From NCBI GenBank assembly GCA_964228815.1, contig CAXRAL010000015.1, forward strand, positions 1-63,148: a stretch of 63,148 bases of DNA, read 5' to 3'. This document shows positions 1 to 63,148 of the stretch, one piece after another. The notes beneath the pieces were generated by a model, which was given only the letters and a program-made list of their open reading frames with translations, was not told the DNA's origin and made no database searches. Source of the stretch: Candidatus Poseidoniaceae archaeon (GTDB lineage: Archaea > Thermoplasmatota > Poseidoniia > Poseidoniales > Poseidoniaceae). Each line of letters opens with the position of its first letter. The stretch's first letter is position 1. Both the position numbers and the translations under genes were made by a program.

Positions 1-68
1 TATTGACCAAGAGTTATACCACAGCCCCATGACGGAAGGCCGTAGCCAACCTTTGGCACGGTGAAACC

Positions 69-1316
69 ATGAAGTATCAACTCAAGTGCCTGAAGACAGG
101 CGACCTTCTCAACGACAACTACACGCTTCACTATACGGACAATGCACTGCTTCAGGCGGTCTACCACGAACCGTTCGAACTCCAACCCGATGAAGAAGGG
201 GTTTGGCAATTCCTGTCGTGGCTGCCCGTTTCGCAGCCCAACGACTACGTCGCCGGCACCGTAACCTACCGGGCTGAAGCCCTGGGCGAAGCGATGGGTC
301 TCTCCAACCTCTGGGTGACCTACCACGGCTACTGGCCCGAGAAGGGTGGGCTCTGCCCCACGGGGAGCTTCAAGGACATGGAAGCGGTTCCGACCATCCA
401 GCGCATGCACGATCACGGCTGCAAGGGCCTCATCTGTGCCAGTGCCGGCAACACGGCCCGCGCCTTCACGCACTTCTGTGGTCTCGACGGCACGCCGCTC
501 ATCGTGGTCGTGGGCAAGGACCACGGCCATCGCATCTGGGCGCGTCCAGAGAACAACGCTGAGAGCGTCCGTGTCGTCGTGGTTGAAGACGGTGATTACT
601 ACGACGCCAAAACCGTCGCCAAGGGGATTGCTGCGCAACTCCCGGGATGGCAAATGGAGGGCAGCGTCCACAACGTCGCTCGTCGTGACGGCATTGGCAG
701 TTTGATGATTGACGCCGCCTTCACCATCGGCGGCTTGCCCGACCACTACTTTCAGGGCATTGGCGGCGGGCCCGGCCCCATCGGCATTCACGAAATGGCG
801 GAGCGCCTCACCGAAGCCGGCTTGTTTGAAGGCCCTGCACCACGCCAGCACGTGTCACAGAACCTCGAGCATCACCCCATCCACAACGCTTGGCAAGCGG
901 GGCGCGACCACCTCGTGCCCGACGATTTCCCCCCTGAGGATGTGGAGGTGTATTCCGACTACCTGCTCAACAAGGGCCCGGCCTACGGCCAGGTGGGCGC
1001 CGTCCACGACATCCTCAAAGGCTCCAACGGTCAAACCTACATCGTAGAAGAAGCGGCTGCCGTGGAGGCGAGAGAGATGATCGAATCCATCGAGGGCATT
1101 GACATCATGACCCCCGGTGCCGTGGCCGCTGCGAGTTTGTTGCAGGCGGTTGAATCCGGCGAGGTCAACAAAGACGACTGCATTCTGTTGAACATCAGCG
1201 GTGGCGGCGTGGACCGGCTCAAGGCGGACCTTGAAACGCGGGTGGTGGAGCCGTGGTTGCGTGTCTCCAAAGCCAACGGCGTGAACGCCATTCTTGAGAA
1301 ACTCGCCAGTGAATGA
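69..1316 (+). CDS. Threonine synthase-like PLP-dependent enzyme (ThrC / cysteate synthase family)
   Basis: 415-aa ORF. Fold-type II PLP signature with the Schiff-base lysine in CPTGSFKDMEAVP, plus glycine loops ASAGNTARAF and LNISGGG. Substrate cannot be inferred from sequence alone. Confidence 0.65.
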   Translation: MKYQLKCLKTGDLLNDNYTLHYTDNALLQAVYHEPFELQPDEEGVWQFLSWLPVSQPNDYVAGTVTYRAEALGEAMGLSNLWVTYHGYWPEKGGLCPTGSFKDMEAVPTIQRMHDHGCKGLICASAGNTARAFTHFCGLDGTPLIVVVGKDHGHRIWARPENNAESVRVVVVEDGDYYDAKTVAKGIAAQLPGWQMEGSVHNVARRDGIGSLMIDAAFTIGGLPDHYFQGIGGGPGPIGIHEMAERLTEAGLFEGPAPRQHVSQNLEHHPIHNAWQAGRDHLVPDDFPPEDVEVYSDYLLNKGPAYGQVGAVHDILKGSNGQTYIVEEAAAVEAREMIESIEGIDIMTPGAVAAASLLQAVESGEVNKDDCILLNISGGGVDRLKADLETRVVEPWLRVSKANGVNAILEKLASE

Positions 1317-1373
1317 ACCACCGGTGTTCGGGCGCAGGTTCAAAGAAGGTGCTTCCTTAGGTGCAGGTGAGGC

Positions 1374-1697
1374 GTGGCCATGGTTGAAGCGGCGTGGATT
1401 GAAGCAGAGGTGCTCAAAGCCGTCCCCGAAGCCACGGTTGAGGTGATCGACCTCCACGGCTCAGGCGACCATTTCCATGTGCGCGTCATCTCTGAAACCT
1501 TCGAGGGTGTTCGCCCCCTTCAGCGCCAAAAGCAGGTGCTCGCCGTCATGAAGCAGCACATCCCCCACCCCGTTCACGCGCTTGACCTCAAGTGCATGAC
1601 CCCCGCCCAAGCCGAAACGGCTGGCGACACGGCCTTTGACCCGCACGGCGGCGGGCAAGGCGTCCACATCCGCCGTATCCAGAGAAACAAGGAGTGA
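1374..1697 (+). CDS. BolA family protein
   Basis: 107-aa ORF with the BolA core GSGDHFHVRVISETFEGVRPLQRQKQV...VHALDLKCMTP. Lies immediately upstream of a CGFS glutaredoxin gene, its known functional partner. The exact start is uncertain. Confidence 0.75.
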   Translation: MAMVEAAWIEAEVLKAVPEATVEVIDLHGSGDHFHVRVISETFEGVRPLQRQKQVLAVMKQHIPHPVHALDLKCMTPAQAETAGDTAFDPHGGGQGVHIRRIQRNKE

Positions 1698-1702
1698 ACC
1701 CC

Positions 1703-2023
1703 ATGAATTGGACCCCAGAAGAACTGCAAAGCCTCGTCGATGACCACCCCATTGTGCTCTTCATGAAAGGCAGCCCCAACCAACCCCAGTGCGGCTTTTC
1801 CAACCGAGCAGCGCAAGTGCTCCAAAGCCTCGGTGAGGAATTCGCCTCGGTGAACGTCCTCAGCGATCAGCGAGCCATTCCTTCCATCTGTGCTTGGTCC
1901 GACTTCCCAACCATGCCTCAGGTGTTCGTCCACGGCGAACTCATCGGCGGGTCGGACATCGCCCTCGAGATGTTGCAGTACGGCAGTCTTCGTGAGATGT
2001 TTGACGCCGGTCGCCAGGCTTGA
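1703..2023 (+). CDS. grxD: Monothiol (CGFS) glutaredoxin, Grx4/GrxD type
   Basis: Active site in VLFMKGSPNQPQCGFSNRAAQVL and C-terminal GELIGGSDI. The ORF track starts at GTG 1694, but ATG 1703 sits 8 nt after a GGAG (1691-1694), so it is preferred. Confidence 0.85.
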   Translation: MNWTPEELQSLVDDHPIVLFMKGSPNQPQCGFSNRAAQVLQSLGEEFASVNVLSDQRAIPSICAWSDFPTMPQVFVHGELIGGSDIALEMLQYGSLREMFDAGRQA

Positions 2024-2026
2024 CCG

Positions 2027-2662
2027 TCAGTTTTTGTCGTCGTCAAGCTTCAGCTCGCGCGCCCTCTTCATGGCGTCTTCATCGGTGAACCAAAACGTCG
2101 GCGTTTCTCCCAGATCTTTGTCCCACTGTTGAACGGCGCGGGCAAACATCTCGCCTTCGGTGTATGATTTGCACCACTTGAGGTACCAGTCGATCTGTTC
2201 TTTCATCTCTTCTTCATCATCGCCGAGTTGGCGCTTGAGGGTCTCTGCTTGAAGGGCAAAGAGAACGAGCCAGATGGGTGAAAGAGCGTAGGTGGCAAAC
2301 GGGTTTCGTTCGGTGTCGACGTTGCGCCATTCTGTCCACAGGGAGAACACCTGATCGTAGAGGAAGCCAACGGTGAACACACCAAACATCACCGCCATGA
2401 AAATGGTGACCAAACCGACATAGGTGAGAGGGATGCCGAAGAGTTCGGAATCGAAACAGAACACACCGTCGCCGCAACCGGGCTCGAAGCGCCAACGCAA
2501 GTAGGGCCAGACCAGGAGCGTGATGGTGGTTCCCCACAGAAGGAGGCTGACCACCGCTTGGGATTGCTGCATTCGCCAATACTGGCGCATCACCCATTTT
2601 TTGAAGAACGAGGGGTTCCCCGAAGGCTCATCCATGACCACAAGCCTCGGTCCATCATACAT
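2027..2662 (-). CDS. Hypothetical membrane protein (about 3 TM helices, acidic C-terminal region)
   Basis: Long ORF 2027-2863. Start trimmed to ATG 2662 (MYDGPRLVV...) because the upstream part would overlap the divergent gene at 2766. Hydrophobic segments AVVSLLLWGTTITLLVW, LVTIFMAVMFGVFTVGFLY and IWLVLFAL. No recognisable family. Confidence 0.5.
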   Translation of the reverse strand: MYDGPRLVVMDEPSGNPSFFKKWVMRQYWRMQQSQAVVSLLLWGTTITLLVWPYLRWRFEPGCGDGVFCFDSELFGIPLTYVGLVTIFMAVMFGVFTVGFLYDQVFSLWTEWRNVDTERNPFATYALSPIWLVLFALQAETLKRQLGDDEEEMKEQIDWYLKWCKSYTEGEMFARAVQQWDKDLGETPTFWFTDEDAMKRARELKLDDDKN

Positions 2663-2765
2663 GAAGCAATCGCAGAAACGCCTGCTGAGGGCATGGTCTC
2701 GCTCAGCAATCCGCCGCGGCGTGCTCGCGAGCACATTATCTACGACGCCCCACCGAGGCCATTCC

Positions 2766-3050
2766 ATGGCTCGCCCTTCTCGTTGGAGTGATGAGCGAAA
2801 AGCCAACCGGGAACAGGCCGAATGGATCGTAGGCTGGCTTCGCACCAACGGCCCCGCCACCACACCAGAAATTGTTCAGGCCCTCGAGGCGGAGGGTCGA
2901 GCGGTGCGCGCTCACATTCTGCAACGGGCGCTGCGCAAGTCACCCTTTGTCCACCGCATCGGTTCCGTCGAAGGCGAGCGCGGACCGGTGAGCCGATGGG
3001 CATGGGGACTGGATGAGGACGAGGCGGCCGCTCGTGGCGGAAGTGATTGA
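2766..3050 (+). CDS. Small winged-helix-like protein (hypothetical)
   Basis: 94-aa internal start (MARPSRWSDERK...) within ORF 2520-3050. The segment WLRTNGPATTPEIVQALEAEGRAVRAHILQRALRKSPFVHRIG looks like a wHTH. Divergent from 2027-2662. Confidence 0.45.
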   Translation: MARPSRWSDERKANREQAEWIVGWLRTNGPATTPEIVQALEAEGRAVRAHILQRALRKSPFVHRIGSVEGERGPVSRWAWGLDEDEAAARGGSD

Positions 3051-3056
3051 AAGCCT

Positions 3057-4526
3057 GTGCTCCGTGGGCGAATCATGACCGAGACCACCGCGCGCACCCC
3101 CTCCAGCGGGCGTGACGCCTCGTGGTTGGTTGGCGCAGACTTGGCGGCCGTCGTCTTGGCCTTCATCGGGCAAATCATGCTCACGCACGCTTTGCTCGCC
3201 GAACATTACGGATGGATGGTGCTGGCCATCGACCTGTACGCTTCGCTGTTCTTGGTCATTGATTTGGGGCTCCCAACCTTGCTGGCGCGGGACGGCACGC
3301 GGGCTCCTTCTCTTGTTCCAGCCGCCGTGTGGCGCACGTACCGCTGGCAAGCCATGGCGGCCTTGCCGTTTGTGTTCCTTGCGCTGGTCGCTCGACCCGA
3401 AGCGTGGCTGAACGTTGAGGCACCGGCGACATTGCTCCTGTTGGCAGCGCTGATCGCGCTCGTCCACGTCGCCTCCTATGCGCCGCGTTCAGGCTTGCGT
3501 GTGCTGGGTGAGGCGCGACTGGAGGCGTTGACCAAGGTCGCCGAACGGGGCGTGACGGTCGTCGCTTACGGCGCCTTGGTGTGGCAGGGGTCCACTTCAG
3601 CGACGGCGTTTACGGCTGCGTTTCTCGGGGGGGCCATCACTGGATGGGCTCTGGCGTTGTGGTGGTTGCTTCGAGTGGCTCCACCAGCCCAACGTGTTGA
3701 CTGGGGGCGATTGGGCGAGGCTTGGGTTTCGCCTCGTGCCCTCATGATGTCGGCCCTTCCTTTCGCCATCACCTTGGGCATCTTGCCGTACGTGATTCGA
3801 ATTGAGAAATTCATGGTGGCCGCTTCCGGCGATGCCACCCTTGGTGCGGTGTTCCACGTGGCGCAGTTGGCTTGGCTGGCCGGCTTGGTGGTGCCTGCGG
3901 CGATTCGTTCAGCCTTGTTGCCCGTTCTGGGTGCTGCACGGGATGACCCCACCCGCCATCAACGCGAGATGAACCAGGCCACGGACCTGTGTTTTGGATT
4001 GCTCCCCTACGGCTTGTTCGGTGGCTACCTCATCATGACGGTGTTTGCACCCTTGGCGTTTCCATCATCCTACCTCGACGGCACTTACGGTGCTTCGGCC
4101 GTCGACGTGTTCACCGTCCTGCTGGCCGGTTGGGCCCTCACCCTGTTGGCCACGCCAACGTACACCAGCCTCATGGCCGGGCCACGGCCCTGGCGGTTCA
4201 CGCTGTTCATCGTGCTCGTGCTGCTTGCAGCCGTCCTGTTTGGCTACGTCTTGGTGATGCAAGGACCGGCGGACCCCGGGCAGAAATTGTTCGCTGCTGC
4301 GGTGGCCAGTTCCCTCTCTGCGGGCGTGTTGCTGGTGCTTTCTTGGCACATGAGCGAGGGCTGGGCGTTGGTTCGAGGACGACAGGACGATTGGGCGCTG
4401 GCCTTGCTCGGTACGGCGTTGGTGGTGGTTGGCCTGGTGTCAGGAACCGCCTGGTGGGTGTTGGGTCTCCCGCTCTTCCTCTTCACGCAACGAGGCTGGC
4501 AAGCAGTTCGCTCCACGCTTGACTGA
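3057..4526 (+). CDS. Wzx/MATE-like polysaccharide (oligosaccharide) flippase, polytopic membrane protein
   Basis: 489-aa ORF with 12 or more hydrophobic helices. N-terminal pattern ADLAAVVLAFIGQIMLTHALLAEHYGWMVLAIDLYASLF...LPTLLARDG is typical of polysaccharide-biosynthesis (Wzx) proteins. Start is GTG 3057 or ATG 3075. Next to a glycosyltransferase gene. Confidence 0.5.
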   Translation: MLRGRIMTETTARTPSSGRDASWLVGADLAAVVLAFIGQIMLTHALLAEHYGWMVLAIDLYASLFLVIDLGLPTLLARDGTRAPSLVPAAVWRTYRWQAMAALPFVFLALVARPEAWLNVEAPATLLLLAALIALVHVASYAPRSGLRVLGEARLEALTKVAERGVTVVAYGALVWQGSTSATAFTAAFLGGAITGWALALWWLLRVAPPAQRVDWGRLGEAWVSPRALMMSALPFAITLGILPYVIRIEKFMVAASGDATLGAVFHVAQLAWLAGLVVPAAIRSALLPVLGAARDDPTRHQREMNQATDLCFGLLPYGLFGGYLIMTVFAPLAFPSSYLDGTYGASAVDVFTVLLAGWALTLLATPTYTSLMAGPRPWRFTLFIVLVLLAAVLFGYVLVMQGPADPGQKLFAAAVASSLSAGVLLVLSWHMSEGWALVRGRQDDWALALLGTALVVVGLVSGTAWWVLGLPLFLFTQRGWQAVRSTLD

Positions 4527-5577
4527 CGGTTTGCTTTGAGGCAAAGGCCAGGCGTTCTTCCACGGCCGTGTCCTCGGCCCAACCCGTCCGAAGCGCTGCT
4601 TCGATGCCGTCGGCCAGGGCTTCAGGGTCTTCGTCGCAAACCCATTCATCGGGAAGGTAGTTGCTCACTTCGCCGATGTCCACGCTGACCACGGGCGTGC
4701 CGCACAAGAGCGACTCCCTCGCCACGAGCGGGCCGGCTTCTCGTGTCGATGTGATGAGCGTGACATCGGCGGTCAGCATGCGGTCGTAGACGATATCGCG
4801 TGGTTGATGGCGCAACGAGGTGATGCCCACCATCCACCCGCGTTGCTCCAGTGCTTCACCTGTTTGAAGCGCCAACAAGTGGCGTTTCTCCGGTCGTCTT
4901 GGATCGGCGGGAAACAGGATGTCAATGGGCTCTTTTTTCCACGCTTTTTTCATCGGTGCAACCGGTCGTCGCCATTCCTTGTGAATCGCTGTTACGCAAG
5001 GAACGGTTGTCAAACGCTTCGGCGGGGAGGGAAGGCCGCTGGCGACGGTGGACAATCGGTCGGTAGCACAGACCAGAAGGTCGCACGATGCCACGGAGGC
5101 GCTGATGTTGCTTTCAACACCCTTCAGGCCGAGGCCCACGTCGAGGTCGTACCCGTGCACGACGCCGACCCATGGCACGCTCCAGCGCGTGGCGAGTCGT
5201 TGGGCAAGGTTCGCGACCGGCCAGAGCGTGTGGCACAGGATGATCTCCGGTCGCCAATTTCCCAGTTGTTTCTCCACCCATGCTGCTTTCCGGCGGACGC
5301 TGGACACCGTGAGGCGAGGGTACGGGTGGTCTGGTAGGGCGAAGAAGCGGGGGACGAGAATGTCGGTCTCGTTGTGGAGCCAACGTTTCGGGGCCTTGGC
5401 CACGCCCATCATGGTGGAGCGCCGTGCTTCAGCGTAGCGCGGCATGCGAGGGAGCGGGTTGACCACCTTCACGTCGTGACCGAGTTTGCGAAGGAGCTGA
5501 ACGTGGTCCTCAACGAAGACGCCCCGTGTTGGGTTCCTCGGAACGGGGTAGAGCAGCGAGACGACGAGAATCCGGAT
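4483..5577 (-). CDS. Glycosyltransferase family 4 (GT-B fold, GT1 clan)
   Basis: C-terminal GT-B motifs (ITSTREAGPLVARESLLCGTPVVSVDIGEVSNYL). The first canonical start is GTG 5472, but the conserved N-terminal strand RILVVSLLYPVPRNPTRGVFVEDHV is encoded in-frame upstream. The frame is open up to the rpe stop at 5590-5592. The end is set at the putative ATC start (5577); the minimal version is 4483-5472. Confidence 0.7.
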   Translation of the reverse strand: MRILVVSLLYPVPRNPTRGVFVEDHVQLLRKLGHDVKVVNPLPRMPRYAEARRSTMMGVAKAPKRWLHNETDILVPRFFALPDHPYPRLTVSSVRRKAAWVEKQLGNWRPEIILCHTLWPVANLAQRLATRWSVPWVGVVHGYDLDVGLGLKGVESNISASVASCDLLVCATDRLSTVASGLPSPPKRLTTVPCVTAIHKEWRRPVAPMKKAWKKEPIDILFPADPRRPEKRHLLALQTGEALEQRGWMVGITSLRHQPRDIVYDRMLTADVTLITSTREAGPLVARESLLCGTPVVSVDIGEVSNYLPDEWVCDEDPEALADGIEAALRTGWAEDTAVEERLAFASKQTVSQAWSELLASLVA

Positions 5578-5589
5578 GGAGATGCCTCC

Positions 5590-6261
5590 TCAGTTGAGCG
5601 CTTGATGAATGTCGGCGAGGTTCTCGGCCACGCTGGCTCGGTCGTTGAACAGGCCAGAACCGACGACGCAGTTGGTAACGCCCCAGTCGCGCAGCATGGC
5701 GATGTTGTGCGCCTTGACGCCACCGTCCACTTGGATTTGGACCGGGCGTCCACCGCTGGTCACTTGTTCCTCGATAGCAGCTGCCAAACGGCGAATTTTC
5801 GCCTCAACGTTGGGAATGAACGATTGCCCACCAAACCCGGGGTTCACGCTCATGATGAGCACCAACTCCACTTCGGTCAGCACCTCCAAGGCGGCCTCAA
5901 CGGGGGTCGCCGGGTTCAACACGACGCCGACCGTGGCGCCAGCTTGTCGAATCGCACCGAGCAGGCGGTGGAGGTGCTTGACGGCTTCAACGTGCACCGA
6001 GAGATGGTTGCAGCCTGCGTCAATGTAGTCTTGGAAGCAGGCTTCGGCGTTTTCAACCATCAGGTGAGCATCGAAAATGGCATCGGGGCCAAGCGCTTTT
6101 CGCAGGCTTCGAATCACAGGTGGGCCGAAGGTGAGGTTGGGGACGAAGTTGCCGTCCATGACGTCGAGATGAAGCCAATCAAGGCCCGCATCAATCGCTT
6201 CATTGCAGTCGGTGGCCAGGTCGGCGAGGTCGGCGGTGAGGACACTGGGTGCAATGATCAT
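5590..6261 (-). CDS. rpe: Ribulose-phosphate 3-epimerase
   Basis: Motifs IIAPSVLTADLADL, HLDVMDGNFVPNLTFGP, HLMV, MSVNPGFGGQSF and QVDGGV. Start trimmed to ATG 6261 (MIIAPS...). Confidence 0.9.
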   Translation of the reverse strand: MIIAPSVLTADLADLATDCNEAIDAGLDWLHLDVMDGNFVPNLTFGPPVIRSLRKALGPDAIFDAHLMVENAEACFQDYIDAGCNHLSVHVEAVKHLHRLLGAIRQAGATVGVVLNPATPVEAALEVLTEVELVLIMSVNPGFGGQSFIPNVEAKIRRLAAAIEEQVTSGGRPVQIQVDGGVKAHNIAMLRDWGVTNCVVGSGLFNDRASVAENLADIHQALN

Positions 6262-6378
6262 GTTATCCCTCAGGGGTTGCCAGTGGTCGCCATTTGAAGA
6301 GACTTGCCATTTTTGATGCCATCCGATTTGGCGCAAACGCCTATAATGCGTCCTCTAGACGGGGTTTTAGGTGAAGAC

Positions 6379-6708
6379 ATGGGCGAAGTGAGAAACGTCA
6401 GCGACAGCGAATTCAACGACACCGTCAATGAAACCGAATGGGTCATCGTTGACTTTTGGGCCCCGTGGTGTGCACCTTGCAAAGCCATCGGACCCGTTCT
6501 GGAAGCCGTTGCCGAGGAGCGAGAAATTCTCGTGGCCAAGGTCGACACCGAGCAGAACACCGCCACCGCCGCTCAGTTGGGCGTGCGAAGCATCCCTGCC
6601 CTCTTCATGTACCGCAACGGGACCATCGTATCTCAGAAAACGGGCAGCATGCCCAAGGCCAAACTCCTCGCCTGGATTGACGAGGTCATGACGGCCGACG
6701 ACTTCTGA
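6379..6708 (+). CDS. trxA: Thioredoxin
   Basis: VIVDFWAPWCAPCKAIGPVLE (WCxPC active site) and GVRSIPALFMYRNG. Start trimmed to ATG 6379. Confidence 0.9.
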   Translation: MGEVRNVSDSEFNDTVNETEWVIVDFWAPWCAPCKAIGPVLEAVAEEREILVAKVDTEQNTATAAQLGVRSIPALFMYRNGTIVSQKTGSMPKAKLLAWIDEVMTADDF

Positions 6709-6710
6709 GG

Positions 6711-8261
6711 TCAGGACAAGCGGCCTTTCCGCTCCTCTTGCTGCTCGCCCACATCGCGCAACAAGCGTTCTCTCAAGGCCTCGTGTAGCCACATGCCTTC
6801 CTCAAGCTCCAGCAACAATCCGTGCTTCAGCAAATTTTCTGGCGGCGTACCGTTCCAACCGACCCCACTCGCCAGCGTTTCCCAAGCGACGGGTGCTTCT
6901 GCGACAGCCAGCGTTGCCAGCAGTTCCTTTTCCTTCTCGGGCAATCGAAGGAGGATCTCCTCGTCGAGGAACCGGAGCCAATCTTTGTGCGTGGGCTGGC
7001 CGTACAATTCCAGTAATTCCATCGCAAGCGGGTGACCGCCTGTGGCGGCATGAACATCTTCCGCAGGCGGTGTTTCTCCACCTTCAAGGTTCGAGAGCCA
7101 CGCTTCGGTCGCCTCGAGGCTGAGGCCTTTGAGCGGGAGTTCGCGAACGGTGTCACGGATGTGGACATCCCGGCGGTCGTAGACGCTGAGTTCCGTGCGA
7201 GACACGAGCAGGACACGGAGCGGCCCTTTCTGGGCCAGTTGCAACAAAGAACCGAGCAGATGTCGGGCTTTCTCACTGATGTGGTGCACGTCGTCCAGCA
7301 CGATGAGCCAGTACGGCGGTGGGCCGCCAACGCTGTCTTTGAAACGCTCACGGATGGTGTTGGCGTCGGTCATGTAGGCCATCAGTCGCCGGCGCCAGGC
7401 ATCCACATCCATGTCGGCGCCGGGCGTCAGCGGTAAGGTCTCAATGATGCGATACGGGTCGTGCGTTTCGTCAATCCCAAATCGATGGAGCAGGCTGGTG
7501 GCCAGCCCCAAGGCTCGGTCCCACGGCTGGCAGGTGTACCAGCACACGGAGAGGTGCGGGTCGGTTTCCATGTGTTGCTGGAGCCAGTGCGCGATGAGCG
7601 TTGATTTTCCAATCCCGGCAATGCCGTGAACCACCATGCAGGGGTGTCGGTCAGCAAACCAAGCGTGCAGGGTGTCCAATTCAGCGTCTCGGCCATACAC
7701 CGGACGCGTGGGCGGCGGCTGGTTCGCATAGGTCGCATGAACGCCCACCAGCGGCGTCAACCGACCGGGTTCGGGCAGGTTGTCGTCGTTTGATTTCCGA
7801 ATGCTTCCGAAGCGGATATCACCGTAGGTCAGCACCCCCTCGTGTTGGGCGTGGAGAAGAATCTGCAGAAGCGTCAGATCGGTTTCGAGAAGTCCCGGGG
7901 CTTCTGAGGCCTTGACCTCCAACAATTCCCCGTCCATGTTTCGAACCAGCACTTTCGTGTCGTCCAAGGCCACCCGCCGCTGACGTGCACGAAGACGACC
8001 TTCTTCGGTCAATTGCCAGGTCTTTTGACGTCGTTCATCGCCTTGCACGGCGCGTGTGTGTTCCTCCACGAGGAGATCCTTGAGCAGGTCGCGCATCGTG
8101 CGACTCACGTTGGGTGGGTGTTGGGCGCACGCCTCGGCGATACCGGGGCGGGTGAGGGCGGGCGGAACCATGTAGCGGTCTGCCCATTCGTCGTTGGCCA
8201 GCAGGTGAAGCAACACCCTGTCTTTGGCAGCGACGTTGACCTTAGGGATGTCGCCCGCCAT
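6711..8261 (-). CDS. wHTH-fused STAND/AAA_16-type P-loop NTPase, putative signal-sensing transcription regulator
   Basis: N-terminal wHTH-like region (LTRPGIAEACAQHPPNVSRTMRDLLKDLLVEEH). Walker A VVHGIAGIGKSTL and Walker B YWLIVLDDVHHI. Helical C-terminal arm ending in a MalT-like GMWLHEALRERLL. Confidence 0.65.
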   Translation of the reverse strand: MAGDIPKVNVAAKDRVLLHLLANDEWADRYMVPPALTRPGIAEACAQHPPNVSRTMRDLLKDLLVEEHTRAVQGDERRQKTWQLTEEGRLRARQRRVALDDTKVLVRNMDGELLEVKASEAPGLLETDLTLLQILLHAQHEGVLTYGDIRFGSIRKSNDDNLPEPGRLTPLVGVHATYANQPPPTRPVYGRDAELDTLHAWFADRHPCMVVHGIAGIGKSTLIAHWLQQHMETDPHLSVCWYTCQPWDRALGLATSLLHRFGIDETHDPYRIIETLPLTPGADMDVDAWRRRLMAYMTDANTIRERFKDSVGGPPPYWLIVLDDVHHISEKARHLLGSLLQLAQKGPLRVLLVSRTELSVYDRRDVHIRDTVRELPLKGLSLEATEAWLSNLEGGETPPAEDVHAATGGHPLAMELLELYGQPTHKDWLRFLDEEILLRLPEKEKELLATLAVAEAPVAWETLASGVGWNGTPPENLLKHGLLLELEEGMWLHEALRERLLRDVGEQQEERKGRLS

Positions 8262-8387
8262 GATTTTGGCTGTCGGTTTTGATTGTTCAACGCTTGCCCC
8301 CTCCGTTCGCCGTTTTTCGTTTCTGCTGGGGACGACTGTTTACGCAACAATGCAACAACCCTTTTATTCGGATGATGATGGCGATTC

Positions 8388-11300
8388 ATGACTTCTCGAG
8401 CCAACCTCGGCCGACCTCCCCGAGCCACCGCCTTGGTCCTGTGTTGGTTGATGCTCCTTGCCGTTCTCCCTCTGGCTTCAGGCGCTGATGCTGATGGCGA
8501 CGGCTACGATGACAGCGTGGACGATTGCCCGTACGCTTACGGAACCTCCACCGTTGACCTCACCGGTTGCCCGGATGCTGATGGAGACGGGACCTCCAAC
8601 CTCAACGATGGCTGGTCATCCAACAACCCCAACTTCGCTCAAGATTTCTATGTCAGTGGGACCAGCGTTTACTCCGTTGACCACAACGCCGACGGTAGCC
8701 TGGTCGCCGCCGCCATCGGCGACCGTATTCGCGTGTTCTACACCGCCACGTTCACCATCGCCGTGACCAGTCCCGATTTGGTGAACGGCAACGGCGCCTA
8801 CGTAACCGGCCTTGACTGGAGTCCAGACGACCAGTACATCGCAGCCTCCCTCTCCGACGACACCGCCGTGGTCTTGTGGGCCAGCAACCTCACGGTCATC
8901 CATGACGACATCACGCACAGCGGCTCATCCCGCACCTTCTCTGATGTGGGCTTCTTGGCCAACAGCACGAGTTTCGCCGTGGTGGATGAGGACTCGGGCG
9001 GTTGGGGTGGTAGCTGCAGCGGCTGCGCCATCATGCTCGTCAGTGTCGAGACCGGTCAAATTTGGCGTGAAGTCAAGCCCGGTGGCAACAACGGTGAGTA
9101 TTCCTCGGTGGCGTTCTCTCCCGACGGTTCCCGTATGGCCGTGGGCGGCGAAGGCACGGCCTACCTCGTTGAGACGTCCGGTTGGACCACCGTGCGCGCC
9201 ATGAACCCTGGTGCGGGCAGCGACGTCCACAGCATCGACATCTCGCCGGACGGCAACACCATCGCCATGTGCACCGGCTACGACAACGGCGCCAGCCGAT
9301 TGCGCGTGTTCAACACCTCGTCGGGGGCCTCCATTCTCAATCAGCAAGCGACCAGCTCGTGCTACGGTGTTGACATTTCGCCGGACGGCACGCAGGTGGC
9401 GTACACCATCGGCTACTACAGCACCAACGGCGGGTCTGTCTTGGTGTACGACATCGACACGTCCTTGTTGGTCGATACCATCCAACTCGCCCGAGGCAGC
9501 AGCACCTGTAACCAAAGCGGTAACGGCAACCCTTGCGGCAACGTCAACAGCGCCTCGTGGCACCCCGATGGTGTTCATATCACGGCTGGTGTGAGCCGAA
9601 ACTACAACGGACTGTACTTCCTGTTTGCCGACCTTGATAGCGACAACGACGGTTACAATTCCACGGACCAGGGCGACGGTGTCGTGGATGCCTTCCCCGA
9701 GGACGGAACGCAGTGGAACGACACGGATGGCGACGGCTACGGCGACAACCCCGCCCCAGCCAACGAACCCGACGAGTGCATCACCACCCCTGGGACCTCA
9801 ACACAGGACCGCTTCGGTTGCCCCGACACCGACGGTGACGGTTGGTCCGATGCGGGCGATTGGGCTCCGCTCGACCCTCTGCAGTGGGCCGACGCCGATG
9901 AGGACGGGTACGGGGATAACTATCGCTTTGACCTCAACGAATACCAACTCCACGTGAACCAGTCCGGTGATGCCTTCCCCAACGACCCGACTCAATGGAA
10001 CGACACCGACGGGGACGGCTACGGTGACAACTACGAGAACGCCTCGTGGGATTCCTACCGCCCCGCAGAATGGCCAGGCGTCTTGCTTCCGGCCGCCAAC
10101 ACGCCCGACGCCTTCCCGCTCGACCGCACGCAACACATGGATTCCGATGGCGATTGGATCGGCGACAACCCGAACAGCGACCGCGCCGACGCCTGTCCAA
10201 ACCTCTACGGTGATTCACAGTACGACCGCCTTGGTTGCCCCGACACCGACGGTGACGGTTACTCCGACCCGACGGCAGGCTGGCCGGCCACCACCGACTG
10301 CTACGGCGCCGATGCCTTCCCCGCCGACCCAACGCAATGGTGCGATGAAGACAACGACGGCTTCGGCAGCAACCCCGATGGCAACAATCCTGATGACTGT
10401 CCCAACAACGCCGGCTCGTCCACCATTGACCGCGTGGGTTGCGTGGACCGAGACGGCGACGGCTATTCCAACGCCGGCGACCCCTTCCCTGACGACCCCA
10501 CGCAGTGGTCCGACCGAGACGGTGACAACCGAGGCGACAACGCCTCGGGTAACAACCCCGACGCCTTCCCTGACGACACCAGTCAGTGGAAGGACAGCGA
10601 CGGCGATGGCTACGGCGACAACCCTGGTGGCAACAACGGGGATGCCTTCCCTTCCGACTCGACGCAGTGGAGCGATGAAGACGGCGACGGCTATGGCGAC
10701 AACACCGACGGAAACGATGGCGATGTGTGTCCGCTGGACTACGGTGAGTCGCAGGCTGAACTCAGCCGAGGGTGCCCCGATTCCGATCTCGATGGCGTGA
10801 CCGATCCGCTGGACGCCTTCCCCGACGACCCCTTCCAGTGGGCTGACACCGACGGTGACGGTTACGGTGACAACACCAACGTTCCCAGCGGTGACGATTG
10901 CATTGACGTGTTCGGGAAATCCTTCGAAGAAGGCCGCTTGGGTTGCCCCGACGCTGACCTTGACGGCTACGCCGATGTCGACGATGTGTTCCCCACCGAC
11001 CAAGAGCAGTGGGCTGACTTTGACGGCGACGGCTACGGTGACAACTACTACTGGGAGAACAGCACGGTGGCTGACGAAGAAAACCCAGGCATGTTCCTGA
11101 CGTTGCGAGAACAACGTGGCGACGCCTTCCCGCAAATCGCCAGCCAGTGGTCGGACATGGACGGCGACGGTTGGGGCGACAACCAGAGCAGTTCCAACCG
11201 CGTGGACAACTTCCCTCTTCGTGCCAGCCAGTGGCTGGACTTCGACGGGGACGGCTACGGTGACAACGCCACCGGCTACCAGTTCGATGCGTGCTACAAG

Positions 11301-11834
11301 GTGCCAGGAACGTCCACCACCGGAGACTACGAGGAATACTTCGGCTGTCCTGATTCAGACGGTGACGGCACAGCCGACGAATACGATCCCTGCCCGTGGG
11401 ATCCTGAGGTGTCTCAGGGCTCCCGTACCACGGCCGTGTGCGGCATCACCGAGGACCCAAGCCTTGCATCCAACGACGATGGAGAAGCCGGGTCCCTCCT
11501 GAGTGGGAACGGTGGAACGCTCCAAATCATGGGTGGGATCATCATCTTCCTGCTCGCCCTGATCGTCGTCGCTCAAGTGGCCAAGACCGCCGGTCGAAGG
11601 AAAGCCGTTTCGAACAAGCGCGAGGACCAACTCGCTCAAGCCTCCGTCGCAGAGGAAGAGGAACGCCGCCAAGCCTGGATTCAACATTACATCGCTGAAG
11701 GAAACTATGCAGAAGCACGTGCGCTGGGTTGGGAGGGAACCGAAGGGTTGCCCGAATGGAAGCAATACGAAATGCAGCAGCAGGCGGCTCAAGAAGCAGC
11801 CATTCCTACCATGATGGACCTCGAAAACCTCTGA
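8388..11834 (+). CDS. Giant acidic surface protein: signal peptide, WD40-like beta-propeller, array of Asp-rich Ca-binding (TSP3-like) repeats, C-terminal TM anchor and cytoplasmic tail
   Basis: Signal peptide ALVLCWLMLLAVLPLASGADA. Propeller-like repeats (FSPDGSRMAVGG, DISPDGNTIAMC, DISPDGTQVAYT, WHPDGVHITAG). About 12 copies of FPxDxTQWxDxDGDGYGDN. TM helix IMGGIIIFLLALIVVAQVA followed by a charged tail. Confidence 0.8.
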   Translation: MTSRANLGRPPRATALVLCWLMLLAVLPLASGADADGDGYDDSVDDCPYAYGTSTVDLTGCPDADGDGTSNLNDGWSSNNPNFAQDFYVSGTSVYSVDHNADGSLVAAAIGDRIRVFYTATFTIAVTSPDLVNGNGAYVTGLDWSPDDQYIAASLSDDTAVVLWASNLTVIHDDITHSGSSRTFSDVGFLANSTSFAVVDEDSGGWGGSCSGCAIMLVSVETGQIWREVKPGGNNGEYSSVAFSPDGSRMAVGGEGTAYLVETSGWTTVRAMNPGAGSDVHSIDISPDGNTIAMCTGYDNGASRLRVFNTSSGASILNQQATSSCYGVDISPDGTQVAYTIGYYSTNGGSVLVYDIDTSLLVDTIQLARGSSTCNQSGNGNPCGNVNSASWHPDGVHITAGVSRNYNGLYFLFADLDSDNDGYNSTDQGDGVVDAFPEDGTQWNDTDGDGYGDNPAPANEPDECITTPGTSTQDRFGCPDTDGDGWSDAGDWAPLDPLQWADADEDGYGDNYRFDLNEYQLHVNQSGDAFPNDPTQWNDTDGDGYGDNYENASWDSYRPAEWPGVLLPAANTPDAFPLDRTQHMDSDGDWIGDNPNSDRADACPNLYGDSQYDRLGCPDTDGDGYSDPTAGWPATTDCYGADAFPADPTQWCDEDNDGFGSNPDGNNPDDCPNNAGSSTIDRVGCVDRDGDGYSNAGDPFPDDPTQWSDRDGDNRGDNASGNNPDAFPDDTSQWKDSDGDGYGDNPGGNNGDAFPSDSTQWSDEDGDGYGDNTDGNDGDVCPLDYGESQAELSRGCPDSDLDGVTDPLDAFPDDPFQWADTDGDGYGDNTNVPSGDDCIDVFGKSFEEGRLGCPDADLDGYADVDDVFPTDQEQWADFDGDGYGDNYYWENSTVADEENPGMFLTLREQRGDAFPQIASQWSDMDGDGWGDNQSSSNRVDNFPLRASQWLDFDGDGYGDNATGYQFDACYKVPGTSTTGDYEEYFGCPDSDGDGTADEYDPCPWDPEVSQGSRTTAVCGITEDPSLASNDDGEAGSLLSGNGGTLQIMGGIIIFLLALIVVAQVAKTAGRRKAVSNKREDQLAQASVAEEEERRQAWIQHYIAEGNYAEARALGWEGTEGLPEWKQYEMQQQAAQEAAIPTMMDLENL
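9630..11405 (+). repeat. In-frame coding tandem repeat array (Asp/Gly-rich Ca-binding-type repeats, period about 30-45 aa)
   Basis: Recurrent GAC/GGC-rich units encoding DAFPxDxTQWxDxDGDGYGDN, alternating with CPDTDGDGYSD-type units. The composition generates long spurious ORFs in other frames and on the opposite strand. Confidence 0.75.
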
Positions 11835-11892
11835 CCCATCACACATGATTTGCACCGCTGACCTTTCAAAGGGGAACGGGCCATGTTTTCAC

Positions 11893-14445
11893 ATGGGCGA
11901 GAAGCCGACAGGCCGATTGTTGATGTTGGCGGGGCTCTTGGTGACCTCGTTGTTCATCGGCATGGTGTCGGCAGACGAAGGCGACGTGGTCTTGACGGCC
12001 AGTGTCCTCAACGCGCCTGACCAGCCCTGGTTTGAACCCGGCCAACCCCTTGTTCTTGAGCCCCGATTGGTCAACAACGGACCTGAAGTCTCGCTGCTGA
12101 TGAACCCTGCCTGTCCGGTGGTGTTGAACGTGTACAACGCCTCCAACGTCATGCTGGTCAACGGTTCCTCAGACTGTCCCCAACGCGAGCAAGGGCTTGA
12201 TCTGTTTGCTGGCGAAGAACTCGCTCTCGAGGTCGTAACATGGTCCATGAAAGATGAAACGGGGGCGTGGCTTGAGAGCGGCTCCTACACCGTGGAACTT
12301 CTTCATTCAGCTGGAGCCTCGTTCATCACCGAAGCAACCATCCAGACGCCGGTCTCCTTCCCTGAGGACCTGACCTTTGCCGTTCAAACCACCCAGCGAA
12401 CGACGGACGGACAGGCCGTTCATCTGGTGAGTTTGTACAACCCCACCGCTCAGAGCGTTGACCTTGACGAGACAGCGACCTGCCGACTGGAAATTGCGGT
12501 GGATGCCCAGCACCGTCTCGGGGCACCCTGCACCGGTGGCGTGAGCACGCTGATGCCCGGCGAGGTGATGATGGTGGAGCAGGTTTCAGCCAGCCCATCG
12601 GCTGTGGTCACCATCTCAACGCCGGGTGATTTCTTCGTGTTCAACAGCGGAGAAGGTGAGCCGACCGGCGCGACACCGTCCGAACTTCAAATGGAGTTGG
12701 CGTTGAGCGGCAACGAATTGCCCGCCTTCAGCCCAGGCGAAGTGCTGGTCAGCGAAGTGCTGTTGCGCTCCTCCTCCACGGCCTCCGTTCAAGTGGAGTT
12801 CACCGACGCCTGCAAAGCCGAGATGTGGGTGGTGGACGATCTTGGAACCCTCGTCTACGACAGCCGAACGGGGAAGACCTGCACGGCGATTGATCTGGAA
12901 GTCACGGTCGAACCAGAGACTCCTGAACGCTTGACGTTGCCGCAGTGGAATTTCTACGATGCTGCCGGGTGCATGGTTGAACCCGGTTCCTACACGGTTG
13001 TAGCTGAAGTGCCCGAGCACGGGTTGATCACCAGCAAGACCATTGAATTCTTCTCCGTGGAAGCCAATCCGTGCGCTGCCTCCGACGCTGCTCAACTTGA
13101 GGCGTCGCTGGCTTGGCAGGACGACCAAACACTCCGTCTCAACACCGAGGCCTCGACCGACCAAGCCACCTACCTCCGCATGGCCCAACCGTGCACGTTT
13201 GAAGTGGCCTTCCTCAACGAAGGCGGTGATGTTGTTCACGTCTTCCAGACCCTCTGCGACGCGTACGACGGTCGCAAAGTCCTCTTGCCCGAGGCCTCTC
13301 AGCCGCTGGAGTTTGATGCGATTGACATCAGCATGATTCAAGACGGCACCCCGCTTCTTCCCGATGGCTACTACACCCTGAGCCTCACGATGCTGTCCAC
13401 TTCACCGTCCACGATCTCCCTTCCGTTTGCCTGGCCGGCCGACTACGGTGATGAAGACGTTGAACCGACGATCGTTGAAACGGTTGAGCCGTTTGAATTG
13501 ACGGGCACATGGACCGGCCTTCTCACCGACCAAGGCACGTGTTTCGTCATGGACGCCGACGGTGAAACCTTCCTGCTGTCCAACGCACGCACCCTGCCAA
13601 ACTGGCAGCCCAGCGCTCAAAACCAAGGCGTTTACGTCGTGGTCGAGACCTCATCCTCTCCTGCTTGCCGCGACTACCTTGCACCGTCGGTTGAAGTGGT
13701 TGAGGTTCGCATGGAGCAACCCATCGCCAGCGAAGAAGCCACCCCGGTCGTGGTCCTGGACGAACCCACCACCACGGTCGTGGAATCCAACGCTGTCGTC
13801 ACTGCGGTGAGCGTGGTGGTCACCGCATCGGTTCTCTCGATGTTCGTCATGGTCGCCGCCACCAACGAAGGCCTCCGTCTGCCGGCCACCGCTGCTGGCC
13901 TGTGGTTCCTCGGGCTCATCGGCAAGACGCACGAAACCACGGACGGTCGCTATCAGCGCGGCCGACTGATGGGCTACCTGACAGCCAACCCCGGATGTCA
14001 CTTCAGAGCCCTCATGAGTGCTCTTGACATGAGCAACGGGCAAATTACGCACCACCTTCGCATCCTCGAGGCCGAGGAGCACGTGTGGCGAAAGAACGAC
14101 GGTCGCCTTGTCCGCTTCTATCCCCTGACCAACAAACTTCACCCCAACACCAGCGAGGAAGACCTCCCTGTCCCACCGCTCTCTCCCGACCCGAATAGCC
14201 TTCAGGGCAAGATCCTCAATCTGCTCGACCAAGATGGCGACATGGGCCAATTCCCTACGCAGGCCGAGCTAGCCAAGCGCTTGGAAAAGAGTCAGCAACT
14301 GATTTCCCACCACCTGCGGACGCTCCAGAAATACGGGCTGGTCGAGCGACGTAAGATGGGTGTCAAGAATCGATACAAACTCACCCGAGAAGCGGTGTTC
14401 CTGTTGGAGACCAGCGATGATTTCGCTCACGACGACCTCCTCTGA
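11893..14445 (+). CDS. Membrane-tethered protein with four-repeat Cys-paired beta-sandwich ectodomain and two C-terminal ArsR/MarR-like winged-helix domains
   Basis: Start trimmed to ATG 11893 (MGEKPTGRLLMLAGLLVTSLFIGMVSA is a signal or anchor). About 600 aa of repeats ending in GSYTVELL, GSYTVVAEV and DGYYTLSLTM. Hydrophobic VVTAVSVVVTASVLSMFVMVAA. wHTH1 is FRALMSALDMSNGQITHHLRILEAEEHVWRK and wHTH2 is QAELAKRLEKSQQLISHHLRTLQKYGLVERR. Confidence 0.7.
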   Translation: MGEKPTGRLLMLAGLLVTSLFIGMVSADEGDVVLTASVLNAPDQPWFEPGQPLVLEPRLVNNGPEVSLLMNPACPVVLNVYNASNVMLVNGSSDCPQREQGLDLFAGEELALEVVTWSMKDETGAWLESGSYTVELLHSAGASFITEATIQTPVSFPEDLTFAVQTTQRTTDGQAVHLVSLYNPTAQSVDLDETATCRLEIAVDAQHRLGAPCTGGVSTLMPGEVMMVEQVSASPSAVVTISTPGDFFVFNSGEGEPTGATPSELQMELALSGNELPAFSPGEVLVSEVLLRSSSTASVQVEFTDACKAEMWVVDDLGTLVYDSRTGKTCTAIDLEVTVEPETPERLTLPQWNFYDAAGCMVEPGSYTVVAEVPEHGLITSKTIEFFSVEANPCAASDAAQLEASLAWQDDQTLRLNTEASTDQATYLRMAQPCTFEVAFLNEGGDVVHVFQTLCDAYDGRKVLLPEASQPLEFDAIDISMIQDGTPLLPDGYYTLSLTMLSTSPSTISLPFAWPADYGDEDVEPTIVETVEPFELTGTWTGLLTDQGTCFVMDADGETFLLSNARTLPNWQPSAQNQGVYVVVETSSSPACRDYLAPSVEVVEVRMEQPIASEEATPVVVLDEPTTTVVESNAVVTAVSVVVTASVLSMFVMVAATNEGLRLPATAAGLWFLGLIGKTHETTDGRYQRGRLMGYLTANPGCHFRALMSALDMSNGQITHHLRILEAEEHVWRKNDGRLVRFYPLTNKLHPNTSEEDLPVPPLSPDPNSLQGKILNLLDQDGDMGQFPTQAELAKRLEKSQQLISHHLRTLQKYGLVERRKMGVKNRYKLTREAVFLLETSDDFAHDDLL

Positions 14446-14531
14446 GGTTGGTGCTCCCGGGCAGAACCGAGGCGTGGATTTCATAGCGTGTCGTTGAGTG
14501 GCCACGGTTGTCCAGTGGACGGTGATGAACC

Positions 14532-17357
14532 ATGTCAGCCGAGGCAGAACCCGTGGACGAAGTTGGGTGGCAGCAACGATGGGACGAAGCAGGCTTGTTT
14601 CACGCTGACATTCACAGCGATCGTCCCAAATTCTACTGCCTTGAGATGTACCCTTACCCGTCGGGAAAAATGCACATGGGGCACGTTCGAAATTATTCCA
14701 TCGGCGACGCCGTGGCCCGCTTCAAGCGGCTGATGGGCTTTGATGTGCTCTACCCCATGGGCTTCGATTCCTTCGGGATGCCTGCAGAAAACGCTGCGAT
14801 TTCCGAGGGTGGCCATCCACACGATATCACCGAACGGAACATGGCGTCCATTACGGAACAAATCAAGCGGATGGGCTTCTCGTACGACTGGCGACGCACG
14901 CTCAAGAGCCACGACCCTCGGTATTACAAGTGGAACCAGTGGTTCTTCACCAAGTTCATGGAGAACGGTCTGGCGACACGCGAGTTTTCTCCCGTCAATT
15001 GGTGTACGTCGTGCAGCACGGTGCTTGCGAACGAGCAGGTGAAGGCCGGTCGATGCTGGCGTTGCAACGGGCCGGTCACCCAGAAGGAGATGAACCAGTG
15101 GTTCCTTGACCTCCCATCCTACGGCCAAGAACTCGAGGATGGCCTCGACACCATCGGTTTCCCCGAGCACGTCAAATCGCTCCAGCGAGATTGGCTGGGT
15201 CGTTCCGAGGGCGCGAACATTCGTTTCGGTATCGTGGATGACGAGCGTGATATCGAAGTCTTCACCACCCGTCCAGATACGTTGTTCGGCTCCACTTTTG
15301 TCACCCTCGCTCCCGAACACCCGCTGGCTGAATCCTTGGTCGCAGGAACCGAGTACGAAGCAGCTTGGAAAGCCCTCTACGACGAAGTGGCCTCGATGGC
15401 GGAGTTTGACCGGATCAAGAACATGAACAAAAAGAAAGGTGTGTTTTCCGGACGCTACGCCATTCATCCGTTGACCGGTGAGCACGTTCCCATTTGGATC
15501 GGCAATTTCGTCATCGCTACCTACGGAACAGGTGCCGTGATGGCCGTGCCCGCCCACGACGAGCGAGACCACGATTTCGCCAAGCAATACGACATCCCCA
15601 TCAAGCGCGTGCTGGTGATGAAGGAAGGCGGCGACAGCGACGCCCCCATGGAGAAGGCCGAAGTCGACCTTGGATGGATGGTCAACAGTCCGCTTGAGGG
15701 TTTTGACGGCCTCTACGGGTCGGAAGCAAAGCAAGCCGTGTGCGACGCCTTGGAGAAGGCGGGACGAGGGTCCCAGACCATCAACTGGAAAATTCGACCG
15801 TGGCTCATCTCCAGGCAGCGATACTGGGGGACCCCCATTCCCGTGATTCATTGTGGGGAATGTGGCCCTGTCCCCGTTCCCGAGCAGGACCTTCCGGTTG
15901 AACTGCCTCGCGACGTGGTCTTCGGCCAGGGCAACCCGCTGGCCACCTCCGAAGCCTTCCTGAACGTGGATTGTCCACGCTGCGGTGGACCAGCTGAACG
16001 AGAAACGGATACGATGGACACGTTCATTGATTCATCGTGGTATTTCCTACGCTACACCGACGCCTTGAACGATGAGGAATCCTTTGCCAAGGCGGTGGCC
16101 AACCATTGGATGCACGTCGACTTTTACTGCGGTGGCATTGAACACGCTCAGATGCACCTCATCTACGCCCGTTTCATGACCAAGGCGCTCCGCGACCTCG
16201 GCTTGGTCGACATCGACGAGCCGTTCAACGAACTGCTCTGCCAGGGGATGGTCAACAAAACCGCCCCCTTCTGCCAGCCGTGCGGTGTCACCTTGTCCAC
16301 CTCCCATGAGGGTCAACCTTGCCCCCACTGCGGGAGTGAACTCGGTTCTCGGTCTGCGAAGATGAGCAAGTCGCTGGGCAACACCGTCTCACCCGAGGAC
16401 ATGATCGCCCGCTACGGCGCCGATACCGTTCGCTTGTTCATTCTCTTTGCAGCAAACCCGACGGCCGGCATGGATTGGTCGGACGCAGCGCTTGACGCCA
16501 ACCACCGTGTGATGGTGCAAATGCGAGGCATGCCGGAGCAACTGTTGGGGTGGTCCGAAGCGTCCTCGCCCATGGACGGCTGGCTGGAGGCCCGTTTCGC
16601 TCAGCGTGTGCATGAATTCTCTGAAGCCATGGAAACGTACGATTTGCGTCGTGCCGTGGAGATATCCCACTATGAGATCATCAAAGACATCAACTGGTAC
16701 ACCCGCAGGGGCGGTCAGAATGTGGACGTCGCACGACGCTGGCTCCCATCGTGGGCCCAGATGGTCTCGGTGTCAACGCCTCACCTCGCCGAAGAATGGT
16801 GGGCTGCATTGGACGGCACCGACGGTCTCGTCGCAGGCAGCACGATGACCGTGACTGCCCCGTTGTCCGAAGCACAGCAAACCCTGCTCGACGGTGAGCA
16901 GTACATCCGAGATGTTCTGGAGCAGGCTCGAAAGGTTCGCGTGGTGGCCGAGCGCCACTTGGGCCAGCCAGCGACCGAAGCTACCTTCGTGGTCTCGCCT
17001 TCGTGGAAGCGAAGCATGGCTCAGGCAGCGCTGGCGTTCATCCAAGATGGTGGGCATCCAAAACAGTTCATTCCCGTTCTCCAAGAACTCCCGTTGGCGC
17101 AAGGTGAGCGGAAAGGTGAGATGATGGGCTTCTGGGGCAAGAAAATGCTGCCCCAGGTGTTCAAGTGGGACGATGCCTCGAAGGCCGTGGTCGCATCTTC
17201 CCTCGATGAGACGGCGGTGCTCGCTGCTGCTCAGGCCTTTGTTGCAGAGGAACTTCAACTCAGTACGGTCAACGTGGTGCTCGGTGAAAGCGAGGATGAC
17301 GGCACCGGACGAGCCGGTTCGGCCATGCCGCTCTCTCCGGCGGTTGTCTACGCCTGA
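14532..17357 (+). CDS. leuS: Leucine--tRNA ligase (bacterial-type catalytic/CP1 core with archaeal-like C-terminus)
   Basis: YCLEMYPYPSGKMHMGHVRNYSIGD (HIGH region), GFDSFGMPAENAAI, WCTSCSTVLANEQV...CWRC, TTRPDTLFG, GTGAVMAVPAHDERD and KMSKSLGN. 941 aa. Confidence 0.92.
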   Translation: MSAEAEPVDEVGWQQRWDEAGLFHADIHSDRPKFYCLEMYPYPSGKMHMGHVRNYSIGDAVARFKRLMGFDVLYPMGFDSFGMPAENAAISEGGHPHDITERNMASITEQIKRMGFSYDWRRTLKSHDPRYYKWNQWFFTKFMENGLATREFSPVNWCTSCSTVLANEQVKAGRCWRCNGPVTQKEMNQWFLDLPSYGQELEDGLDTIGFPEHVKSLQRDWLGRSEGANIRFGIVDDERDIEVFTTRPDTLFGSTFVTLAPEHPLAESLVAGTEYEAAWKALYDEVASMAEFDRIKNMNKKKGVFSGRYAIHPLTGEHVPIWIGNFVIATYGTGAVMAVPAHDERDHDFAKQYDIPIKRVLVMKEGGDSDAPMEKAEVDLGWMVNSPLEGFDGLYGSEAKQAVCDALEKAGRGSQTINWKIRPWLISRQRYWGTPIPVIHCGECGPVPVPEQDLPVELPRDVVFGQGNPLATSEAFLNVDCPRCGGPAERETDTMDTFIDSSWYFLRYTDALNDEESFAKAVANHWMHVDFYCGGIEHAQMHLIYARFMTKALRDLGLVDIDEPFNELLCQGMVNKTAPFCQPCGVTLSTSHEGQPCPHCGSELGSRSAKMSKSLGNTVSPEDMIARYGADTVRLFILFAANPTAGMDWSDAALDANHRVMVQMRGMPEQLLGWSEASSPMDGWLEARFAQRVHEFSEAMETYDLRRAVEISHYEIIKDINWYTRRGGQNVDVARRWLPSWAQMVSVSTPHLAEEWWAALDGTDGLVAGSTMTVTAPLSEAQQTLLDGEQYIRDVLEQARKVRVVAERHLGQPATEATFVVSPSWKRSMAQAALAFIQDGGHPKQFIPVLQELPLAQGERKGEMMGFWGKKMLPQVFKWDDASKAVVASSLDETAVLAAAQAFVAEELQLSTVNVVLGESEDDGTGRAGSAMPLSPAVVYA

Positions 17358-20060
17358 TCACGCCTCTTCTTCCATCGCAGGACGGGGCGGCGGAGCCGTG
17401 ATGGGTTCGGGCTGGGTCTTTGGCAGCGGCGGACCTGGTCGCTGTGCGTTGGAGTAGACTGCATAGACGATGACGGCACCAGCAAGCAGGAAAATGATGG
17501 TCGATGCACTGACCCCATCGTCGTCGCTCTCGCCCGCAGGGTTGACAACGGCCGCTTCGCATCCTCGCTCGTCAACCACGGCGTCAACCGGCGAATCACC
17601 ACAGAAGTCGTAAGCGTTGACAACGCCGTCACTGTCATCGTCGAGCTGGTATTCACTGCATCCGTTCGAAGAAGCCGTTTGCTCGGGGTCGGTGTTCGGG
17701 CAGCGGTCCAGCGGGTCAAGCACCCCGTCTTGGTCGTCATCGTCGTCCTCAACAGCATCGATGCACCCGTCGCCGTCGTTGTCCTGACCGGGCTGAGCAG
17801 GGCCGATCAGGCCGCGTGGGCAGCGGTCCATCGGATCCTTGATGCCGTCTTGGTCGTCGTCGTTGTCTTCGAGGTCGTCATGGCAACCGTCGCCGTCGTT
17901 GTCGTAGAGAGAGGCATTGTCACCCCAGTTCTTTTCCCCCATCGGGCAGGCGTCGTTGACGTCCAACACCGAATCGTCGTCATCGTCTTCATCCGAGGTT
18001 TCGTCGAGACAACCGTCGCTGTCATAATCGTTCCAAGAGAAGGAAACCCAAGACTGGATGTCATTGGGGCAGTTGTCATCGGGAATGGAGATGCCGTCGC
18101 CGTCTTTGTCGGCGTCGCAGGCATCACCGATACCGTCGTTGTCGAGGTCGGCTTGGGTAGGGTTGGCGACTGCAGGGCAATTATCAGCTTGGTCAACAAA
18201 GCCGTCTTCGTCGTTGTCCTCATCCGAGCATCCGTCCGACTCAATGTCGCTTTCTTCGGTGGAGATCCACCCAACGGGTCCCTTGGGGCACAAGTCGTAT
18301 TCGTCGAAAATACCATCTTCGTCATCGTCCAAATCCTCCGTGAGGTCTCGGCAACCGTCACTGTCATGGTCGGACATGGTGTTGGCTGCCCACCCGACAT
18401 CACCAGTTGGGCAATCATCGTCCACGTCCAGCACGCCGTCTCCATCGACGTCATCGTCGCAAGCATCGCCGAAGGCGTCACCGTCGAGGTTGGCTTGGTC
18501 GTTGTTGGCGAGGCCGGGGCAGTTGTCAACTCCGTCCAGCACCCCGTCGAGGTCCAGATCGGTCTCATACAGCCATACGCCCATGTCGTAATGATCACGC
18601 TGCTCGAACGAATGAGCGCCGTAGGCACCGTCGTTGTTGGCGATGAAGGAGATGACCGGTGAACCGGTTGCACTCATGGCGAGCGTGTCGGGAAGGTCAT
18701 CGCCTTGCCCTCCTGCTGAAACGGCCCAATCCCAGGCGCTGTTGGCTTGACGCCGTGCGAGGAAGAGGTCGTGGTGGTTCCCGTCGTTCATGCCGTCGAG
18801 GTCGGTGAGCGTGTATTCGCCCAGCACGAGTGTCCCTGTGGTTTTACCCAAGATGAGCGAATCGCCTTGCTCGGTGAGATGAATCGCCACGGCGTGGTCC
18901 GCTGCCCCGCCACCGAAGGCGGTGGCGTGCATCCATTCACCTTGTGGAGAAAGATGGGCTTCGTAGAAATCGACCCACACCGATGGCGCGAGTTCAATTT
19001 CACCAAACGTCATGTTCTGCAGGAAATCACCCACCACCGCCACACCACCGTCATGGCGGCCATCGCAGTCGGCAGCGGTCGAATCGCCCGCACCTCCGGC
19101 GCCTGTGGCCCAAAGCCAACCACCAGAGTTGTATTTGGCAACAGCGACGTGTGAGGTTCCTTCGCTGGTGAGTTCGTTTTCTCCGAAACTCACGAGTTCA
19201 AGGAACGAGGTCGCAAAGTAGGTTTCGCCGTTGTCGTCTGAGCACAGGGACCCCGTGTTTTCGAGGTTCTGGCTGGAGAACACCGTGTGCATGTGTCGAT
19301 GCTCCCCCATGCTGTCCAGCACGATGATGGCCACGGAGTCCTCGGAGAGGCTTCCAGGTGCCAACTCGCCACCGGAGGTCAGCGAATCTCGATGAAGAAG
19401 CGCGAGGTGAACTTCGTCGTTCGGGCCGACCATCATGTCAATGACTGAGAGCTGGTAGGGATTGGAAAAACTCGTTGCCCACATCCACTCGCCCATGGAC
19501 GTCATGCCAGCCACGAAGACGGCGTTTTCGTGTTCGTCAGCTGTTTTGTTGATGGGTGCGAGTTCGCCGAGGGTCATGTTGCAAGCATCGCCTTTGGTCA
19601 TGTCACAGAACGTGCCTGCGACGATGATGGTCCCGTCACTCGTACGGTCCATGGCGTCAATGCCGTCGAGCCCACTGCTCGTACCGGCGACGGTTTGGGT
19701 CCAGGTGCCGTTTTCATCGATCCATGCAAGGAAAAAATCAATTCCAAAACTGGAGTCATCGCTTGAGAAACCAACCACATCGTCGTGGAATTCTACGTTT
19801 TGTTCGAACATACCACCCACGAGCATGCTGCCGTTGGGCAAGGGAACCATTCCTCGTACGCGCTCGTAACTTGCTCCACCTGCGCTGGCCAACCAACCGC
19901 TGGCGTTTTCGGCAGAGCTGGGGCTGGTACTCACCTGAGTCAAGGTTGACTTGCCATCGTGTCCACCGTTGATGGACAACGGGGTGAGCAACATCATGCT
20001 CACGACCAAGAACGGCATGATGCGACTGATTCTCACACGGCAACCAAGGTGCCTCTGCAT
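17358..20060 (-). CDS. Giant acidic surface protein: signal peptide, SBBP-like beta-propeller, canonical thrombospondin type-3 repeats, C-terminal TM anchor
   Basis: Start trimmed to ATG 20060 (MQRHLGCRVRISRIMPFLVVSMMLLTPLS). Propeller-like repeats (DFFLAWIDENGTW..., VAVAKYNSGGWLWAT..., DLFLARRQANSAWDWA). TSP3 units DNCPGLANNDQANLDGDAFGDACDDDVDGDG and DNCPAVANPTQADLDNDGIGDACDADKDGDG. TM helix STIIFLLAGAVIVYAVY. Confidence 0.8.
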   Translation of the reverse strand: MQRHLGCRVRISRIMPFLVVSMMLLTPLSINGGHDGKSTLTQVSTSPSSAENASGWLASAGGASYERVRGMVPLPNGSMLVGGMFEQNVEFHDDVVGFSSDDSSFGIDFFLAWIDENGTWTQTVAGTSSGLDGIDAMDRTSDGTIIVAGTFCDMTKGDACNMTLGELAPINKTADEHENAVFVAGMTSMGEWMWATSFSNPYQLSVIDMMVGPNDEVHLALLHRDSLTSGGELAPGSLSEDSVAIIVLDSMGEHRHMHTVFSSQNLENTGSLCSDDNGETYFATSFLELVSFGENELTSEGTSHVAVAKYNSGGWLWATGAGGAGDSTAADCDGRHDGGVAVVGDFLQNMTFGEIELAPSVWVDFYEAHLSPQGEWMHATAFGGGAADHAVAIHLTEQGDSLILGKTTGTLVLGEYTLTDLDGMNDGNHHDLFLARRQANSAWDWAVSAGGQGDDLPDTLAMSATGSPVISFIANNDGAYGAHSFEQRDHYDMGVWLYETDLDLDGVLDGVDNCPGLANNDQANLDGDAFGDACDDDVDGDGVLDVDDDCPTGDVGWAANTMSDHDSDGCRDLTEDLDDDEDGIFDEYDLCPKGPVGWISTEESDIESDGCSDEDNDEDGFVDQADNCPAVANPTQADLDNDGIGDACDADKDGDGISIPDDNCPNDIQSWVSFSWNDYDSDGCLDETSDEDDDDDSVLDVNDACPMGEKNWGDNASLYDNDGDGCHDDLEDNDDDQDGIKDPMDRCPRGLIGPAQPGQDNDGDGCIDAVEDDDDDQDGVLDPLDRCPNTDPEQTASSNGCSEYQLDDDSDGVVNAYDFCGDSPVDAVVDERGCEAAVVNPAGESDDDGVSASTIIFLLAGAVIVYAVYSNAQRPGPPLPKTQPEPITAPPPRPAMEEEA
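17583..18563 (-). repeat. Coding repeat array: TSP3 repeats plus about five CP-x-GW-x-D-x-D(S/G)DGC-x-D...DDD-x-DG-x-D-x-x-D-x-CP units
   Basis: Periodic Asp/Cys pattern over residues 524-850 of the 924-aa ORF-track translation. The antisense frame is open over 17679-18662 as a by-product. Confidence 0.7.
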
Positions 20061-20132
20061 AAGAACCCCTCGTGTTTCCGTGAGTGTGCGATTGGGGGAG
20101 CCTTCATTGAGTGTCGTCAGAAAGAGAACCAC

Positions 20133-21179
20133 ATGGGTGAGGGTTCACGGCGGCCGCCTCGTCGGCAACAACAACGGCGTGGTTCGTCGTCCAAACGCCG
20201 CTATGGCGGACCAAAGCGCGCCCAACAAATGGAGCGATTTGCAGGTGATGTCGCATCGATGAACGCCGATGCTGAATCGCGGTTTGACCGGACACCGCTC
20301 CCGATGGCGTTTCCCAAGGACATGGAACCGCCTCGAACGTTTCACCTCTCGTGGACGCCCCAACCGGTGCCGTTGAAGGCCGAAGAGCGCGTGGCATCGC
20401 TGGTGGTCAAGCGCGGTGATTTTGGCTGGCTCAGCGATGAACGTGTTGACGCCATTGCTGCACAGGTCGAATCCGAGCAAATGAACCTCGACCAAGCCCT
20501 TTCCCTACGGTCTGCTCTTCTTCAGCAGAAGACCGTGTATTCTCACCACCGGCTGAAATCAAAGGCCCGCGAACTTGCCCGACTCTACCGAGAGGGCACC
20601 TCGGTGGTCGAACTTTCCAAGAAATACGATTTCCCACCGGTCAACATTTTCCGTGTTGTCCTTGAAGCGATGGGATGGTCGAAAAAACGCATCAAGGAAA
20701 GTTTGCGAAACCCCTCATCCATGAAGCAGCGAGAGCGAGAGGAATTCGAAGCGGCCGAAGCCGTGGATCGCGTCTCAAGCGTTGACCAGTCCGAGACGCA
20801 GGTCAAAGCCGACCTGTTCGAGGACATCTTGGCCGACTGGTTCGAAGCACAGGGGATTCGTCTGCGCCGTCAGCCTGAGATGGTCAAGGAGCAGTCCGAA
20901 CTTCTCGGTCGCCCTGTGCGAACGCCCGATCTGCTGTTTTTGGATCACGTCTACATCAACGGTCAACCTGTGGCTTGGATTGACGCCAAGCACTTCTACG
21001 GGGCTGACGTCGAATTCCAGCGAAAGAAGATGAAGAAACAAATGAACCGCTACATCGAGGAGTGGGGGAGCGGAGCCATCATGTTCCGCCACGGTTTCTC
21101 TGAAAACTTGTTCTTGCCCGGTGTTCTGATGCTTGACGCGAGCCCAATCGACCTCTCCCGGCTCAATCCAGGTGACTGA
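20133..21179 (+). CDS. CDIN1 (C15orf41)-like protein: HTH region plus TPD-motif PD-(D/E)XK nuclease domain
   Basis: Start trimmed to ATG 20133. C-terminal GRPVRTPDLLFLDHVYINGQPVAWIDAKHFYGAD...GSGAIMFRHGF gives the TPD tripeptide and a D...(D/E)xK nuclease core. HTH-like segment SVVELSKKYDFPPVNIFRVVLEAMGWSKKRIKESLRNPS. Arg-rich N-terminus. Confidence 0.65.
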   Translation: MGEGSRRPPRRQQQRRGSSSKRRYGGPKRAQQMERFAGDVASMNADAESRFDRTPLPMAFPKDMEPPRTFHLSWTPQPVPLKAEERVASLVVKRGDFGWLSDERVDAIAAQVESEQMNLDQALSLRSALLQQKTVYSHHRLKSKARELARLYREGTSVVELSKKYDFPPVNIFRVVLEAMGWSKKRIKESLRNPSSMKQREREEFEAAEAVDRVSSVDQSETQVKADLFEDILADWFEAQGIRLRRQPEMVKEQSELLGRPVRTPDLLFLDHVYINGQPVAWIDAKHFYGADVEFQRKKMKKQMNRYIEEWGSGAIMFRHGFSENLFLPGVLMLDASPIDLSRLNPGD

Positions 21180-22194
21180 CCGGTGAAATGCTCGTGATGA
21201 GGCAGGCAAACCCCCGTTGACGAATGCGTTCAGCAAGGTCTTCCAAAGTTTCCATTCTGATTCCGCCGTCCAACGAACGAGGGAGCACGGCCACCGAACT
21301 GCCGAGCATGCAAAGACGGACCGCCATCGATGCCTGCCAGCCTCCGTCCTGCACCGCTTCGAGGGTATGACGGCGTATACGCGCTCGCTCCTCTTCCTCC
21401 AACATGCCAGAGGCGGTGGCAAACGTTCTTGATGCCAGCAGAAGATCACCCCAGCGCTCAGGTGACCACGGCCGTGCGGCGAGCGCCGATACACCGGTCT
21501 GGCCTGCCATGGTGATGGACCGCTGCCACGCCGGGTCGTCGATGTAGGTGGACGTGTGTCGCTCTTCAAGCGGGTCCCATGCCAGCAGGACCGGTACGTC
21601 GGCTTCGAACGAGGTGGCGTGACCGGGCCACCCAGGTGCACCGGGTGCCAGCCTCAATTCGACCCCCCCGACGGAGGCTCCGAGCACATCGCCGAGTCCA
21701 GCTCCGTGGGCGCGCTCAATGCGATGAGCGATTTTCAGGTATTGCGTCACTCGCCCTCGTCCGGTGAGGGCGTGAATGACTCGGCCTGCTGCGATGAGGC
21801 CAGCGGCCGACATGCCGAACCCTTGACTGGTCGGGCACTCAAGGGTGACCTCCATCTCGATGTGTTCGTCCGAACGCAAGAGCGTGGCATCATAACATGC
21901 CTCAATGAAATCCAGGTAGAGGTCAACCCGTTCAAGGTGGTCGCCATGCATGTCCTTGACCGTCACCTTGGGGGGTTCTGGTGCGTCTTGTTCGTTCCGA
22001 AGGTCGGGCGTGATTCCCGCCATGGGCTCACCGGTCGGGATCTTTTCACGGCGAAGGGTTCCGGTGATTTCGACGCCGTGATGAATGGAAAACCCTGCGC
22101 CCTTGCTGCCTTGACTTCGTTTCAAGGTGGTGGATTTGTCAACCGTGAAGAGAAGGGTAATGTGGCCACCGCAGCGACAGGTAGCGGTGGTCAT
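21163..22194 (-). CDS. Pantoate kinase (archaeal CoA pathway, GHMP kinase superfamily)
   Basis: GGHITLLFTV, GSKGAGFSIHHGVEI, GHMP motif SQGFGMSAAGLIAAG and AHRIERAHGAGLGDVLGASVGGVELRLAPGAPGWPG. These resemble the Thermococcus pantoate kinase pattern AH..E...GGLGDV.G...GG.E.R..PGGPG, recalled from memory. Confidence 0.75.
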   Translation of the reverse strand: MTTATCRCGGHITLLFTVDKSTTLKRSQGSKGAGFSIHHGVEITGTLRREKIPTGEPMAGITPDLRNEQDAPEPPKVTVKDMHGDHLERVDLYLDFIEACYDATLLRSDEHIEMEVTLECPTSQGFGMSAAGLIAAGRVIHALTGRGRVTQYLKIAHRIERAHGAGLGDVLGASVGGVELRLAPGAPGWPGHATSFEADVPVLLAWDPLEERHTSTYIDDPAWQRSITMAGQTGVSALAARPWSPERWGDLLLASRTFATASGMLEEEERARIRRHTLEAVQDGGWQASMAVRLCMLGSSVAVLPRSLDGGIRMETLEDLAERIRQRGFACLITSISPVSHLD

Positions 22195-22237
22195 CCCTCC
22201 AAGCGAAGGGGCATCGGCTGATGAATCCCGCGCCGAT

Positions 22238-23170
22238 TCAAGCCAAAGCGGAGGCCAAGTCTTCGCTCAGGTTGTTGAATCGGTTCTTGAGTTCATCAAG
22301 GGCCATGTTGAAGGCCGTGACCGGGTCAAGGCTGCCGTCGGTTTCGTAGGAGAACACGTAGGCGCCTTCAACAGGCTCGAGGGTGATGGCGTCGTCGAAG
22401 GCTTCCTCTCGACCGGTGCCCTCGCCCACTTGATGAAGGGCCTTCTCAAGGTCCATCACGTGGTTGATGTCGGTCAATTTCTTGTCCTTACCGAACAGCT
22501 TGGCGTCGATGGCCGTGCCGTCCGAGGTGGTCAGTCCGAGTTCGAAGAGCACGCTGGCTTTCTTGGGTTTGTTGAGGACGGCGACGCGGTGGGGGCGGAA
22601 GCCAACAGCAGCCACGGGGGACCACTTGGCGTGGTCTCGGCCGCGACCGAGCACGGCAAAGGCGTAGAATTCCAAGAACTGACCCTTGGACAGAACGGTC
22701 AGTGGGATTTGCTTGTGCTCGTCTCGGATGTCAAAGACGGGGTCGGAGATGGTGGTGATGTCGCCGGCGTAGACGGTCTTGATCTCCTCTTCAGCGTCGG
22801 CGGATGGACCGCGAGCAGAGAGCGTGTAGAGCACCTGGCACATGGGGCAACCCTTGTCCTTCTCAACGACGTCTTGACAGTTGGCGCACTCGTTGGGGAA
22901 CACCAAGCCCTCGTCAAGGTTGGTGGGGATGGGGATCATGGCCAAACGGTGAGCAAGCACTTCGTCGGGAAGCACGTTGACCGATTCCACAACTTCGCCC
23001 TTGTTGTCCTGAGTGACACCCTGCGAGAAATCCACGCGTGTGATGGCGAGTTTGGGAACATCGGCGATGAGCGCACGACGAATGGCGTTGACCTGGGAAG
23101 CGTCGGTCTCGCTGATGAGGATTCGAATCTCATGGCCTTGAGGCCAGCCTTCAACAATCTCGGTCTTCAT
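22238..23170 (-). CDS. rpoD: DNA-directed RNA polymerase subunit D (Rpo3)
   Basis: IRILISETDASQVNAIRRALIADVPKLAITRVDF, LAHRLAMIPI and a C-terminal dimerisation helix. Sits directly downstream of the S13-S4-S11 genes, as in the conserved archaeal operon. Confidence 0.88.
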   Translation of the reverse strand: MKTEIVEGWPQGHEIRILISETDASQVNAIRRALIADVPKLAITRVDFSQGVTQDNKGEVVESVNVLPDEVLAHRLAMIPIPTNLDEGLVFPNECANCQDVVEKDKGCPMCQVLYTLSARGPSADAEEEIKTVYAGDITTISDPVFDIRDEHKQIPLTVLSKGQFLEFYAFAVLGRGRDHAKWSPVAAVGFRPHRVAVLNKPKKASVLFELGLTTSDGTAIDAKLFGKDKKLTDINHVMDLEKALHQVGEGTGREEAFDDAITLEPVEGAYVFSYETDGSLDPVTAFNMALDELKNRFNNLSEDLASALA

Positions 23171-23188
23171 GTGTGTTCAACTCCTTCA

Positions 23189-23575
23189 TCAGACACGGCG
23201 GCCACGTCGGCCACCCTTTTTCTTGGTACCATCGTGAGCGATGGGGGTGACGTCTTCGATTCGTGTGATGGTCATGCCAGCACGGGTCAGTGCACGGATG
23301 GCGGCTTGAGCGCCAGGACCGGTGTTGTTGGAGAGGTTGCCGCCGGGAGCCCGGTACTTGACGATGAGTTCAGTGAACTCCTTGTCTTTCAGTGCGTCAG
23401 CCATGCGTTCGGCAGAACGGGTTGCAGCAAACTGGCCGCCCTTGTCCTTGCCAGCCTTCACGACTTCACCGCCGTTGCAGGTGGTGATGGTTTCAGCGCC
23501 GGTCAAATCGGTAGCCGTCATGAGGATGTTGTTGTACGAACTGAAGATGTTGACAATGGCTTTGCGGGACATCAT
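23189..23575 (-). CDS. rps11: 30S ribosomal protein S11 (uS11)
   Basis: AIVNIFSSYNNILMTATDLTGAETI...GPGAQAAIRALTRAGMTITRIEDVTPIAHDG. 4-nt overlap with the S4 gene. Confidence 0.93.
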   Translation of the reverse strand: MMSRKAIVNIFSSYNNILMTATDLTGAETITTCNGGEVVKAGKDKGGQFAATRSAERMADALKDKEFTELIVKYRAPGGNLSNNTGPGAQAAIRALTRAGMTITRIEDVTPIAHDGTKKKGGRRGRRV

Positions 23576-24222
23576 TCATCGCCTCCTTCAATGGCTTCCG
23601 TCGAGGCTTCGGCAGCCTCACGGACCTCTTCAGCGAATTCGGCCGTAGCTTCAGGAGTGACGTCTTCGTCTTCGTAGTTGGCGGCTTCGCGAACGCCCTC
23701 AATCGCCTTTCGGATGGGGTGGTTGGGGTCGTTGAGCGGGGAGGCGGGGTGGTAGCGGAGTTCACCTTCTTCGTCCCGGCTCACGGCGTAGGATGGGATG
23801 GTGATCTTCTGGTCGCCGATGCAAATCTGACCGTGCGTGACCAGCTGGCGGGCTTGCTTCATGGTGCAAGCCAGGCCCTTGTAATACACTTGAGCCTGAA
23901 GGCGACGGTTCAGCACGTCCTCCGTGCTGAGCGAGAGGATGTCGCCGAGTTCGGCGTCGGATTCGATGAGGCCTTTGTGGTGGAGCGAGCGAAGCAAGTC
24001 TTCGCGCTCTCGCTTGCCGTGGCCTTCGGTGGTGTCGATGTTTCCGATCAGGCGCATGGCTTGACGTCGGTGTCGTCGAAGTTGGGACTTGGCCTTCCAA
24101 ATCTCCTTCATGTTCTTGAGACCGTGGTTGCCTTGGATGGCGTGCTCTTCTTCGATTCGGTCAGCCTTCCAGGGGTGCGAAGGCGTGTCGTACTTGGGTC
24201 GTGAAAACTTTGGCTCTCCCAT
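23572..24222 (-). CDS. rps4: 30S ribosomal protein S4 (uS4) with acidic C-terminal extension
   Basis: MGEPKFSRPKYDTPSHPWKADRIEEE..., S4 domain RRLQAQVYYKGLACTMKQARQLVTHGQICIGDQKITIPSY, and an extra Glu/Ala-rich tail of about 35 aa. Confidence 0.93.
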   Translation of the reverse strand: MGEPKFSRPKYDTPSHPWKADRIEEEHAIQGNHGLKNMKEIWKAKSQLRRHRRQAMRLIGNIDTTEGHGKREREDLLRSLHHKGLIESDAELGDILSLSTEDVLNRRLQAQVYYKGLACTMKQARQLVTHGQICIGDQKITIPSYAVSRDEEGELRYHPASPLNDPNHPIRKAIEGVREAANYEDEDVTPEATAEFAEEVREAAEASTEAIEGGDE

Positions 24223-24237
24223 GTTGATTCCTCCTCA

Positions 24238-24705
24238 TCATTTCTTTCGGCTGACACCCAGGGTCAGGCCACCACGGCCGTTGGAGCGACCGCGCTGACC
24301 ACGAACCTTGTTGCCGGAGGCGTGTCGAACGCCACGGTAGCACTTCATGGTTCGAAGGCGGTTGATGTCGTCTTGGAGGGTGAATCGGACTTGTTGCCCG
24401 GTGAGGTGGATTTCGTTGCCAGTCTCAAGATCTCGCTGTCGGTTGAGCATCCAGAGGGGGACGCTCTCGGCGTAGGATTCAATGGCTACACGAAGTTGCT
24501 CTTGCTGGTCGGTGTCGAGGAAACCGGCGAGGGCATAGGGGTCAAACCCGGTGTTTTTGCAGATCTGAATGGCGGTGCGGGCACCGACACCCTTGACCGA
24601 GGTCAGGGCGGTGGCCAGCGGCTTCAAGCCGTCCATGTCCGTATCTGCCATTCGCAGAATGTAAGAAAAGTCATCACCAAGGTCCTCATCCTTAGGTCGT
24701 GCCAT
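24238..24705 (-). CDS. rps13: 30S ribosomal protein S13 (uS13)
   Basis: FSYILRMADTDMDGLKPLATALTSVKGVGARTA...RGQRGRSNGR. ATG 24705 is preferred over GTG 24714 because AAGGTGA lies a few nt upstream of it. Confidence 0.92.
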   Translation of the reverse strand: MARPKDEDLGDDFSYILRMADTDMDGLKPLATALTSVKGVGARTAIQICKNTGFDPYALAGFLDTDQQEQLRVAIESYAESVPLWMLNRQRDLETGNEIHLTGQQVRFTLQDDINRLRTMKCYRGVRHASGNKVRGQRGRSNGRGGLTLGVSRKK

Positions 24706-24754
24706 ATCGTTCACCTTAACGTTAACACCACAGTGTCAAGCATCCCTCCGACCA

Positions 24755-24775
24755 ACCTCCCATATATCAAGACCG
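24755..24775 (-). promoter_or_regulatory. Putative TATA-box promoter of the S13-S4-S11-rpoD operon
   Basis: On the coding strand, TTGATATATGG (24761-24770) is an isolated AT-rich element in GC-rich DNA, about 50 nt upstream of the S13 start. Confidence 0.4.
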
Positions 24776-24813
24776 CGATGATGAAATCCGCGCCACTGAG
24801 CCGCGAAAAGCCC

Positions 24814-26106
24814 TCAAATCACGGCAGGTTCATCCGACGTGTTGGGAGAAACGCAGAGCAAGAGAACCTCGCCGTGAGGGTGGCGGGCTACAAATCCGAC
24901 GCGGTCGCCGTGCCTTCGCTTGAGTTGTCGGTCGAGTGAACCCTGAAGTTTTGGCTGCAGGGCCGGGTCCAAATCGAACCGCAGTTTGACGGAGGACAAG
25001 CGATGGTCCAGCGCAACGGTCACCAACCGGTCAACCGTCGTCTCGTCGAGCGTGAACGAGAGAAGCTCAACCACCCTGCCGGTGGCCTGAACGAGTCGTT
25101 GGTCGCCCGATTGAAGTCGGAGCGGGCGTTCGTGATGGAGTTGTGGCCGTCGACCCTCAAGTGTGGCCCACCGCCCTTCGTCGTTCGGTGCGACGCGTGC
25201 CAGCCAGTCGGCCATCAAACCGCTCTCCAACAAGGCAGCGTCAAGGATGCTGACGTGCTCGTTTCGCTTCGGCGGGTGATGGCGCTCTTCAAGTTCGGTG
25301 GCGAGGGTGGTTGACCGAAGGATGACCGGTTGGTCCGCCATCGATGGGGGGACACGAACGAAGCGGCGCGTGGCGTCCGGGTCGGCCACGCCCCCGAGCC
25401 ACAACGCCAACCGGTCCACACGACCTCGACCCCGAGAGGTCCACTCCCAGGTTCGAGCGATACCGGGCCACGTTTCATCCACGATGGCTTCGACTTCCGT
25501 TCGCTGAGCGGTGGTCAGGCGGGGCGAGAGGTCAAGCAGGACCGCCGGCCCTGCATCAGACGGGGTGAAGTGCGGCGCCCATGCAGCGAGCACACGGTGC
25601 AACGGTGGCTGCATTTCCTCGAGTGCGTGGGTTCGGCTGTTTCTTGGTCGTGCCGGGTCAAGGTGGAGGAACGCCACGGTGGTCCACGGCTCATCCAATG
25701 ATTTCAGCACGCCCACCGCATCGGTTCCGTCCCCGCTGATGATGCGGCTGGAGCGGTACCAATCCTCGTCACTGGCACGGCTGTGTTCGACCAACGAACG
25801 CACGTTCACGGCGCTGGCCTTCGCTCGTTCTTCTGCTAACTCGACCCCCAGTACCGGTCGCTTGAGAGCCGTGGCGTAGGCCGCTAATTGGATTCCACTT
25901 CCACAGGCGCAGTCGAGTACCCAACCCTCCGGCAGACGGTGACGGCCGACCATCCCGGCACGAAGCGCTGCGACCTGCCAAGGCGTGGCCAGCGGGCGCC
26001 CTTCGTTGGCATGATAGAACACCAACCCTTCCGGTGCCGTGGTGTCTTGTGCCCGTTCAACCAACCCTTCAGTGGCGGTTTCGCTTGGGGTCAGGCTCCG
26101 GTGCAA
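24814..26106 (-). CDS. Class I SAM-dependent methyltransferase (probable RNA methyltransferase)
   Basis: SAM motif I VLDCACGSGIQLAAYA, acidic loop LGVELAEERA, and LHLDPARP motif-IV-like. 430 aa with a C-terminal extra domain. 9 nt downstream of pyrE, so probably co-transcribed. Confidence 0.65.
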   Translation of the reverse strand: MHRSLTPSETATEGLVERAQDTTAPEGLVFYHANEGRPLATPWQVAALRAGMVGRHRLPEGWVLDCACGSGIQLAAYATALKRPVLGVELAEERAKASAVNVRSLVEHSRASDEDWYRSSRIISGDGTDAVGVLKSLDEPWTTVAFLHLDPARPRNSRTHALEEMQPPLHRVLAAWAPHFTPSDAGPAVLLDLSPRLTTAQRTEVEAIVDETWPGIARTWEWTSRGRGRVDRLALWLGGVADPDATRRFVRVPPSMADQPVILRSTTLATELEERHHPPKRNEHVSILDAALLESGLMADWLARVAPNDEGRWATLEGRRPQLHHERPLRLQSGDQRLVQATGRVVELLSFTLDETTVDRLVTVALDHRLSSVKLRFDLDPALQPKLQGSLDRQLKRRHGDRVGFVARHPHGEVLLLCVSPNTSDEPAVI

Positions 26107-26115
26107 CGGACCACC

Positions 26116-26715
26116 TCACAATGCCACGATGTCAGATCGCGTCAGAAGCGATTCGAACGGAATACCCGCCTCAGCAAACGCCGCTTCCGCCCCCTCTTCT
26201 CGGTCAAGAATGCTGATGACGCCGACGACCTGGCAGGCGGTGTCCTGATGAATGCGCTCAACGGCGACAATCGACGACCCTCCTGTGGTGGTCACGTCTT
26301 CAACGATGACCACCTTCCCGCCTGCTTCCAATGAAGTGCCCTCAATGCCGGGTGGATTGTTCGTTTTCCTCCCACCTCGGCCCTTGGGGTTCTTTCTCAC
26401 CATGAAGCCGCGAAGCGTGCTTTGTGCATGAGGTGATGTGACCGCGATGGCAGTGAGGGGTACAGCGCCCAACTCGAGCCCCCCGACAAGGGAAGCGTCC
26501 ATGGCTTGGATGCGGAGGTTGAGCAGCTCACCCATGATGCCAGCGGCCTCGGGGTGCATCATCACCGGTTTGGTATCGAAGAACCAGCGAGATTCTCGCC
26601 CGCTGGCGAGCGTGAACGCCGCATCGTGCCCACCGTCGAGAAAGGCCAAGTCGTGCACCAATTCGGCCAGCCTCGGCCATCGCTCGTGGTTGCGAACGGT
26701 GTCGTGAACGCCCAT
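26116..26715 (-). CDS. pyrE: Orotate phosphoribosyltransferase
   Basis: FTLASGRESRWFFDTKPV and PRPP-binding VVIVEDVTTTGGSSI. Start trimmed to ATG 26715 (MGVHDTV...). Confidence 0.88.
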   Translation of the reverse strand: MGVHDTVRNHERWPRLAELVHDLAFLDGGHDAAFTLASGRESRWFFDTKPVMMHPEAAGIMGELLNLRIQAMDASLVGGLELGAVPLTAIAVTSPHAQSTLRGFMVRKNPKGRGGRKTNNPPGIEGTSLEAGGKVVIVEDVTTTGGSSIVAVERIHQDTACQVVGVISILDREEGAEAAFAEAGIPFESLLTRSDIVAL

Positions 26716-26800
26716 GGTCGGTTCCTTGGTGGACACGACATGAACTTTCCTTCTCTCAAACGGCCATCCATTGCTACCGAGGTGATGATAAAGGGTCGGC

Positions 26801-29800
26801 ATGAACAGAATCCGAGCGACCATGAGCCAACCGGACGAGGGCGTGAATTTGGGGGCAAAAAATCCCCTCATTGGCGTTGACGTTGAGCGTTTGGAGCGTG
26901 AAATGGAGGCCTACCATCAATGGCTCGACGAACGAGCGGATGATGCGTATCGCATCGCTGAGCAAGCTCGTCAGCAGGGATTTGACCACAAGGACAGGGT
27001 GGAAATCCCTCGAGCCTCCGACCTAGCCGGGCGAACGGAAAAACTCCTCATCGAACACCTTGAGGGTTACGAGGTCGCCGACGACATCCGCAACCTGCTG
27101 GAAGAACACGACCGTGAAACCACGTCGATCATCATTGCACAGTCGGTGGCCCGCGGGTTCCGAGATTCGGGATATGATTTGGAGAAATCCATCGATGTTG
27201 GCCTTCGTGTCGGTCTTGCTGTGTTGACCGAGGCCGTTCTTGTGGCCCCGTTGGAAGGCATCAGTGAAGTCCGTCTGCTCAACAACATCGATGGTTCCCA
27301 GTTCGTTTCTGTTCATTTCGCAGGCCCGATTCGCGCCGCAGGTGGAACCGCCCAAGCGCTGGCCGTTCTCATCGCCGACATGATTCGTCGGGAACTCAAC
27401 ATCGGACACTATCAGCCGACGGACCCCGAAGTTGAGCGTGTGAAGGAAGAATTCGGTCTCTATCGTGGGAATCTCCAGTATCGACCATCACCTCAGGAAA
27501 TTGACGAAATCGTCCGAGCATGCCCGGTGATGATCAACGGTGAATCCACCGAACGTATCGAGTGCGCTGGCTATGGCAACGTCCGAAACATCGACGAGGC
27601 CCGTATCCGAGGCGGCGTCCTCCTTGTCATCGGTGAAGGCATGTGCCTGAAAGCACCCAAGATTCAGAAACACACCGAACGATTGAGTGTACCTGGATGG
27701 GACTTTATTGCGAAGTTCGCCGCACGCGGAAAAGAATCGGAGGACGCTGGCAAAGCTACGTTCAAAAGTCAGCAGATTCAACCGATTACCAAGTTCATGA
27801 AGGACATCATCGCCGGACGACCGGTGTTTGGTGGACCGCTCCAACCGGGCGGTTTCCGACTCCGCTACGGGCGTGCACGCCCTTCGGGTTTGGCAGCTGC
27901 TTCCACCAACACCGCCTCCATGCTGGCGCTAGATGATTTCATCACCATCGGGACGCAGATGAAAATCGAACGGCCGGGGAAGGCCTGCGCCATCACGCCC
28001 TGCGACGAGGCCGAGGGTCCTTGGGTGGTGTTGGAGGACGGGCGATTTTTGCGCGTTGACGAGCCTTCGGCCTACGCTGTTCTTCGCCACCGTGTGAAGC
28101 AGGTATGGGACAACGGCGAGTTGGTGATCGGCTATGGGGAATTCATGGAGAACAACAAGCGCCTTGTTCCCGCAGGCTACACGATGGACTGGTGGGCCAG
28201 CGATATGTTGGACAACCTCGAGAGCGAGGACGACATCCATGCGTTCCTCGAGGTCTTGGGCGAGAAGAGGTCGGCTTGGCCGCCGGGTGCTCCGGGCCTA
28301 CCTGCCTCGGAAGCGGAAGACGGACACGACCAGTTTTGGGTCCGATGTGACTGGCACGAGCGTCTCCGTCAATGCGAGTTGACGTGGAGCCAAGCGCATC
28401 GCTTCGCCCGCCGATATGCCACCTCCCTGCCTCCGCCCCACAATCCTTGGTTCAAGGACCTCCCGCTCGAATGGCTTCCTGCCCTCTTGGACCAGCTTGA
28501 AACCTCGGTCATCGAAGCCCAACCGGCCGATAGCGAAGCGCCGGAGGGGGCTCGCCCCTTGCCCAGCGAGCGCCGTTTGCGGCTGCCGGGAGGGGCTCGG
28601 AATTGGACGCCGAAAATGATGGACGACCTCGAACCCGAATCGCTTCCCTCACTCGACAGTGTTCAACTCCCGGGATTGACGGTCGAACTTGAAGCACCGA
28701 TCATGGTCAACGGACTTCCCGAAGGATGGGCCCTTCACCAACACGGGCTGGTCAAAGGCGCCATGATGCTCCTGGGTCTTCCTCATCATCACGAGGGTGA
28801 TGATGTCGTGGTCACGGCGGGTTGGGAAGCACTCCTTGAGGGTCTTGGCTTCTCCTTCGATGGGGAGAAGCCCCTACGAACGAAGGACGCCCGACACGTT
28901 GCGACCGAGCGAATTCACGCTCTCCGTCAGGCAAAAGAGGTGTTGAACGAGGAACGGGCTCGAAAAGGTGCATTGGAAAAGGAGCGTGCGACGATTCGAA
29001 TCGCTGCTGAAACCGGGGCTCGTCAACGTGGGCTTGGAATTGCAGAAACCGACCAGGTCGGTCGAGATGCGGCGGCCTCGGTCCCCGATAACGGGCCCCG
29101 CGACCCTGCTGCCTACCTCGCCGCTCAGCGCCTCGAAGACGAGCACGCCGTCGAGGGCATCATGGTGCTCGTCCGGTCGCTGTCGGACCTTCGTTGGGAA
29201 CACAGCGCTCCAGTCCGTGTCGGTTGCAGAATGGGACGGCCAGAGAAGGCGGCCCCCCGGGTCATGAACCCGATGACGCACTCGTTGTTCCCCATCGAAT
29301 TGAACGGTGGAAATCAACGCTTGCTCAACAACGCCATCGACAAACGAACCATTCGAGTCCAACTCGGTCGACGAACCTGCTCAACCTGCGGCCAAGAATC
29401 GCCTTACCTCCGCTGCCACCATCGGGCACTGGATGCCCACGGCGAGGGCAAAGCCGGTGAAACCTGCGGCGGCCCAACCACCGCTAACCCCACGAAATCC
29501 AACGCTTACCGGCGGGGAGAGGTCCAATCCGTGCGGATGGACGAGATGGTGGAAGATGCCCGTATCCGTCTCGGGATTGACCGCCTGCCTGCGCAGGTCA
29601 AATGCATGAAGAAACTGAACAGTCGAGACCAAACACCGGAAGCCATCGAGAAAGGTATCCTCCGTGCCAAGCACGAGTTGCCGGTGTTCAGGGACGGTAC
29701 GGTTCGTTACGACATGAGCGATGTACCAACCACGCACTTTACGCCTCGTGAAATTGGCGTCCCGTGGAAAACCCTGCACGGTCTCGGCTACACGCACGAT

Positions 29801-30919
29801 TACCGCGGTGCGCCGCTGGAAGACGACGAACAAATGCTCGAGCTCTTCCCACAAGATTTCATCGTCGCCAAAGGAGCGGCCGATTTCCTGCTCCGCACGG
29901 CCAAGTACATCGATGAATTGCTGGTCCGCTTCTACAACATGGAACCCTACTACAACGCCGACAAAGCCGATGACCTCGTCGGCCACCTCATCTGCGCCCT
30001 TGCACCCCACACCAGTGGAGGGGTGCTGTCCCGAATCATCGGTTGGGCGGATTGTTCAGGTGGATACGCCCATCCACTCTTCCATGCTGCCAAGCGGCGC
30101 AACTGTGACGGCGATGAAGACGCCATCATGCTGTTGATGGACGGTTTGCTCAACTTCAGCCGGGACATTTTGCCCGCCAACCGTGGCGGTCAGATGGACG
30201 CGCCGCTCGTTCTCACCACTCGCTTGAATCCCACAGAGGTTGACAAAGAGGCCCTTAACGTCGATTCCGCATGGTTCTACGAGCGTGATTTCTACGAAGC
30301 AACCCTCAGCCAGCCGCACCCGAAGGACATTCAGGATCGCATGGATTTCGTCGAACGTCGACTTGGGAGCGTGGCGGCCGTGCGTGGATACGGCTACACG
30401 CACGACTGCCATGCCATTGACCAAGGCCCTGCGCTTTCGGCCTACAAGACCCTCGAGACGATGATTGACAAGATGAACGGGCAACTGGCCCTTGGTCACC
30501 GTTTGCGCGGTGTGAACGTTCGTCAAGTGGCCTCGAGCGTGGTGCGGTCCCACTTCCTTCCGGATCTTCGGGGTAACCTCAACGCCTACGGCCGGCAAAA
30601 AGTTCGCTGCCTCAAATGCGCTCATTCCTACCGGCGCATGCCCATTTCTGGGAGTTGCATTCAGCCGAAAAAGGAGACTGGACGAGGTCTAGCTCGCATG
30701 GGTGTCGCCAAGGCAGAAGGGGGGTTGTGCAATGGAAACCTGGCGCTCACCGTTTCCGAGGGTGCGGTTCGAAAATACATCGAAGTCATGCGTTTCGTCA
30801 TGGACCACTACGGCGTGGATTTGTACACGCGGCAAAACGCTGAATGGTTGGCATCCAGCGCCGATTCGTTGTTCAACAACGACCGCGCCAAGCAACTCTC
30901 GTTGTCTGACTTTTTGTGA
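26801..30919 (+). CDS. polC: DNA polymerase II (PolD) large subunit DP2
   Basis: 1372 aa. N-terminal EIPRASDLAGRTEKLL, RLRYGRARPSGLAA, catalytic KRRNCDGDEDAIMLLMD, GGQMDAPLVLT, and C-terminal Cys clusters (KVRCLKCAHSY...SGSC). No intein-like insertion is evident. The start could instead be a downstream Met. Confidence 0.93.
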   Translation: MNRIRATMSQPDEGVNLGAKNPLIGVDVERLEREMEAYHQWLDERADDAYRIAEQARQQGFDHKDRVEIPRASDLAGRTEKLLIEHLEGYEVADDIRNLLEEHDRETTSIIIAQSVARGFRDSGYDLEKSIDVGLRVGLAVLTEAVLVAPLEGISEVRLLNNIDGSQFVSVHFAGPIRAAGGTAQALAVLIADMIRRELNIGHYQPTDPEVERVKEEFGLYRGNLQYRPSPQEIDEIVRACPVMINGESTERIECAGYGNVRNIDEARIRGGVLLVIGEGMCLKAPKIQKHTERLSVPGWDFIAKFAARGKESEDAGKATFKSQQIQPITKFMKDIIAGRPVFGGPLQPGGFRLRYGRARPSGLAAASTNTASMLALDDFITIGTQMKIERPGKACAITPCDEAEGPWVVLEDGRFLRVDEPSAYAVLRHRVKQVWDNGELVIGYGEFMENNKRLVPAGYTMDWWASDMLDNLESEDDIHAFLEVLGEKRSAWPPGAPGLPASEAEDGHDQFWVRCDWHERLRQCELTWSQAHRFARRYATSLPPPHNPWFKDLPLEWLPALLDQLETSVIEAQPADSEAPEGARPLPSERRLRLPGGARNWTPKMMDDLEPESLPSLDSVQLPGLTVELEAPIMVNGLPEGWALHQHGLVKGAMMLLGLPHHHEGDDVVVTAGWEALLEGLGFSFDGEKPLRTKDARHVATERIHALRQAKEVLNEERARKGALEKERATIRIAAETGARQRGLGIAETDQVGRDAAASVPDNGPRDPAAYLAAQRLEDEHAVEGIMVLVRSLSDLRWEHSAPVRVGCRMGRPEKAAPRVMNPMTHSLFPIELNGGNQRLLNNAIDKRTIRVQLGRRTCSTCGQESPYLRCHHRALDAHGEGKAGETCGGPTTANPTKSNAYRRGEVQSVRMDEMVEDARIRLGIDRLPAQVKCMKKLNSRDQTPEAIEKGILRAKHELPVFRDGTVRYDMSDVPTTHFTPREIGVPWKTLHGLGYTHDYRGAPLEDDEQMLELFPQDFIVAKGAADFLLRTAKYIDELLVRFYNMEPYYNADKADDLVGHLICALAPHTSGGVLSRIIGWADCSGGYAHPLFHAAKRRNCDGDEDAIMLLMDGLLNFSRDILPANRGGQMDAPLVLTTRLNPTEVDKEALNVDSAWFYERDFYEATLSQPHPKDIQDRMDFVERRLGSVAAVRGYGYTHDCHAIDQGPALSAYKTLETMIDKMNGQLALGHRLRGVNVRQVASSVVRSHFLPDLRGNLNAYGRQKVRCLKCAHSYRRMPISGSCIQPKKETGRGLARMGVAKAEGGLCNGNLALTVSEGAVRKYIEVMRFVMDHYGVDLYTRQNAEWLASSADSLFNNDRAKQLSLSDFL

Positions 30920-31540
30920 TCAGCGCAAGGGCTCGCGCCACGGCGAGTCCGAGGCATCCCAAGCCAACGAATTCTCTTCGTGCGAATAGCCTGCAGGCTT
31001 GAAAGGTGCCTTTTCTTTCTGCTGCGTTGGCTGGGAAGTCGCACGGCGAGCCAGCAGTTTGCGTACCCCTTGTTCACCCCAAGCGAGGAGAACCAACAGC
31101 GCCGTGAGCACCACATGACCAATCGTTTGCACGGCTGCAAGCGGTTTCAATTCGAGCTGTTGCTCGACCACAATGCCTTCATCCACAATGGTTTCAATCG
31201 TGTACGTTCCGGGGTCAAGTTCGCCGGTCCATACCGGGGCCTCGTCGGAGAGCAGGCCCGACCAAGCGTGAACGGTGGTTTCGTTGTCGAGTTTGATGGC
31301 GTAGCTGACGTTACCTTCGTCCAACGACGTGCTGGAGAAGACGGTTTCGAAGGCGGCGGGCATCGGCGAAGAGGAGCCAAAGACAGGCGAAATGTTCACT
31401 TCACGGTAGGTTTGAAACTGGTCTTCAGCATTGATTTCATTGAGTGCAGATTGGCCGGCGACGTTGAGCCACAGCACATTGACCAAGACGACGGCCGCCG
31501 CCCAAAGGAGCACGGTTTGCCACGACCAGGCTCGCTCCAT
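30920..31540 (-). CDS. Hypothetical bitopic membrane protein
   Basis: N-terminal TM WQTVLLWAAAVVLVNVLWL, an extracytoplasmic segment of about 110 aa, a second TM IGHVVLTALLVLLAW and a basic tail. No family recognised. Confidence 0.55.
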   Translation of the reverse strand: MERAWSWQTVLLWAAAVVLVNVLWLNVAGQSALNEINAEDQFQTYREVNISPVFGSSSPMPAAFETVFSSTSLDEGNVSYAIKLDNETTVHAWSGLLSDEAPVWTGELDPGTYTIETIVDEGIVVEQQLELKPLAAVQTIGHVVLTALLVLLAWGEQGVRKLLARRATSQPTQQKEKAPFKPAGYSHEENSLAWDASDSPWREPLR

Positions 31541-31597
31541 GGTTTTGGTTGCGGCGGGGTCCTCTTAGCCTTATGTTCGCCTTCCACCGCCAAGTGT

Positions 31598-32329
31598 TCA
31601 CCTTCGGCGTTGGGCCCAATTCGGGTCAATGAGGTCCAAGACCCGTGCCATCCAAGTGAGTTTGGCGAGTTTCCTTTCGGGGTCGGTTGCTCCCGACCAC
31701 GGTCCGACCTGGTCGGTTGAATAGCCGACAAAGGAAAGACGCCCCTTGGGGACGCCCAAGGCCAACAGAAAGCAGGCTGCTCGGTCGCCGTCGGTGAACC
31801 CACCAACGTTGTACGCGTCCACGTACATGTCATCGCACTGATGGGTGAGCACCAGGGGGATGCCGCCCGACGAAGCCCACCTTCTCAGGCAAGCCTTCCA
31901 GGTATCGATGTTGTCTCCGTGGGCATGAATCACCAACGGAATGTTCCGTTCGACCGCTTTGGACAGGTGCGGCTCGCCGTCGAGATCGGACACCACGCAA
32001 ACCACATCAACGCGATCCAAGCACGCCCCAACAGCTCCGTCAGCGGCGACGAAGACGGTGCCTTTGTCCCATGCTTGTTCGAGATCGCCCTCACGCACAC
32101 CCGCACCGACGAGCACGATGTGCTGTGCTCCAGTGAGCGTTTCATGGAGCAGGCTCAAGGTGGATTCCCGGGCCTCGGCCGTCCAACCACAGGCCTCGGC
32201 CTGGGGATGGTTGTTGCACGCCTCTCTCAGCATCGCGGCACTTCGCTGGTCGGCCTCGTATCTCCAGCCAAAGTGGGCTCTCACCTCATGCTGAACGGCC
32301 ACCAGCGACGGGGGGGCATCCAGCCTCAT
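31598..32329 (-). CDS. mptE: MptE-like 6-hydroxymethylpterin diphosphokinase (DUF115 family)
   Basis: IVLVGAGVREGDL...VFVAADGAVGACL...VVCVVSDLDGEP...LVIHAHGDNID...FTDGDRAACFL matches the DUF115 pattern as I recall it. The ORF extends to 32365. The internal ATG 32329 is preferred because it leaves a divergent promoter gap with priL. Confidence 0.55.
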   Translation of the reverse strand: MRLDAPPSLVAVQHEVRAHFGWRYEADQRSAAMLREACNNHPQAEACGWTAEARESTLSLLHETLTGAQHIVLVGAGVREGDLEQAWDKGTVFVAADGAVGACLDRVDVVCVVSDLDGEPHLSKAVERNIPLVIHAHGDNIDTWKACLRRWASSGGIPLVLTHQCDDMYVDAYNVGGFTDGDRAACFLLALGVPKGRLSFVGYSTDQVGPWSGATDPERKLAKLTWMARVLDLIDPNWAQRRR

Positions 32330-32406
32330 GAGCCGAGTGGAGCGGCTGCAGGTCAAGAACTCCACCCAATGTGGAACTTCATAATCCGTGGCCCCGTCCT
32401 CCTACC

Positions 32407-33621
32407 ATGCCCGTCCCCACCTCTCCGCCCTCCATTGCGGATGAGGTCACCTTGGCCCGGTATCCGTTCCTGCCTCAGGCTTCGGATTGGATTCGCAACA
32501 TGGCCGTGCGACACAGCATTGATCTGAACGAATTGCTGGAAGGGTCGTGGATGGAACAGGCTCGCCAGCGGGCACGCATCCGTCTCATCGACTCGGTGCA
32601 ATCCAAGGAGGGCGTTCAGGTCGTCGGCGGCGATATTCACACCGAGGAGGGGCGCCTCATCGAGGCGTTCTCCTTCTACTACGCTCGCTTGGTGATGTGC
32701 GCCAGTGAAGATGAGCGGCTCATCGCTCGCTGGGCGCAAGCTGAGGCAGCAAGAGCTGAGCAGTTGTTGATTCAGGACGCCAGCAACCTCCCTGCAGTGG
32801 CCAACACGTACCTGTCACAAGTGGAATCCGTGAGCGGTTCCTCAATCTCATCGCCCGCCATGGCTGGCATGTCCATGCACCAACTTCGCCAGTCGCCGTC
32901 GAACGAATGGCGAGTTGGCCTTGCAGATTTCATTGAGGTCTGTCCGAAGATCACCGGCAACCGGTGGCGCTTACCGAACGTTGACATCGAGAACGGTTGG
33001 GTCAAACTCCACAACGAGCGTCAATACGCTTCATCGGCCAAATTGGCTCGATTGTTGCGTGAACGAATCAAGGCTGGCATTGAGGCGGAAGCCCTTGAGA
33101 AAATGGCGGAGGTTACCACCGACCTCGCCGTTCGGTTGGCTGAACCCGTCGGGATGGTCAGAAACCTGATGGCCAACAAAGCCAGCGAAGCCATTGCGCT
33201 GGTCGGTGCCGAAGAAAGCGATTGGCCGCCTTGCATGCAGAAGATCATTGCGGACCTCGCCGGAGGCGTCAACGTCAATCACTTCGGGCGGTTATTCCTC
33301 GCATCAATGTCCGCCACGCTGGCGCTGCCCCAGGAGTCGTGTGTGAACTTCTTTCGTGGGGCTCCCGACTTCAGCGAAGCCACCACCTCCTACCAAGTTC
33401 AGCACGTGTATCAACACGAATACACGCCCGCCGGTTGTGGGAAACTCAAGGTGAATCACAATTGCCCCGTGCTTCCGGGTGATAACCGTACATGCGACCA
33501 ATCGTGGATGGACCATCCGCTGAAGTACATTCGCGCCACGCAACGGTGGAAACGACTCACTGAACGCCCTGTAACAACCGATGCACCTGCAAGCGAGAGC
33601 GAAACCAATTCTGAAGGTTGA
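32407..33621 (+). CDS. priL: DNA primase large subunit PriL
   Basis: ARYPFLPQASDWI near the N-terminus, the conserved WPPCMQKIIADLAGGVNVNHFGRLFLASM, and C-terminal Fe-S cysteines (AGCGKLKVNHNCP...RTCD). The ORF opens at 32371, and the start is ambiguous between 32371 and 32407. Confidence 0.82.
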   Translation: MPVPTSPPSIADEVTLARYPFLPQASDWIRNMAVRHSIDLNELLEGSWMEQARQRARIRLIDSVQSKEGVQVVGGDIHTEEGRLIEAFSFYYARLVMCASEDERLIARWAQAEAARAEQLLIQDASNLPAVANTYLSQVESVSGSSISSPAMAGMSMHQLRQSPSNEWRVGLADFIEVCPKITGNRWRLPNVDIENGWVKLHNERQYASSAKLARLLRERIKAGIEAEALEKMAEVTTDLAVRLAEPVGMVRNLMANKASEAIALVGAEESDWPPCMQKIIADLAGGVNVNHFGRLFLASMSATLALPQESCVNFFRGAPDFSEATTSYQVQHVYQHEYTPAGCGKLKVNHNCPVLPGDNRTCDQSWMDHPLKYIRATQRWKRLTERPVTTDAPASESETNSEG

Positions 33622-33670
33622 CCCTCGTTGAAGGCGTGTTCTCTAAATCAAATGATGCCGGGGTTGGGCC

Positions 33671-35272
33671 ATGGAGCGAGGTGAGGGGTCCCATGCCGAC
33701 GCCGACCAGCTCCCTTTCTCCTACCGATGGGTTCGTCGTTTCTACCGCTTTTTGACCAACGTTTGGTTTCGAGAGGTCAACGTCGTCGACGACGACCATC
33801 TTCCGCCTGAGGGTGGACGGTTGTACATCACGTGGCATCCGAGTGGACTCATCGATCCCATGTTGATGACCGCTGTACTCCCCGGTCAGTTGACCACCGT
33901 TGCGAAGCATACCCTCTTTCGGGTTCCGTTGCTGGGGCGTTTGCTGAAATTCTCCGGTGTGGTTCCTGTTGAACGGGCGAACGACACCAGCGACCCGGAC
34001 GGTGCGAGGCAACGAAATGCTGAGCGACTGGCAGGTCTGGCTTCTGGTCTTGCGCAGGGCAAGGACGTGTTGATTTTTCCAGAAGGCTCCACGCACAGCG
34101 GTTCGGAAGTTCGGCGCGTTCGGTCGGGAGCGGCTCGAATCCTCTTGGCGGCGCTCCGAGAAGCCGATGCTGCAGGGCTTCCACGTCCCAACGTCATTCC
34201 TGTCGGCCTTCACTACTCAGAGACGCAACGCTTCCGGGAGCGTGCAGCCGTTGTGATCGAGCGCACGATGCCGCTACCTGATCCACCCTCGCTCGGGCAT
34301 GAAACGGAGGCTCAGGACCGCCTTGATCGGGAATGGGTGGACGAGGTTACCGAACTCTTTGCGGCCGAACTTCACCGCGTGAACCATGCCAAATCCTCGT
34401 GGGCTGAACGGACGCTCATTTGGCGCGGCCGAAGTTTGGTGTATGCTGAGAAACAACGAATGGCCGGGGACAAGTTGACCAAACCTTCGTTTTCTGCCTC
34501 CGTGCTCGCCGCTCGTCGTCTACGAGCCGGTTGGGAGTTCATGGCCGAGCATCGGTCTGACGAAACCCATCGACTGGCTGAACGTTGCCGGCATCACTTC
34601 GAGGAGTTGGAGAACCGTGGCATTACGCCCTACGATGTGGATTCACGCCCCGAGCGACTATCGCCGTTGGCGTACGTGAAAATTTTCCTTCAGTGGCTGT
34701 GGGCTTTTTCGTGGATGTTTGGCTTGGTCACGTGGAGCGCCGTGGCAGGAAATGCCGTTCCATACAAGGCAAACGGGTGGTTCAGCAACGCCATGAAACG
34801 ACGGGAGATTGATTCCTCTGCCATCGGTTCGATGAAGGTCCTTTCCGCCATCGTGTTCTTTCCCATTTGGTGGGTGCTCGCCTCTCTCTTCATCACGTGG
34901 TCCTTACTCAGCTCCGCCAGCCCGCTCAACGCCCTGCTTCTCTCGCACTGGTTGTTGCTCAGCGTCACCAAACTCCCAGCCGTTGGCGTGTTCTTGGTCT
35001 TCATGGTGTGGTGGCCCACCTCCGCAAGGTTGCATCTGAAGCTGTACGCCAGGTTGGTCGTAGGCGCACAAAACCTGCGACGATGGAGCCGTTGGAAAGA
35101 CGAATCAAACGATTGGGCGGTCTTGGTGAAAGAACAGCGCCATCTCTCGGCTGAACTGGTGAGCCTCGGGACGGAATTGGTGCTCCCCGGAGACCCCGAT
35201 TGGGAAGATCCGCCACCGGGTCAGGACGACGTCGATTCAGTGCGTTTTCGCACGCTCAAATCCACCGCTTGA
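33671..35272 (+). CDS. PlsC-family (lysophospholipid/glycerol-phosphate) acyltransferase with C-terminal membrane domain
   Basis: Acyltransferase block I ITWHPSGLIDP, block II-like AKHTLFRVPLLGRLL, and block III VLIFPEGSTHSG. The C-terminal half has 3-4 TM helices (IFLQWLWAFSWMFGLVTW, VLSAIVFFPIWWVLASLFITW, VGVFLVFMVWW). Confidence 0.7.
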   Translation: MERGEGSHADADQLPFSYRWVRRFYRFLTNVWFREVNVVDDDHLPPEGGRLYITWHPSGLIDPMLMTAVLPGQLTTVAKHTLFRVPLLGRLLKFSGVVPVERANDTSDPDGARQRNAERLAGLASGLAQGKDVLIFPEGSTHSGSEVRRVRSGAARILLAALREADAAGLPRPNVIPVGLHYSETQRFRERAAVVIERTMPLPDPPSLGHETEAQDRLDREWVDEVTELFAAELHRVNHAKSSWAERTLIWRGRSLVYAEKQRMAGDKLTKPSFSASVLAARRLRAGWEFMAEHRSDETHRLAERCRHHFEELENRGITPYDVDSRPERLSPLAYVKIFLQWLWAFSWMFGLVTWSAVAGNAVPYKANGWFSNAMKRREIDSSAIGSMKVLSAIVFFPIWWVLASLFITWSLLSSASPLNALLLSHWLLLSVTKLPAVGVFLVFMVWWPTSARLHLKLYARLVVGAQNLRRWSRWKDESNDWAVLVKEQRHLSAELVSLGTELVLPGDPDWEDPPPGQDDVDSVRFRTLKSTA

Positions 35273-35351
35273 CACCCATGATGAGGGGATTTTTTCACAA
35301 GGGTTTGAATGAAAGAAGCGCGGTGGAGTTACCAAACGGGGGTGCACACGA

Positions 35352-36473
35352 ATGACGAGAACGTTGGTCATCACGGTCGACCGAGACAACGACCTCGGGT
35401 TGAAGACGTCCATTCGCGGCCCTGTCGTCGGACGACGTAATGTCCTCACGGCGGCGCTGAAACTCGGCATCGCCGACCCCGAGGAAAGCGACACCAACGC
35501 CATCCTTGGAGCGCTCTCTCAAAACGACAAAATCGTGGAATCGAAAGGCGAGGAAGACGAAGTTGAAGTCGCGATTTTGACCGGCGATGAGAAGGTTGGT
35601 GTCCGCTCCGACCGAGCCATTGCTGCGCAACTCGACGAAGTGGTCTCAGCCTTCCAGCCGGACCAGGCCATTTTGGTCACCGACGGTGCTGAGGACGAAA
35701 GTGTCCTGCCCATCATCACCTCGCAAGTTCGAATTGACCATGTTGAGAAGGTCATTGTCCGTCAATCCAAGGGCATTGAGGGTACCTACTACTACATCGT
35801 CAAAGCACTCGAAGACCCCAAATGGCGCTCTCGTTTCATGATCCCGTTGGGGGCTGTTCTGGCCATCTTCGGCTTGGGCATCATGCTGCCGAACGAAATC
35901 GGCGGTGTGGTCATCGGCGCTTTGCCCCTCGTCCTTGGTTTGTACATCTTCAGCAAGGGTGCCGGCATCGAATCAACCGTGAACCGCGTAATTCAGGAGA
36001 TGCGAGAAAACGCCGACGCAGCTATGTTTTCCTCGCTGTTGTGGACGGCTACCTTGTTCAGTGCCATCTTCGCTGTGGCTGAAGGTTGGCGAGCGTTCGG
36101 ACTTGCCGAAGGAACGGTCGATTCACAGTCGGTGTTGTGGCTAAGCGTCATCCACTCTTCGCTGGCATGGACGGTGATCGCGTTCTTGACCTCCACGGCC
36201 GGATTCATGCTACTGCGTTTGAAGCGCGGCTCTTTTTCCGGGAGCCTTATCGTTCTGAGCGTGTTCGGCATGGTGGTCTATTCCTTCCTCAACGCTGCCC
36301 TCGACATTGCCATCCGTGTGCTCAGCGGTACGTCCTACGAATTCAGCGTCCAGATGATCCTCGACGACCTCACCACGCCCATCGTGTGGGTGGTGGTGTT
36401 GTGGATGGTCACCACCGTGGTTCGTACCTTGCAGACTCGACAAGCACAGGCCGACCGCTACTGGGGCATCTGA
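35352..36473 (+). CDS. DUF373-family archaeal membrane protein
   Basis: N-terminal soluble domain LVITVDRDNDLGLKTSIRGPVVGRRNVLTAALKLGIADPEESDTNAILGAL followed by about 6 TM helices. This pattern is typical of DUF373, from recollection. Confidence 0.6.
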   Translation: MTRTLVITVDRDNDLGLKTSIRGPVVGRRNVLTAALKLGIADPEESDTNAILGALSQNDKIVESKGEEDEVEVAILTGDEKVGVRSDRAIAAQLDEVVSAFQPDQAILVTDGAEDESVLPIITSQVRIDHVEKVIVRQSKGIEGTYYYIVKALEDPKWRSRFMIPLGAVLAIFGLGIMLPNEIGGVVIGALPLVLGLYIFSKGAGIESTVNRVIQEMRENADAAMFSSLLWTATLFSAIFAVAEGWRAFGLAEGTVDSQSVLWLSVIHSSLAWTVIAFLTSTAGFMLLRLKRGSFSGSLIVLSVFGMVVYSFLNAALDIAIRVLSGTSYEFSVQMILDDLTTPIVWVVVLWMVTTVVRTLQTRQAQADRYWGI

Positions 36474-36938
36474 TCAGAGCAGAAACCTCGGCAGCACCCT
36501 GGCCACCGTGCTGTGTCCCACCACGCCGATGAGCGCACCATCGTCATCCACGACGCCGATTTGATTGAGGTCGTGCGTCAACATCAAAGCGCCCGCTTTG
36601 AGGAGCGGCGTAGTGGCTCGAACGGTCAATGGCGGGTGATTCAGCACCTGCTGCGCTGGAATGGAATGCATCCATGCAATGTCCCGGTTGACGGTCTTCT
36701 TGGCCACCATTTTGAGGAGGTCGACGGCATGAATGCGGCCCATGGGAACCCCATCGTTGTCCACGATGAAAATGTGGTCCCAATCGTGCTTGGTCAGCAC
36801 GTCGAGCACCGTGGCCATTGAGTCGCTGGAAAGGAGTGCATGGGCGTGCTGCATGACGTTTCCACACAGGACTTCACGCACACCTTGGCGAGAAGCATTG
36901 GCCCTGTTGGCTTTGCGAGAGAAGGGTCGGGTGGCCAT
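36474..36938 (-). CDS. CBS-pair domain protein
   Basis: Two CBS motifs: HIFIVDNDGVPMGRIHAVDLLKMV and QIGVVDDDGALIGVVGHSTVARVL. Confidence 0.8.
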   Translation of the reverse strand: MATRPFSRKANRANASRQGVREVLCGNVMQHAHALLSSDSMATVLDVLTKHDWDHIFIVDNDGVPMGRIHAVDLLKMVAKKTVNRDIAWMHSIPAQQVLNHPPLTVRATTPLLKAGALMLTHDLNQIGVVDDDGALIGVVGHSTVARVLPRFLL

Positions 36939-37085
36939 GATGACTCAACCGGCCCCGTCAGCCGACCTCTTTTGAACCCTTCCGAAAAACCCCCTTTGAT
37001 TTCTGGAATCCGGAAAAGAACGGTGGAAGCGCAGACGATACCGTGACCCTCAAGAAATAAATTCCAGCGGCCGTGATGGAGGTTC

Positions 37086-37514
37086 ATGCCACCGGTTCCC
37101 GAGCATGAGTTGCGCGCCCTCAAAGCGATGACAGGCTATGACCAATTGTTGGAACTTGACCGATTGTGCAAGGCCTACGGCGTCGATGAAGCCACTCTTC
37201 AAGCTGCCATGACCAACCTTGGAACCCCCACAACCACTCAGTCTCCGCCAGCACCTACGCCTTGGTCGTGGGACACCACCCACAAAGATCTGCCCGGTTT
37301 GGAACAACCCGTTGCCCCCACAACGCCCACTTACGTGGACAAGCAACGCCTTCATTTCGAGTACGACCCTTCGAGGGAGGCAGCACAACGTCGTGAGCAG
37401 GTCAACCAAGCCATTCTCTGTTCTGCTTGCGGCGTCGCACTGGGCATTCCCGACATCCGTCCCATCAAGGTCACCTGCCCTGCTTGCATGTTTGAGACCA
37501 CCTACACGCAATGA
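37086..37514 (+). CDS. Hypothetical protein with C-terminal zinc ribbon
   Basis: 142 aa. Pro/Thr-rich linker, then CSACGVALG...VTCPACMF (CxxC-x17-CxxC). Confidence 0.5.
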   Translation: MPPVPEHELRALKAMTGYDQLLELDRLCKAYGVDEATLQAAMTNLGTPTTTQSPPAPTPWSWDTTHKDLPGLEQPVAPTTPTYVDKQRLHFEYDPSREAAQRREQVNQAILCSACGVALGIPDIRPIKVTCPACMFETTYTQ

Positions 37515-37552
37515 AAGCGAGGTTCATGTATGGGCCTTGAACAGCCACCTTC

Positions 37553-38368
37553 ATGCACGAGGGTTCCCCGCGGCAATGGCCCTACGCCTCCAACAACTCT
37601 CCATTACCGCTTCCGGAGCATCCTGTCTTGTTCACCAAGGAGGCGGTTGTCCGGCTTGACCGGTTCACCGGTGCGATGACGGAGGACCTCCTTGAGGGCG
37701 AGGCCCTCAAGGCCTACATTGGCTCGTACGGCACGGGCGACGGTGCCCTCGATGAACTGCTTGAGCAGGCTGGAGCGCCTCCCCTGCGTGAGCGCCGACC
37801 CATCTTGCTTCAAGGCGAGCTGGCGAACCCATACCGGCTCCAAGAGATGAACATGGGGCCGCTGCCATTGATTCCCGTTCGTCTTGAGGGCATTTGCCGA
37901 ACGTGGGCAGACGGCTTGGATCCTCGAGACGCCTATCCCGGCATTCATCATGTCACGCTGGCGCGAACTCCCGGTTGGTGGGAGATCAGCCATGTCGGTA
38001 TGGCTTCGAAGGATCAACTCAAGCGTATCCGAGAGTGGTTGGACAACGGTGTACGCTCAACCTGGCGGCCGGTGAAATTAGGAGAGGGTACGGTTCGATT
38101 CGAGCACAACCCGACGCTTCAACCTCCGTCGACTTCAGACGTGGAATGGGACGGGACGACTGAACGCGTTTCGCTTCCCATGCCTGAGCCAACCGGGCCG
38201 CCACTTTCGTTGGATGAATTGTTGGTGGTCGTCCACACCCGGCAGGGTTGCTACAATCATCGCGGCCGCCTTTCACGCTGTGTTCACATGCACCAACGCG
38301 CCTTCCACGAAGGGTTGTTTCGAAAGGGATCCTCCCACCGGTGGGACGACATCCTCACGCTGCGTTGA
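37553..38368 (+). CDS. Hypothetical protein
   Basis: 271-aa ORF 38 nt downstream of 37086-37514 on the same strand, with genome-like codon bias. Cys/His-rich C-terminus (CYNHRGRLSRCVHMHQRAFHEG). No family recognised. Confidence 0.5.
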   Translation: MHEGSPRQWPYASNNSPLPLPEHPVLFTKEAVVRLDRFTGAMTEDLLEGEALKAYIGSYGTGDGALDELLEQAGAPPLRERRPILLQGELANPYRLQEMNMGPLPLIPVRLEGICRTWADGLDPRDAYPGIHHVTLARTPGWWEISHVGMASKDQLKRIREWLDNGVRSTWRPVKLGEGTVRFEHNPTLQPPSTSDVEWDGTTERVSLPMPEPTGPPLSLDELLVVVHTRQGCYNHRGRLSRCVHMHQRAFHEGLFRKGSSHRWDDILTLR

Positions 38369-39473
38369 CGTTCCTGAGGTAGTGCTCCACCCGCTCTTCT
38401 CCCCACACGAGTTCTTCCTGCATGGAGAGGTCGGCCTTCGCCAGTACCTTGCCATCAAGGTTGGAAGGCACGGGTGATTGATGGACGGCAGCGCTGTGAA
38501 CCAAGAACACCTCGTCCACCAGGCCTGCTTCGAGGAACCGATGCACGGTTGCAGGACCTCCTTCCACCAAGACGCGCTGGATGTCCCTGTCCGCTAACTG
38601 ATGGAGCAAGGAGGGAAGGCTGGTGAAGTCTTCCTGCATCAACAACGTCTCGCCACCATCGTGGAGCAGCGTGGCTTGTGGATGGATGCGCTGCTGCGGG
38701 TCAATGACCACGCGCAACGGCTGGCGTGGGGCTGGCACGAGGCGAACGGTGAGTTGAGGGTCGTCGCGATTGACGGTTTCCACACCGATCAGCACGGCGT
38801 CGCAGTCCCTTCGCAATTCGTGGACCTTTTCGAGGCAGCCTCGGGACGTGAATCGTTGGGCTGCTTCTGACCGGTCGTCCACCGAACCGTTGGCATCAAG
38901 CGCCAGTTTGACCGTGATCAGCGGTCGGCGGTGCTCGCACCAGTGCATGAAGGCCCGCATTTGTTCGTGAGCATCCGATTCCATCAAGCCGACTCGTGTT
39001 GGAATGCCGGCCTCTTCAAGCACCCTGCATCCGTTACCTCGTACGGTAGGGTTTGGGTCGTGATGGGCGATGACAACTTCACTGACACCAGCCCACATGA
39101 GCGCTTCCGTGCAGGGCGGTGTGCGTCCGAAATGGTTGCAGGGCTCCAAGGTCACGTAAGCGGTCGCGCCGTTGGGCGAATGCCCCTTTTCCTCTGCATC
39201 GTGAATGGCCATTTGTTCGGCGTGCAGCCCACCCAAATGGTCGTGCCATCCTTCGGCGATGACCACGCCGTCCTTGACGAGCACACACCCTACCAAGGGG
39301 TTCGGGCTGACCTTGCCGCGGCCGCGTTCAGCCACCAGCAGCGCGTGCTCCATGAACACGCGGTCGTTCTCGCTCCAATCAGCGCTCACGCTTGGCCCAC
39401 CCTCCACTTGTTCATGACTGCTTGCATGGACTCCAGCATCAAGTGGGCGCGAATCAGCCAATGTATGCGACAT
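38355..39473 (-). CDS. ribD: Bifunctional riboflavin biosynthesis protein RibD (pyrimidine deaminase / uracil reductase)
   Basis: Deaminase zinc motifs HAEQMAI and TLEPCNHFGRTPPC. C-terminal reductase domain (VEGGPATVHRFLEAGLVDEVFLVHS). Start trimmed to ATG 39473 (MSHTLAD...). Confidence 0.9.
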   Translation of the reverse strand: MSHTLADSRPLDAGVHASSHEQVEGGPSVSADWSENDRVFMEHALLVAERGRGKVSPNPLVGCVLVKDGVVIAEGWHDHLGGLHAEQMAIHDAEEKGHSPNGATAYVTLEPCNHFGRTPPCTEALMWAGVSEVVIAHHDPNPTVRGNGCRVLEEAGIPTRVGLMESDAHEQMRAFMHWCEHRRPLITVKLALDANGSVDDRSEAAQRFTSRGCLEKVHELRRDCDAVLIGVETVNRDDPQLTVRLVPAPRQPLRVVIDPQQRIHPQATLLHDGGETLLMQEDFTSLPSLLHQLADRDIQRVLVEGGPATVHRFLEAGLVDEVFLVHSAAVHQSPVPSNLDGKVLAKADLSMQEELVWGEERVEHYLRNVNAA

Positions 39474-39557
39474 GAATAAATAAATATTGGAGATGAATAA
39501 ATGACATAAACCCGTGGTTGAGAAGGCTTCAAAGGCCCGCTCCGGGGTAGAATTGGT
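39474..39557. promoter_or_regulatory. AT-rich divergent promoter region (ribD / lipid kinase)
   Basis: GAATAAATAAATATTGGAGATGAATAAATGACATAAA is the most AT-rich stretch I noticed in the window, with several TATA-like elements on both strands. On the ribD strand a TATA-like TTTATGTCATTTATT lies about 20-37 nt upstream of the ATG, compatible with a leaderless mRNA. Confidence 0.45.
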
Positions 39558-40616
39558 ATGGCGAACACCGTGCAGACGGGCCTCAAGGACCCGATTGAAT
39601 TCGCACCCGATGCCTCCTCGAAGAAGCGGAAGGGCGTTCACCGACCTCTTTTTGCCGATGTGTTCACCCTTGATGGAACGACCTCCACCAAGCCTGCGAA
39701 GGTTCACTTGCTGGTCAATCCCTTTGCAGGCAAGAAACGCGGACGTGCAGTAGCAACCCGGGTCATCGATCTGGTGAAGCAAGCGGGCGTGGACATCTCA
39801 GCTTCCTACTCCGCTTACAGCGGGCATTTGGTCGCCTTGGCTTCTGAATTGGACGTGGGAGATAACGAGATGGTGGCCGTTGTCGGCGGCGACGGATCAC
39901 TTTCTGAGGTCATCACCGGGCGCATGTTGCTGGGCGCCGAACGATGCGAAACCTTCGCTATCATTCCAGCGGGGACGGGAAATTCCCAGGCCAACGATCT
40001 CGGCCTTTCCTCGACAGAGGAGGCCGTCGAGGCCATGTTGAGCGGTCGGCGTCAAATGCTTGACTTGGCCCGGGTCGAGCTGACTGAAGGCTTGCCTGGC
40101 TCAACCGGTGAGCCCATGGTCCGGTATTCTCACAACTTGGTGACGTGGGGACTCGGCGTTGATTCGACCATTCAGGCGGAGAAGATGCGCTGGATGGGTC
40201 CGATTCGCTACGATGTCGGCATCGTCTTGGCCATCCTTGCAGCAAAACGTCGAACGGCCACCCTGCGACTGGATGACCGTACCATCACCGATGATTTCAC
40301 GCTGTTCTTGGTTCAGAATAGCCAAACAGGGGGTTCGCTGCTTCCTCTTGCACCGGGTGCTTCAATGGATGACGGGCAAATGGACATCGGGATCTTGAAG
40401 AAAATGACCCGGAGGGACGTGCTCAAGGCCTTTGGCATGCTCAAGAGCGAAGGCAGACACGTGTACCACCCTCGGGTTGACTACCACCGGTTTAGGACAT
40501 TGTCCATTGAGACAGAGCAGCCCACTGCCATCAACATCGATGGTGAAAACATCGGTTCCACGCCGCTTCGCATGGAAGTCTTGGAACACGCCGTCAAAAT
40601 TATGCGGCCCGCATAA
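39558..40616 (+). CDS. Diacylglycerol kinase catalytic-domain lipid kinase (YegS/BmrU/sphingosine-kinase-like)
   Basis: VHLLVNPFAGKKRG, AVVGGDGSLSEVITG (GGDG motif), IIPAGTGNSQAND and NIDGE near the C-terminus. Confidence 0.8.
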   Translation: MANTVQTGLKDPIEFAPDASSKKRKGVHRPLFADVFTLDGTTSTKPAKVHLLVNPFAGKKRGRAVATRVIDLVKQAGVDISASYSAYSGHLVALASELDVGDNEMVAVVGGDGSLSEVITGRMLLGAERCETFAIIPAGTGNSQANDLGLSSTEEAVEAMLSGRRQMLDLARVELTEGLPGSTGEPMVRYSHNLVTWGLGVDSTIQAEKMRWMGPIRYDVGIVLAILAAKRRTATLRLDDRTITDDFTLFLVQNSQTGGSLLPLAPGASMDDGQMDIGILKKMTRRDVLKAFGMLKSEGRHVYHPRVDYHRFRTLSIETEQPTAINIDGENIGSTPLRMEVLEHAVKIMRPA

Positions 40617-40633
40617 TTCGTATTCATGTCGGC

Positions 40634-42118
40634 TTAGAAGGAGAAGTCTGAGAAGTCTTCTTCCTCTTCGTACGCAGGCGCAGGTGCTTCGTACGTCGAT
40701 TCGGGCTCGTTCGCAGCGGCGGGCTTGGTCTTCTTGACGGCCTTTCGGCGGCGGACGGGGGGCTTCTTACTCGGTTCCGGTGAGGCCGCTGGTTCACCCA
40801 CATTTGACATGCTGGGCGGTGCACTTCGTCGTGCCTGGCCGATGGAAGCGGGGAGTGAAGACGTTGCAGGCTCTTGCGTGCTCATGCGATCCATTTCCTT
40901 TGCCGCGTCGGTTGCCACGACTGAACTCTTTCGTCCGCCTGGGGCCGATCCACCCGGTCCAGATGTACCGGTTGAGGTGGAGGCCAGCACGCTGTCGAGG
41001 TCGAATCCACCGAGCGCGTCGCCGCCCTGTTTTTTCTTTTCTTCTTTCTTGGGTGGGGCGCGTTCTTTTGCCGCTTCTTTCTCTGCTGCTTTCCGCTCCC
41101 TATCTATGCGTCGCTGGCGCTCTTCCGGCGATTCCATGCCCGCTTTCTTTGCTGCTTTGGCGTCGGCTTTCACGCTGGCTGCCTTCTTCATGCCCTCATC
41201 ACCGATGAGCGTCGCCATCGATTGCTTGGCTGATTTCATCATCATCTGCTTCGATACGATGAACAAACCTGCTGAGCCACCCAGGCCCACGACCAGGAAG
41301 AACATGATGAAACCGCCACGACCGAGGAAGGGCACATCGCCCTGAACCCACTCATCGTCAGCCTCACCGCTGGCTGACACCGTGGCGCCGTCCAACGTGA
41401 TTTTGCTGACGAAGACCAAGGCATCCTCTCGGTTGTTGGTGCCAACGGTCATGGCACACCCGTTGTCGGCCTTGTGCCACGTGGCCTGGTAGCCGTACTG
41501 GTTGTTGCTTGAATTACCGGCGGCGACCAGGTAGCCGTGGATCACCACGGGTTGATGCCACTCGTTGAGGGCCGTCATCCCGTCGAGGATGTGTTCGGAC
41601 GTGGGAATGAGGCCGAGGATGAACCAGTCGGTGTCCGCCTCGGAATCCACTTCGTCAAGGTCGACGCTTCCCGCACCGGTTTCGGGCTGAAGCGGCAGCG
41701 ACCACTGCTTGACATCAATGCGAGCGCCATCGCCGTCAACCACGGCGGCGGCTTGGTCAAACGACATCGATTGAATGGCTACAGCTGTGGTCACGCCCAA
41801 CTCAAGTCCTTTCGCACCCATGATGGTGTCGTGTGAATCGTAGAACTGGCTGGAGGCCAAGTACCCGGTGAAGGTGATCGGCTCGCCCTGTCCAGCGGTA
41901 AGTGTTCCACCGTCGGATCCGGGCGTGCACCCCACCGGCTGGAGGTCGCTGATGGTGCGAGCGTCGCCTGCGAGGGTCGTTTTCACCGTCGTACTTTCCA
42001 TGGAGAAATCGACGTCAACGGTTCCTGTTCCGCTTCCCCAGCTGGCCGTTGAAGGCCCGAGACAACCGGCCAAGGCCATGCTGGCGATGAGGCAAAAGGC
42101 GAGCAGGGCTCTGCGCAT
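40634..42118 (-). CDS. Putative lipoprotein / type-I membrane protein with Lys/Ala/Glu-rich disordered cytoplasmic tail
   Basis: Start trimmed to ATG 42118 because the longer ORF runs through a tRNA gene. MRRALLAFCLIASMALAGC is a signal peptide with a lipobox-like LAGC. TM FIMFFLVVGLGGSAGLFIV, then a low-complexity tail of about 200 aa ending EEEEDFSDFSF. Confidence 0.6.
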   Translation of the reverse strand: MRRALLAFCLIASMALAGCLGPSTASWGSGTGTVDVDFSMESTTVKTTLAGDARTISDLQPVGCTPGSDGGTLTAGQGEPITFTGYLASSQFYDSHDTIMGAKGLELGVTTAVAIQSMSFDQAAAVVDGDGARIDVKQWSLPLQPETGAGSVDLDEVDSEADTDWFILGLIPTSEHILDGMTALNEWHQPVVIHGYLVAAGNSSNNQYGYQATWHKADNGCAMTVGTNNREDALVFVSKITLDGATVSASGEADDEWVQGDVPFLGRGGFIMFFLVVGLGGSAGLFIVSKQMMMKSAKQSMATLIGDEGMKKAASVKADAKAAKKAGMESPEERQRRIDRERKAAEKEAAKERAPPKKEEKKKQGGDALGGFDLDSVLASTSTGTSGPGGSAPGGRKSSVVATDAAKEMDRMSTQEPATSSLPASIGQARRSAPPSMSNVGEPAASPEPSKKPPVRRRKAVKKTKPAAANEPESTYEAPAPAYEEEEDFSDFSF

Positions 42119-42179
42119 GGCCCGATGAGGGCGGGTGGAGTTTGAGAAGTCTTCCCTGCTAAAGGCAATGTTGGGGAGG

Positions 42180-42265
42180 TGGCGCAGTCGGAGAGATTTG
42201 AACTCCCGAGTCACGGGGACACCGGATTTCAAATCCGGCGCAATACCAGGCTATGCGACGACTGC
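42180..42265 (-). tRNA. tRNA-Ser (anticodon UGA), CCA encoded
   Basis: Hand-folded cloverleaf. Acceptor GCAGUCG/CGACUGC, D stem GCAU/UUGC, anticodon stem CCGGA/UCCGG with loop UUUGAAA (anticodon UGA), 14-nt long variable arm (UGUCCCCGUGACUC), T stem GGGAG/CUCUC with loop UUCAAAU, discriminator G, then CCA. 86 nt. Confidence 0.9.
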
Positions 42266-42306
42266 TTCGTATTGCGGGTAGCGCCTCGCTTTTTCTTCTT
42301 TCGCCC

Positions 42307-43830
42307 CTAACCTTCGTTGGATGGAGAGCGAGCAAAGCGAACCGTCACGACCGCCATGATGAGGGTTCCAAGCGTCATGGTCAGCGGAAGGAAGGGCACC
42401 ACTTCGGTCGTGTTTCCACCGAGTTGTTCTTTCTCCAACAACTCTCGGACATCAGCCGTGAAATCCTCGACGCGCCAGTTGTCGCCGGTCCACGCGACGG
42501 TGGGTTCGAGATCGTCGTTGAGAATGTAGGTGATGGTGGAATGGCCCACGTTGTAATCCTCTGTGGTCTCGGATACGCAACTCAACGGATCGCCCTCCGC
42601 CCAGGTGTAGCCTTCGTCGCACATGCAATGCTTCGAGGCACCGCTGCCCATCTCCCAACCGTATCCGTTACAGACCGTTTCGTCGCTGCTTTCTCCGGCG
42701 GTCGGTGAGGGGATGGTGGAGGCGTTGACGTAGGAGGGGGCCCAAGCGATGTGGTGCGGTTCAGCGAAGTCGTCCATGCCGAGGTTGGACGATTCCCATG
42801 AAGATCCCGTGCCGTTCCATGCGTAGAGGTTCCACCACCAACTGTAATCTTCTGGAGCATCGTGGTCGCCAAGACTGCTCAGGTAGTGGCCGTAGGATGA
42901 ATCCTCAATGCTACGGTTGACCGATGCTGCGGTCAGTGCACCTTCGGTGATGTGATAGGCGTTGAACGTGTCAACCCCCTGTTGCGCTGTGGTTCCGTTG
43001 GGCCAGAGGACGCTCACGCTGGAGGCATGGGTGGCGTTGGGTTCTGGGAGGTCGGAGCGGTTGCTCGTTGACGGCATCCAGGCGAGATGCGAGTGTTCGG
43101 TTGCATCGTAGTCCTCCATGCCGACACTGGAGGCTTCCCAGGTGGCGTTGGTTTCGTTCCAGAGATTGAGTTCCCAATACCACGACCAATCCGAGGGAGA
43201 ATCGACGCCGTTGATGCCGTGAAGCATGCGGCCCCATTCGCTCACCGAGGTGTTGAGGGACCAATTCGCTTCTTCAGCCATCAGGCTGGTGGCGGTCCAT
43301 CCCGACCATGCGAACATGTGTTGCGAGCTGTTGTTGTTGGCGTCCACGACGGTCACCGATGCTTCGCCGGGCTGGTACTCGGCCACGTGCATGTCGATGA
43401 CGTTCTGCTGAACGACGACAGCGAAGGTGGCCCAGACATCTTCGAGTTCCTCCATGCTTCCGGTCAGATGCGGCCAAGTCGCTCCCATGCGGTTGCTGTA
43501 TTCCTTGAGCACCTCGGGCGTATCGTGGTTCGGGTCAACGCTGATGGAAACAAAGGTCACGTCTTCCCGCTCTCCATCGGTCAGTGAGGCCTCAACGGCG
43601 ATGAGCGATTGTGTCAGCATGGGGCAAACATCGGGGCAACGGGTGAAGATGAACGAGACCACCACCACCCCGTTGGTGTCCGTGGTCAAGGCGTACTGCT
43701 CGCCGTTCTGGTCGGTGAGGGGGCCGATGTCAACCGCTTCTCGAGCGAGTTGCTTTCCCTTGTAGGCCGTGGCGGTTCCAGTGAGCACCAGAGTGACGAG
43801 CAGAACAGCAAGGATGCTTTTTAGACGCAT
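42307..43830 (-). CDS. Sco1/SenC copper chaperone fused to a tandem Trp-rich domain, a Cys-rich module and a C-terminal TM anchor
   Basis: Signal peptide ILAVLLVTLVLTGTATA. Thioredoxin-fold Sco core VVVSFIFTRCPDVCPMLT...FVSISVDPNHDTPEVLKEY. Two repeats of about 90 aa, then the TM helix LTMTLGTLIMAVVTV. Last gene of the oxidase operon. Confidence 0.75.
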   Translation of the reverse strand: MRLKSILAVLLVTLVLTGTATAYKGKQLAREAVDIGPLTDQNGEQYALTTDTNGVVVVSFIFTRCPDVCPMLTQSLIAVEASLTDGEREDVTFVSISVDPNHDTPEVLKEYSNRMGATWPHLTGSMEELEDVWATFAVVVQQNVIDMHVAEYQPGEASVTVVDANNNSSQHMFAWSGWTATSLMAEEANWSLNTSVSEWGRMLHGINGVDSPSDWSWYWELNLWNETNATWEASSVGMEDYDATEHSHLAWMPSTSNRSDLPEPNATHASSVSVLWPNGTTAQQGVDTFNAYHITEGALTAASVNRSIEDSSYGHYLSSLGDHDAPEDYSWWWNLYAWNGTGSSWESSNLGMDDFAEPHHIAWAPSYVNASTIPSPTAGESSDETVCNGYGWEMGSGASKHCMCDEGYTWAEGDPLSCVSETTEDYNVGHSTITYILNDDLEPTVAWTGDNWRVEDFTADVRELLEKEQLGGNTTEVVPFLPLTMTLGTLIMAVVTVRFARSPSNEG

Positions 43831-43839
43831 GTGGCTGCC

Positions 43840-44235
43840 TCAGCGCTCCATGGCGAAGTCCCAGTTGGGTGTGCACCATTCCGGGAGTGCTTGGACGGAG
43901 CCAGGGTTGGACAGGCCGATGCCCCAGAGCATCAACAGGACGAACAACACCGGGAACAGAGCGGTTCGGGTGTAGATTCGCGGGTCGCCTTTCAAGTGCA
44001 TGAAGTAGGCTGCGATGCCGTAGCCTTTGATGACGCCCACGCCGATGAGGATTGCCCACACAGCGTAAAGCGTGATGTGGATGTCGGTACCGGGGATTTT
44101 CTCAAAGAAAACGGCAGCCACTTCGAACAGTGTGAAAAACATCAGCACGACGAAGTTCCAGAAGTAGATGTCAAAGTTGCCAGGCAGCTTGTCAACGATC
44201 GATTCAAAGATTCCAGTTGTTTCATGTTCTCCCAT
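43840..44235 (-). CDS. Small membrane subunit of heme-copper oxidase (prokaryotic subunit IV-like)
   Basis: 131 aa with 3-4 TM helices and an AAYFMHLKGD motif like the COX4_pro/CyoD FMHL signature. Lies 9 nt downstream of coxC. Confidence 0.55.
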   Translation of the reverse strand: MGEHETTGIFESIVDKLPGNFDIYFWNFVVLMFFTLFEVAAVFFEKIPGTDIHITLYAVWAILIGVGVIKGYGIAAYFMHLKGDPRIYTRTALFPVLFVLLMLWGIGLSNPGSVQALPEWCTPNWDFAMER

Positions 44236-44244
44236 AGTCTCACC

Positions 44245-45621
44245 TCAATACAGATAGAAGGCTGGGAAGATGACCACCCACGCCAAGTCAACAAAGTGCC
44301 AGTAGAGGCCGAAGTACTCGATACCCTGTGCGTTCTTTTCGTCGTAGCCGACGGTGTCAGCCTTGAAGATCAGGTACAGCATCACCAACAAACCAACGAA
44401 CACGTGAACACCGTGAGCACCGGTTGAGATGTAGAAGATGGACGCTGCTTGGCCCGTGTAATCGATCACGCCTTCAGCAGGTTGAACACCGATGGAGAAG
44501 CCTTCTGCCACCAGGTGGCTCCACTCAACGAGCTTGAGCACGATAAACATCGAACCGAGCAAGAAGGTGGCCAACAGGTAGTTGCGGACCGCCGACTTCT
44601 GGTCGGGCATCAACTTACCCATCAGGCCTTCGGGTGCCGTCCAATCCTTCTGCTTGGCCGTCTTGAGTGCCAGCACGATGGTGTAGGACGAGATGATGAG
44701 GGCGAAGGTGTTGATGGCACCGGGCAGAATGGTCATGAAGTCGCCTTGACCGCCCACGCCGTTGAGCATACCGCCGTTTGGTCGGAGGAAGTCAGAAGCG
44801 GTCAACACGTTGACCGATTCGCAGTTCCCGGCGGAGTACTGCCAGTCCGTACACCACTCGGTTCGCATGCGGAGGTAGGACGAGAAGAAGGTGGCGAAGA
44901 CCATCACTTCAGACATGATGAACACCCAAATTCCGGCCTTGCGGATGTGCTGACCTTCGAAGGGGTCCGAGGTGGCGATTTGCTCGTGGTTGCCGATGAA
45001 GGGCAGGTCCTCACGCCACCAGTTGGCGACACCTGCGGTTACGATGGTCAATCCGAGCATGCTGAGGCCCAGATCTCCCAGGTTGGCGTCCACGCCGGAG
45101 AGAAGGTTGCCGAGAACGGCTTGGAACGAGGGGAAGCCCATCAGGAACAGCATGATACCCAGCGAGAACACGATGGGTGAGCCTGAGCCGTGATGCTCGT
45201 GGTCGTCGCCGCCGTAGCCGTGGTCGTCATGACCGTGGTCATCCGGGTAAATCGAATTCATGAAGCCACCAAGACCGATGAACGCCATGTACGTGATGCA
45301 CATCAGCAAGATGGTGATCCCCGCCGTTCGCCACGTCAGGTAGGAGAGGTGAGCGTCCACTTCGTGGTGATGCGCCTCTTCTTTGGCAGCCTTCAGCGCC
45401 TTGATCTCGTTATCGCTGGCGTTGTTGGCCTTGGCATCCTCGTAAGCGTACTTGGCTTCCTCGTATTCTTCGATGGCTTCCTCGTATTCGTGATGCTTGA
45501 CGTTGGCCACGCCCACGCCCATGGTGGCGAAGGCGAGGATACCGATGGCGAGGAACACGCCGCCGTAGAGCACGGCGCGCATCCAGATGCTGTTCTTCAC
45601 GTCTGCTTCTCCACCGCTCAT
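44245..45621 (-). CDS. coxC: Cytochrome c oxidase subunit III with N-terminal extension of about 180 aa
   Basis: C-terminal core FFSSYLRMR...HGVHVFVGLLVM...YFGLYWHFVDLAWVVIFPAFYLY. The N-terminal extension has extra TM helices and a His/Asp-rich loop DDHGHDDHGYGGDDHEHHGSG. 4-nt overlap with coxA. Confidence 0.85.
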   Translation of the reverse strand: MSGGEADVKNSIWMRAVLYGGVFLAIGILAFATMGVGVANVKHHEYEEAIEEYEEAKYAYEDAKANNASDNEIKALKAAKEEAHHHEVDAHLSYLTWRTAGITILLMCITYMAFIGLGGFMNSIYPDDHGHDDHGYGGDDHEHHGSGSPIVFSLGIMLFLMGFPSFQAVLGNLLSGVDANLGDLGLSMLGLTIVTAGVANWWREDLPFIGNHEQIATSDPFEGQHIRKAGIWVFIMSEVMVFATFFSSYLRMRTEWCTDWQYSAGNCESVNVLTASDFLRPNGGMLNGVGGQGDFMTILPGAINTFALIISSYTIVLALKTAKQKDWTAPEGLMGKLMPDQKSAVRNYLLATFLLGSMFIVLKLVEWSHLVAEGFSIGVQPAEGVIDYTGQAASIFYISTGAHGVHVFVGLLVMLYLIFKADTVGYDEKNAQGIEYFGLYWHFVDLAWVVIFPAFYLY

Positions 45622-47921
45622 TCTTCCGCCCCCTTGGCTTCAGCAGACCACAATTTCTCCTTCAGCGACGGACCGTCGTGCTTGTGGTGGCCGAACTCTT
45701 CGTTCATGTCGTGCTGCGTTGGAATGTCGTGGAACGATGGGGTTGGCGGTGGTGAGGTGGTGGACCACTCGAGCGACCATCCACCCCAGGGGTCCTTGCC
45801 CACAGGTTCGCCACGGCGAGCCGAATAGAGGATGTTCCACACCAGCAGGAGCTGGCTGATTCCGAAGATGAAGGCGAAGGTGGACACCGCCATGTTGTAC
45901 TCGGCAAAGCCGGACTCAATGGTGTAGGTGTGGGTTCGCCGAGGCATCCCCATGATACCGAGGGCGTGCATGGGCCAGAAGGCTGCATTATAGGACGCAA
46001 AGCCGATGAGGAAGTGCCAGAGACCGAGGGTCTCGTTCAGCTTTCGACCGGTGGCCTTGGGGTACCAGTAGTAGACGGCAGAGAACAGCGCAAAGACGGT
46101 ACCGCCGATGAACACGTAGTGGAAGTGCGCCACCACGAAGTACGAGTCGTGGAAGTGGATGTCAAGACCGGCCACGGGGAAGAACATACCCGAAATACCA
46201 CCGAGGGTAAAGGTGACCAGGAAGCCCAGCGACCACAGAGTGTGGGTCTTCATGACGAGGGAACCGCCCCAGAGGGTGGCCAACCAGTTGAAGATCTTGG
46301 CACCGGTAGGGATGGCGACGAGCATGGTCATGATCATGAACAGAGCTCGCCAGAATGGATCCATACCCGAGGTCAGCATGTGGTGGCCCCAGACGATGAA
46401 GCCGACGATGCCGATACCGGCCATGGCGAACACCATCGACTTGTAGCCGAAGATGGAACGTCGAGCTGAGGTGGCAAGCACTTCGGAAACGATACCGAAA
46501 GCCGGGACGATGACCACGTACACTTCGGGGTGGCCGAAGAACCAGAACAGGTGCTGGAAGAGCAACGGGTCGCCGCCGGCCACGAAGAATTGCGTTCCAA
46601 TGGTGTGGTCGAACAGCAGGAAGGCCACGCCAATGATGAGGGCAGGCAGGGACATGAAGAGCATGAACACGCTGATGAAGACTGACCAGGTGAACAAGGG
46701 CATCTTCATCCAGGTGACACCGGGCGCACGCATGGTGAACACGGTGGTGATGAAGTTCACACCACCCAAGGTCGAGGATGCACCGAGCATGAGCATGCCC
46801 GAGATGAACGCCGTCGTACCGGGGTTGGAACCGTAATCAGCGAGCGTGGAACCCAAGTTGGCCTCGTTGAGCGAGGAGTAGGGCGGGTACATGACCCAGG
46901 TGATGTCAGCACCTTCGCCGGAAAAGACGCCGGTAAAGATGAGCGGTGCGGAGAAGACGAGCAGCCACAGGCCCATGGCGTTGATGCGGGGGAAGGCCAA
47001 GTCCTTGGCGCCGATCTGAAGCGGGAGGACGTAGTTCATGAAGCCAGCAATCATGGGCATGGCGGCGAGGAAAATCATCGTCGTGCCGTGGAGCGTGAAG
47101 AAAGAGTTGTACTCGTCGTAGGTCAGGAAGTCGTTCTCCGGCAGGGCCAGCTGAATGCGGAACAGCAGAGCCAACAATCCACCAACGAGGAAGAAGAAGA
47201 ACCCGAACAGGAAGTACATGATACCGACTTCTTTGTGGTCGGTCGTGGTCAACCAGGGCTTGAGGAAGCTCCAGAACTTCTCCATGGTGAAGGTCTCGGG
47301 CGAGCGTCGGTAGAACACCCAGAGGATACCGGTGAAGATGAGTCCGGCGGCTAAACCGATGGTGGTGACAAAGATAACCAGGGCGCTGGCGCTTGGTGCA
47401 AGGGCACCGGCGTTGATGCCAGCGATGGAAAGTTCCACGTCGTTCCAGTGGTCGCCACCAGCACCGTTGCCGCCGTTCACGGCGTTGCCGTAAATTTTCA
47501 TGTCGACGTTGAGGTCGTCGGCTGCAGGGGCAGTCCACTCAAAGGTCCACGAGCGAACGGTGTTGGCCTCGTCGGTGTGCGTCAGACCGCCATCCATCAT
47601 TTGGCTGAGGGAAGCGGGAACGGCCACGATGTCGCCGTGGGAAACGAGGATGCGGTAGCCACCAGCACGACCGTTCCAGTCAACCTCGTTGATTTCCATG
47701 ACGTCGTTCTGAACGGTAACGGTGGACGTGTAGGTCTCGCTGGCGTTGTAGGTCTCAGGCAGGCCGTCGACGATGACGGTCGTGTCCGGCGATGCACCGC
47801 CGTGGCAGGTACAGCCTTGGTCGCCTGCGGCGCCGATACCGCCTGGGGCAGCCGTGAATTGCGGTGCAGCCATCAAGGCGACGAGCAAGACGCCGAGCAG
47901 GAGCGTGGCGCGTCCGCGCAT
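45618..47921 (-). CDS. coxA: Cytochrome c oxidase subunit I (A-type) with N-terminal extracytoplasmic domain and an extra TM helix
   Basis: TTDHKEVGIMYFLFGFFFF, HLFWFFGHPEVYVVIVPAFG, VWGHHMLTSGM and HFHDSYFVVAHFHYVFIGG. Residues 1 to about 205 form a signal peptide, a beta-rich domain with GCTCHGG, and a TM helix. Confidence 0.92.
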   Translation of the reverse strand: MRGRATLLLGVLLVALMAAPQFTAAPGGIGAAGDQGCTCHGGASPDTTVIVDGLPETYNASETYTSTVTVQNDVMEINEVDWNGRAGGYRILVSHGDIVAVPASLSQMMDGGLTHTDEANTVRSWTFEWTAPAADDLNVDMKIYGNAVNGGNGAGGDHWNDVELSIAGINAGALAPSASALVIFVTTIGLAAGLIFTGILWVFYRRSPETFTMEKFWSFLKPWLTTTDHKEVGIMYFLFGFFFFLVGGLLALLFRIQLALPENDFLTYDEYNSFFTLHGTTMIFLAAMPMIAGFMNYVLPLQIGAKDLAFPRINAMGLWLLVFSAPLIFTGVFSGEGADITWVMYPPYSSLNEANLGSTLADYGSNPGTTAFISGMLMLGASSTLGGVNFITTVFTMRAPGVTWMKMPLFTWSVFISVFMLFMSLPALIIGVAFLLFDHTIGTQFFVAGGDPLLFQHLFWFFGHPEVYVVIVPAFGIVSEVLATSARRSIFGYKSMVFAMAGIGIVGFIVWGHHMLTSGMDPFWRALFMIMTMLVAIPTGAKIFNWLATLWGGSLVMKTHTLWSLGFLVTFTLGGISGMFFPVAGLDIHFHDSYFVVAHFHYVFIGGTVFALFSAVYYWYPKATGRKLNETLGLWHFLIGFASYNAAFWPMHALGIMGMPRRTHTYTIESGFAEYNMAVSTFAFIFGISQLLLVWNILYSARRGEPVGKDPWGGWSLEWSTTSPPPTPSFHDIPTQHDMNEEFGHHKHDGPSLKEKLWSAEAKGAEE

Positions 47922-48904
47922 CAGTACGCACCTCCAGCAGGCGGTGATTCACCGCTCTTTTTGACACCCGTATCAACGGCACAGTCTGCGCCTTCAGCAG
48001 CGACAATCTTCACTTGACCGATCATCATGGAGTGTTGGTTGCCACAGTATTCTGCACAACGGATGGGGAAGGTACCGGGGTCGTCGGCGGTGATGGTCAT
48101 GTAGGTGCCACCTTCGATGCCAGGGACCAAGTCTTCCTTCACACCCCATTCAGGGAGCCAGAACGAGTGCTGGACGCCGATGTAGTTGGGGTTGGAGTCG
48201 TCGGAAGGGGCGGAGTGCATCTCGAACACGACGGCTTCATCGCACGGCAGGATCATGTCTTCACCAAGGGCGGAGGAAAACACATGCTGCCGTGGAATGT
48301 GCATCCACGTGTGGAGCACGTTGCCTTCGGCGTCGGTCACTTCAACGATGGAATGCTTGTACGGGTCGAAGGTCACTTCGGCAAGGGCCTCACCAGTGAC
48401 TGTGTCAAGGGAGACACCCGGAAGTGCGTCTGCGCCTTTTTGGATGGAAACGTTGACTGCCGCGGCGTTGGTGCTTGACACGGTCAGAGCCGTACCGCTC
48501 CAATCAACGTCGATGTACGTGATGGCGGGGTCGTCTTCCCAGGTCAAGGCGTCCTTGTACTCGTACTCCCAGAACCACTGCTTACCGGTGATTTTCATGT
48601 CGTGTGCGTCATCTTCACCGGGAATAACCCAAACGGCCGTGTTGGAAGAGAGGGCGAGGACGATGAGCCACGCCACGATCACGGTGGGCAGGACATAGAA
48701 GAACACCTCGAGTTTGGTGTTGTGCCGGTCGACCGGGAACGAGCCGACTTCGATGTGGTCAATGTGGGTGGTATCGGGCTCAACGCCGTCTCGGTAGCGA
48801 AGCATGGCCAAAAACAACCAGCCGAACGTGAAGATACCGACCAGAATGGACCAAAACATGAACTTATCATAGAGAACAGCGAATACCGTATCTTCTGCTA
48901 CCAT
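47921..48904 (-). CDS. coxB: Cytochrome c oxidase subunit II (CuA) with enlarged periplasmic domain
   Basis: Two N-terminal TM helices, GKQWFWEYEY, VQHSFWLPEWGVKEDLVPG, and CuA ligands CAEYCGNQHSMM. Its stop overlaps the coxA start by 1 nt (TGATG). Confidence 0.9.
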   Translation of the reverse strand: MVAEDTVFAVLYDKFMFWSILVGIFTFGWLFLAMLRYRDGVEPDTTHIDHIEVGSFPVDRHNTKLEVFFYVLPTVIVAWLIVLALSSNTAVWVIPGEDDAHDMKITGKQWFWEYEYKDALTWEDDPAITYIDVDWSGTALTVSSTNAAAVNVSIQKGADALPGVSLDTVTGEALAEVTFDPYKHSIVEVTDAEGNVLHTWMHIPRQHVFSSALGEDMILPCDEAVVFEMHSAPSDDSNPNYIGVQHSFWLPEWGVKEDLVPGIEGGTYMTITADDPGTFPIRCAEYCGNQHSMMIGQVKIVAAEGADCAVDTGVKKSGESPPAGGAY

Positions 48905-49118
48905 GCAACCACCCTGTTTGACCGGCCGTGTAGCCCCCCCTTAAGCGTTGCTTGATGGGGGTTAGAACGCTCTTGAGTTTCAACCACCACATGGGGCCAC
49001 GGTGTGCGTTTTTTTCGCGATTTTTTCGTGTCGAAATTGAACGCTTTTTGCACCCAACCCAGCCTCGTTGAAACCATCCGGGCGATGCTACTTGAACCCC
49101 CCGCGGCGAGTGTTCATT

Positions 49119-49442
49119 ATGGCCGTTCGTTCTTCTCTTTCCGAGACGTTGGACGGTGCGGTCCTCCTGGACATCGAAGTTCAACCCGGCGCAAGGGTTC
49201 AGGGCATCACGGGATTCAATCCTTGGCGCTCCCGCGTGTCCGTCGCCGTCAAGGCCGTCGCCAAAGCGGGCCAGGCCAACCGGGCTGTGATTCATGTCCT
49301 GGCGACCCAACTCCGGTTGGATCCAACCACCCTTTCCATCACCGCCGGCCAACGCTCAAGGTTGAAATCGGTCCGTATTGAGGGCCTTTCAGTTGACCAA
49401 CTCGCCACTCGGCTGGAACCTTTTGGAGATGACCAACCATGA
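49119..49442 (+). CDS. DUF167 (YggU/UPF0235) family protein
   Basis: LLDIEVQPGARVQGITGFNPWRSRVSVAVKAVAKAGQANRAVIHVLATQL...LSITAGQRSRLKSVRIEG. Start trimmed to ATG 49119. Confidence 0.75.
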   Translation: MAVRSSLSETLDGAVLLDIEVQPGARVQGITGFNPWRSRVSVAVKAVAKAGQANRAVIHVLATQLRLDPTTLSITAGQRSRLKSVRIEGLSVDQLATRLEPFGDDQP

Positions 49443-49933
49443 CAGCGGACTCCTTCCATGGATTGGGTCGAGGGTCGTCCAACGCTGAGGAGCGTTGGCA
49501 CCAAGCGGCCCAAGCGTTGGCCCATGCTCGACAGCGTAACCGTGCTGCAGGCGCTGTGATGCTGGTCGAGGGGCGACGAGACCGACTGGCGTTAGAACAG
49601 CTGGGGTTCTGTGGCGCCGTTGAGGTGTTGAACCGGGGTTGGCCGGTTGATGATGTGTTGGTGCATTTGGTTGAGACGTACGGCCGCCGTAGCGAAGAGG
49701 ACGGCGGTCCAAGCATCATCGTGTTCATGGATTGGGACCGCACGGGTGGGCGCCTCCAAGCCAACATTCGACGAAACCTCGAGTCGCTCGATGTTCGGTT
49801 TGATGAACGGCTTCGCTCGACGCTGATGCGCTGCCTGAAGCCTGAGACGCGGGTCGTGGAGGGTTTGTCTGGCCTCGCGGAGGTGCTCGGTCCGCTGGTG
49901 GACATGTACGACGAGGAACTCAATCTTCCTTGA
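49439..49933 (+). CDS. Small Toprim-domain protein (RNase M5 / primase-like)
   Basis: Toprim Glu in AVMLVEGRRDRLALEQLG and the DxD in IIVFMDWDRTGGRL. 4-nt overlap (ATGA) with the DUF167 gene. Confidence 0.65.
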   Translation: MTADSFHGLGRGSSNAEERWHQAAQALAHARQRNRAAGAVMLVEGRRDRLALEQLGFCGAVEVLNRGWPVDDVLVHLVETYGRRSEEDGGPSIIVFMDWDRTGGRLQANIRRNLESLDVRFDERLRSTLMRCLKPETRVVEGLSGLAEVLGPLVDMYDEELNLP

Positions 49934-50378
49934 CCAATGAAGGAAAGGCCTCTTCCTTCACCGTGTTGAGCACGACGTGTGTGTACGAGCGTGAAACGCC
50001 GTCCAGCGTGAACACGGTCTTGGTCAGGTTGTCGAGGTCGGCTCGATTTTTGACGCGTGCGAGGACGATGGAATCCCAATCACCTGTAACATCGTACACG
50101 GCGAACACGCGAGGGTCGGCAGAAATTTTCTGCTGCACGTCAATCATGCGTCCTTTCTGAATTCGCAAGCCCGCCATGATGGTCATTGACCATCCGAGTC
50201 GAGTTGGGTTGAGGGCAACTCGATACCCTTCGATCACCCCTTCATCTTCAAGACGACGAATACGATTGGTCACAGTTCCTTGGGCCAAGCCAAGGGTTCG
50301 AGCGAGCGACCGGTGGCTGACACGAGCGTCTTCGCTGAGCAGCATCAACAGTGCACGGTCGGTGGCGTCCAAGTCCAT
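49920..50378 (-). CDS. Lrp/AsnC family transcriptional regulator
   Basis: HTH in DRALLMLLSEDARVSHRSLARTLGLAQGTVTNRIRRLEDEGVIEGY, followed by a RAM domain. Confidence 0.9.
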   Translation of the reverse strand: MDLDATDRALLMLLSEDARVSHRSLARTLGLAQGTVTNRIRRLEDEGVIEGYRVALNPTRLGWSMTIMAGLRIQKGRMIDVQQKISADPRVFAVYDVTGDWDSIVLARVKNRADLDNLTKTVFTLDGVSRSYTHVVLNTVKEEAFPSLVKED

Positions 50379-50412
50379 GGTTTACCTGAGGGCCATGCAG
50401 GCCTTCAACCCT

Positions 50413-51555
50413 TCACTGCGAGGTGTTGGTTCCCTCAGAGGGGGGCGCACTCAACCAGAGGTGTTGCTTCCAGGCCCCAAAGTCCTCAATCTCAATGGCG
50501 ACGTCGATATGGACGTCGTGGTTCATCGCCTCGCGGAACATCACCGTGGTGTCCATTTGAGCCCCGGCCTTGAGTTCCAACCTCGAGGGACGACCTTTGA
50601 ACTGCCAAGGTTCGCTGACCGTCCAAGCAGTGATTCTGAACGGGTGGGTACCTGCATGAATGCGAACCTGAACCTGAAGGGGTCCCTCCGTTGACCAGTT
50701 TGCTTGAAGGTGCGGAATGGCTTGTTCCCGCTGCCGGAGAGCGCCAATGATGGAGACGGCAATGACCGCTGCAACGGCGGTGAGCAACAACGGCGTCCAA
50801 GTTTGGGTTGCGCTAACGTCCTGCTGGGTTGAGGGGAGCATGCCGTGAGCCATCCAAAGCAAACGGCTTTCGTTGTCTTCGTCCGCACCAGCTCCAAACA
50901 CCGCCACGGTGTAGGACCAGCCGGTCGGGACCTCCATCAGGTCTACCCCGGCCGCCTCGAGGTGGTCGGCAGGGAGCATGGAAACGAAGGAAGTGGCGTT
51001 GTTGGCTTTCACAGAAAACCCAACCTCCGGACGAAGTTCACGAACGAGGTGATTCACCTGCCGCAGGTGTTGGTCGGCCGCCCGGTCTTCGGTCAGGACA
51101 ACGTACAGAATGGTGTGATTGCTAAGGTTCAACAGCGGCGTGACCTCAAGGTCAAACGCCACCATTCTCGCACCGTCTTCCGCAGAAACCACCTTGACCT
51201 CACCCGTGACCTCAAGCATGGATGTCGTGGGAAGCGCATGCATCTCCACCGTTGAACCGGTCTGGTTTGCCTCCACGGAGATGTTGCGACTTGAGGCCCG
51301 GTAGAGCGCATCATCGTCCGGCCAGTTGGAGCCGGTTTCATCGCTCCACGACCACCACGTCCATCGAACCATATCCTCGTTGGCTTCGGGAAGGTTGTCG
51401 AGGGAAGATGCCACGTAGACTTCTTCCAACCCATCTGCCGTGCTGGGTTGCAGCTCGTCAGTGGCGTGGATGGCCCAAGGTTGTTCTGCTGCGAACGCAC
51501 CCGGGAGCACCAAGAGCGTCAGCACCAAACAGAGCAGGGGCCGATGCACGTTCAT
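50413..51555 (-). CDS. Hypothetical secreted / membrane-anchored protein
   Basis: Signal peptide LLCLVLTLLVLPGAFAAEQP, a beta-rich ectodomain of about 250 aa, TM helix LLLTAVAAVIAVSIIGAL, and a C-terminal domain of about 100 aa. Its start overlaps the upstream methyltransferase stop by 4 nt. Confidence 0.55.
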   Translation of the reverse strand: MNVHRPLLCLVLTLLVLPGAFAAEQPWAIHATDELQPSTADGLEEVYVASSLDNLPEANEDMVRWTWWSWSDETGSNWPDDDALYRASSRNISVEANQTGSTVEMHALPTTSMLEVTGEVKVVSAEDGARMVAFDLEVTPLLNLSNHTILYVVLTEDRAADQHLRQVNHLVRELRPEVGFSVKANNATSFVSMLPADHLEAAGVDLMEVPTGWSYTVAVFGAGADEDNESRLLWMAHGMLPSTQQDVSATQTWTPLLLTAVAAVIAVSIIGALRQREQAIPHLQANWSTEGPLQVQVRIHAGTHPFRITAWTVSEPWQFKGRPSRLELKAGAQMDTTVMFREAMNHDVHIDVAIEIEDFGAWKQHLWLSAPPSEGTNTSQ

Positions 51556-53309
51556 TCCTCCTCGTCCCGCCAGGGGAGGTCAAGTTTGTAGCGCAGGATG
51601 TTTTGTTCATTCACGTCGATCATCAGCGTGATTCGAGCCCCGACCCAAACCGAGATGGTTTCCATGCCCCAGGGCAGTGAGCTTCGTAGCAGGAAGGCGC
51701 CTGCAGGAAGGTTGTCGAGGTGGGTTTCATCGGTGAACTCCTCGAGCAGTGGCGCCCAACCGCGAAGAAGTCGAACGAACACCTCAGGGGTCACAGTGGC
51801 GACGTTGCTTTCGAATTGGTTTCCGTAGACGTACAGCGCTTCCTGGCGGGAGCGCCACGAGTTTTTCTTGAGGGTGAAGGCCGGGAGGCCGGCGTGAACC
51901 ACCCGCACGGGGTGGAAGGAATCGCCACCCCATACATCCCCCTTGTTGGTGGGTGAAGGTGGTTTAAACAACCGCTCGTAGACCATCGGTGGTGCGACGT
52001 TGAGTCGTTTGCCGCGCTGCCAAAGCGACGAGGCACTCAGGTCAATACCGTACATGGATTCCACGAGATGAACGACCTCAGTATCCGCCCTGACAACGGA
52101 ATTTGAGGTTGGCTTCGGGGGGGCCTTGACGGTGGGCGTCCAATCGCTGTCGTGGCGTGTCGCTCGGCGCGAACGGTAGGCGTTGGCAACGGTTTCCTCC
52201 CCTTTAGGTGTGTACCGGAACTGCGCGACGAAGAAGCCGCCCGTGTTGTTGTCATCGTGCCACAAGCGCAGGCAGTGGGGAAGTTGCGATTCCACCGCCG
52301 CCTCCTGCTCCTCATCGCCGACGCCAAAGGCGAGTCGGTCGCTGGGAGCCAGGTGTTCGGGCTGGAAGAACGGCAGGTCCTTCGTCTCGGGGAGCGGCAC
52401 AGCCTCGCCCTCCTCGTCGAGCACGGGCCAAGCGGTCAAACCGGGATGGAGTTCAATTCCATCGAGGGTCATCGGGACGAGTTCGAGGTAGGGGCATCGG
52501 CGCAGGACTTCAGCGACCACCGCTTCGTTCTCCACCGGGTCCATGCTGCACGTCGAATAGACGAGGTGGCCGCCCGGCACCAACAGCGAAGCGCCGCGTA
52601 CCGTGATATCCACCTGCATCTTGAACATCTTCCGGCTTTCCTTGGGCGTCCAATCCCACCACACGTCCCGGTTCTTTCGTGTGGTGGCCGTCCCCGTGCA
52701 GGGCACATCGGCGATGATGGCATCAAACCCGGGAGGGGGCAGCCGTCCGAAGTGTCGACCGTCATGCTGCGTGACCACGATGTTGGCCAGCCCCAAACGG
52801 CTGCGATTGCTCACCAACATGTTGAGGCGGCCAGAGACAGGTTCGTTGGCCACGACCACGCCTTCAGGGTGCAAGCGTTCGCCGAGTTGGGTGGTTTTCG
52901 AGCCGGGCGCAGCGCACATGTCGAGGGCAAGTGCATCGCTGTTGGCCGTGAGCAGTCGTACAGGGAGCATGCTGGCGGCTTCCTGACGCGTGATTCGGCC
53001 GGTTTCATGCAGCAGGGCCATCATTCGCTGTGCTCGGCCTTCAGGCGCTCGCCCTCGAGCAAAGGGCATGACGAAGGCCGTTTCATCCCCCATCCAAGAG
53101 AGTTCAACCGCCCCGAGGGATTTGACTTGCTCAACGGTCCACGCTCGGTCGCTTCGATGAAGGGAAATTCGGAACGTTTCCGGCAGCGGTTCAAGCGCTG
53201 TGTTCAACCAACTTGATTCGTCCCGGCCCAGGTGGCGCGCAAGGGCCGTGAGGGAGGAGCGTTGGGCGTAGGCCCTTCGCTCTTCAGCAGCGTCCGTTGG
53301 TCCTCGCAC
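51552..53309 (-). CDS. NOL1/NOP2/Sun-family RNA cytosine-C5 methyltransferase (RsmB/RsmF-like)
   Basis: LDMCAAPGSKTTQL (SAM motif I), DAIIADVPCTGTATTRKN (motif IV Pro-Cys) and LVYSTCSMDPVENE (motif VI Thr-Cys). C-terminal extension of about 230 aa. Confidence 0.88.
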   Translation of the reverse strand: MRGPTDAAEERRAYAQRSSLTALARHLGRDESSWLNTALEPLPETFRISLHRSDRAWTVEQVKSLGAVELSWMGDETAFVMPFARGRAPEGRAQRMMALLHETGRITRQEAASMLPVRLLTANSDALALDMCAAPGSKTTQLGERLHPEGVVVANEPVSGRLNMLVSNRSRLGLANIVVTQHDGRHFGRLPPPGFDAIIADVPCTGTATTRKNRDVWWDWTPKESRKMFKMQVDITVRGASLLVPGGHLVYSTCSMDPVENEAVVAEVLRRCPYLELVPMTLDGIELHPGLTAWPVLDEEGEAVPLPETKDLPFFQPEHLAPSDRLAFGVGDEEQEAAVESQLPHCLRLWHDDNNTGGFFVAQFRYTPKGEETVANAYRSRRATRHDSDWTPTVKAPPKPTSNSVVRADTEVVHLVESMYGIDLSASSLWQRGKRLNVAPPMVYERLFKPPSPTNKGDVWGGDSFHPVRVVHAGLPAFTLKKNSWRSRQEALYVYGNQFESNVATVTPEVFVRLLRGWAPLLEEFTDETHLDNLPAGAFLLRSSLPWGMETISVWVGARITLMIDVNEQNILRYKLDLPWRDEEE

Positions 53310-53365
53310 AGGTTGGGCTCGGCCGACCCCGCTTTTGGTCTTCCGCCATGATGAAAAGGTGAGCC

Positions 53366-54727
53366 GTGGCCTTCCCGTTCATGCTGGCGGCCTCTGCACC
53401 GTGGTACCTGCCAGCGCTGTTCCTTGCCTGCCTCTCGTGGACGGGCGCGTTTTCGCTCCTCGGAAGCCTTGAGGAACGTCCGCTGGTCAGAAGATTGTAC
53501 GTCTGGGCTCCACCCGTCATGGTCTTGGGCTTGCTGTTCTCAAGGGCCATTGACCTCATCGGGCTTGATGCCAACCATCCGGAAGTTGCGCTGATCTTGG
53601 GTCAAGGTGCCAGCCTGGAGGCTCGACTGCAGGTCCTGTTCACCGGACAGGGCGCGGTTGAAGGGGCCCTGTTCTCGTTGTTGGTGTTCGCCGTGCTCTC
53701 GCCCAAGTTGCCCAGCCTTCGTGCCGCCTCTATGGCCACCAAGGAAGCCATCCAATCCCGCATGATGACTCACGCCGGCTGGTGGGCGTTGCTCACGCTG
53801 ATGGTGGTCTTCGCTCCATCCGCCTATGAACCCATGGCCTCGGCCCCCACCGCCCCCACGCTCACGGCGTCGCCATGGGGGATGCTCGTTTCCACCGTTC
53901 TTTTCACCCTCCTGCTGATGATGGCGGGGGAGATCATGAGCGCCACGGCGCGCATGGCGTCGAGTGGCGAAACTCGTCTGTTGTTCCATCGTGCACTGAT
54001 GAAGACCGCAGCTGCGGGTGCCGTGGCGTGGTGGTTGTTGATGCAAACCGACGTGATGGCACCCGATTGGTGGGCTCGGCCGATGACGGACACACGCTTG
54101 GCCATGGGCTTACTCATCGCCACTTATGCGACCCTGATGGCCACGTCTCACGCTTTTTCCACGGTGGCCGAGGGCCTTCACTCAGCGGCCTCTCGTCAAG
54201 CCAACCTGCTCACCTGGAGCCTCGCCATCAACAGCGTGGTGTTGGTCAGCCTCACTTCCACCACCGCTCACGCAGTTGACGTGTACGGTTCGGGCGTTGA
54301 TGCTGCCTTGACCGGTTGGCGTTGGGCGGCGCTTGCGCTCATAGCGGGGGTGATGGCCATGGCCTTGCCCATGGTTGGTCTCGATGCTGCTCACCACCCG
54401 GAGGCGTGGTGGTTTCGCATAGCGATGATGCTGTTTCTGCCGGTGGGTGTGTTGATGGCCGACGGAGGCTGGCTCCTCCTACCGGCCATGTTGCTGGCTG
54501 GGGGCGTGTTTCCTGTCGTCCATTTGTTCGTCATGGGCGGTCCATCTCGTCGAACGCCCGGCGTTTTCACCACCATCCTTCTGCTGGCGGGGTGGTTTTT
54601 CTGCGCTACGTCTTCACCCGAGCAAGCGCTGTTTTGGGCCACGGCGAGTGTAGTTTCCATCAACGTGTTTGCGGGCGCATGGTACCGACGTGAACGTCAG
54701 CGAAGCCCTTCGGAATCGGTGGCTTGA
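53366..54727 (+). CDS. Hypothetical polytopic membrane protein (about 12 TM helices)
   Basis: 453-aa ORF (GTG start; ATG 53381 is an alternative). Almost entirely hydrophobic helices. No family recognised. Confidence 0.55.
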   Translation: MAFPFMLAASAPWYLPALFLACLSWTGAFSLLGSLEERPLVRRLYVWAPPVMVLGLLFSRAIDLIGLDANHPEVALILGQGASLEARLQVLFTGQGAVEGALFSLLVFAVLSPKLPSLRAASMATKEAIQSRMMTHAGWWALLTLMVVFAPSAYEPMASAPTAPTLTASPWGMLVSTVLFTLLLMMAGEIMSATARMASSGETRLLFHRALMKTAAAGAVAWWLLMQTDVMAPDWWARPMTDTRLAMGLLIATYATLMATSHAFSTVAEGLHSAASRQANLLTWSLAINSVVLVSLTSTTAHAVDVYGSGVDAALTGWRWAALALIAGVMAMALPMVGLDAAHHPEAWWFRIAMMLFLPVGVLMADGGWLLLPAMLLAGGVFPVVHLFVMGGPSRRTPGVFTTILLLAGWFFCATSSPEQALFWATASVVSINVFAGAWYRRERQRSPSESVA

Positions 54728-54807
54728 CCCTTCTGCCGGTCGCGCTCTTTAAGAGTGCACGAGCGAAGCGGCGACTGAAATCTTCGGATTTCAGGGATGG
54801 GACCCTT

Positions 54808-55164
54808 ATGGCACGAGCATTTCGCGCAGGCGTTGAACCACGACGAAAATTACGAATGCCGCTGCGCCAACGACTCTGGCGCCCGGTTCAAGACCTCGCT
54901 TCACTCACCTCCCGGGCACAGCGTATCGGCGAACAAATGGGTCCGCTGACCGAGGTTCCAGCCCTCGTCCGCATTGAAAACGAGCACTGGATCTTTGAGC
55001 GGATCGAAGCCGCCACGCTTCAGGAACTCACCCACCGGTTGGTGCTTCAAACCAGTGACGGCCAAGAGGTACTGGGCGTAACCGAAGACCTCTCAACGGC
55101 GCTTGAAGTAGCTCGTTGCATGGCAGAAAACGACCAACGGGTCGTGTTGATCCAGCCGTTGTAG
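54808..55164 (+). CDS. Hypothetical small protein
   Basis: 118 aa from ATG 54808; the ORF track begins at a TTG at 54724. No motifs recognised. Confidence 0.4.
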   Translation: MARAFRAGVEPRRKLRMPLRQRLWRPVQDLASLTSRAQRIGEQMGPLTEVPALVRIENEHWIFERIEAATLQELTHRLVLQTSDGQEVLGVTEDLSTALEVARCMAENDQRVVLIQPL

Positions 55165-55166
55165 GT

Positions 55167-55358
55167 TCAGAACAGGTTCCAAATGGCCTGAACAACACCT
55201 TGGTTGACGAGGTAAAAGAAACCGCCGAGAGCGATGCAGGCGAGGTAGACTTGCGCTGGCGTGATCTTCCACGATTCTTCGGATTCCTCATCGAAATACC
55301 GAATCAAACCTGCAGCCTGCTGGATGCCGCTGCCGTCGCTTTTCTTCTTCGTCGCCAT
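55167..55358 (-). CDS. secG: Preprotein translocase subunit Sec61beta (archaeal SecG)
   Basis: 63 aa. MATKKKSDGSGIQQAAGLIRYFDEE...KITPAQVYLACIALGGFFYLV gives the characteristic AGL(I/M)RYFDE motif plus a single C-terminal TM helix. Confidence 0.8.
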   Translation of the reverse strand: MATKKKSDGSGIQQAAGLIRYFDEESEESWKITPAQVYLACIALGGFFYLVNQGVVQAIWNLF

Positions 55359-55408
55359 GGGGACCGGTTGTGGCCAGCGACCTCACCCTTATCAACGCGA
55401 CGCGTCGT

Positions 55409-56347
55409 TCATTCTTCCTCGTCAACGGGGGCGTCGTTTGTCAAATCAACGAACGGTACCTCCTCTTCGGCGAACAATGACGCTTTCATCTCAAGCACCC
55501 CGCCCGCGCGCTCATCGCTCTTGCTCATGATGTCCCCGCCGTCTGAGAACCGAGTGTTTGGGGCAGGAATGTAGTCCGCGTCGGGATTGGCTGCCATCTG
55601 AATCAGGGTCGCTTCAAGGCGTGCGATGGCTCGTTCAACACCTGGCGCATTGTCTTCTGCCAAGGCTTGTCGTGCCATGTGGAGGTCGTCGTCGATGATG
55701 GCCCGCCATTCGTCAGCCTCGTCGATCGTTTCGGACCACGCCTCCATGGCCCGGGTGCGCATGGATTCAATGAATTCGTTCAAGTCGTTCTTCCCGGTTT
55801 CGAACAGTGCTCGCCAGTGCCGCTCATTTTCCTTGAGGTTCACCTTGAGGTGCCGACCCGCCCATCGTTCAGCCCCTCTCAGGTGAGCCATTTCCCACGG
55901 CGATTGACCGAGAGCGCTGCAGGTATCGAGCACGAGGCGAGCTCGCTCGGCCAGCGGCCCACCAAGGCGAATCACGTTCAGGTAGCCCGAGGTCACGAGC
56001 CCCCAACCCCAGTACGGGACGGATTGAATTTCCACGCGGAGGTCACCGCTGTTGGTTACAAGCGTCCATCGCTGCTCATTGTAGCCGGGCGCCCGGGTGA
56101 ACACGGGCGTGTCGGGATGCGCGAGTTGGGCCAAGATGGCTTTCGCAACGTCACCGAGGTAGACCACCCGGCTTGGGCCGCTGTAGTGCTTACCGCGCAG
56201 CAGTTGATGTGCCGTGTCAATTTTGTGGGATGCATCAGCGTGCCTCACTTGAGCCATCAACACCGAATGCGTTGCGTTCACCACTTCGTCCACGGCACTC
56301 CCCACGTTGACCTGTGGACAGGCGAGGCACTGATGAAGGAACCGCAT
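55409..56347 (-). CDS. Hypothetical protein with acidic C-terminal tail
   Basis: Start trimmed to ATG 56347 (MRFLHQCLACPQ...). The upstream 205 codons of ORF 55409-56962 are the antisense reading of an Ala/Lys-repeat gene. No family recognised. Confidence 0.55.
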   Translation of the reverse strand: MRFLHQCLACPQVNVGSAVDEVVNATHSVLMAQVRHADASHKIDTAHQLLRGKHYSGPSRVVYLGDVAKAILAQLAHPDTPVFTRAPGYNEQRWTLVTNSGDLRVEIQSVPYWGWGLVTSGYLNVIRLGGPLAERARLVLDTCSALGQSPWEMAHLRGAERWAGRHLKVNLKENERHWRALFETGKNDLNEFIESMRTRAMEAWSETIDEADEWRAIIDDDLHMARQALAEDNAPGVERAIARLEATLIQMAANPDADYIPAPNTRFSDGGDIMSKSDERAGGVLEMKASLFAEEEVPFVDLTNDAPVDEEE

Positions 56348-56414
56348 CTTGGCGCCGTGGATTCGTGCAGGAAGGTTCAATATGGGCCCATTCCATGGCA
56401 AAACAGGTGAAACC

Positions 56415-56918
56415 ATGGCAGGGAAAGCAAGCGGTTCGGGCATCACATCGTTGCCCGGTGTTGGTGCAGCAACGGCAAAGAAACTGACAGCGGCAAAATT
56501 GGGGACCGTGGCCAAGTTGGCAAAAGCCAGCGTTGGCGACCTGCAAAAAGCAGGTCTCTCGGCCGCTGTTGCCAAGAAGGTCTCGGCCGCCGCCAAGGCA
56601 GCTACAGCCACCAAAGAAGCAGCAAAGAAAGCCACTGAAAAAGCAGCCGGCGCAGCGAAGAAGGCCGCATCAAAGGCTAAATCTGCCTCCAAGAAGGCTG
56701 CTACGAAAGCCAAATCCGCTTCAAAGAAAGCGGCCACTTCGACCAGAGCGGCCACCGAAAAAGCCGTTGGAAAAGGGCAGAAGGTGGCCGAAAAGGTCGT
56801 CGAGAAAACCAAATCGGCAGGAACGAGCCTCAAAACCTCGAAGGACAAGGACCGAAAAGGCTCCAACATCAGTGTTCCAAAGTCCGTCAAGGACATGCCG
56901 TGGTTCAAGAAGCGGTGA
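56415..56918 (+). CDS. Helix-hairpin-helix DNA-binding protein with Ala/Lys-rich histone-H1-like tail
   Basis: Two HhH motifs (ITSLPGVGAATAKKL; VGDLQKAGLSAAVAKKV), then about 100 aa of AKK-type low complexity that includes a direct repeat KAKSASKKAAT x2. Start trimmed to ATG 56415. Confidence 0.65.
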   Translation: MAGKASGSGITSLPGVGAATAKKLTAAKLGTVAKLAKASVGDLQKAGLSAAVAKKVSAAAKAATATKEAAKKATEKAAGAAKKAASKAKSASKKAATKAKSASKKAATSTRAATEKAVGKGQKVAEKVVEKTKSAGTSLKTSKDKDRKGSNISVPKSVKDMPWFKKR

Positions 56919-57154
56919 GACCACCACTTCGCAACCGCTACCTTTGAAGGCCTTCTCGCCAAATTCCGTTCATGCCAAGGCGAAAGTACGGTCGCCTTCG
57001 CAAAACGGTCGAACTTCCTCCAAAAGGAAACTGTTCTCGTTGCCGCTCAGGCAAACACTGCCCCATTGAAGGCCATCAAGGGAAGACCATTCATCCGCAC
57101 CGAGATTGGGTGGGTCCTGAACGGGTGATGAAGCGGAAAAAATCAACCTCGTGA

Positions 57155-58240
57155 TCACACGATGCCGTGCGTACTGGTGGAGGGTGTGGCCTCTTCGACA
57201 GGGGCGCTTTCCATCGGGCGTTCGTCCATGTCTTCGCGCATGGATTGGGCACGGTGGTACACCTCTCTCAGGGTTTGGTCGGAAATCTCGAGGTAGACAC
57301 GGGTGGTTGCGATGGTGGCGTGCCCCATCAAACGCTGAATGGTGACCAAATCGGCACCGCGCTCAAGCAGCCCGGTGGCGAAGTTGTGCCGAAGCACGTG
57401 CGGCGTCAACTTTCCTTTGGGGAGGTTGGCTTCCTGGCCGAGCGAATCCATCATGCGCTGAACCCCGCGCGGCTGGAGACGTCGTCCGTAGCGGTTCACA
57501 AAACAGGCCGACTCGGATGTGGATGCAAGTCGGTTGCGGATGGGGATCCATGCCCGAAGGCGTTCAACGGTTCGCTTGGTGAACAACACCAATCGGTCTT
57601 TGTCACCTTTTCCGCCCAGAACGCGAGCGGAACCGTCATCAAAATCGATGTCTTCCATGTTGAGCTCACAGATTTCACTGACCCGCATGCCCGTGTCGAG
57701 CATCATGGTTACCACGAGCGAGGCTGCTGGGTCTTCACTCAGGGTCGCCACTTCAAGGACGGAAGTCAATTCACGCCGCGTCAACGTCCTTGGCAGGCGC
57801 TTCCCGGTTCGTGCTCGCTGAAGATGGTCGGGCCACATCAATCCGAGCCAGCGAATAAGGTGGCGTGCCGCGGCAATCCGTGCATTGTAGGTCGTCGGTT
57901 TGAGGCCCGCAATGCTGTGCGCCCATAGGTCGAGGCGACCGTTCATGGGTTCCATTCGTTCAGCGAGCGTCTCAATGCTGAGGGACTCGTACATCTCCTC
58001 GTCGAGGACGTCCTCTCCAGGAAGCACCGTTTCAACCAGTGGCCGTAGCCCGTAAAAGTAGGATTTCTGTGTGTTCTCGGATTTGTTTTCCGTTTGCAGT
58101 TGACGACGGTAGCATTCCAGCCAGGGAAGGTGTCGGAGATGAATGAGTCGAGCGGGGAGCGTCACCTGTTCTTGCGTAAGACGACGTTGACTTGGCCTCC
58201 GCGCTTGCGGTTGTGGCGTTCGCATCCCTCGTTCGTTCAT
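57155..58240 (-). CDS. xerA: Tyrosine recombinase, XerA/XerC/XerD family
   Basis: N-terminal SAM-like core-binding domain (NTQKSYFYGLRPL). Catalytic residues in MLDTGMRVSEI (Arg), GKGDKDRLV (Lys), LTPHVLRHNFAT (HxxR) and LMGHATIATTRVYLE (His...Tyr). Confidence 0.88.
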   Translation of the reverse strand: MNERGMRTPQPQARRPSQRRLTQEQVTLPARLIHLRHLPWLECYRRQLQTENKSENTQKSYFYGLRPLVETVLPGEDVLDEEMYESLSIETLAERMEPMNGRLDLWAHSIAGLKPTTYNARIAAARHLIRWLGLMWPDHLQRARTGKRLPRTLTRRELTSVLEVATLSEDPAASLVVTMMLDTGMRVSEICELNMEDIDFDDGSARVLGGKGDKDRLVLFTKRTVERLRAWIPIRNRLASTSESACFVNRYGRRLQPRGVQRMMDSLGQEANLPKGKLTPHVLRHNFATGLLERGADLVTIQRLMGHATIATTRVYLEISDQTLREVYHRAQSMREDMDERPMESAPVEEATPSTSTHGIV

Positions 58241-58356
58241 TTGGCGTCACCGCCTCCCGCCGGAGCGGGTGTGCATCCCGTGTCCCTGAGGACATTGGGA
58301 AGTAAGTGGCCGTGTTTATCAACTCATCGTTGATGATGAGGGTAAGAAAGGGAAGG

Positions 58357-58388
58357 GGCCTGTCTCGTGCCTTGGCACCAGAGAGGCC
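58357..58388 (-). terminator. Imperfect hairpin downstream of the MC1 gene (possible terminator element)
   Basis: GGCCTGTCTCGTGCC-TT-GGCACCAGAGAGGCC has 13 of 15 positions paired. It lies 50-80 nt past the MC1 stop, and on the coding strand is followed by a T-containing tract (CCTTCCCTTTCTTACCC). Confidence 0.3.
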
Positions 58389-58437
58389 GTTGTACAACTC
58401 AGAGAGCTGGAAGAAGGGTCAGCACAGGCTGCAATCC

Positions 58438-58707
58438 TCAGTCGAGGTGCAGAATGCCTTGCTTCTTGACGTTGGCCTTCTTGATCTTGTCAGGAAGCCA
58501 GTCAGGACCGCCAGCGGGCTTGTCGACCATCGAAATGCTGCCAGTGAAGTGGTGAACACGCTTGGTGCCACGCTCTCGCAGTTTGATGTCGGTGTGTCCA
58601 CGGGTTGCAGCCTTGAGGGCTGCACCGCGGGGTTGCTTGCTTGCAAATACTTGCGTCGTGTCCTTTCCGTTCTCCATGAGAACGAAGTATTTCTTTCCGT
58701 CTGCCAT
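58438..58707 (-). CDS. Chromosomal protein MC1
   Basis: 89 aa. FASKQPRGAALKAATRGHTDIKLRERGTKRVHHFTGSISMVDKPAGGPDWLPDKIKKANVKKQGILHL is colinear with Methanosarcina MC1 (FTGKQPRQAALKAANRG...IRLRERGTKKVHVF...PAWMPEKISKPFVKK), recalled from memory. Confidence 0.85.
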   Translation of the reverse strand: MADGKKYFVLMENGKDTTQVFASKQPRGAALKAATRGHTDIKLRERGTKRVHHFTGSISMVDKPAGGPDWLPDKIKKANVKKQGILHLD

Positions 58708-58715
58708 TTGGATTT

Positions 58716-58757
58716 CCTCCGGTACAGCGTTTCACCCTAGAGCATATAATAATTTTG
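58716..58757 (-). promoter_or_regulatory. Putative strong promoter and Shine-Dalgarno element of the MC1 gene
   Basis: On the coding strand, AAAATTATTATATG (58744-58757) is a TATA-like box about 40-50 nt upstream of the ATG. GGAGG (58716-58720) lies 8 nt upstream of the ATG. Confidence 0.5.
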
Positions 58758-58856
58758 GAAAAAAACAGGCATACTGCGCCACATATGCCGCACAGTACCC
58801 CATTCCGAAGCGTGTTTTTCCACCTCATTGGCGCAGTCCATCGGTTTCAAACGACC

Positions 58857-59093
58857 TCAATCGAGGTCGGCGCCCGCCAGTGTTTTGGTGTCGACCACGC
58901 CCTCCACCGAGCGGATGTGTTCAACCACGGCTTTGGCGATGGTGGCCAGGTCGTCGGCTTCCAACTTCAAAATGAGATCGTGATCGCCGAACAGAACCGT
59001 CGCATCCGTCACGTGAGGGAGCGCACGCACACCCTCATAGACGCGTTGTTCGGTTCCGGGTTGAACGTTGATGAGGACGTATCCAATGGCCAT
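58857..59093 (-). CDS. Stand-alone Lrp/AsnC ligand-binding (RAM) domain protein
   Basis: 78 aa from ATG 59093. MAIGYVLINVQPGTEQRVYEGVRALPHVTDATVLFGDHDLILKLEADDLATIAKAVVEHIRSVEGVVDTKT has the beta-alpha-beta-beta-alpha-beta RAM pattern without an HTH. Confidence 0.75.
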   Translation of the reverse strand: MAIGYVLINVQPGTEQRVYEGVRALPHVTDATVLFGDHDLILKLEADDLATIAKAVVEHIRSVEGVVDTKTLAGADLD

Positions 59094-59118
59094 GGCGGGT
59101 ACTGGTGGTGCCAGCACA

Positions 59119-62100
59119 TCACCCTTCCGATGATGATGAGGCTTCTGCGAGCGTGGCTATTGACTCCTCGACGTAGGTCGTCCATTGCTCGTCCGTCCAA
59201 CCATCAGGCGTTGGGCCGTCCAACCATGCGGTGTAAGCCTCCAAGGTCCATCCCTCCGGAACGATGGATGGAACCGTGTCTTCGGTACTCAACTCACCGT
59301 TGGGTCCCGAACTCAAGTCGCCGTTGTTTTCCGTGGATTCGTTGTTCTCCTCCTCGAACAGGTCCAACACGGCCTCACGTTCAAACAGGTCTTCCGTGTT
59401 CACCAGAGGGTCAAACACATCGTTGCCCCAAGCTTTGTCCACACCGTCTGTGGTTCGCCGTCGAAGCACCGTGGTGAGCGCCACCGCCGCTGCTGCCAGA
59501 CCTCCCAATCCAAGGAACACCATGTTGAGCGACTCGCTACCTTGCGTGGTCGGTTTCGGCGTCGCATCGTCGACCGAGTCGCATCCCACACAGGTGTCGG
59601 CAGGGCCGATGAGAACGGAAGCCGACGAGGCGAAGACTTGCTGGAGTTCATCCAGACAGGTCAGATTGGCCGTGAGGGTGGTGTTGGCAAGGCTGAGAGG
59701 GATGGGATATTGGAACCGCAGGACGTTGGTGAACACCCCTTCAGGTCCACCAGTGACCACCGCTTGGGTCAAAAGATTCCCTGCTTCGCCGTAGAGGTTG
59801 TAGGCGCACGCCACCTGCTCCAAACCGTCGAGGTCGCTGACCGTGTAATTGGTGTACAAGTCGCTGCCCGGTTTCGCCGCAGAGAACACCACCTCCTCAA
59901 TGACGGTCGGTGCGTGTTGGAAGAACAAATCGAGTGATTCAGATTTGATCAGCCCGTCGAGGTCGCTCACGGAGAAGACCGCTTTCCCTTCACCGTCGAC
60001 CAGCGAGTTGTCCAGTTTGAGTCGGAAATAGAACACTTGGAGATCATCATCTTGCACCAAGAGCCTGCAAGCCTCCGGTGCGGCACCCCATGTCGGGGCC
60101 TCAATCAACGGTGCATTGATTGCCCATCCTGTTTGGGCAAGTTGAGCGCTGGCGCTCTGTATCGGCCGGTCGCTTTCCACGACCACGATCAAGGTAGCGA
60201 CCTGCCCAAAGGTCATGTTCGCTACACGACCTTGATCATCGCATGCTTCGAACAGCACGACCGAAGGGGGCGTGAGAAGGAACGGGACGCTGAGACTCAT
60301 CGAGGCCGTTGCACCGTGCATCCCTCGACCGCTGGCCGTCAACTGCAGTTCTCCACCCTCCAATGGAACCATCAACTGGCCAAGCGGCATCACCGCCTCG
60401 CGTTCACCCTGACCAATGTCAAGCGGGAGTTGGATGGGCTCGCCACCGGGCCACTGCAGGGTCAAATCACCGACAAAAGAGGTGTTGGGGTCGTCGACAT
60501 CGGCCACTTCAATTCGTATCTGTTCCTTGCCGTCGCCCACCACGCGGTCGAGCGCCGTGCCGTTTGTCGATTCGACATGGACCGTGAGAACAGGCGCTTG
60601 GTCGGCCACACGCAAGGTCCGCTGGAGGAGAAGTGAGCCAGCATCGGTACGGACTTCGAGTTCCACATCGTCAAGTGCGCTGCTCAGGTCGAGCGCAAAG
60701 GTCGTCGTGTAGCAGTAAAGGTGGGCGGCCGATTGAGGCACGTATGACGTGTTGCCCAGCGTGCCGCGATTGGTCATGAACACCGGCGCAGGCGCATGCA
60801 GATCGTAATCGGCATCCATCACGCAAGCGGTCAGTGTTGTCGCCTCGTGCCGGGGTAAGCCGACCGCTGGTTTGTTGGGCAAGAAGGAAGCGTTGTTCCA
60901 TGACGGTGGGTCAACGCCCGAGGCGTGCGGGCCGTACCAGGTCGGCGGAGCATCCACCACTTGCGTGACGTTGTTGACGGTCATCGTCGCCGACAACTGT
61001 TGTTCGTCCCCCACCGTCGCCCGAAGCACTACGCCGCCAAGGGCGGCATCGGCTGGAATCACCAACGAACCCTCCCATTTCGTCTCGCTGACCGGTCCGA
61101 GGTGAAGCACGTTCCACGTCGTTTCGTTCAGTGTCCCGTTCTGAGAAACGATTTGCCAAGCCAGCGTGGCGTTGACCACGCCGATGTCATCGCTGGTTTC
61201 CACCGAACAAATCGTGTAGCCACCCCGTGAAAGCGAGGACGCGCTGCAGTAGACGTCCTCGATGACAGGGGGCGCGTTGACGATGACCGAGAGGGATTGG
61301 AGATTGTTCCCAAAATGACGTTCTGGTGTCCCGTTGACATAGCGAACGCGCAGGTCAAGGTACCCGCTTGTCGTTGGCACTACGGTCACGTTCACCGTGG
61401 TGCGGCTGCCGTGCTCATCGCCTGCTGGAAGCGTCAACGGCGTTTGGTTCAGAAGGATGTTACCGAGGACGCCGCGCACCTCCAACGTGCCGTTGGACGC
61501 CGCCATGCCGAGGTTTTCGACCATGACTTCAATCGTCGTCGGCTCGCCGAGGTTGACGAAACCGGTTGAACGGACTGCAACCAAGTTCACATCGTGAAGG
61601 GTGCTGACATAGGGGGCCATCTTTGGGTCGCCGACCACCACGCCCATCCATCCGGTGTACAGGTTGGCAGCGGCGTGACTTTCGGCCAAATTGTAGCCTG
61701 AAGCATAGGTGGGCATGAAGGTGCTCGGCAAGCCGACGGCCGTCAGGTAGGGTTCGTAGACGTAGCCCTTGGCTCCCGACACACCGTCTTCAAGGAGGTC
61801 AGCGATGAGGGATTGACCGTAGGCTGTGCCCCAGTTGAACGAACGTCCGCCCGTGGAGACAGCGGTGTCTGCGATGGAACCGTTGACCCAATCCATGTGG
61901 GGCCGGATGGCTCGGAGAATCACAGAATCAATGTAGAGTGAACCAACGGTGGAGGTGGATTCGATGTCGAGCAACACCTTGATGTTCAGGTCTGTGGCTT
62001 CGGCAGCCGGGCGCATTCGCATGGTTTGTGAGGCCCAGGAGGTCGTGAACGTCTTGGCGTTTGACGTGTTGGTGGAGAGCAGGGTACCCGTGCTGTCAGC

Positions 62101-63148
62101 GCCATCAACGCTGAGCGAGAAGGCACCGTTGACCTCGCCTTCTCGTTGGCCGTAGACATAGATGTTCCAAGCGTGGTTCATGAGGTCGGGAGGAATGCTG
62201 AACGAGGTTTCGAGTGTGGCTACACCAACCCCTGCTCCCGAATATGTGGTGCAGTTGTCAATGATGGTCCGTCGTAGGGCCGTGATGTCGTGGTTTTCGA
62301 GGGCCACGTCCCAGACCATCACCTCGTCGATCATGCCCTCAAAATAGGCGCTGCCGGCGCGATTAACGCCCAGTTTGTAGAGGTCCACGTTGGTGAACGA
62401 ACCGCTGGGGTAGGTGTCTTCCCTGACCAACACGCCGTCCATGTACTGGCGAAGGTCGCCGTTGTCAAACACGGAGACCAGGTGTGTCCAGCGCTGAGCC
62501 ACCACGTCGCCGAAGGTTTTGGTTTGGTTGTTGTGAAGACGCCACTGTTGACTTGAGATCATGTGTTGGAAGGAGGCATTGGCGCCGGCTTGGTCACTCA
62601 CAGCAAAAGTGGAGGCATAACTGGACGGCGAGGTGGTGTTGGCCCACACCCACTGGCTGACAGAAAGGTTCCCATCGAAATCATCCACGTTCACACTCGC
62701 CACGTCGTCCGTGCCGTCAAACCACAGGCACCCTCCGTCGGGGCATGCTCGCCAGTTGCTGTTGTCCATGCCGCTGAGTGAAAGGTTGGCTTGGTCGGTG
62801 CCGTTGTCCAATGCCGTTGTCCCGCTTCCATCTTCAAACGACCAACGATGGACGAGGTTGGACGCCTTCGGCGCCATGTCGGTCGCGACGTAGAAGGCGG
62901 TTGATGGGACAGCGGCTTTCGGCGTGTTCGGCCCCTGCCAGGAAAAGATCAACCCGTGAGGTCCCCCACCCTGGAAGAATTCGATGCGGAACTCATGGAG
63001 CCCTTCGGTGAGGTTGACGAAACCGGACCGCTCACGCATGCCGTGCATGCCGTAGTTGGTGGCCAGGGACTGACCGTTGATCCACACTTCCGAACCGTCG
63101 TCTGAGTTGATGAAGAAGCTCCAGTTTCCTGTGTATGGTACGTCGATG
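59119..63148 (-). CDS. Giant surface protein (5' end outside window): PA14, LamG/ConA-like lectin, GDP-motif domain, CARDB/Ig-like repeats, C-terminal TM anchor and Trp-rich acidic cytoplasmic tail
   Basis: The frame stays open to the window edge (IDVPYTGNWSFFINSDDGSEVWINGQSL...GLHEFRIEFFQGGGPHG is PA14). LamG block WFDGTDDVASV...RWTHLVSVFDNGDLRQYMDGVLV...IDEVMVWDVAL. WMGVVVGDPKMAPY. CARDB-like NLVAVRSTGFVNLGEPTTIEVMVENLG. TM MVFLGLGGLAAAAVALTTVL. Confidence 0.8.
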   Translation of the reverse strand, partial: IDVPYTGNWSFFINSDDGSEVWINGQSLATNYGMHGMRERSGFVNLTEGLHEFRIEFFQGGGPHGLIFSWQGPNTPKAAVPSTAFYVATDMAPKASNLVHRWSFEDGSGTTALDNGTDQANLSLSGMDNSNWRACPDGGCLWFDGTDDVASVNVDDFDGNLSVSQWVWANTTSPSSYASTFAVSDQAGANASFQHMISSQQWRLHNNQTKTFGDVVAQRWTHLVSVFDNGDLRQYMDGVLVREDTYPSGSFTNVDLYKLGVNRAGSAYFEGMIDEVMVWDVALENHDITALRRTIIDNCTTYSGAGVGVATLETSFSIPPDLMNHAWNIYVYGQREGEVNGAFSLSVDGADSTGTLLSTNTSNAKTFTTSWASQTMRMRPAAEATDLNIKVLLDIESTSTVGSLYIDSVILRAIRPHMDWVNGSIADTAVSTGGRSFNWGTAYGQSLIADLLEDGVSGAKGYVYEPYLTAVGLPSTFMPTYASGYNLAESHAAANLYTGWMGVVVGDPKMAPYVSTLHDVNLVAVRSTGFVNLGEPTTIEVMVENLGMAASNGTLEVRGVLGNILLNQTPLTLPAGDEHGSRTTVNVTVVPTTSGYLDLRVRYVNGTPERHFGNNLQSLSVIVNAPPVIEDVYCSASSLSRGGYTICSVETSDDIGVVNATLAWQIVSQNGTLNETTWNVLHLGPVSETKWEGSLVIPADAALGGVVLRATVGDEQQLSATMTVNNVTQVVDAPPTWYGPHASGVDPPSWNNASFLPNKPAVGLPRHEATTLTACVMDADYDLHAPAPVFMTNRGTLGNTSYVPQSAAHLYCYTTTFALDLSSALDDVELEVRTDAGSLLLQRTLRVADQAPVLTVHVESTNGTALDRVVGDGKEQIRIEVADVDDPNTSFVGDLTLQWPGGEPIQLPLDIGQGEREAVMPLGQLMVPLEGGELQLTASGRGMHGATASMSLSVPFLLTPPSVVLFEACDDQGRVANMTFGQVATLIVVVESDRPIQSASAQLAQTGWAINAPLIEAPTWGAAPEACRLLVQDDDLQVFYFRLKLDNSLVDGEGKAVFSVSDLDGLIKSESLDLFFQHAPTVIEEVVFSAAKPGSDLYTNYTVSDLDGLEQVACAYNLYGEAGNLLTQAVVTGGPEGVFTNVLRFQYPIPLSLANTTLTANLTCLDELQQVFASSASVLIGPADTCVGCDSVDDATPKPTTQGSESLNMVFLGLGGLAAAAVALTTVLRRRTTDGVDKAWGNDVFDPLVNTEDLFEREAVLDLFEEENNESTENNGDLSSGPNGELSTEDTVPSIVPEGWTLEAYTAWLDGPTPDGWTDEQWTTYVEESIATLAEASSSSEG

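Follow-up and report, generated by a model that had tools for sequence, protein, structure and literature searches.

Poseidoniales (Marine Group II) are uncultured and are among the most abundant archaea of the surface ocean; to our knowledge, little is known of how they sense their environment. A 63,148-nt stretch of DNA from a Candidatus Poseidoniaceae archaeon, hereafter the window, carries a gene whose product appears to join a large ectodomain to a pair of C-terminal winged-helix (wHTH) domains. This raises the question of whether the protein is a regulator that acts on DNA from the membrane. On the evidence below, we hold with moderate confidence that it is a type I transmembrane transcription regulator (TTR), that is, a membrane-tethered one-component system.

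The features of the locus are listed in Table 1. A longer open reading frame from an ATG at 11845 was rejected because that ATG varies among relatives and orthologs begin at MGEK, the start called here. An apparent upstream peptide, MICTADLS, is not a coding signal; its appearance results from conservation of a promoter element at the DNA level. From the N-terminus, the protein is predicted to comprise a signal peptide, an ectodomain of about 585 residues, a stalk, one TM helix, a juxtamembrane helix and two wHTH domains. The ectodomain carries a net charge of -73, compared with +1 for the tail.

Table 1 Features of the regulator gene, its promoter and its neighbours. Coordinates are positions in the window; domain and promoter assignments are predictions.
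Feature	Coordinates	Strand	Description
AAA_16 (STAND-like) ATPase gene, 516 aa	6711..8261	-	Divergent from adhesin gene; probable N-terminal wHTH
Upstream neighbour (adhesin gene)	8388..11834	+	1148-aa WD40-propeller and Asp-rich Ca-type repeat surface protein, C-terminal TM helix
Conserved upstream element TCACACATGATTTGCACCGCTGA	11839..11861	+	Box 1 TACACAT, box 2 TTGCACCGCTG; putative regulator-binding site, with BRE region of the gene's promoter
TATA-like box TTTCAAAG	11864..11871	+	29 nt upstream of ATG 11893
Coding sequence	11893..14445	+	850 codons and stop; membrane protein of type I with tandem wHTH domains at the C-terminus
Signal peptide, residues 1-27	11893..11973	+	n-region K4/R8, h-region LLMLAGLLVTSLFIGMV, c-region VSA|DE
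D1, residues 28-155	11974..12357	+	BsuPI-like beta-sandwich; Cys74/Cys95; N-glycosylation sequon N82
D2, residues 156-258	12358..12666	+	Shorter beta-sandwich, Cys197/Cys213; marginal likeness to other domains
D3, residues 259-390	12667..13062	+	Pfam BsuPI-matching beta-sandwich; Cys307/Cys330 plus Cys360
D4, residues 391-520	13063..13452	+	BsuPI-like beta-sandwich; Cys394 and Cys434/Cys455
D5, residues 535-612	13495..13728	+	Small membrane-proximal beta domain, unrelated to D1-D4; Cys550/Cys592
Stalk, residues 613-633	13729..13791	+	Acidic, Thr/Val-rich; poorly conserved
Transmembrane helix, residues 634-656	13792..13860	+	Kyte-Doolittle 2.3; Hessa-scale sum +0.2; AlphaFold2 helix 629-657
Juxtamembrane segment, residues 657-690	13861..13962	+	TNEGLRLP, 13-residue hydrophobic ATAAGLWFLGLIG, basic KTHETTDGRYQRGR
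wHTH1, residues 691-748	13963..14136	+	HTH_HVO_0163_N type; holds invariant Cys702
Inter-wHTH linker, residues 749-769	14137..14199	+	Pro-rich, ...EDLPVPPLSPDPNSLQ; conserved in orthologs
wHTH2, residues 770-850	14200..14442	+	ArsR/SmtB type; recognition helix SQQLISHHLRTL; C-terminal helix 832-847

Topology was assessed by hydropathy and manually entered Hessa-scale values; two TM-competent segments only were found in the protein. The initial annotation had proposed an N-terminal signal or anchor, and this was borne out by a hydrophobic stretch at residues 9-27 (Hessa-scale sum -1.1) followed by VSA|DE. The stretch is predicted to be a Sec-type signal peptide that looks cleavable, and we infer that it is cleaved. 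An N-terminal hydrophobic stretch is also present in 73 of 94 complete family representatives. The single clear TM helix proposed earlier was likewise recovered, as a strong segment at 634-656 followed by a short hydrophobic one at 662-677. The predicted topology is type I, with the ectodomain N-terminal and the wHTH pair cytoplasmic. Across 108 family representatives, lysine and arginine are richer on the C-terminal side of the TM helix (1.44 vs 0.85), and the 12 invariant cysteines and a conserved sequon of the orthologs occur on its N-terminal side only.

The juxtamembrane segment is nearly invariant (76% of columns), is predicted by AlphaFold2 to form a helix at 659-683, and has a counterpart to its short hydrophobic stretch across the wider family (e.g. 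FLSLIFVPLY). If residues 662-677 spanned the membrane, the wHTH pair would be extracellular and out of reach of chromosomal DNA. Hydrophobicity is even along the segment and its hydrophobic moment is low, and in a few haloarchaeal-looking relatives (P0187, P0192, P0205 and P0214) the stretch reaches 16-17 residues and gives a second hydrophobic window. Here, however, 12-13 apolar residues lie between flanks R662/P664 and K678, and the best 19-residue window scores about +7.7 kcal/mol on the Hessa scale, compared with +0.2 for the TM helix. The second TM helix feared in the initial annotation is therefore unlikely. In the 108 family representatives the distance from the TM end to the pre-wHTH segment is only about 20 residues, and in the orthologs the tail, unlike the ectodomain, lacks conserved sequons and cysteine pairs of the disulfide type. 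We know of no precedent for an extracellular ArsR-type DNA-binding pair, and consider such an arrangement highly improbable.

The two C-terminal ArsR/MarR-like wHTH domains reported earlier both scored above curated HMM cut-offs. wHTH1 matched PF24266 (HTH_HVO_0163_N) at residues 688-745 (E 1e-13, 51.6 bits vs a cut-off of 31) and PDB entry 5duk, a 'putative DNA binding protein' (E 1e-9). At residues 770-820, matches to HTH_5, HTH_24 and MarR_2 lay above the Pfam cut-offs (E 1e-8 to 1e-11), and the NCBIfam ArsR/SmtB model NF033788 (HTH_metalloreg) gave 56.5 bits vs a cut-off of 55. Near-invariance of the tail among orthologs made for a poor AlphaFold2 model of it when the whole protein was predicted; a second run on 69 diverse tails reached a pLDDT of 82.5. 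In the AlphaFold2 predictions wHTH1 folds into three helices and a beta-hairpin, and the linker is of low pLDDT and without regular structure. Foldseek superposed wHTH2 on SmtB, CzrA, ArsR and pI258 CadC with an rmsd of 1.1-2.4 A and TM-scores of 0.6-0.7, the rmsd being 1.1-1.6 A for SmtB, CzrA and ArsR. The recognition-helix pattern S-x-x-x-S/T-H-H-L-x-x-L is retained in both domains. Cys702 is accompanied in wHTH1 by an equally invariant His703; wHTH2 is without cysteine, and its C-terminal DDFAHDD varies in orthologs (SDDFGQK, NTDFSQD). Comparison of the most divergent orthologs gives 82-94% identity for the cytoplasmic part and only 32-55% for the ectodomains, which suggests that interaction with a conserved partner inside the cell, for instance DNA, places the tail under strong constraint.

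The ectodomain was described initially as four related modules. AlphaFold2 instead predicted five beta domains, with a pLDDT of about 90 for D1-D4 and of 50-65 for D5. The suspected BsuPI-type likeness was found by HMM in D3, which matched PF12690 at residues 289-374 with 26.3 bits vs a gathering score of 22.9, a match that carries no implication of protease-inhibitor activity. Profile-profile comparison with hhalign linked D1 to D4 (E 4e-7), D1 to D3 (E 5e-6) and D3 to D4 (E 2.5e-4), gave only marginal values for D2 against the other domains (E 0.005-0.08), and found no relation of D5 to D1-D4. D1, D3 and D4, to which the GSYTV-type strand is confined, are thus predicted to be homologous BsuPI-like domains, D1 and D4 being tied to D3 by profile-profile comparison only; the claimed relationship stands for these three. 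The 12 ectodomain cysteines are all retained in each of 16 orthologs, which range down to 52% identity; judging by their spacing, these cysteines would form six pairs. The N82 sequon occurs in 13 of the 16. D5 is the best-conserved part of the ectodomain (mean column identity 0.70); column identity falls to 0.34 in the stalk, which has zero invariant positions.

An enzymatic or ligand-binding ectodomain was considered and rejected. No ligand-binding domain was recognised with Pfam, NCBIfam or Foldseek: the first two returned BsuPI only, and Foldseek only generic macroglobulin-domain arrays (C3, C5 and alpha-2-macroglobulin, with TM-scores of only about 0.12). The Ig-like/macroglobulin-like array looks as much structural or adhesive as sensory. 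A generic beta-sandwich array of this kind would suit a structural surface protein or anchor, which the wHTH tail tethers to the nucleoid or to a protein partner in the cytoplasm and which would organise envelope or chromosome rather than act at specific promoters. Large surface-protein genes lie close by here and beside several paralogs, the gene, a core gene that is apparently single-copy, sits among housekeeping genes with LeuRS next to it, and the tandem-wH protein-binding modules of ScpB, ESCRT-II and RPC62 are among the two-domain Foldseek matches, all of which fits such a role. Those structural matches are nevertheless weak (TM-scores 0.2-0.3, high rmsd), and the sequence matches are to DNA-binding ArsR/SmtB and MarR proteins, both domains keeping the recognition-helix signature. 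A purely structural role is regarded as unlikely.

A regulator of this kind might also operate by release from the membrane. In this scheme the tethered form would be inactive, and a signal at the ectodomain would set off site-1 cleavage; intramembrane cleavage by a site-2 protease or rhomboid would then free a soluble ~20 kDa tandem-wHTH fragment to regulate transcription, as in SREBP, RsiV-type and CadC systems. A near-invariant, helix-breaking N-E-G-L-R-L-P lies at the cytoplasmic TM end, the wider family retains an acidic residue there, and the poorly conserved stalk could serve site-1 cleavage; several bacterial TTRs are controlled by proteolysis (PMC10269533, PMC11484849). On the other hand, no linked protease gene was found in the window or in related loci, and signal transmission or packing at the membrane interface would account equally well for conservation of the motif. 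Release by proteolysis is judged distinctly unlikely, and a regulator that remains tethered is preferred.

The features described go far beyond what chance would give: relatives are encoded in 214 GTDB species genomes, and orthologs of the same length form 109 clusters. Within Poseidoniales the gene belongs to the conserved core, apparently as a single copy. In the searches made, the C-terminal module (TM helix, juxtamembrane helix and tandem wHTH) ends about 2,000 clusters of proteins (50% identity), the named members of which are all Thermoplasmatota. All relatives retrieved with this module carry a PF24266 domain and then a second ArsR/MarR wHTH. It is preceded by differing ectodomains (He_PIG, Big_9, NosD, cadherin-like), the whole proteins measuring 280-1463 aa, as would be expected if one shared output module served variable sensors. 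For the genome scan a narrow C-terminal alignment (A3) was used, the diverse one (A2) being too divergent; that all 80 loci returned were from Poseidoniaceae reflects this choice. No second family member was found in the window, which also contains a small unrelated ArsR-like ORF at 49920-50378. Database labels for members are 'ArsR/MarR family' and 'predicted transcriptional regulator'. The literature yielded a single mention of HVO_0163, in an acetylome data set, and nothing useful on COG3398. The protein is probably a membrane-anchored regulator from a large family already catalogued in databases, and throughout this family the DNA-binding, topology and signalling assignments are predicted.

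The gene also has its own strongly conserved promoter element. The upstream element aligned with high information content across 72 distinct Poseidoniaceae upstream regions, its bipartite arrangement (TACACAT-N3-TTGCACCGCTG) lying directly upstream of the TATA-like box. A PWM scan of 1.55 Mb of related loci gave one strong match per locus, always at this promoter, and none elsewhere within +/-9 kb of the gene; an operator common to other genes was rejected on this basis, and no target genes emerged from the scan. In the 63-kb window the element is the sole close match, weak matches at 31118 and 53184 being dismissed as lying inside coding regions. In 56 of the 72 loci the distance from the start of the TATA-like box to the called ATG is 28-30 nt; in the other 16 it is 41-53 nt. 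Most of these 16 (the 41/42-nt group) have an earlier in-frame ATG at about 29 nt in the alignment, and the larger distances were attributed to start-calling in this analysis. The usual archaeal TATA-to-start spacing is about 26 nt; given the box-to-ATG distance of 29 nt, the mRNA is probably leaderless or near-leaderless. No Rfam match was obtained in the upstream region, and a small CCTTTCAAAGG palindrome was rejected as an RNA element since it is not conserved in the aligned upstream regions.

The layout of neighbouring genes is as the initial annotation gave it: the adhesin gene ends 58 nt upstream on the same strand, and the STAND ATPase gene is divergent from it. In the latter the ATPase is clear (AAA_16, E 1e-15; nSTAND6, E 2e-6), and the claimed wHTH was only weakly detected (HTH_Crp_2, E 0.03). 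The further proposal that the three genes form a surface-sensing module, or an operon, was not upheld. Throughout Poseidoniaceae the adhesin gene does remain next to the regulator gene, yet the surrounding region stays together as well: synteny is kept down to 52% identity and includes LeuRS, Rpe, thioredoxin and ribosomal genes, and since these housekeeping genes are equally collinear the pairing is not specific evidence. In more distant Poseidoniales (L006, L007) an opposite-strand Lactamase_B (metallo-beta-lactamase) gene lies between the two, and the regulator gene has its own promoter element. Elsewhere, several paralogs adjoin genes for surface proteins (TSP_3, PKD, beta-propeller, peroxidase).

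If the protein is a tethered regulator, the tandem wHTH pair would bind DNA while held at the inner membrane face, as an intramolecular pseudo-dimer, with further dimerisation possible via the SmtB-like terminal helix of wHTH2. The TM and juxtamembrane helices would relay the ectodomain's state, as set by ligand or surface contact, oligomerisation or stability, so altering DNA binding and hence how target genes are transcribed. The gene's own promoter, with its bipartite element, is a plausible first target, although that element could be bound by any other regulator. More speculatively, and as a suggestion we make with reserve, Thermoplasmatota, the abundant marine Poseidoniales among them, may have a large class of type I 'receptor-transcription factors', in which fast-evolving Ig-like arrays outside the cell sense particles, surfaces, other cells or viruses and a nearly invariant, tethered tandem-wHTH module controls transcription directly by reading a bipartite direct-repeat operator; the 850-aa ortholog would then autoregulate through TACACAT-N3-TTGCACCGCTG and could switch between free-living and attached states. 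Should the tail bind DNA, these proteins would give Thermoplasmatota a simple route of transmembrane signalling, and a major one. The tail, soluble and 170 residues long, and the conserved promoter element of 35 nt are a concrete pair for study without culture of the organism.

The initial annotation called the protein ToxR-like. ToxR, CadC and TcpP are single-pass proteins in which an extracytoplasmic domain is coupled directly to a winged-helix DNA-binding domain; here too a single TM helix lies between the putative sensor and the DNA-binding part. ToxR and CadC also have disulfides in their outer domains. The three bacterial proteins differ in having an N-terminal DNA-binding domain, no signal peptide, type II topology with a C-terminal periplasmic sensor, one OmpR/PhoB Trans_reg_C domain and unrelated sensor domains; Trans_reg_C gave no Pfam match at E <= 1 in the 850-aa protein. 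Owing to the inverted topology and the ArsR/MarR-type rather than OmpR-type fold of the tandem wHTH, the comparison holds as a functional analogy and not as membership.

Among soluble families, wHTH1 is by HMM score a clear member of the HVO_0163-type archaeal proteins (PF24266). wHTH2 resembles ArsR/SmtB proteins in passing the NF033788 cut-off and in having a C-terminal helix equivalent to alpha5. Those proteins sense metals as soluble homodimers with chains of about 100-120 aa, whereas wHTH2 is the second and final wHTH domain of an 850-aa membrane protein, and no conserved metal-site residues were evident in it on inspection of the ortholog alignment.

The statement that this class is not characterised in archaea was too broad. 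The membrane-bound regulators ArnR and ArnR1 of Sulfolobus acidocaldarius have been studied biochemically and, as archaeal membrane-bound one-component HTH regulators, control archaellum and pili (PMC6396743). ArnR differs in its N-terminal HTH, its cytoplasmic HAMP-like and sensing domains, its two C-terminal TM helices and its near lack of an ectodomain (PMC6396743); HAMP gave no Pfam match in the 850-aa protein, and a sequence relationship to ArnR was not detected. The topology predicted here is the reverse of that of every characterised membrane-bound regulator known to us (ToxR, CadC, ArnR). A genomic survey by Demey et al. 2023 listed 1,384 archaeal TTRs in 367 of 404 species, with an average of about 4 per archaeal genome; of TTRs as a whole, 56% are single-pass (PMC10269533). 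The present protein shares with them a predicted DNA-binding domain and at least one predicted TM region in one polypeptide, in single-pass form. That survey is a catalogue by domain content and gives no description of this family, of its type I topology, or of its tandem wHTH and conserved juxtamembrane helix (PMC10269533). The protein thus appears to be a real, conserved type I TTR, of a class already catalogued but with an architecture that appears uncharacterised.

The longest open reading frame at the target locus spans positions 11845-14445 of the window (G+C ~60%), with an internal start at 11893 that reads MGEKPTGRLLML. Comparison of orthologs shows that MGEK is the start in most of them; the ATG at 11845 is not conserved and was rejected, and the upstream peptide 'MICTADLS' is only apparent, because a promoter element is conserved there at the DNA level. 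The 850-residue product of 11893-14445 (+) was screened against Pfam, matching HTH_HVO_0163_N at residues 688-745 (E 1e-13, 51.6 bits against a cut-off of 31), HTH_5, HTH_24, MarR_2, HTH_20 and MarR at ~770-821 (E 5e-11 to 2e-6), and BsuPI at residues 289-374 (26.3 bits against 22.9). An NCBIfam ArsR/SmtB subfamily model scored 56.5 bits against a cut-off of 55. The features listed for this protein in the initial annotation were thus essentially correct by Pfam, NCBIfam, hydropathy and the ORF map: the two C-terminal ArsR/MarR-like winged helix-turn-helix (wHTH) domains score above cut-off with the HTH_HVO_0163_N and ArsR/SmtB models, as does the BsuPI resemblance of the ectodomain over 289-374. 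The C-terminal 168 residues are 100% identical in contigs from Poseidonia sp., 'Thermoplasmatota archaeon' and 'Euryarchaeota archaeon UBA486' (loci L009-L011), which assigns the window to Poseidoniaceae, in Marine Group IIa. Sixteen orthologs, with identities as low as 52%, retain all 13 cysteines without exception: C702 in the tail and 12 in the ectodomain, where six disulfides are predicted. The features are genuine, and the gene belongs to the conserved core of Poseidoniaceae.

Alignment of 72 distinct Poseidoniaceae upstream regions revealed the conserved element (T/C)AC(A/G)CA(T/C)-N3-(T)TG(C)ACCGCTG-N2-CTTTCAAG, which occupies 33 nt of the window (11839-11871) with boxes TACACAT-N3-TTGCACCGCTG. 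The TATA-like sequence TTTCAAAG lies 29 nt before the ATG in the window, and at 56 of the 72 loci its start is 28-30 nt away from the called ATG; most of the other 16 (the 41/42-nt group) have an earlier in-frame ATG at ~29 nt. Judged by the usual archaeal TATA-to-start spacing, this fits a leaderless transcript and supports 11893 as the true start. The boxes lie upstream of the TATA/BRE region, where a regulator site would be expected, and share a CAC core ~11 nt (about one helical turn) apart. Across 1.55 Mb of loci, a position weight matrix of the element gave exactly one strong match per locus, always at the promoter of the target gene, and none upstream of the STAND ATPase, adhesin, LeuRS or TSP_3 genes. 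The element may be an operator for autoregulation, in which two CAC-core boxes one helical turn apart would face two tandem wHTH domains.

Structure prediction for the tail together with the transmembrane (TM) helix before it used a deeper alignment of 69 diverse tails and gave a mean pLDDT of 82.5.

Predicted structural features of the target protein (AlphaFold2)
Feature	Residues	Alignment
Sandwich domain D1	28-155	16 orthologs
Sandwich domain D2	156-258	16 orthologs
Sandwich domain D3	259-390	16 orthologs
Sandwich domain D4	391-520	16 orthologs
Fifth beta domain D5, lower confidence	535-612	16 orthologs
TM helix	629-657	69 tails
Second helix	659-683	69 tails
wHTH1	686-744	69 tails
Pro-rich linker, unstructured	between wHTH1 and wHTH2	69 tails
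wHTH2	770-830	69 tails
Terminal helix	832-847	69 tails

The tail profile over wHTH1 matched PDB entry 5duk ('putative DNA binding protein', E 1e-9), and over wHTH2 it matched ArsR, SmtB, ZitR/AdcR, MepR and NolR. The wHTH2 model superposes on SmtB, CzrA, ArsR and pI258 CadC at 1.1-2.4 A, with target TM-scores of 0.6-0.7, and both domains carry an ArsR-like recognition-helix pattern (MSNGQITHHLRIL in wHTH1, KSQQLISHHLRTL in wHTH2). In comparisons with the full-length orthologs that diverge most, identity is 32-55% in the ectodomain, 5-19% in the stalk, and 81-94% in the juxtamembrane segment, the linker and both wHTH domains; ~80% of the wHTH columns are invariant. By these alignments the outer part of the protein is fast-evolving and the inner part very strongly constrained. 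Foldseek matches covering both domains of the tail were weak (TM-scores 0.2-0.3) and included DNA-binding (TFIIIC tauB) as well as protein-binding (ScpB, ESCRT-II, RPC62) tandem winged helices, so that a protein-binding role of the modelled tail is possible. A structural or anchoring function for the protein as a whole is considered unlikely. We favour, as the probable reading, a membrane-tethered transcription regulator of type I topology.

The hydropathy profile has two strong peaks (9-27, 634-656) and a weaker one (662-677), in agreement with the N-terminal signal or anchor, single clear TM helix and short hydrophobic segment described initially. Topology was judged from four indirect tests: Hessa-scale sums, TM-wHTH spacing, K+R bias, and the placement of cysteines and sequons. 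With the position-independent scale summed over 19-residue windows, the signal peptide scored -1.1, the TM helix +0.2 and the best window over the second segment +7.7, the last because R662/P664 and K678 flank only 12-13 apolar residues there. The median distance from the end of the TM helix to the conserved pre-wHTH segment is ~20 residues in 108 family representatives, and is therefore too short for a loop and a second span. Among family representatives, K+R is more frequent in the 15 residues after the TM helix than before it (1.44 versus 0.85; higher in 64 proteins, lower in 21), and acidic residues follow the opposite trend. Paired cysteines and the sequon occur only on the N-terminal side. 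From these indirect tests we conclude that the protein is type I with a cytoplasmic wHTH pair; the +7.7 sum and the ~20-residue spacing uphold the single-TM topology, and an extracellular wHTH pair, as a second span would produce, is very unlikely.

The hydrophobic stretch 662-677 is probably an interfacial or re-entrant helix. It lies in a juxtamembrane segment (13861-13962, residues 657-690; TNEGLRLPATAAGLWFLGLIGKTHETTDGRYQRGR) that is as invariant as the DNA-binding domains, and a Glu directly after the TM helix is conserved family-wide. Possible roles for this segment are signal transmission, a protease site or a membrane-interface helix. Release of the tail by proteolysis is quite improbable; the window encodes neither a site-2 protease nor a rhomboid.

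The ectodomain model, built from 16 orthologs, contains four confident sandwiches (pLDDT ~90) and a fifth beta domain. Profile-profile comparison established homology among D1, D3 and D4 (E 4e-7, 5e-6 and 2.5e-4), with D2 marginal and D5 unrelated to the others. The 'four related modules' proposed earlier therefore need rewording as three BsuPI-like domains, a shorter sandwich (D2) and a distinct membrane-proximal domain (D5). Foldseek searches of the PDB returned the macroglobulin-domain arrays of C3, C5, alpha-2-macroglobulin, TEP1 and CD109, with E down to 5e-11 but TM-scores of only ~0.12; the likeness is a generic similarity of Ig-like sandwich strings and no clue to function. The net charge of the ectodomain is -73. 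It carries one N-glycosylation sequon that is well conserved (N82, kept in 13/16 orthologs), and ends in an acidic, Thr-rich, poorly conserved stalk.

The target gene starts 58 nt past the stop of the gene for a 1148-aa WD40-propeller/Asp-repeat protein, from which an AAA_16 STAND-like ATPase gene diverges, as first described. The gene order glycosyltransferase, Rpe, thioredoxin, STAND (minus strand), WD40/Asp-repeat protein, target gene, LeuRS, TSP_3 protein (minus strand), TPD, GHMP kinase, RpoD and ribosomal proteins persists in orthologous loci with identities as low as 52%. Since the housekeeping genes are conserved equally, this reflects general collinearity and not a functional module. 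Two loci from more distant Poseidoniales, both lacking the Poseidoniaceae promoter element, carry a metallo-beta-lactamase-fold (Lactamase_B) gene on the opposite strand between the surface-protein and regulator genes (L006 9080-9934, L007 2746-3543), so the two are not an obligatory operon. The pair is adjacent in the orthologous loci above and separated in these two, and the suggested adhesin/regulator/STAND module gains no specific support.

The adhesin itself (8388-11834, +) is a type I membrane protein: its signal peptide precedes a WD40-type propeller and many DxDxDGxxD-like Asp repeats, and its C-terminal TM helix (IMGGIIIFLLALIVVAQVA) leads into a charged cytoplasmic tail of ~100 aa. 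A 924-aa protein (17358-20132, -) has thrombospondin type 3 (TSP_3) repeats (E 3e-22) and a C-terminal TM helix; its gene is convergent with LeuRS, a position conserved in all orthologous loci. The 1322-aa ORF at 59119-63087 (-), with a Laminin_G_3 (concanavalin A-like lectin) domain, encodes another probable large surface protein. The housekeeping genes at 26801-30919, 42183-42265 and 42307-47921, comprising DNA polymerase II large subunit DP2, one tRNA (minus strand), a SCO1/SenC-domain protein and cytochrome oxidase subunit I, are consistent with the genome of an MGII archaeon living as an aerobic heterotroph.

When residues 626-850 were searched exhaustively with HMMER, 1,975 representative clusters matched at E <= 1e-3 and 359 at E <= 1e-10. 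The matching region is C-terminal in proteins whose lengths range over 280-1463 aa. Most of them have a hydrophobic stretch at the N-terminus and a single strong TM helix directly before the match; ectodomains vary (He_PIG/Big_9/cadherin-like, NosD beta-helix, or none recognisable). A recurrent order was seen of TM helix, conserved Glu, basic residue, short hydrophobic stretch (often FLSLIFVPLY), basic residues and wHTH1. Organisms named are Poseidoniales, Methanomassiliicoccales, Thermoplasmata and 'Euryarchaeota', and short paralogs of 288-355 aa also occur in Poseidoniales. Among GTDB species genomes, 214 encode a relative; the top 80 all belong to Poseidoniaceae, and the original MG-II assembly CM001443 is one of them. 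No second family member was found in the window; a 152-aa ORF (49920-50378, -), whose ArsR-like wHTH weakly matches the second half of the family profile (E 3.5e-5), probably encodes an ordinary soluble regulator. In a 3-Mb genome of another lineage (L008 10001-15179), two tandem paralogs (852 and 865 aa), each carrying HTH_HVO_0163_N, come after a 1263-aa gene without Pfam hits and a 987-aa TSP_3 gene. At L091 (1916-12617), the 292-aa paralog P0395 lies among two animal-haem-peroxidase-like genes, a PKD gene, a Beta_propel gene and an FG-GAP/ASPIC gene, which may form a secreted-protein island. A loose association of the family with large secreted-protein genes is possible.

Combining a DNA-binding domain and a TM region in one polypeptide, the target protein is by definition a transmembrane transcription regulator (TTR). 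TTRs are common in archaea, with 1,384 in 367 of 404 species (Demey et al. 2023, PMC10269533), and in light of this survey the architecture is unsurprising. According to that survey and Bischof et al. 2019 (PMC6396743), experimental work in archaea has dealt with ArnR and ArnR1. Their architecture differs: the HTH is N-terminal, HAMP-like and sensing domains are present, and two TM helices lie at the C-terminus. The initial view that the class is uncharacterised in archaea thus applies to the family and not to TTRs at large: databases already list its members, with generic labels ('predicted transcriptional regulator', 'ArsR/MarR family transcriptional regulator', 'winged helix-turn-helix transcriptional regulator'), and they are unstudied. 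The family is large and ecologically prominent, and lends itself to direct tests that use a soluble tail and a defined promoter element that is conserved. 'ToxR-like' is apt as a functional analogy; ToxR, CadC and TcpP are analogues only, because both orientation and DNA-binding fold differ. Although wHTH2 is an ArsR/SmtB-type domain, the whole protein is not a soluble metalloregulator, and no conserved metal site was seen in it. What sets the protein apart from these systems is the combination of type I topology, a tandem wHTH output module, a conserved juxtamembrane helix and variable Ig-like ectodomains.
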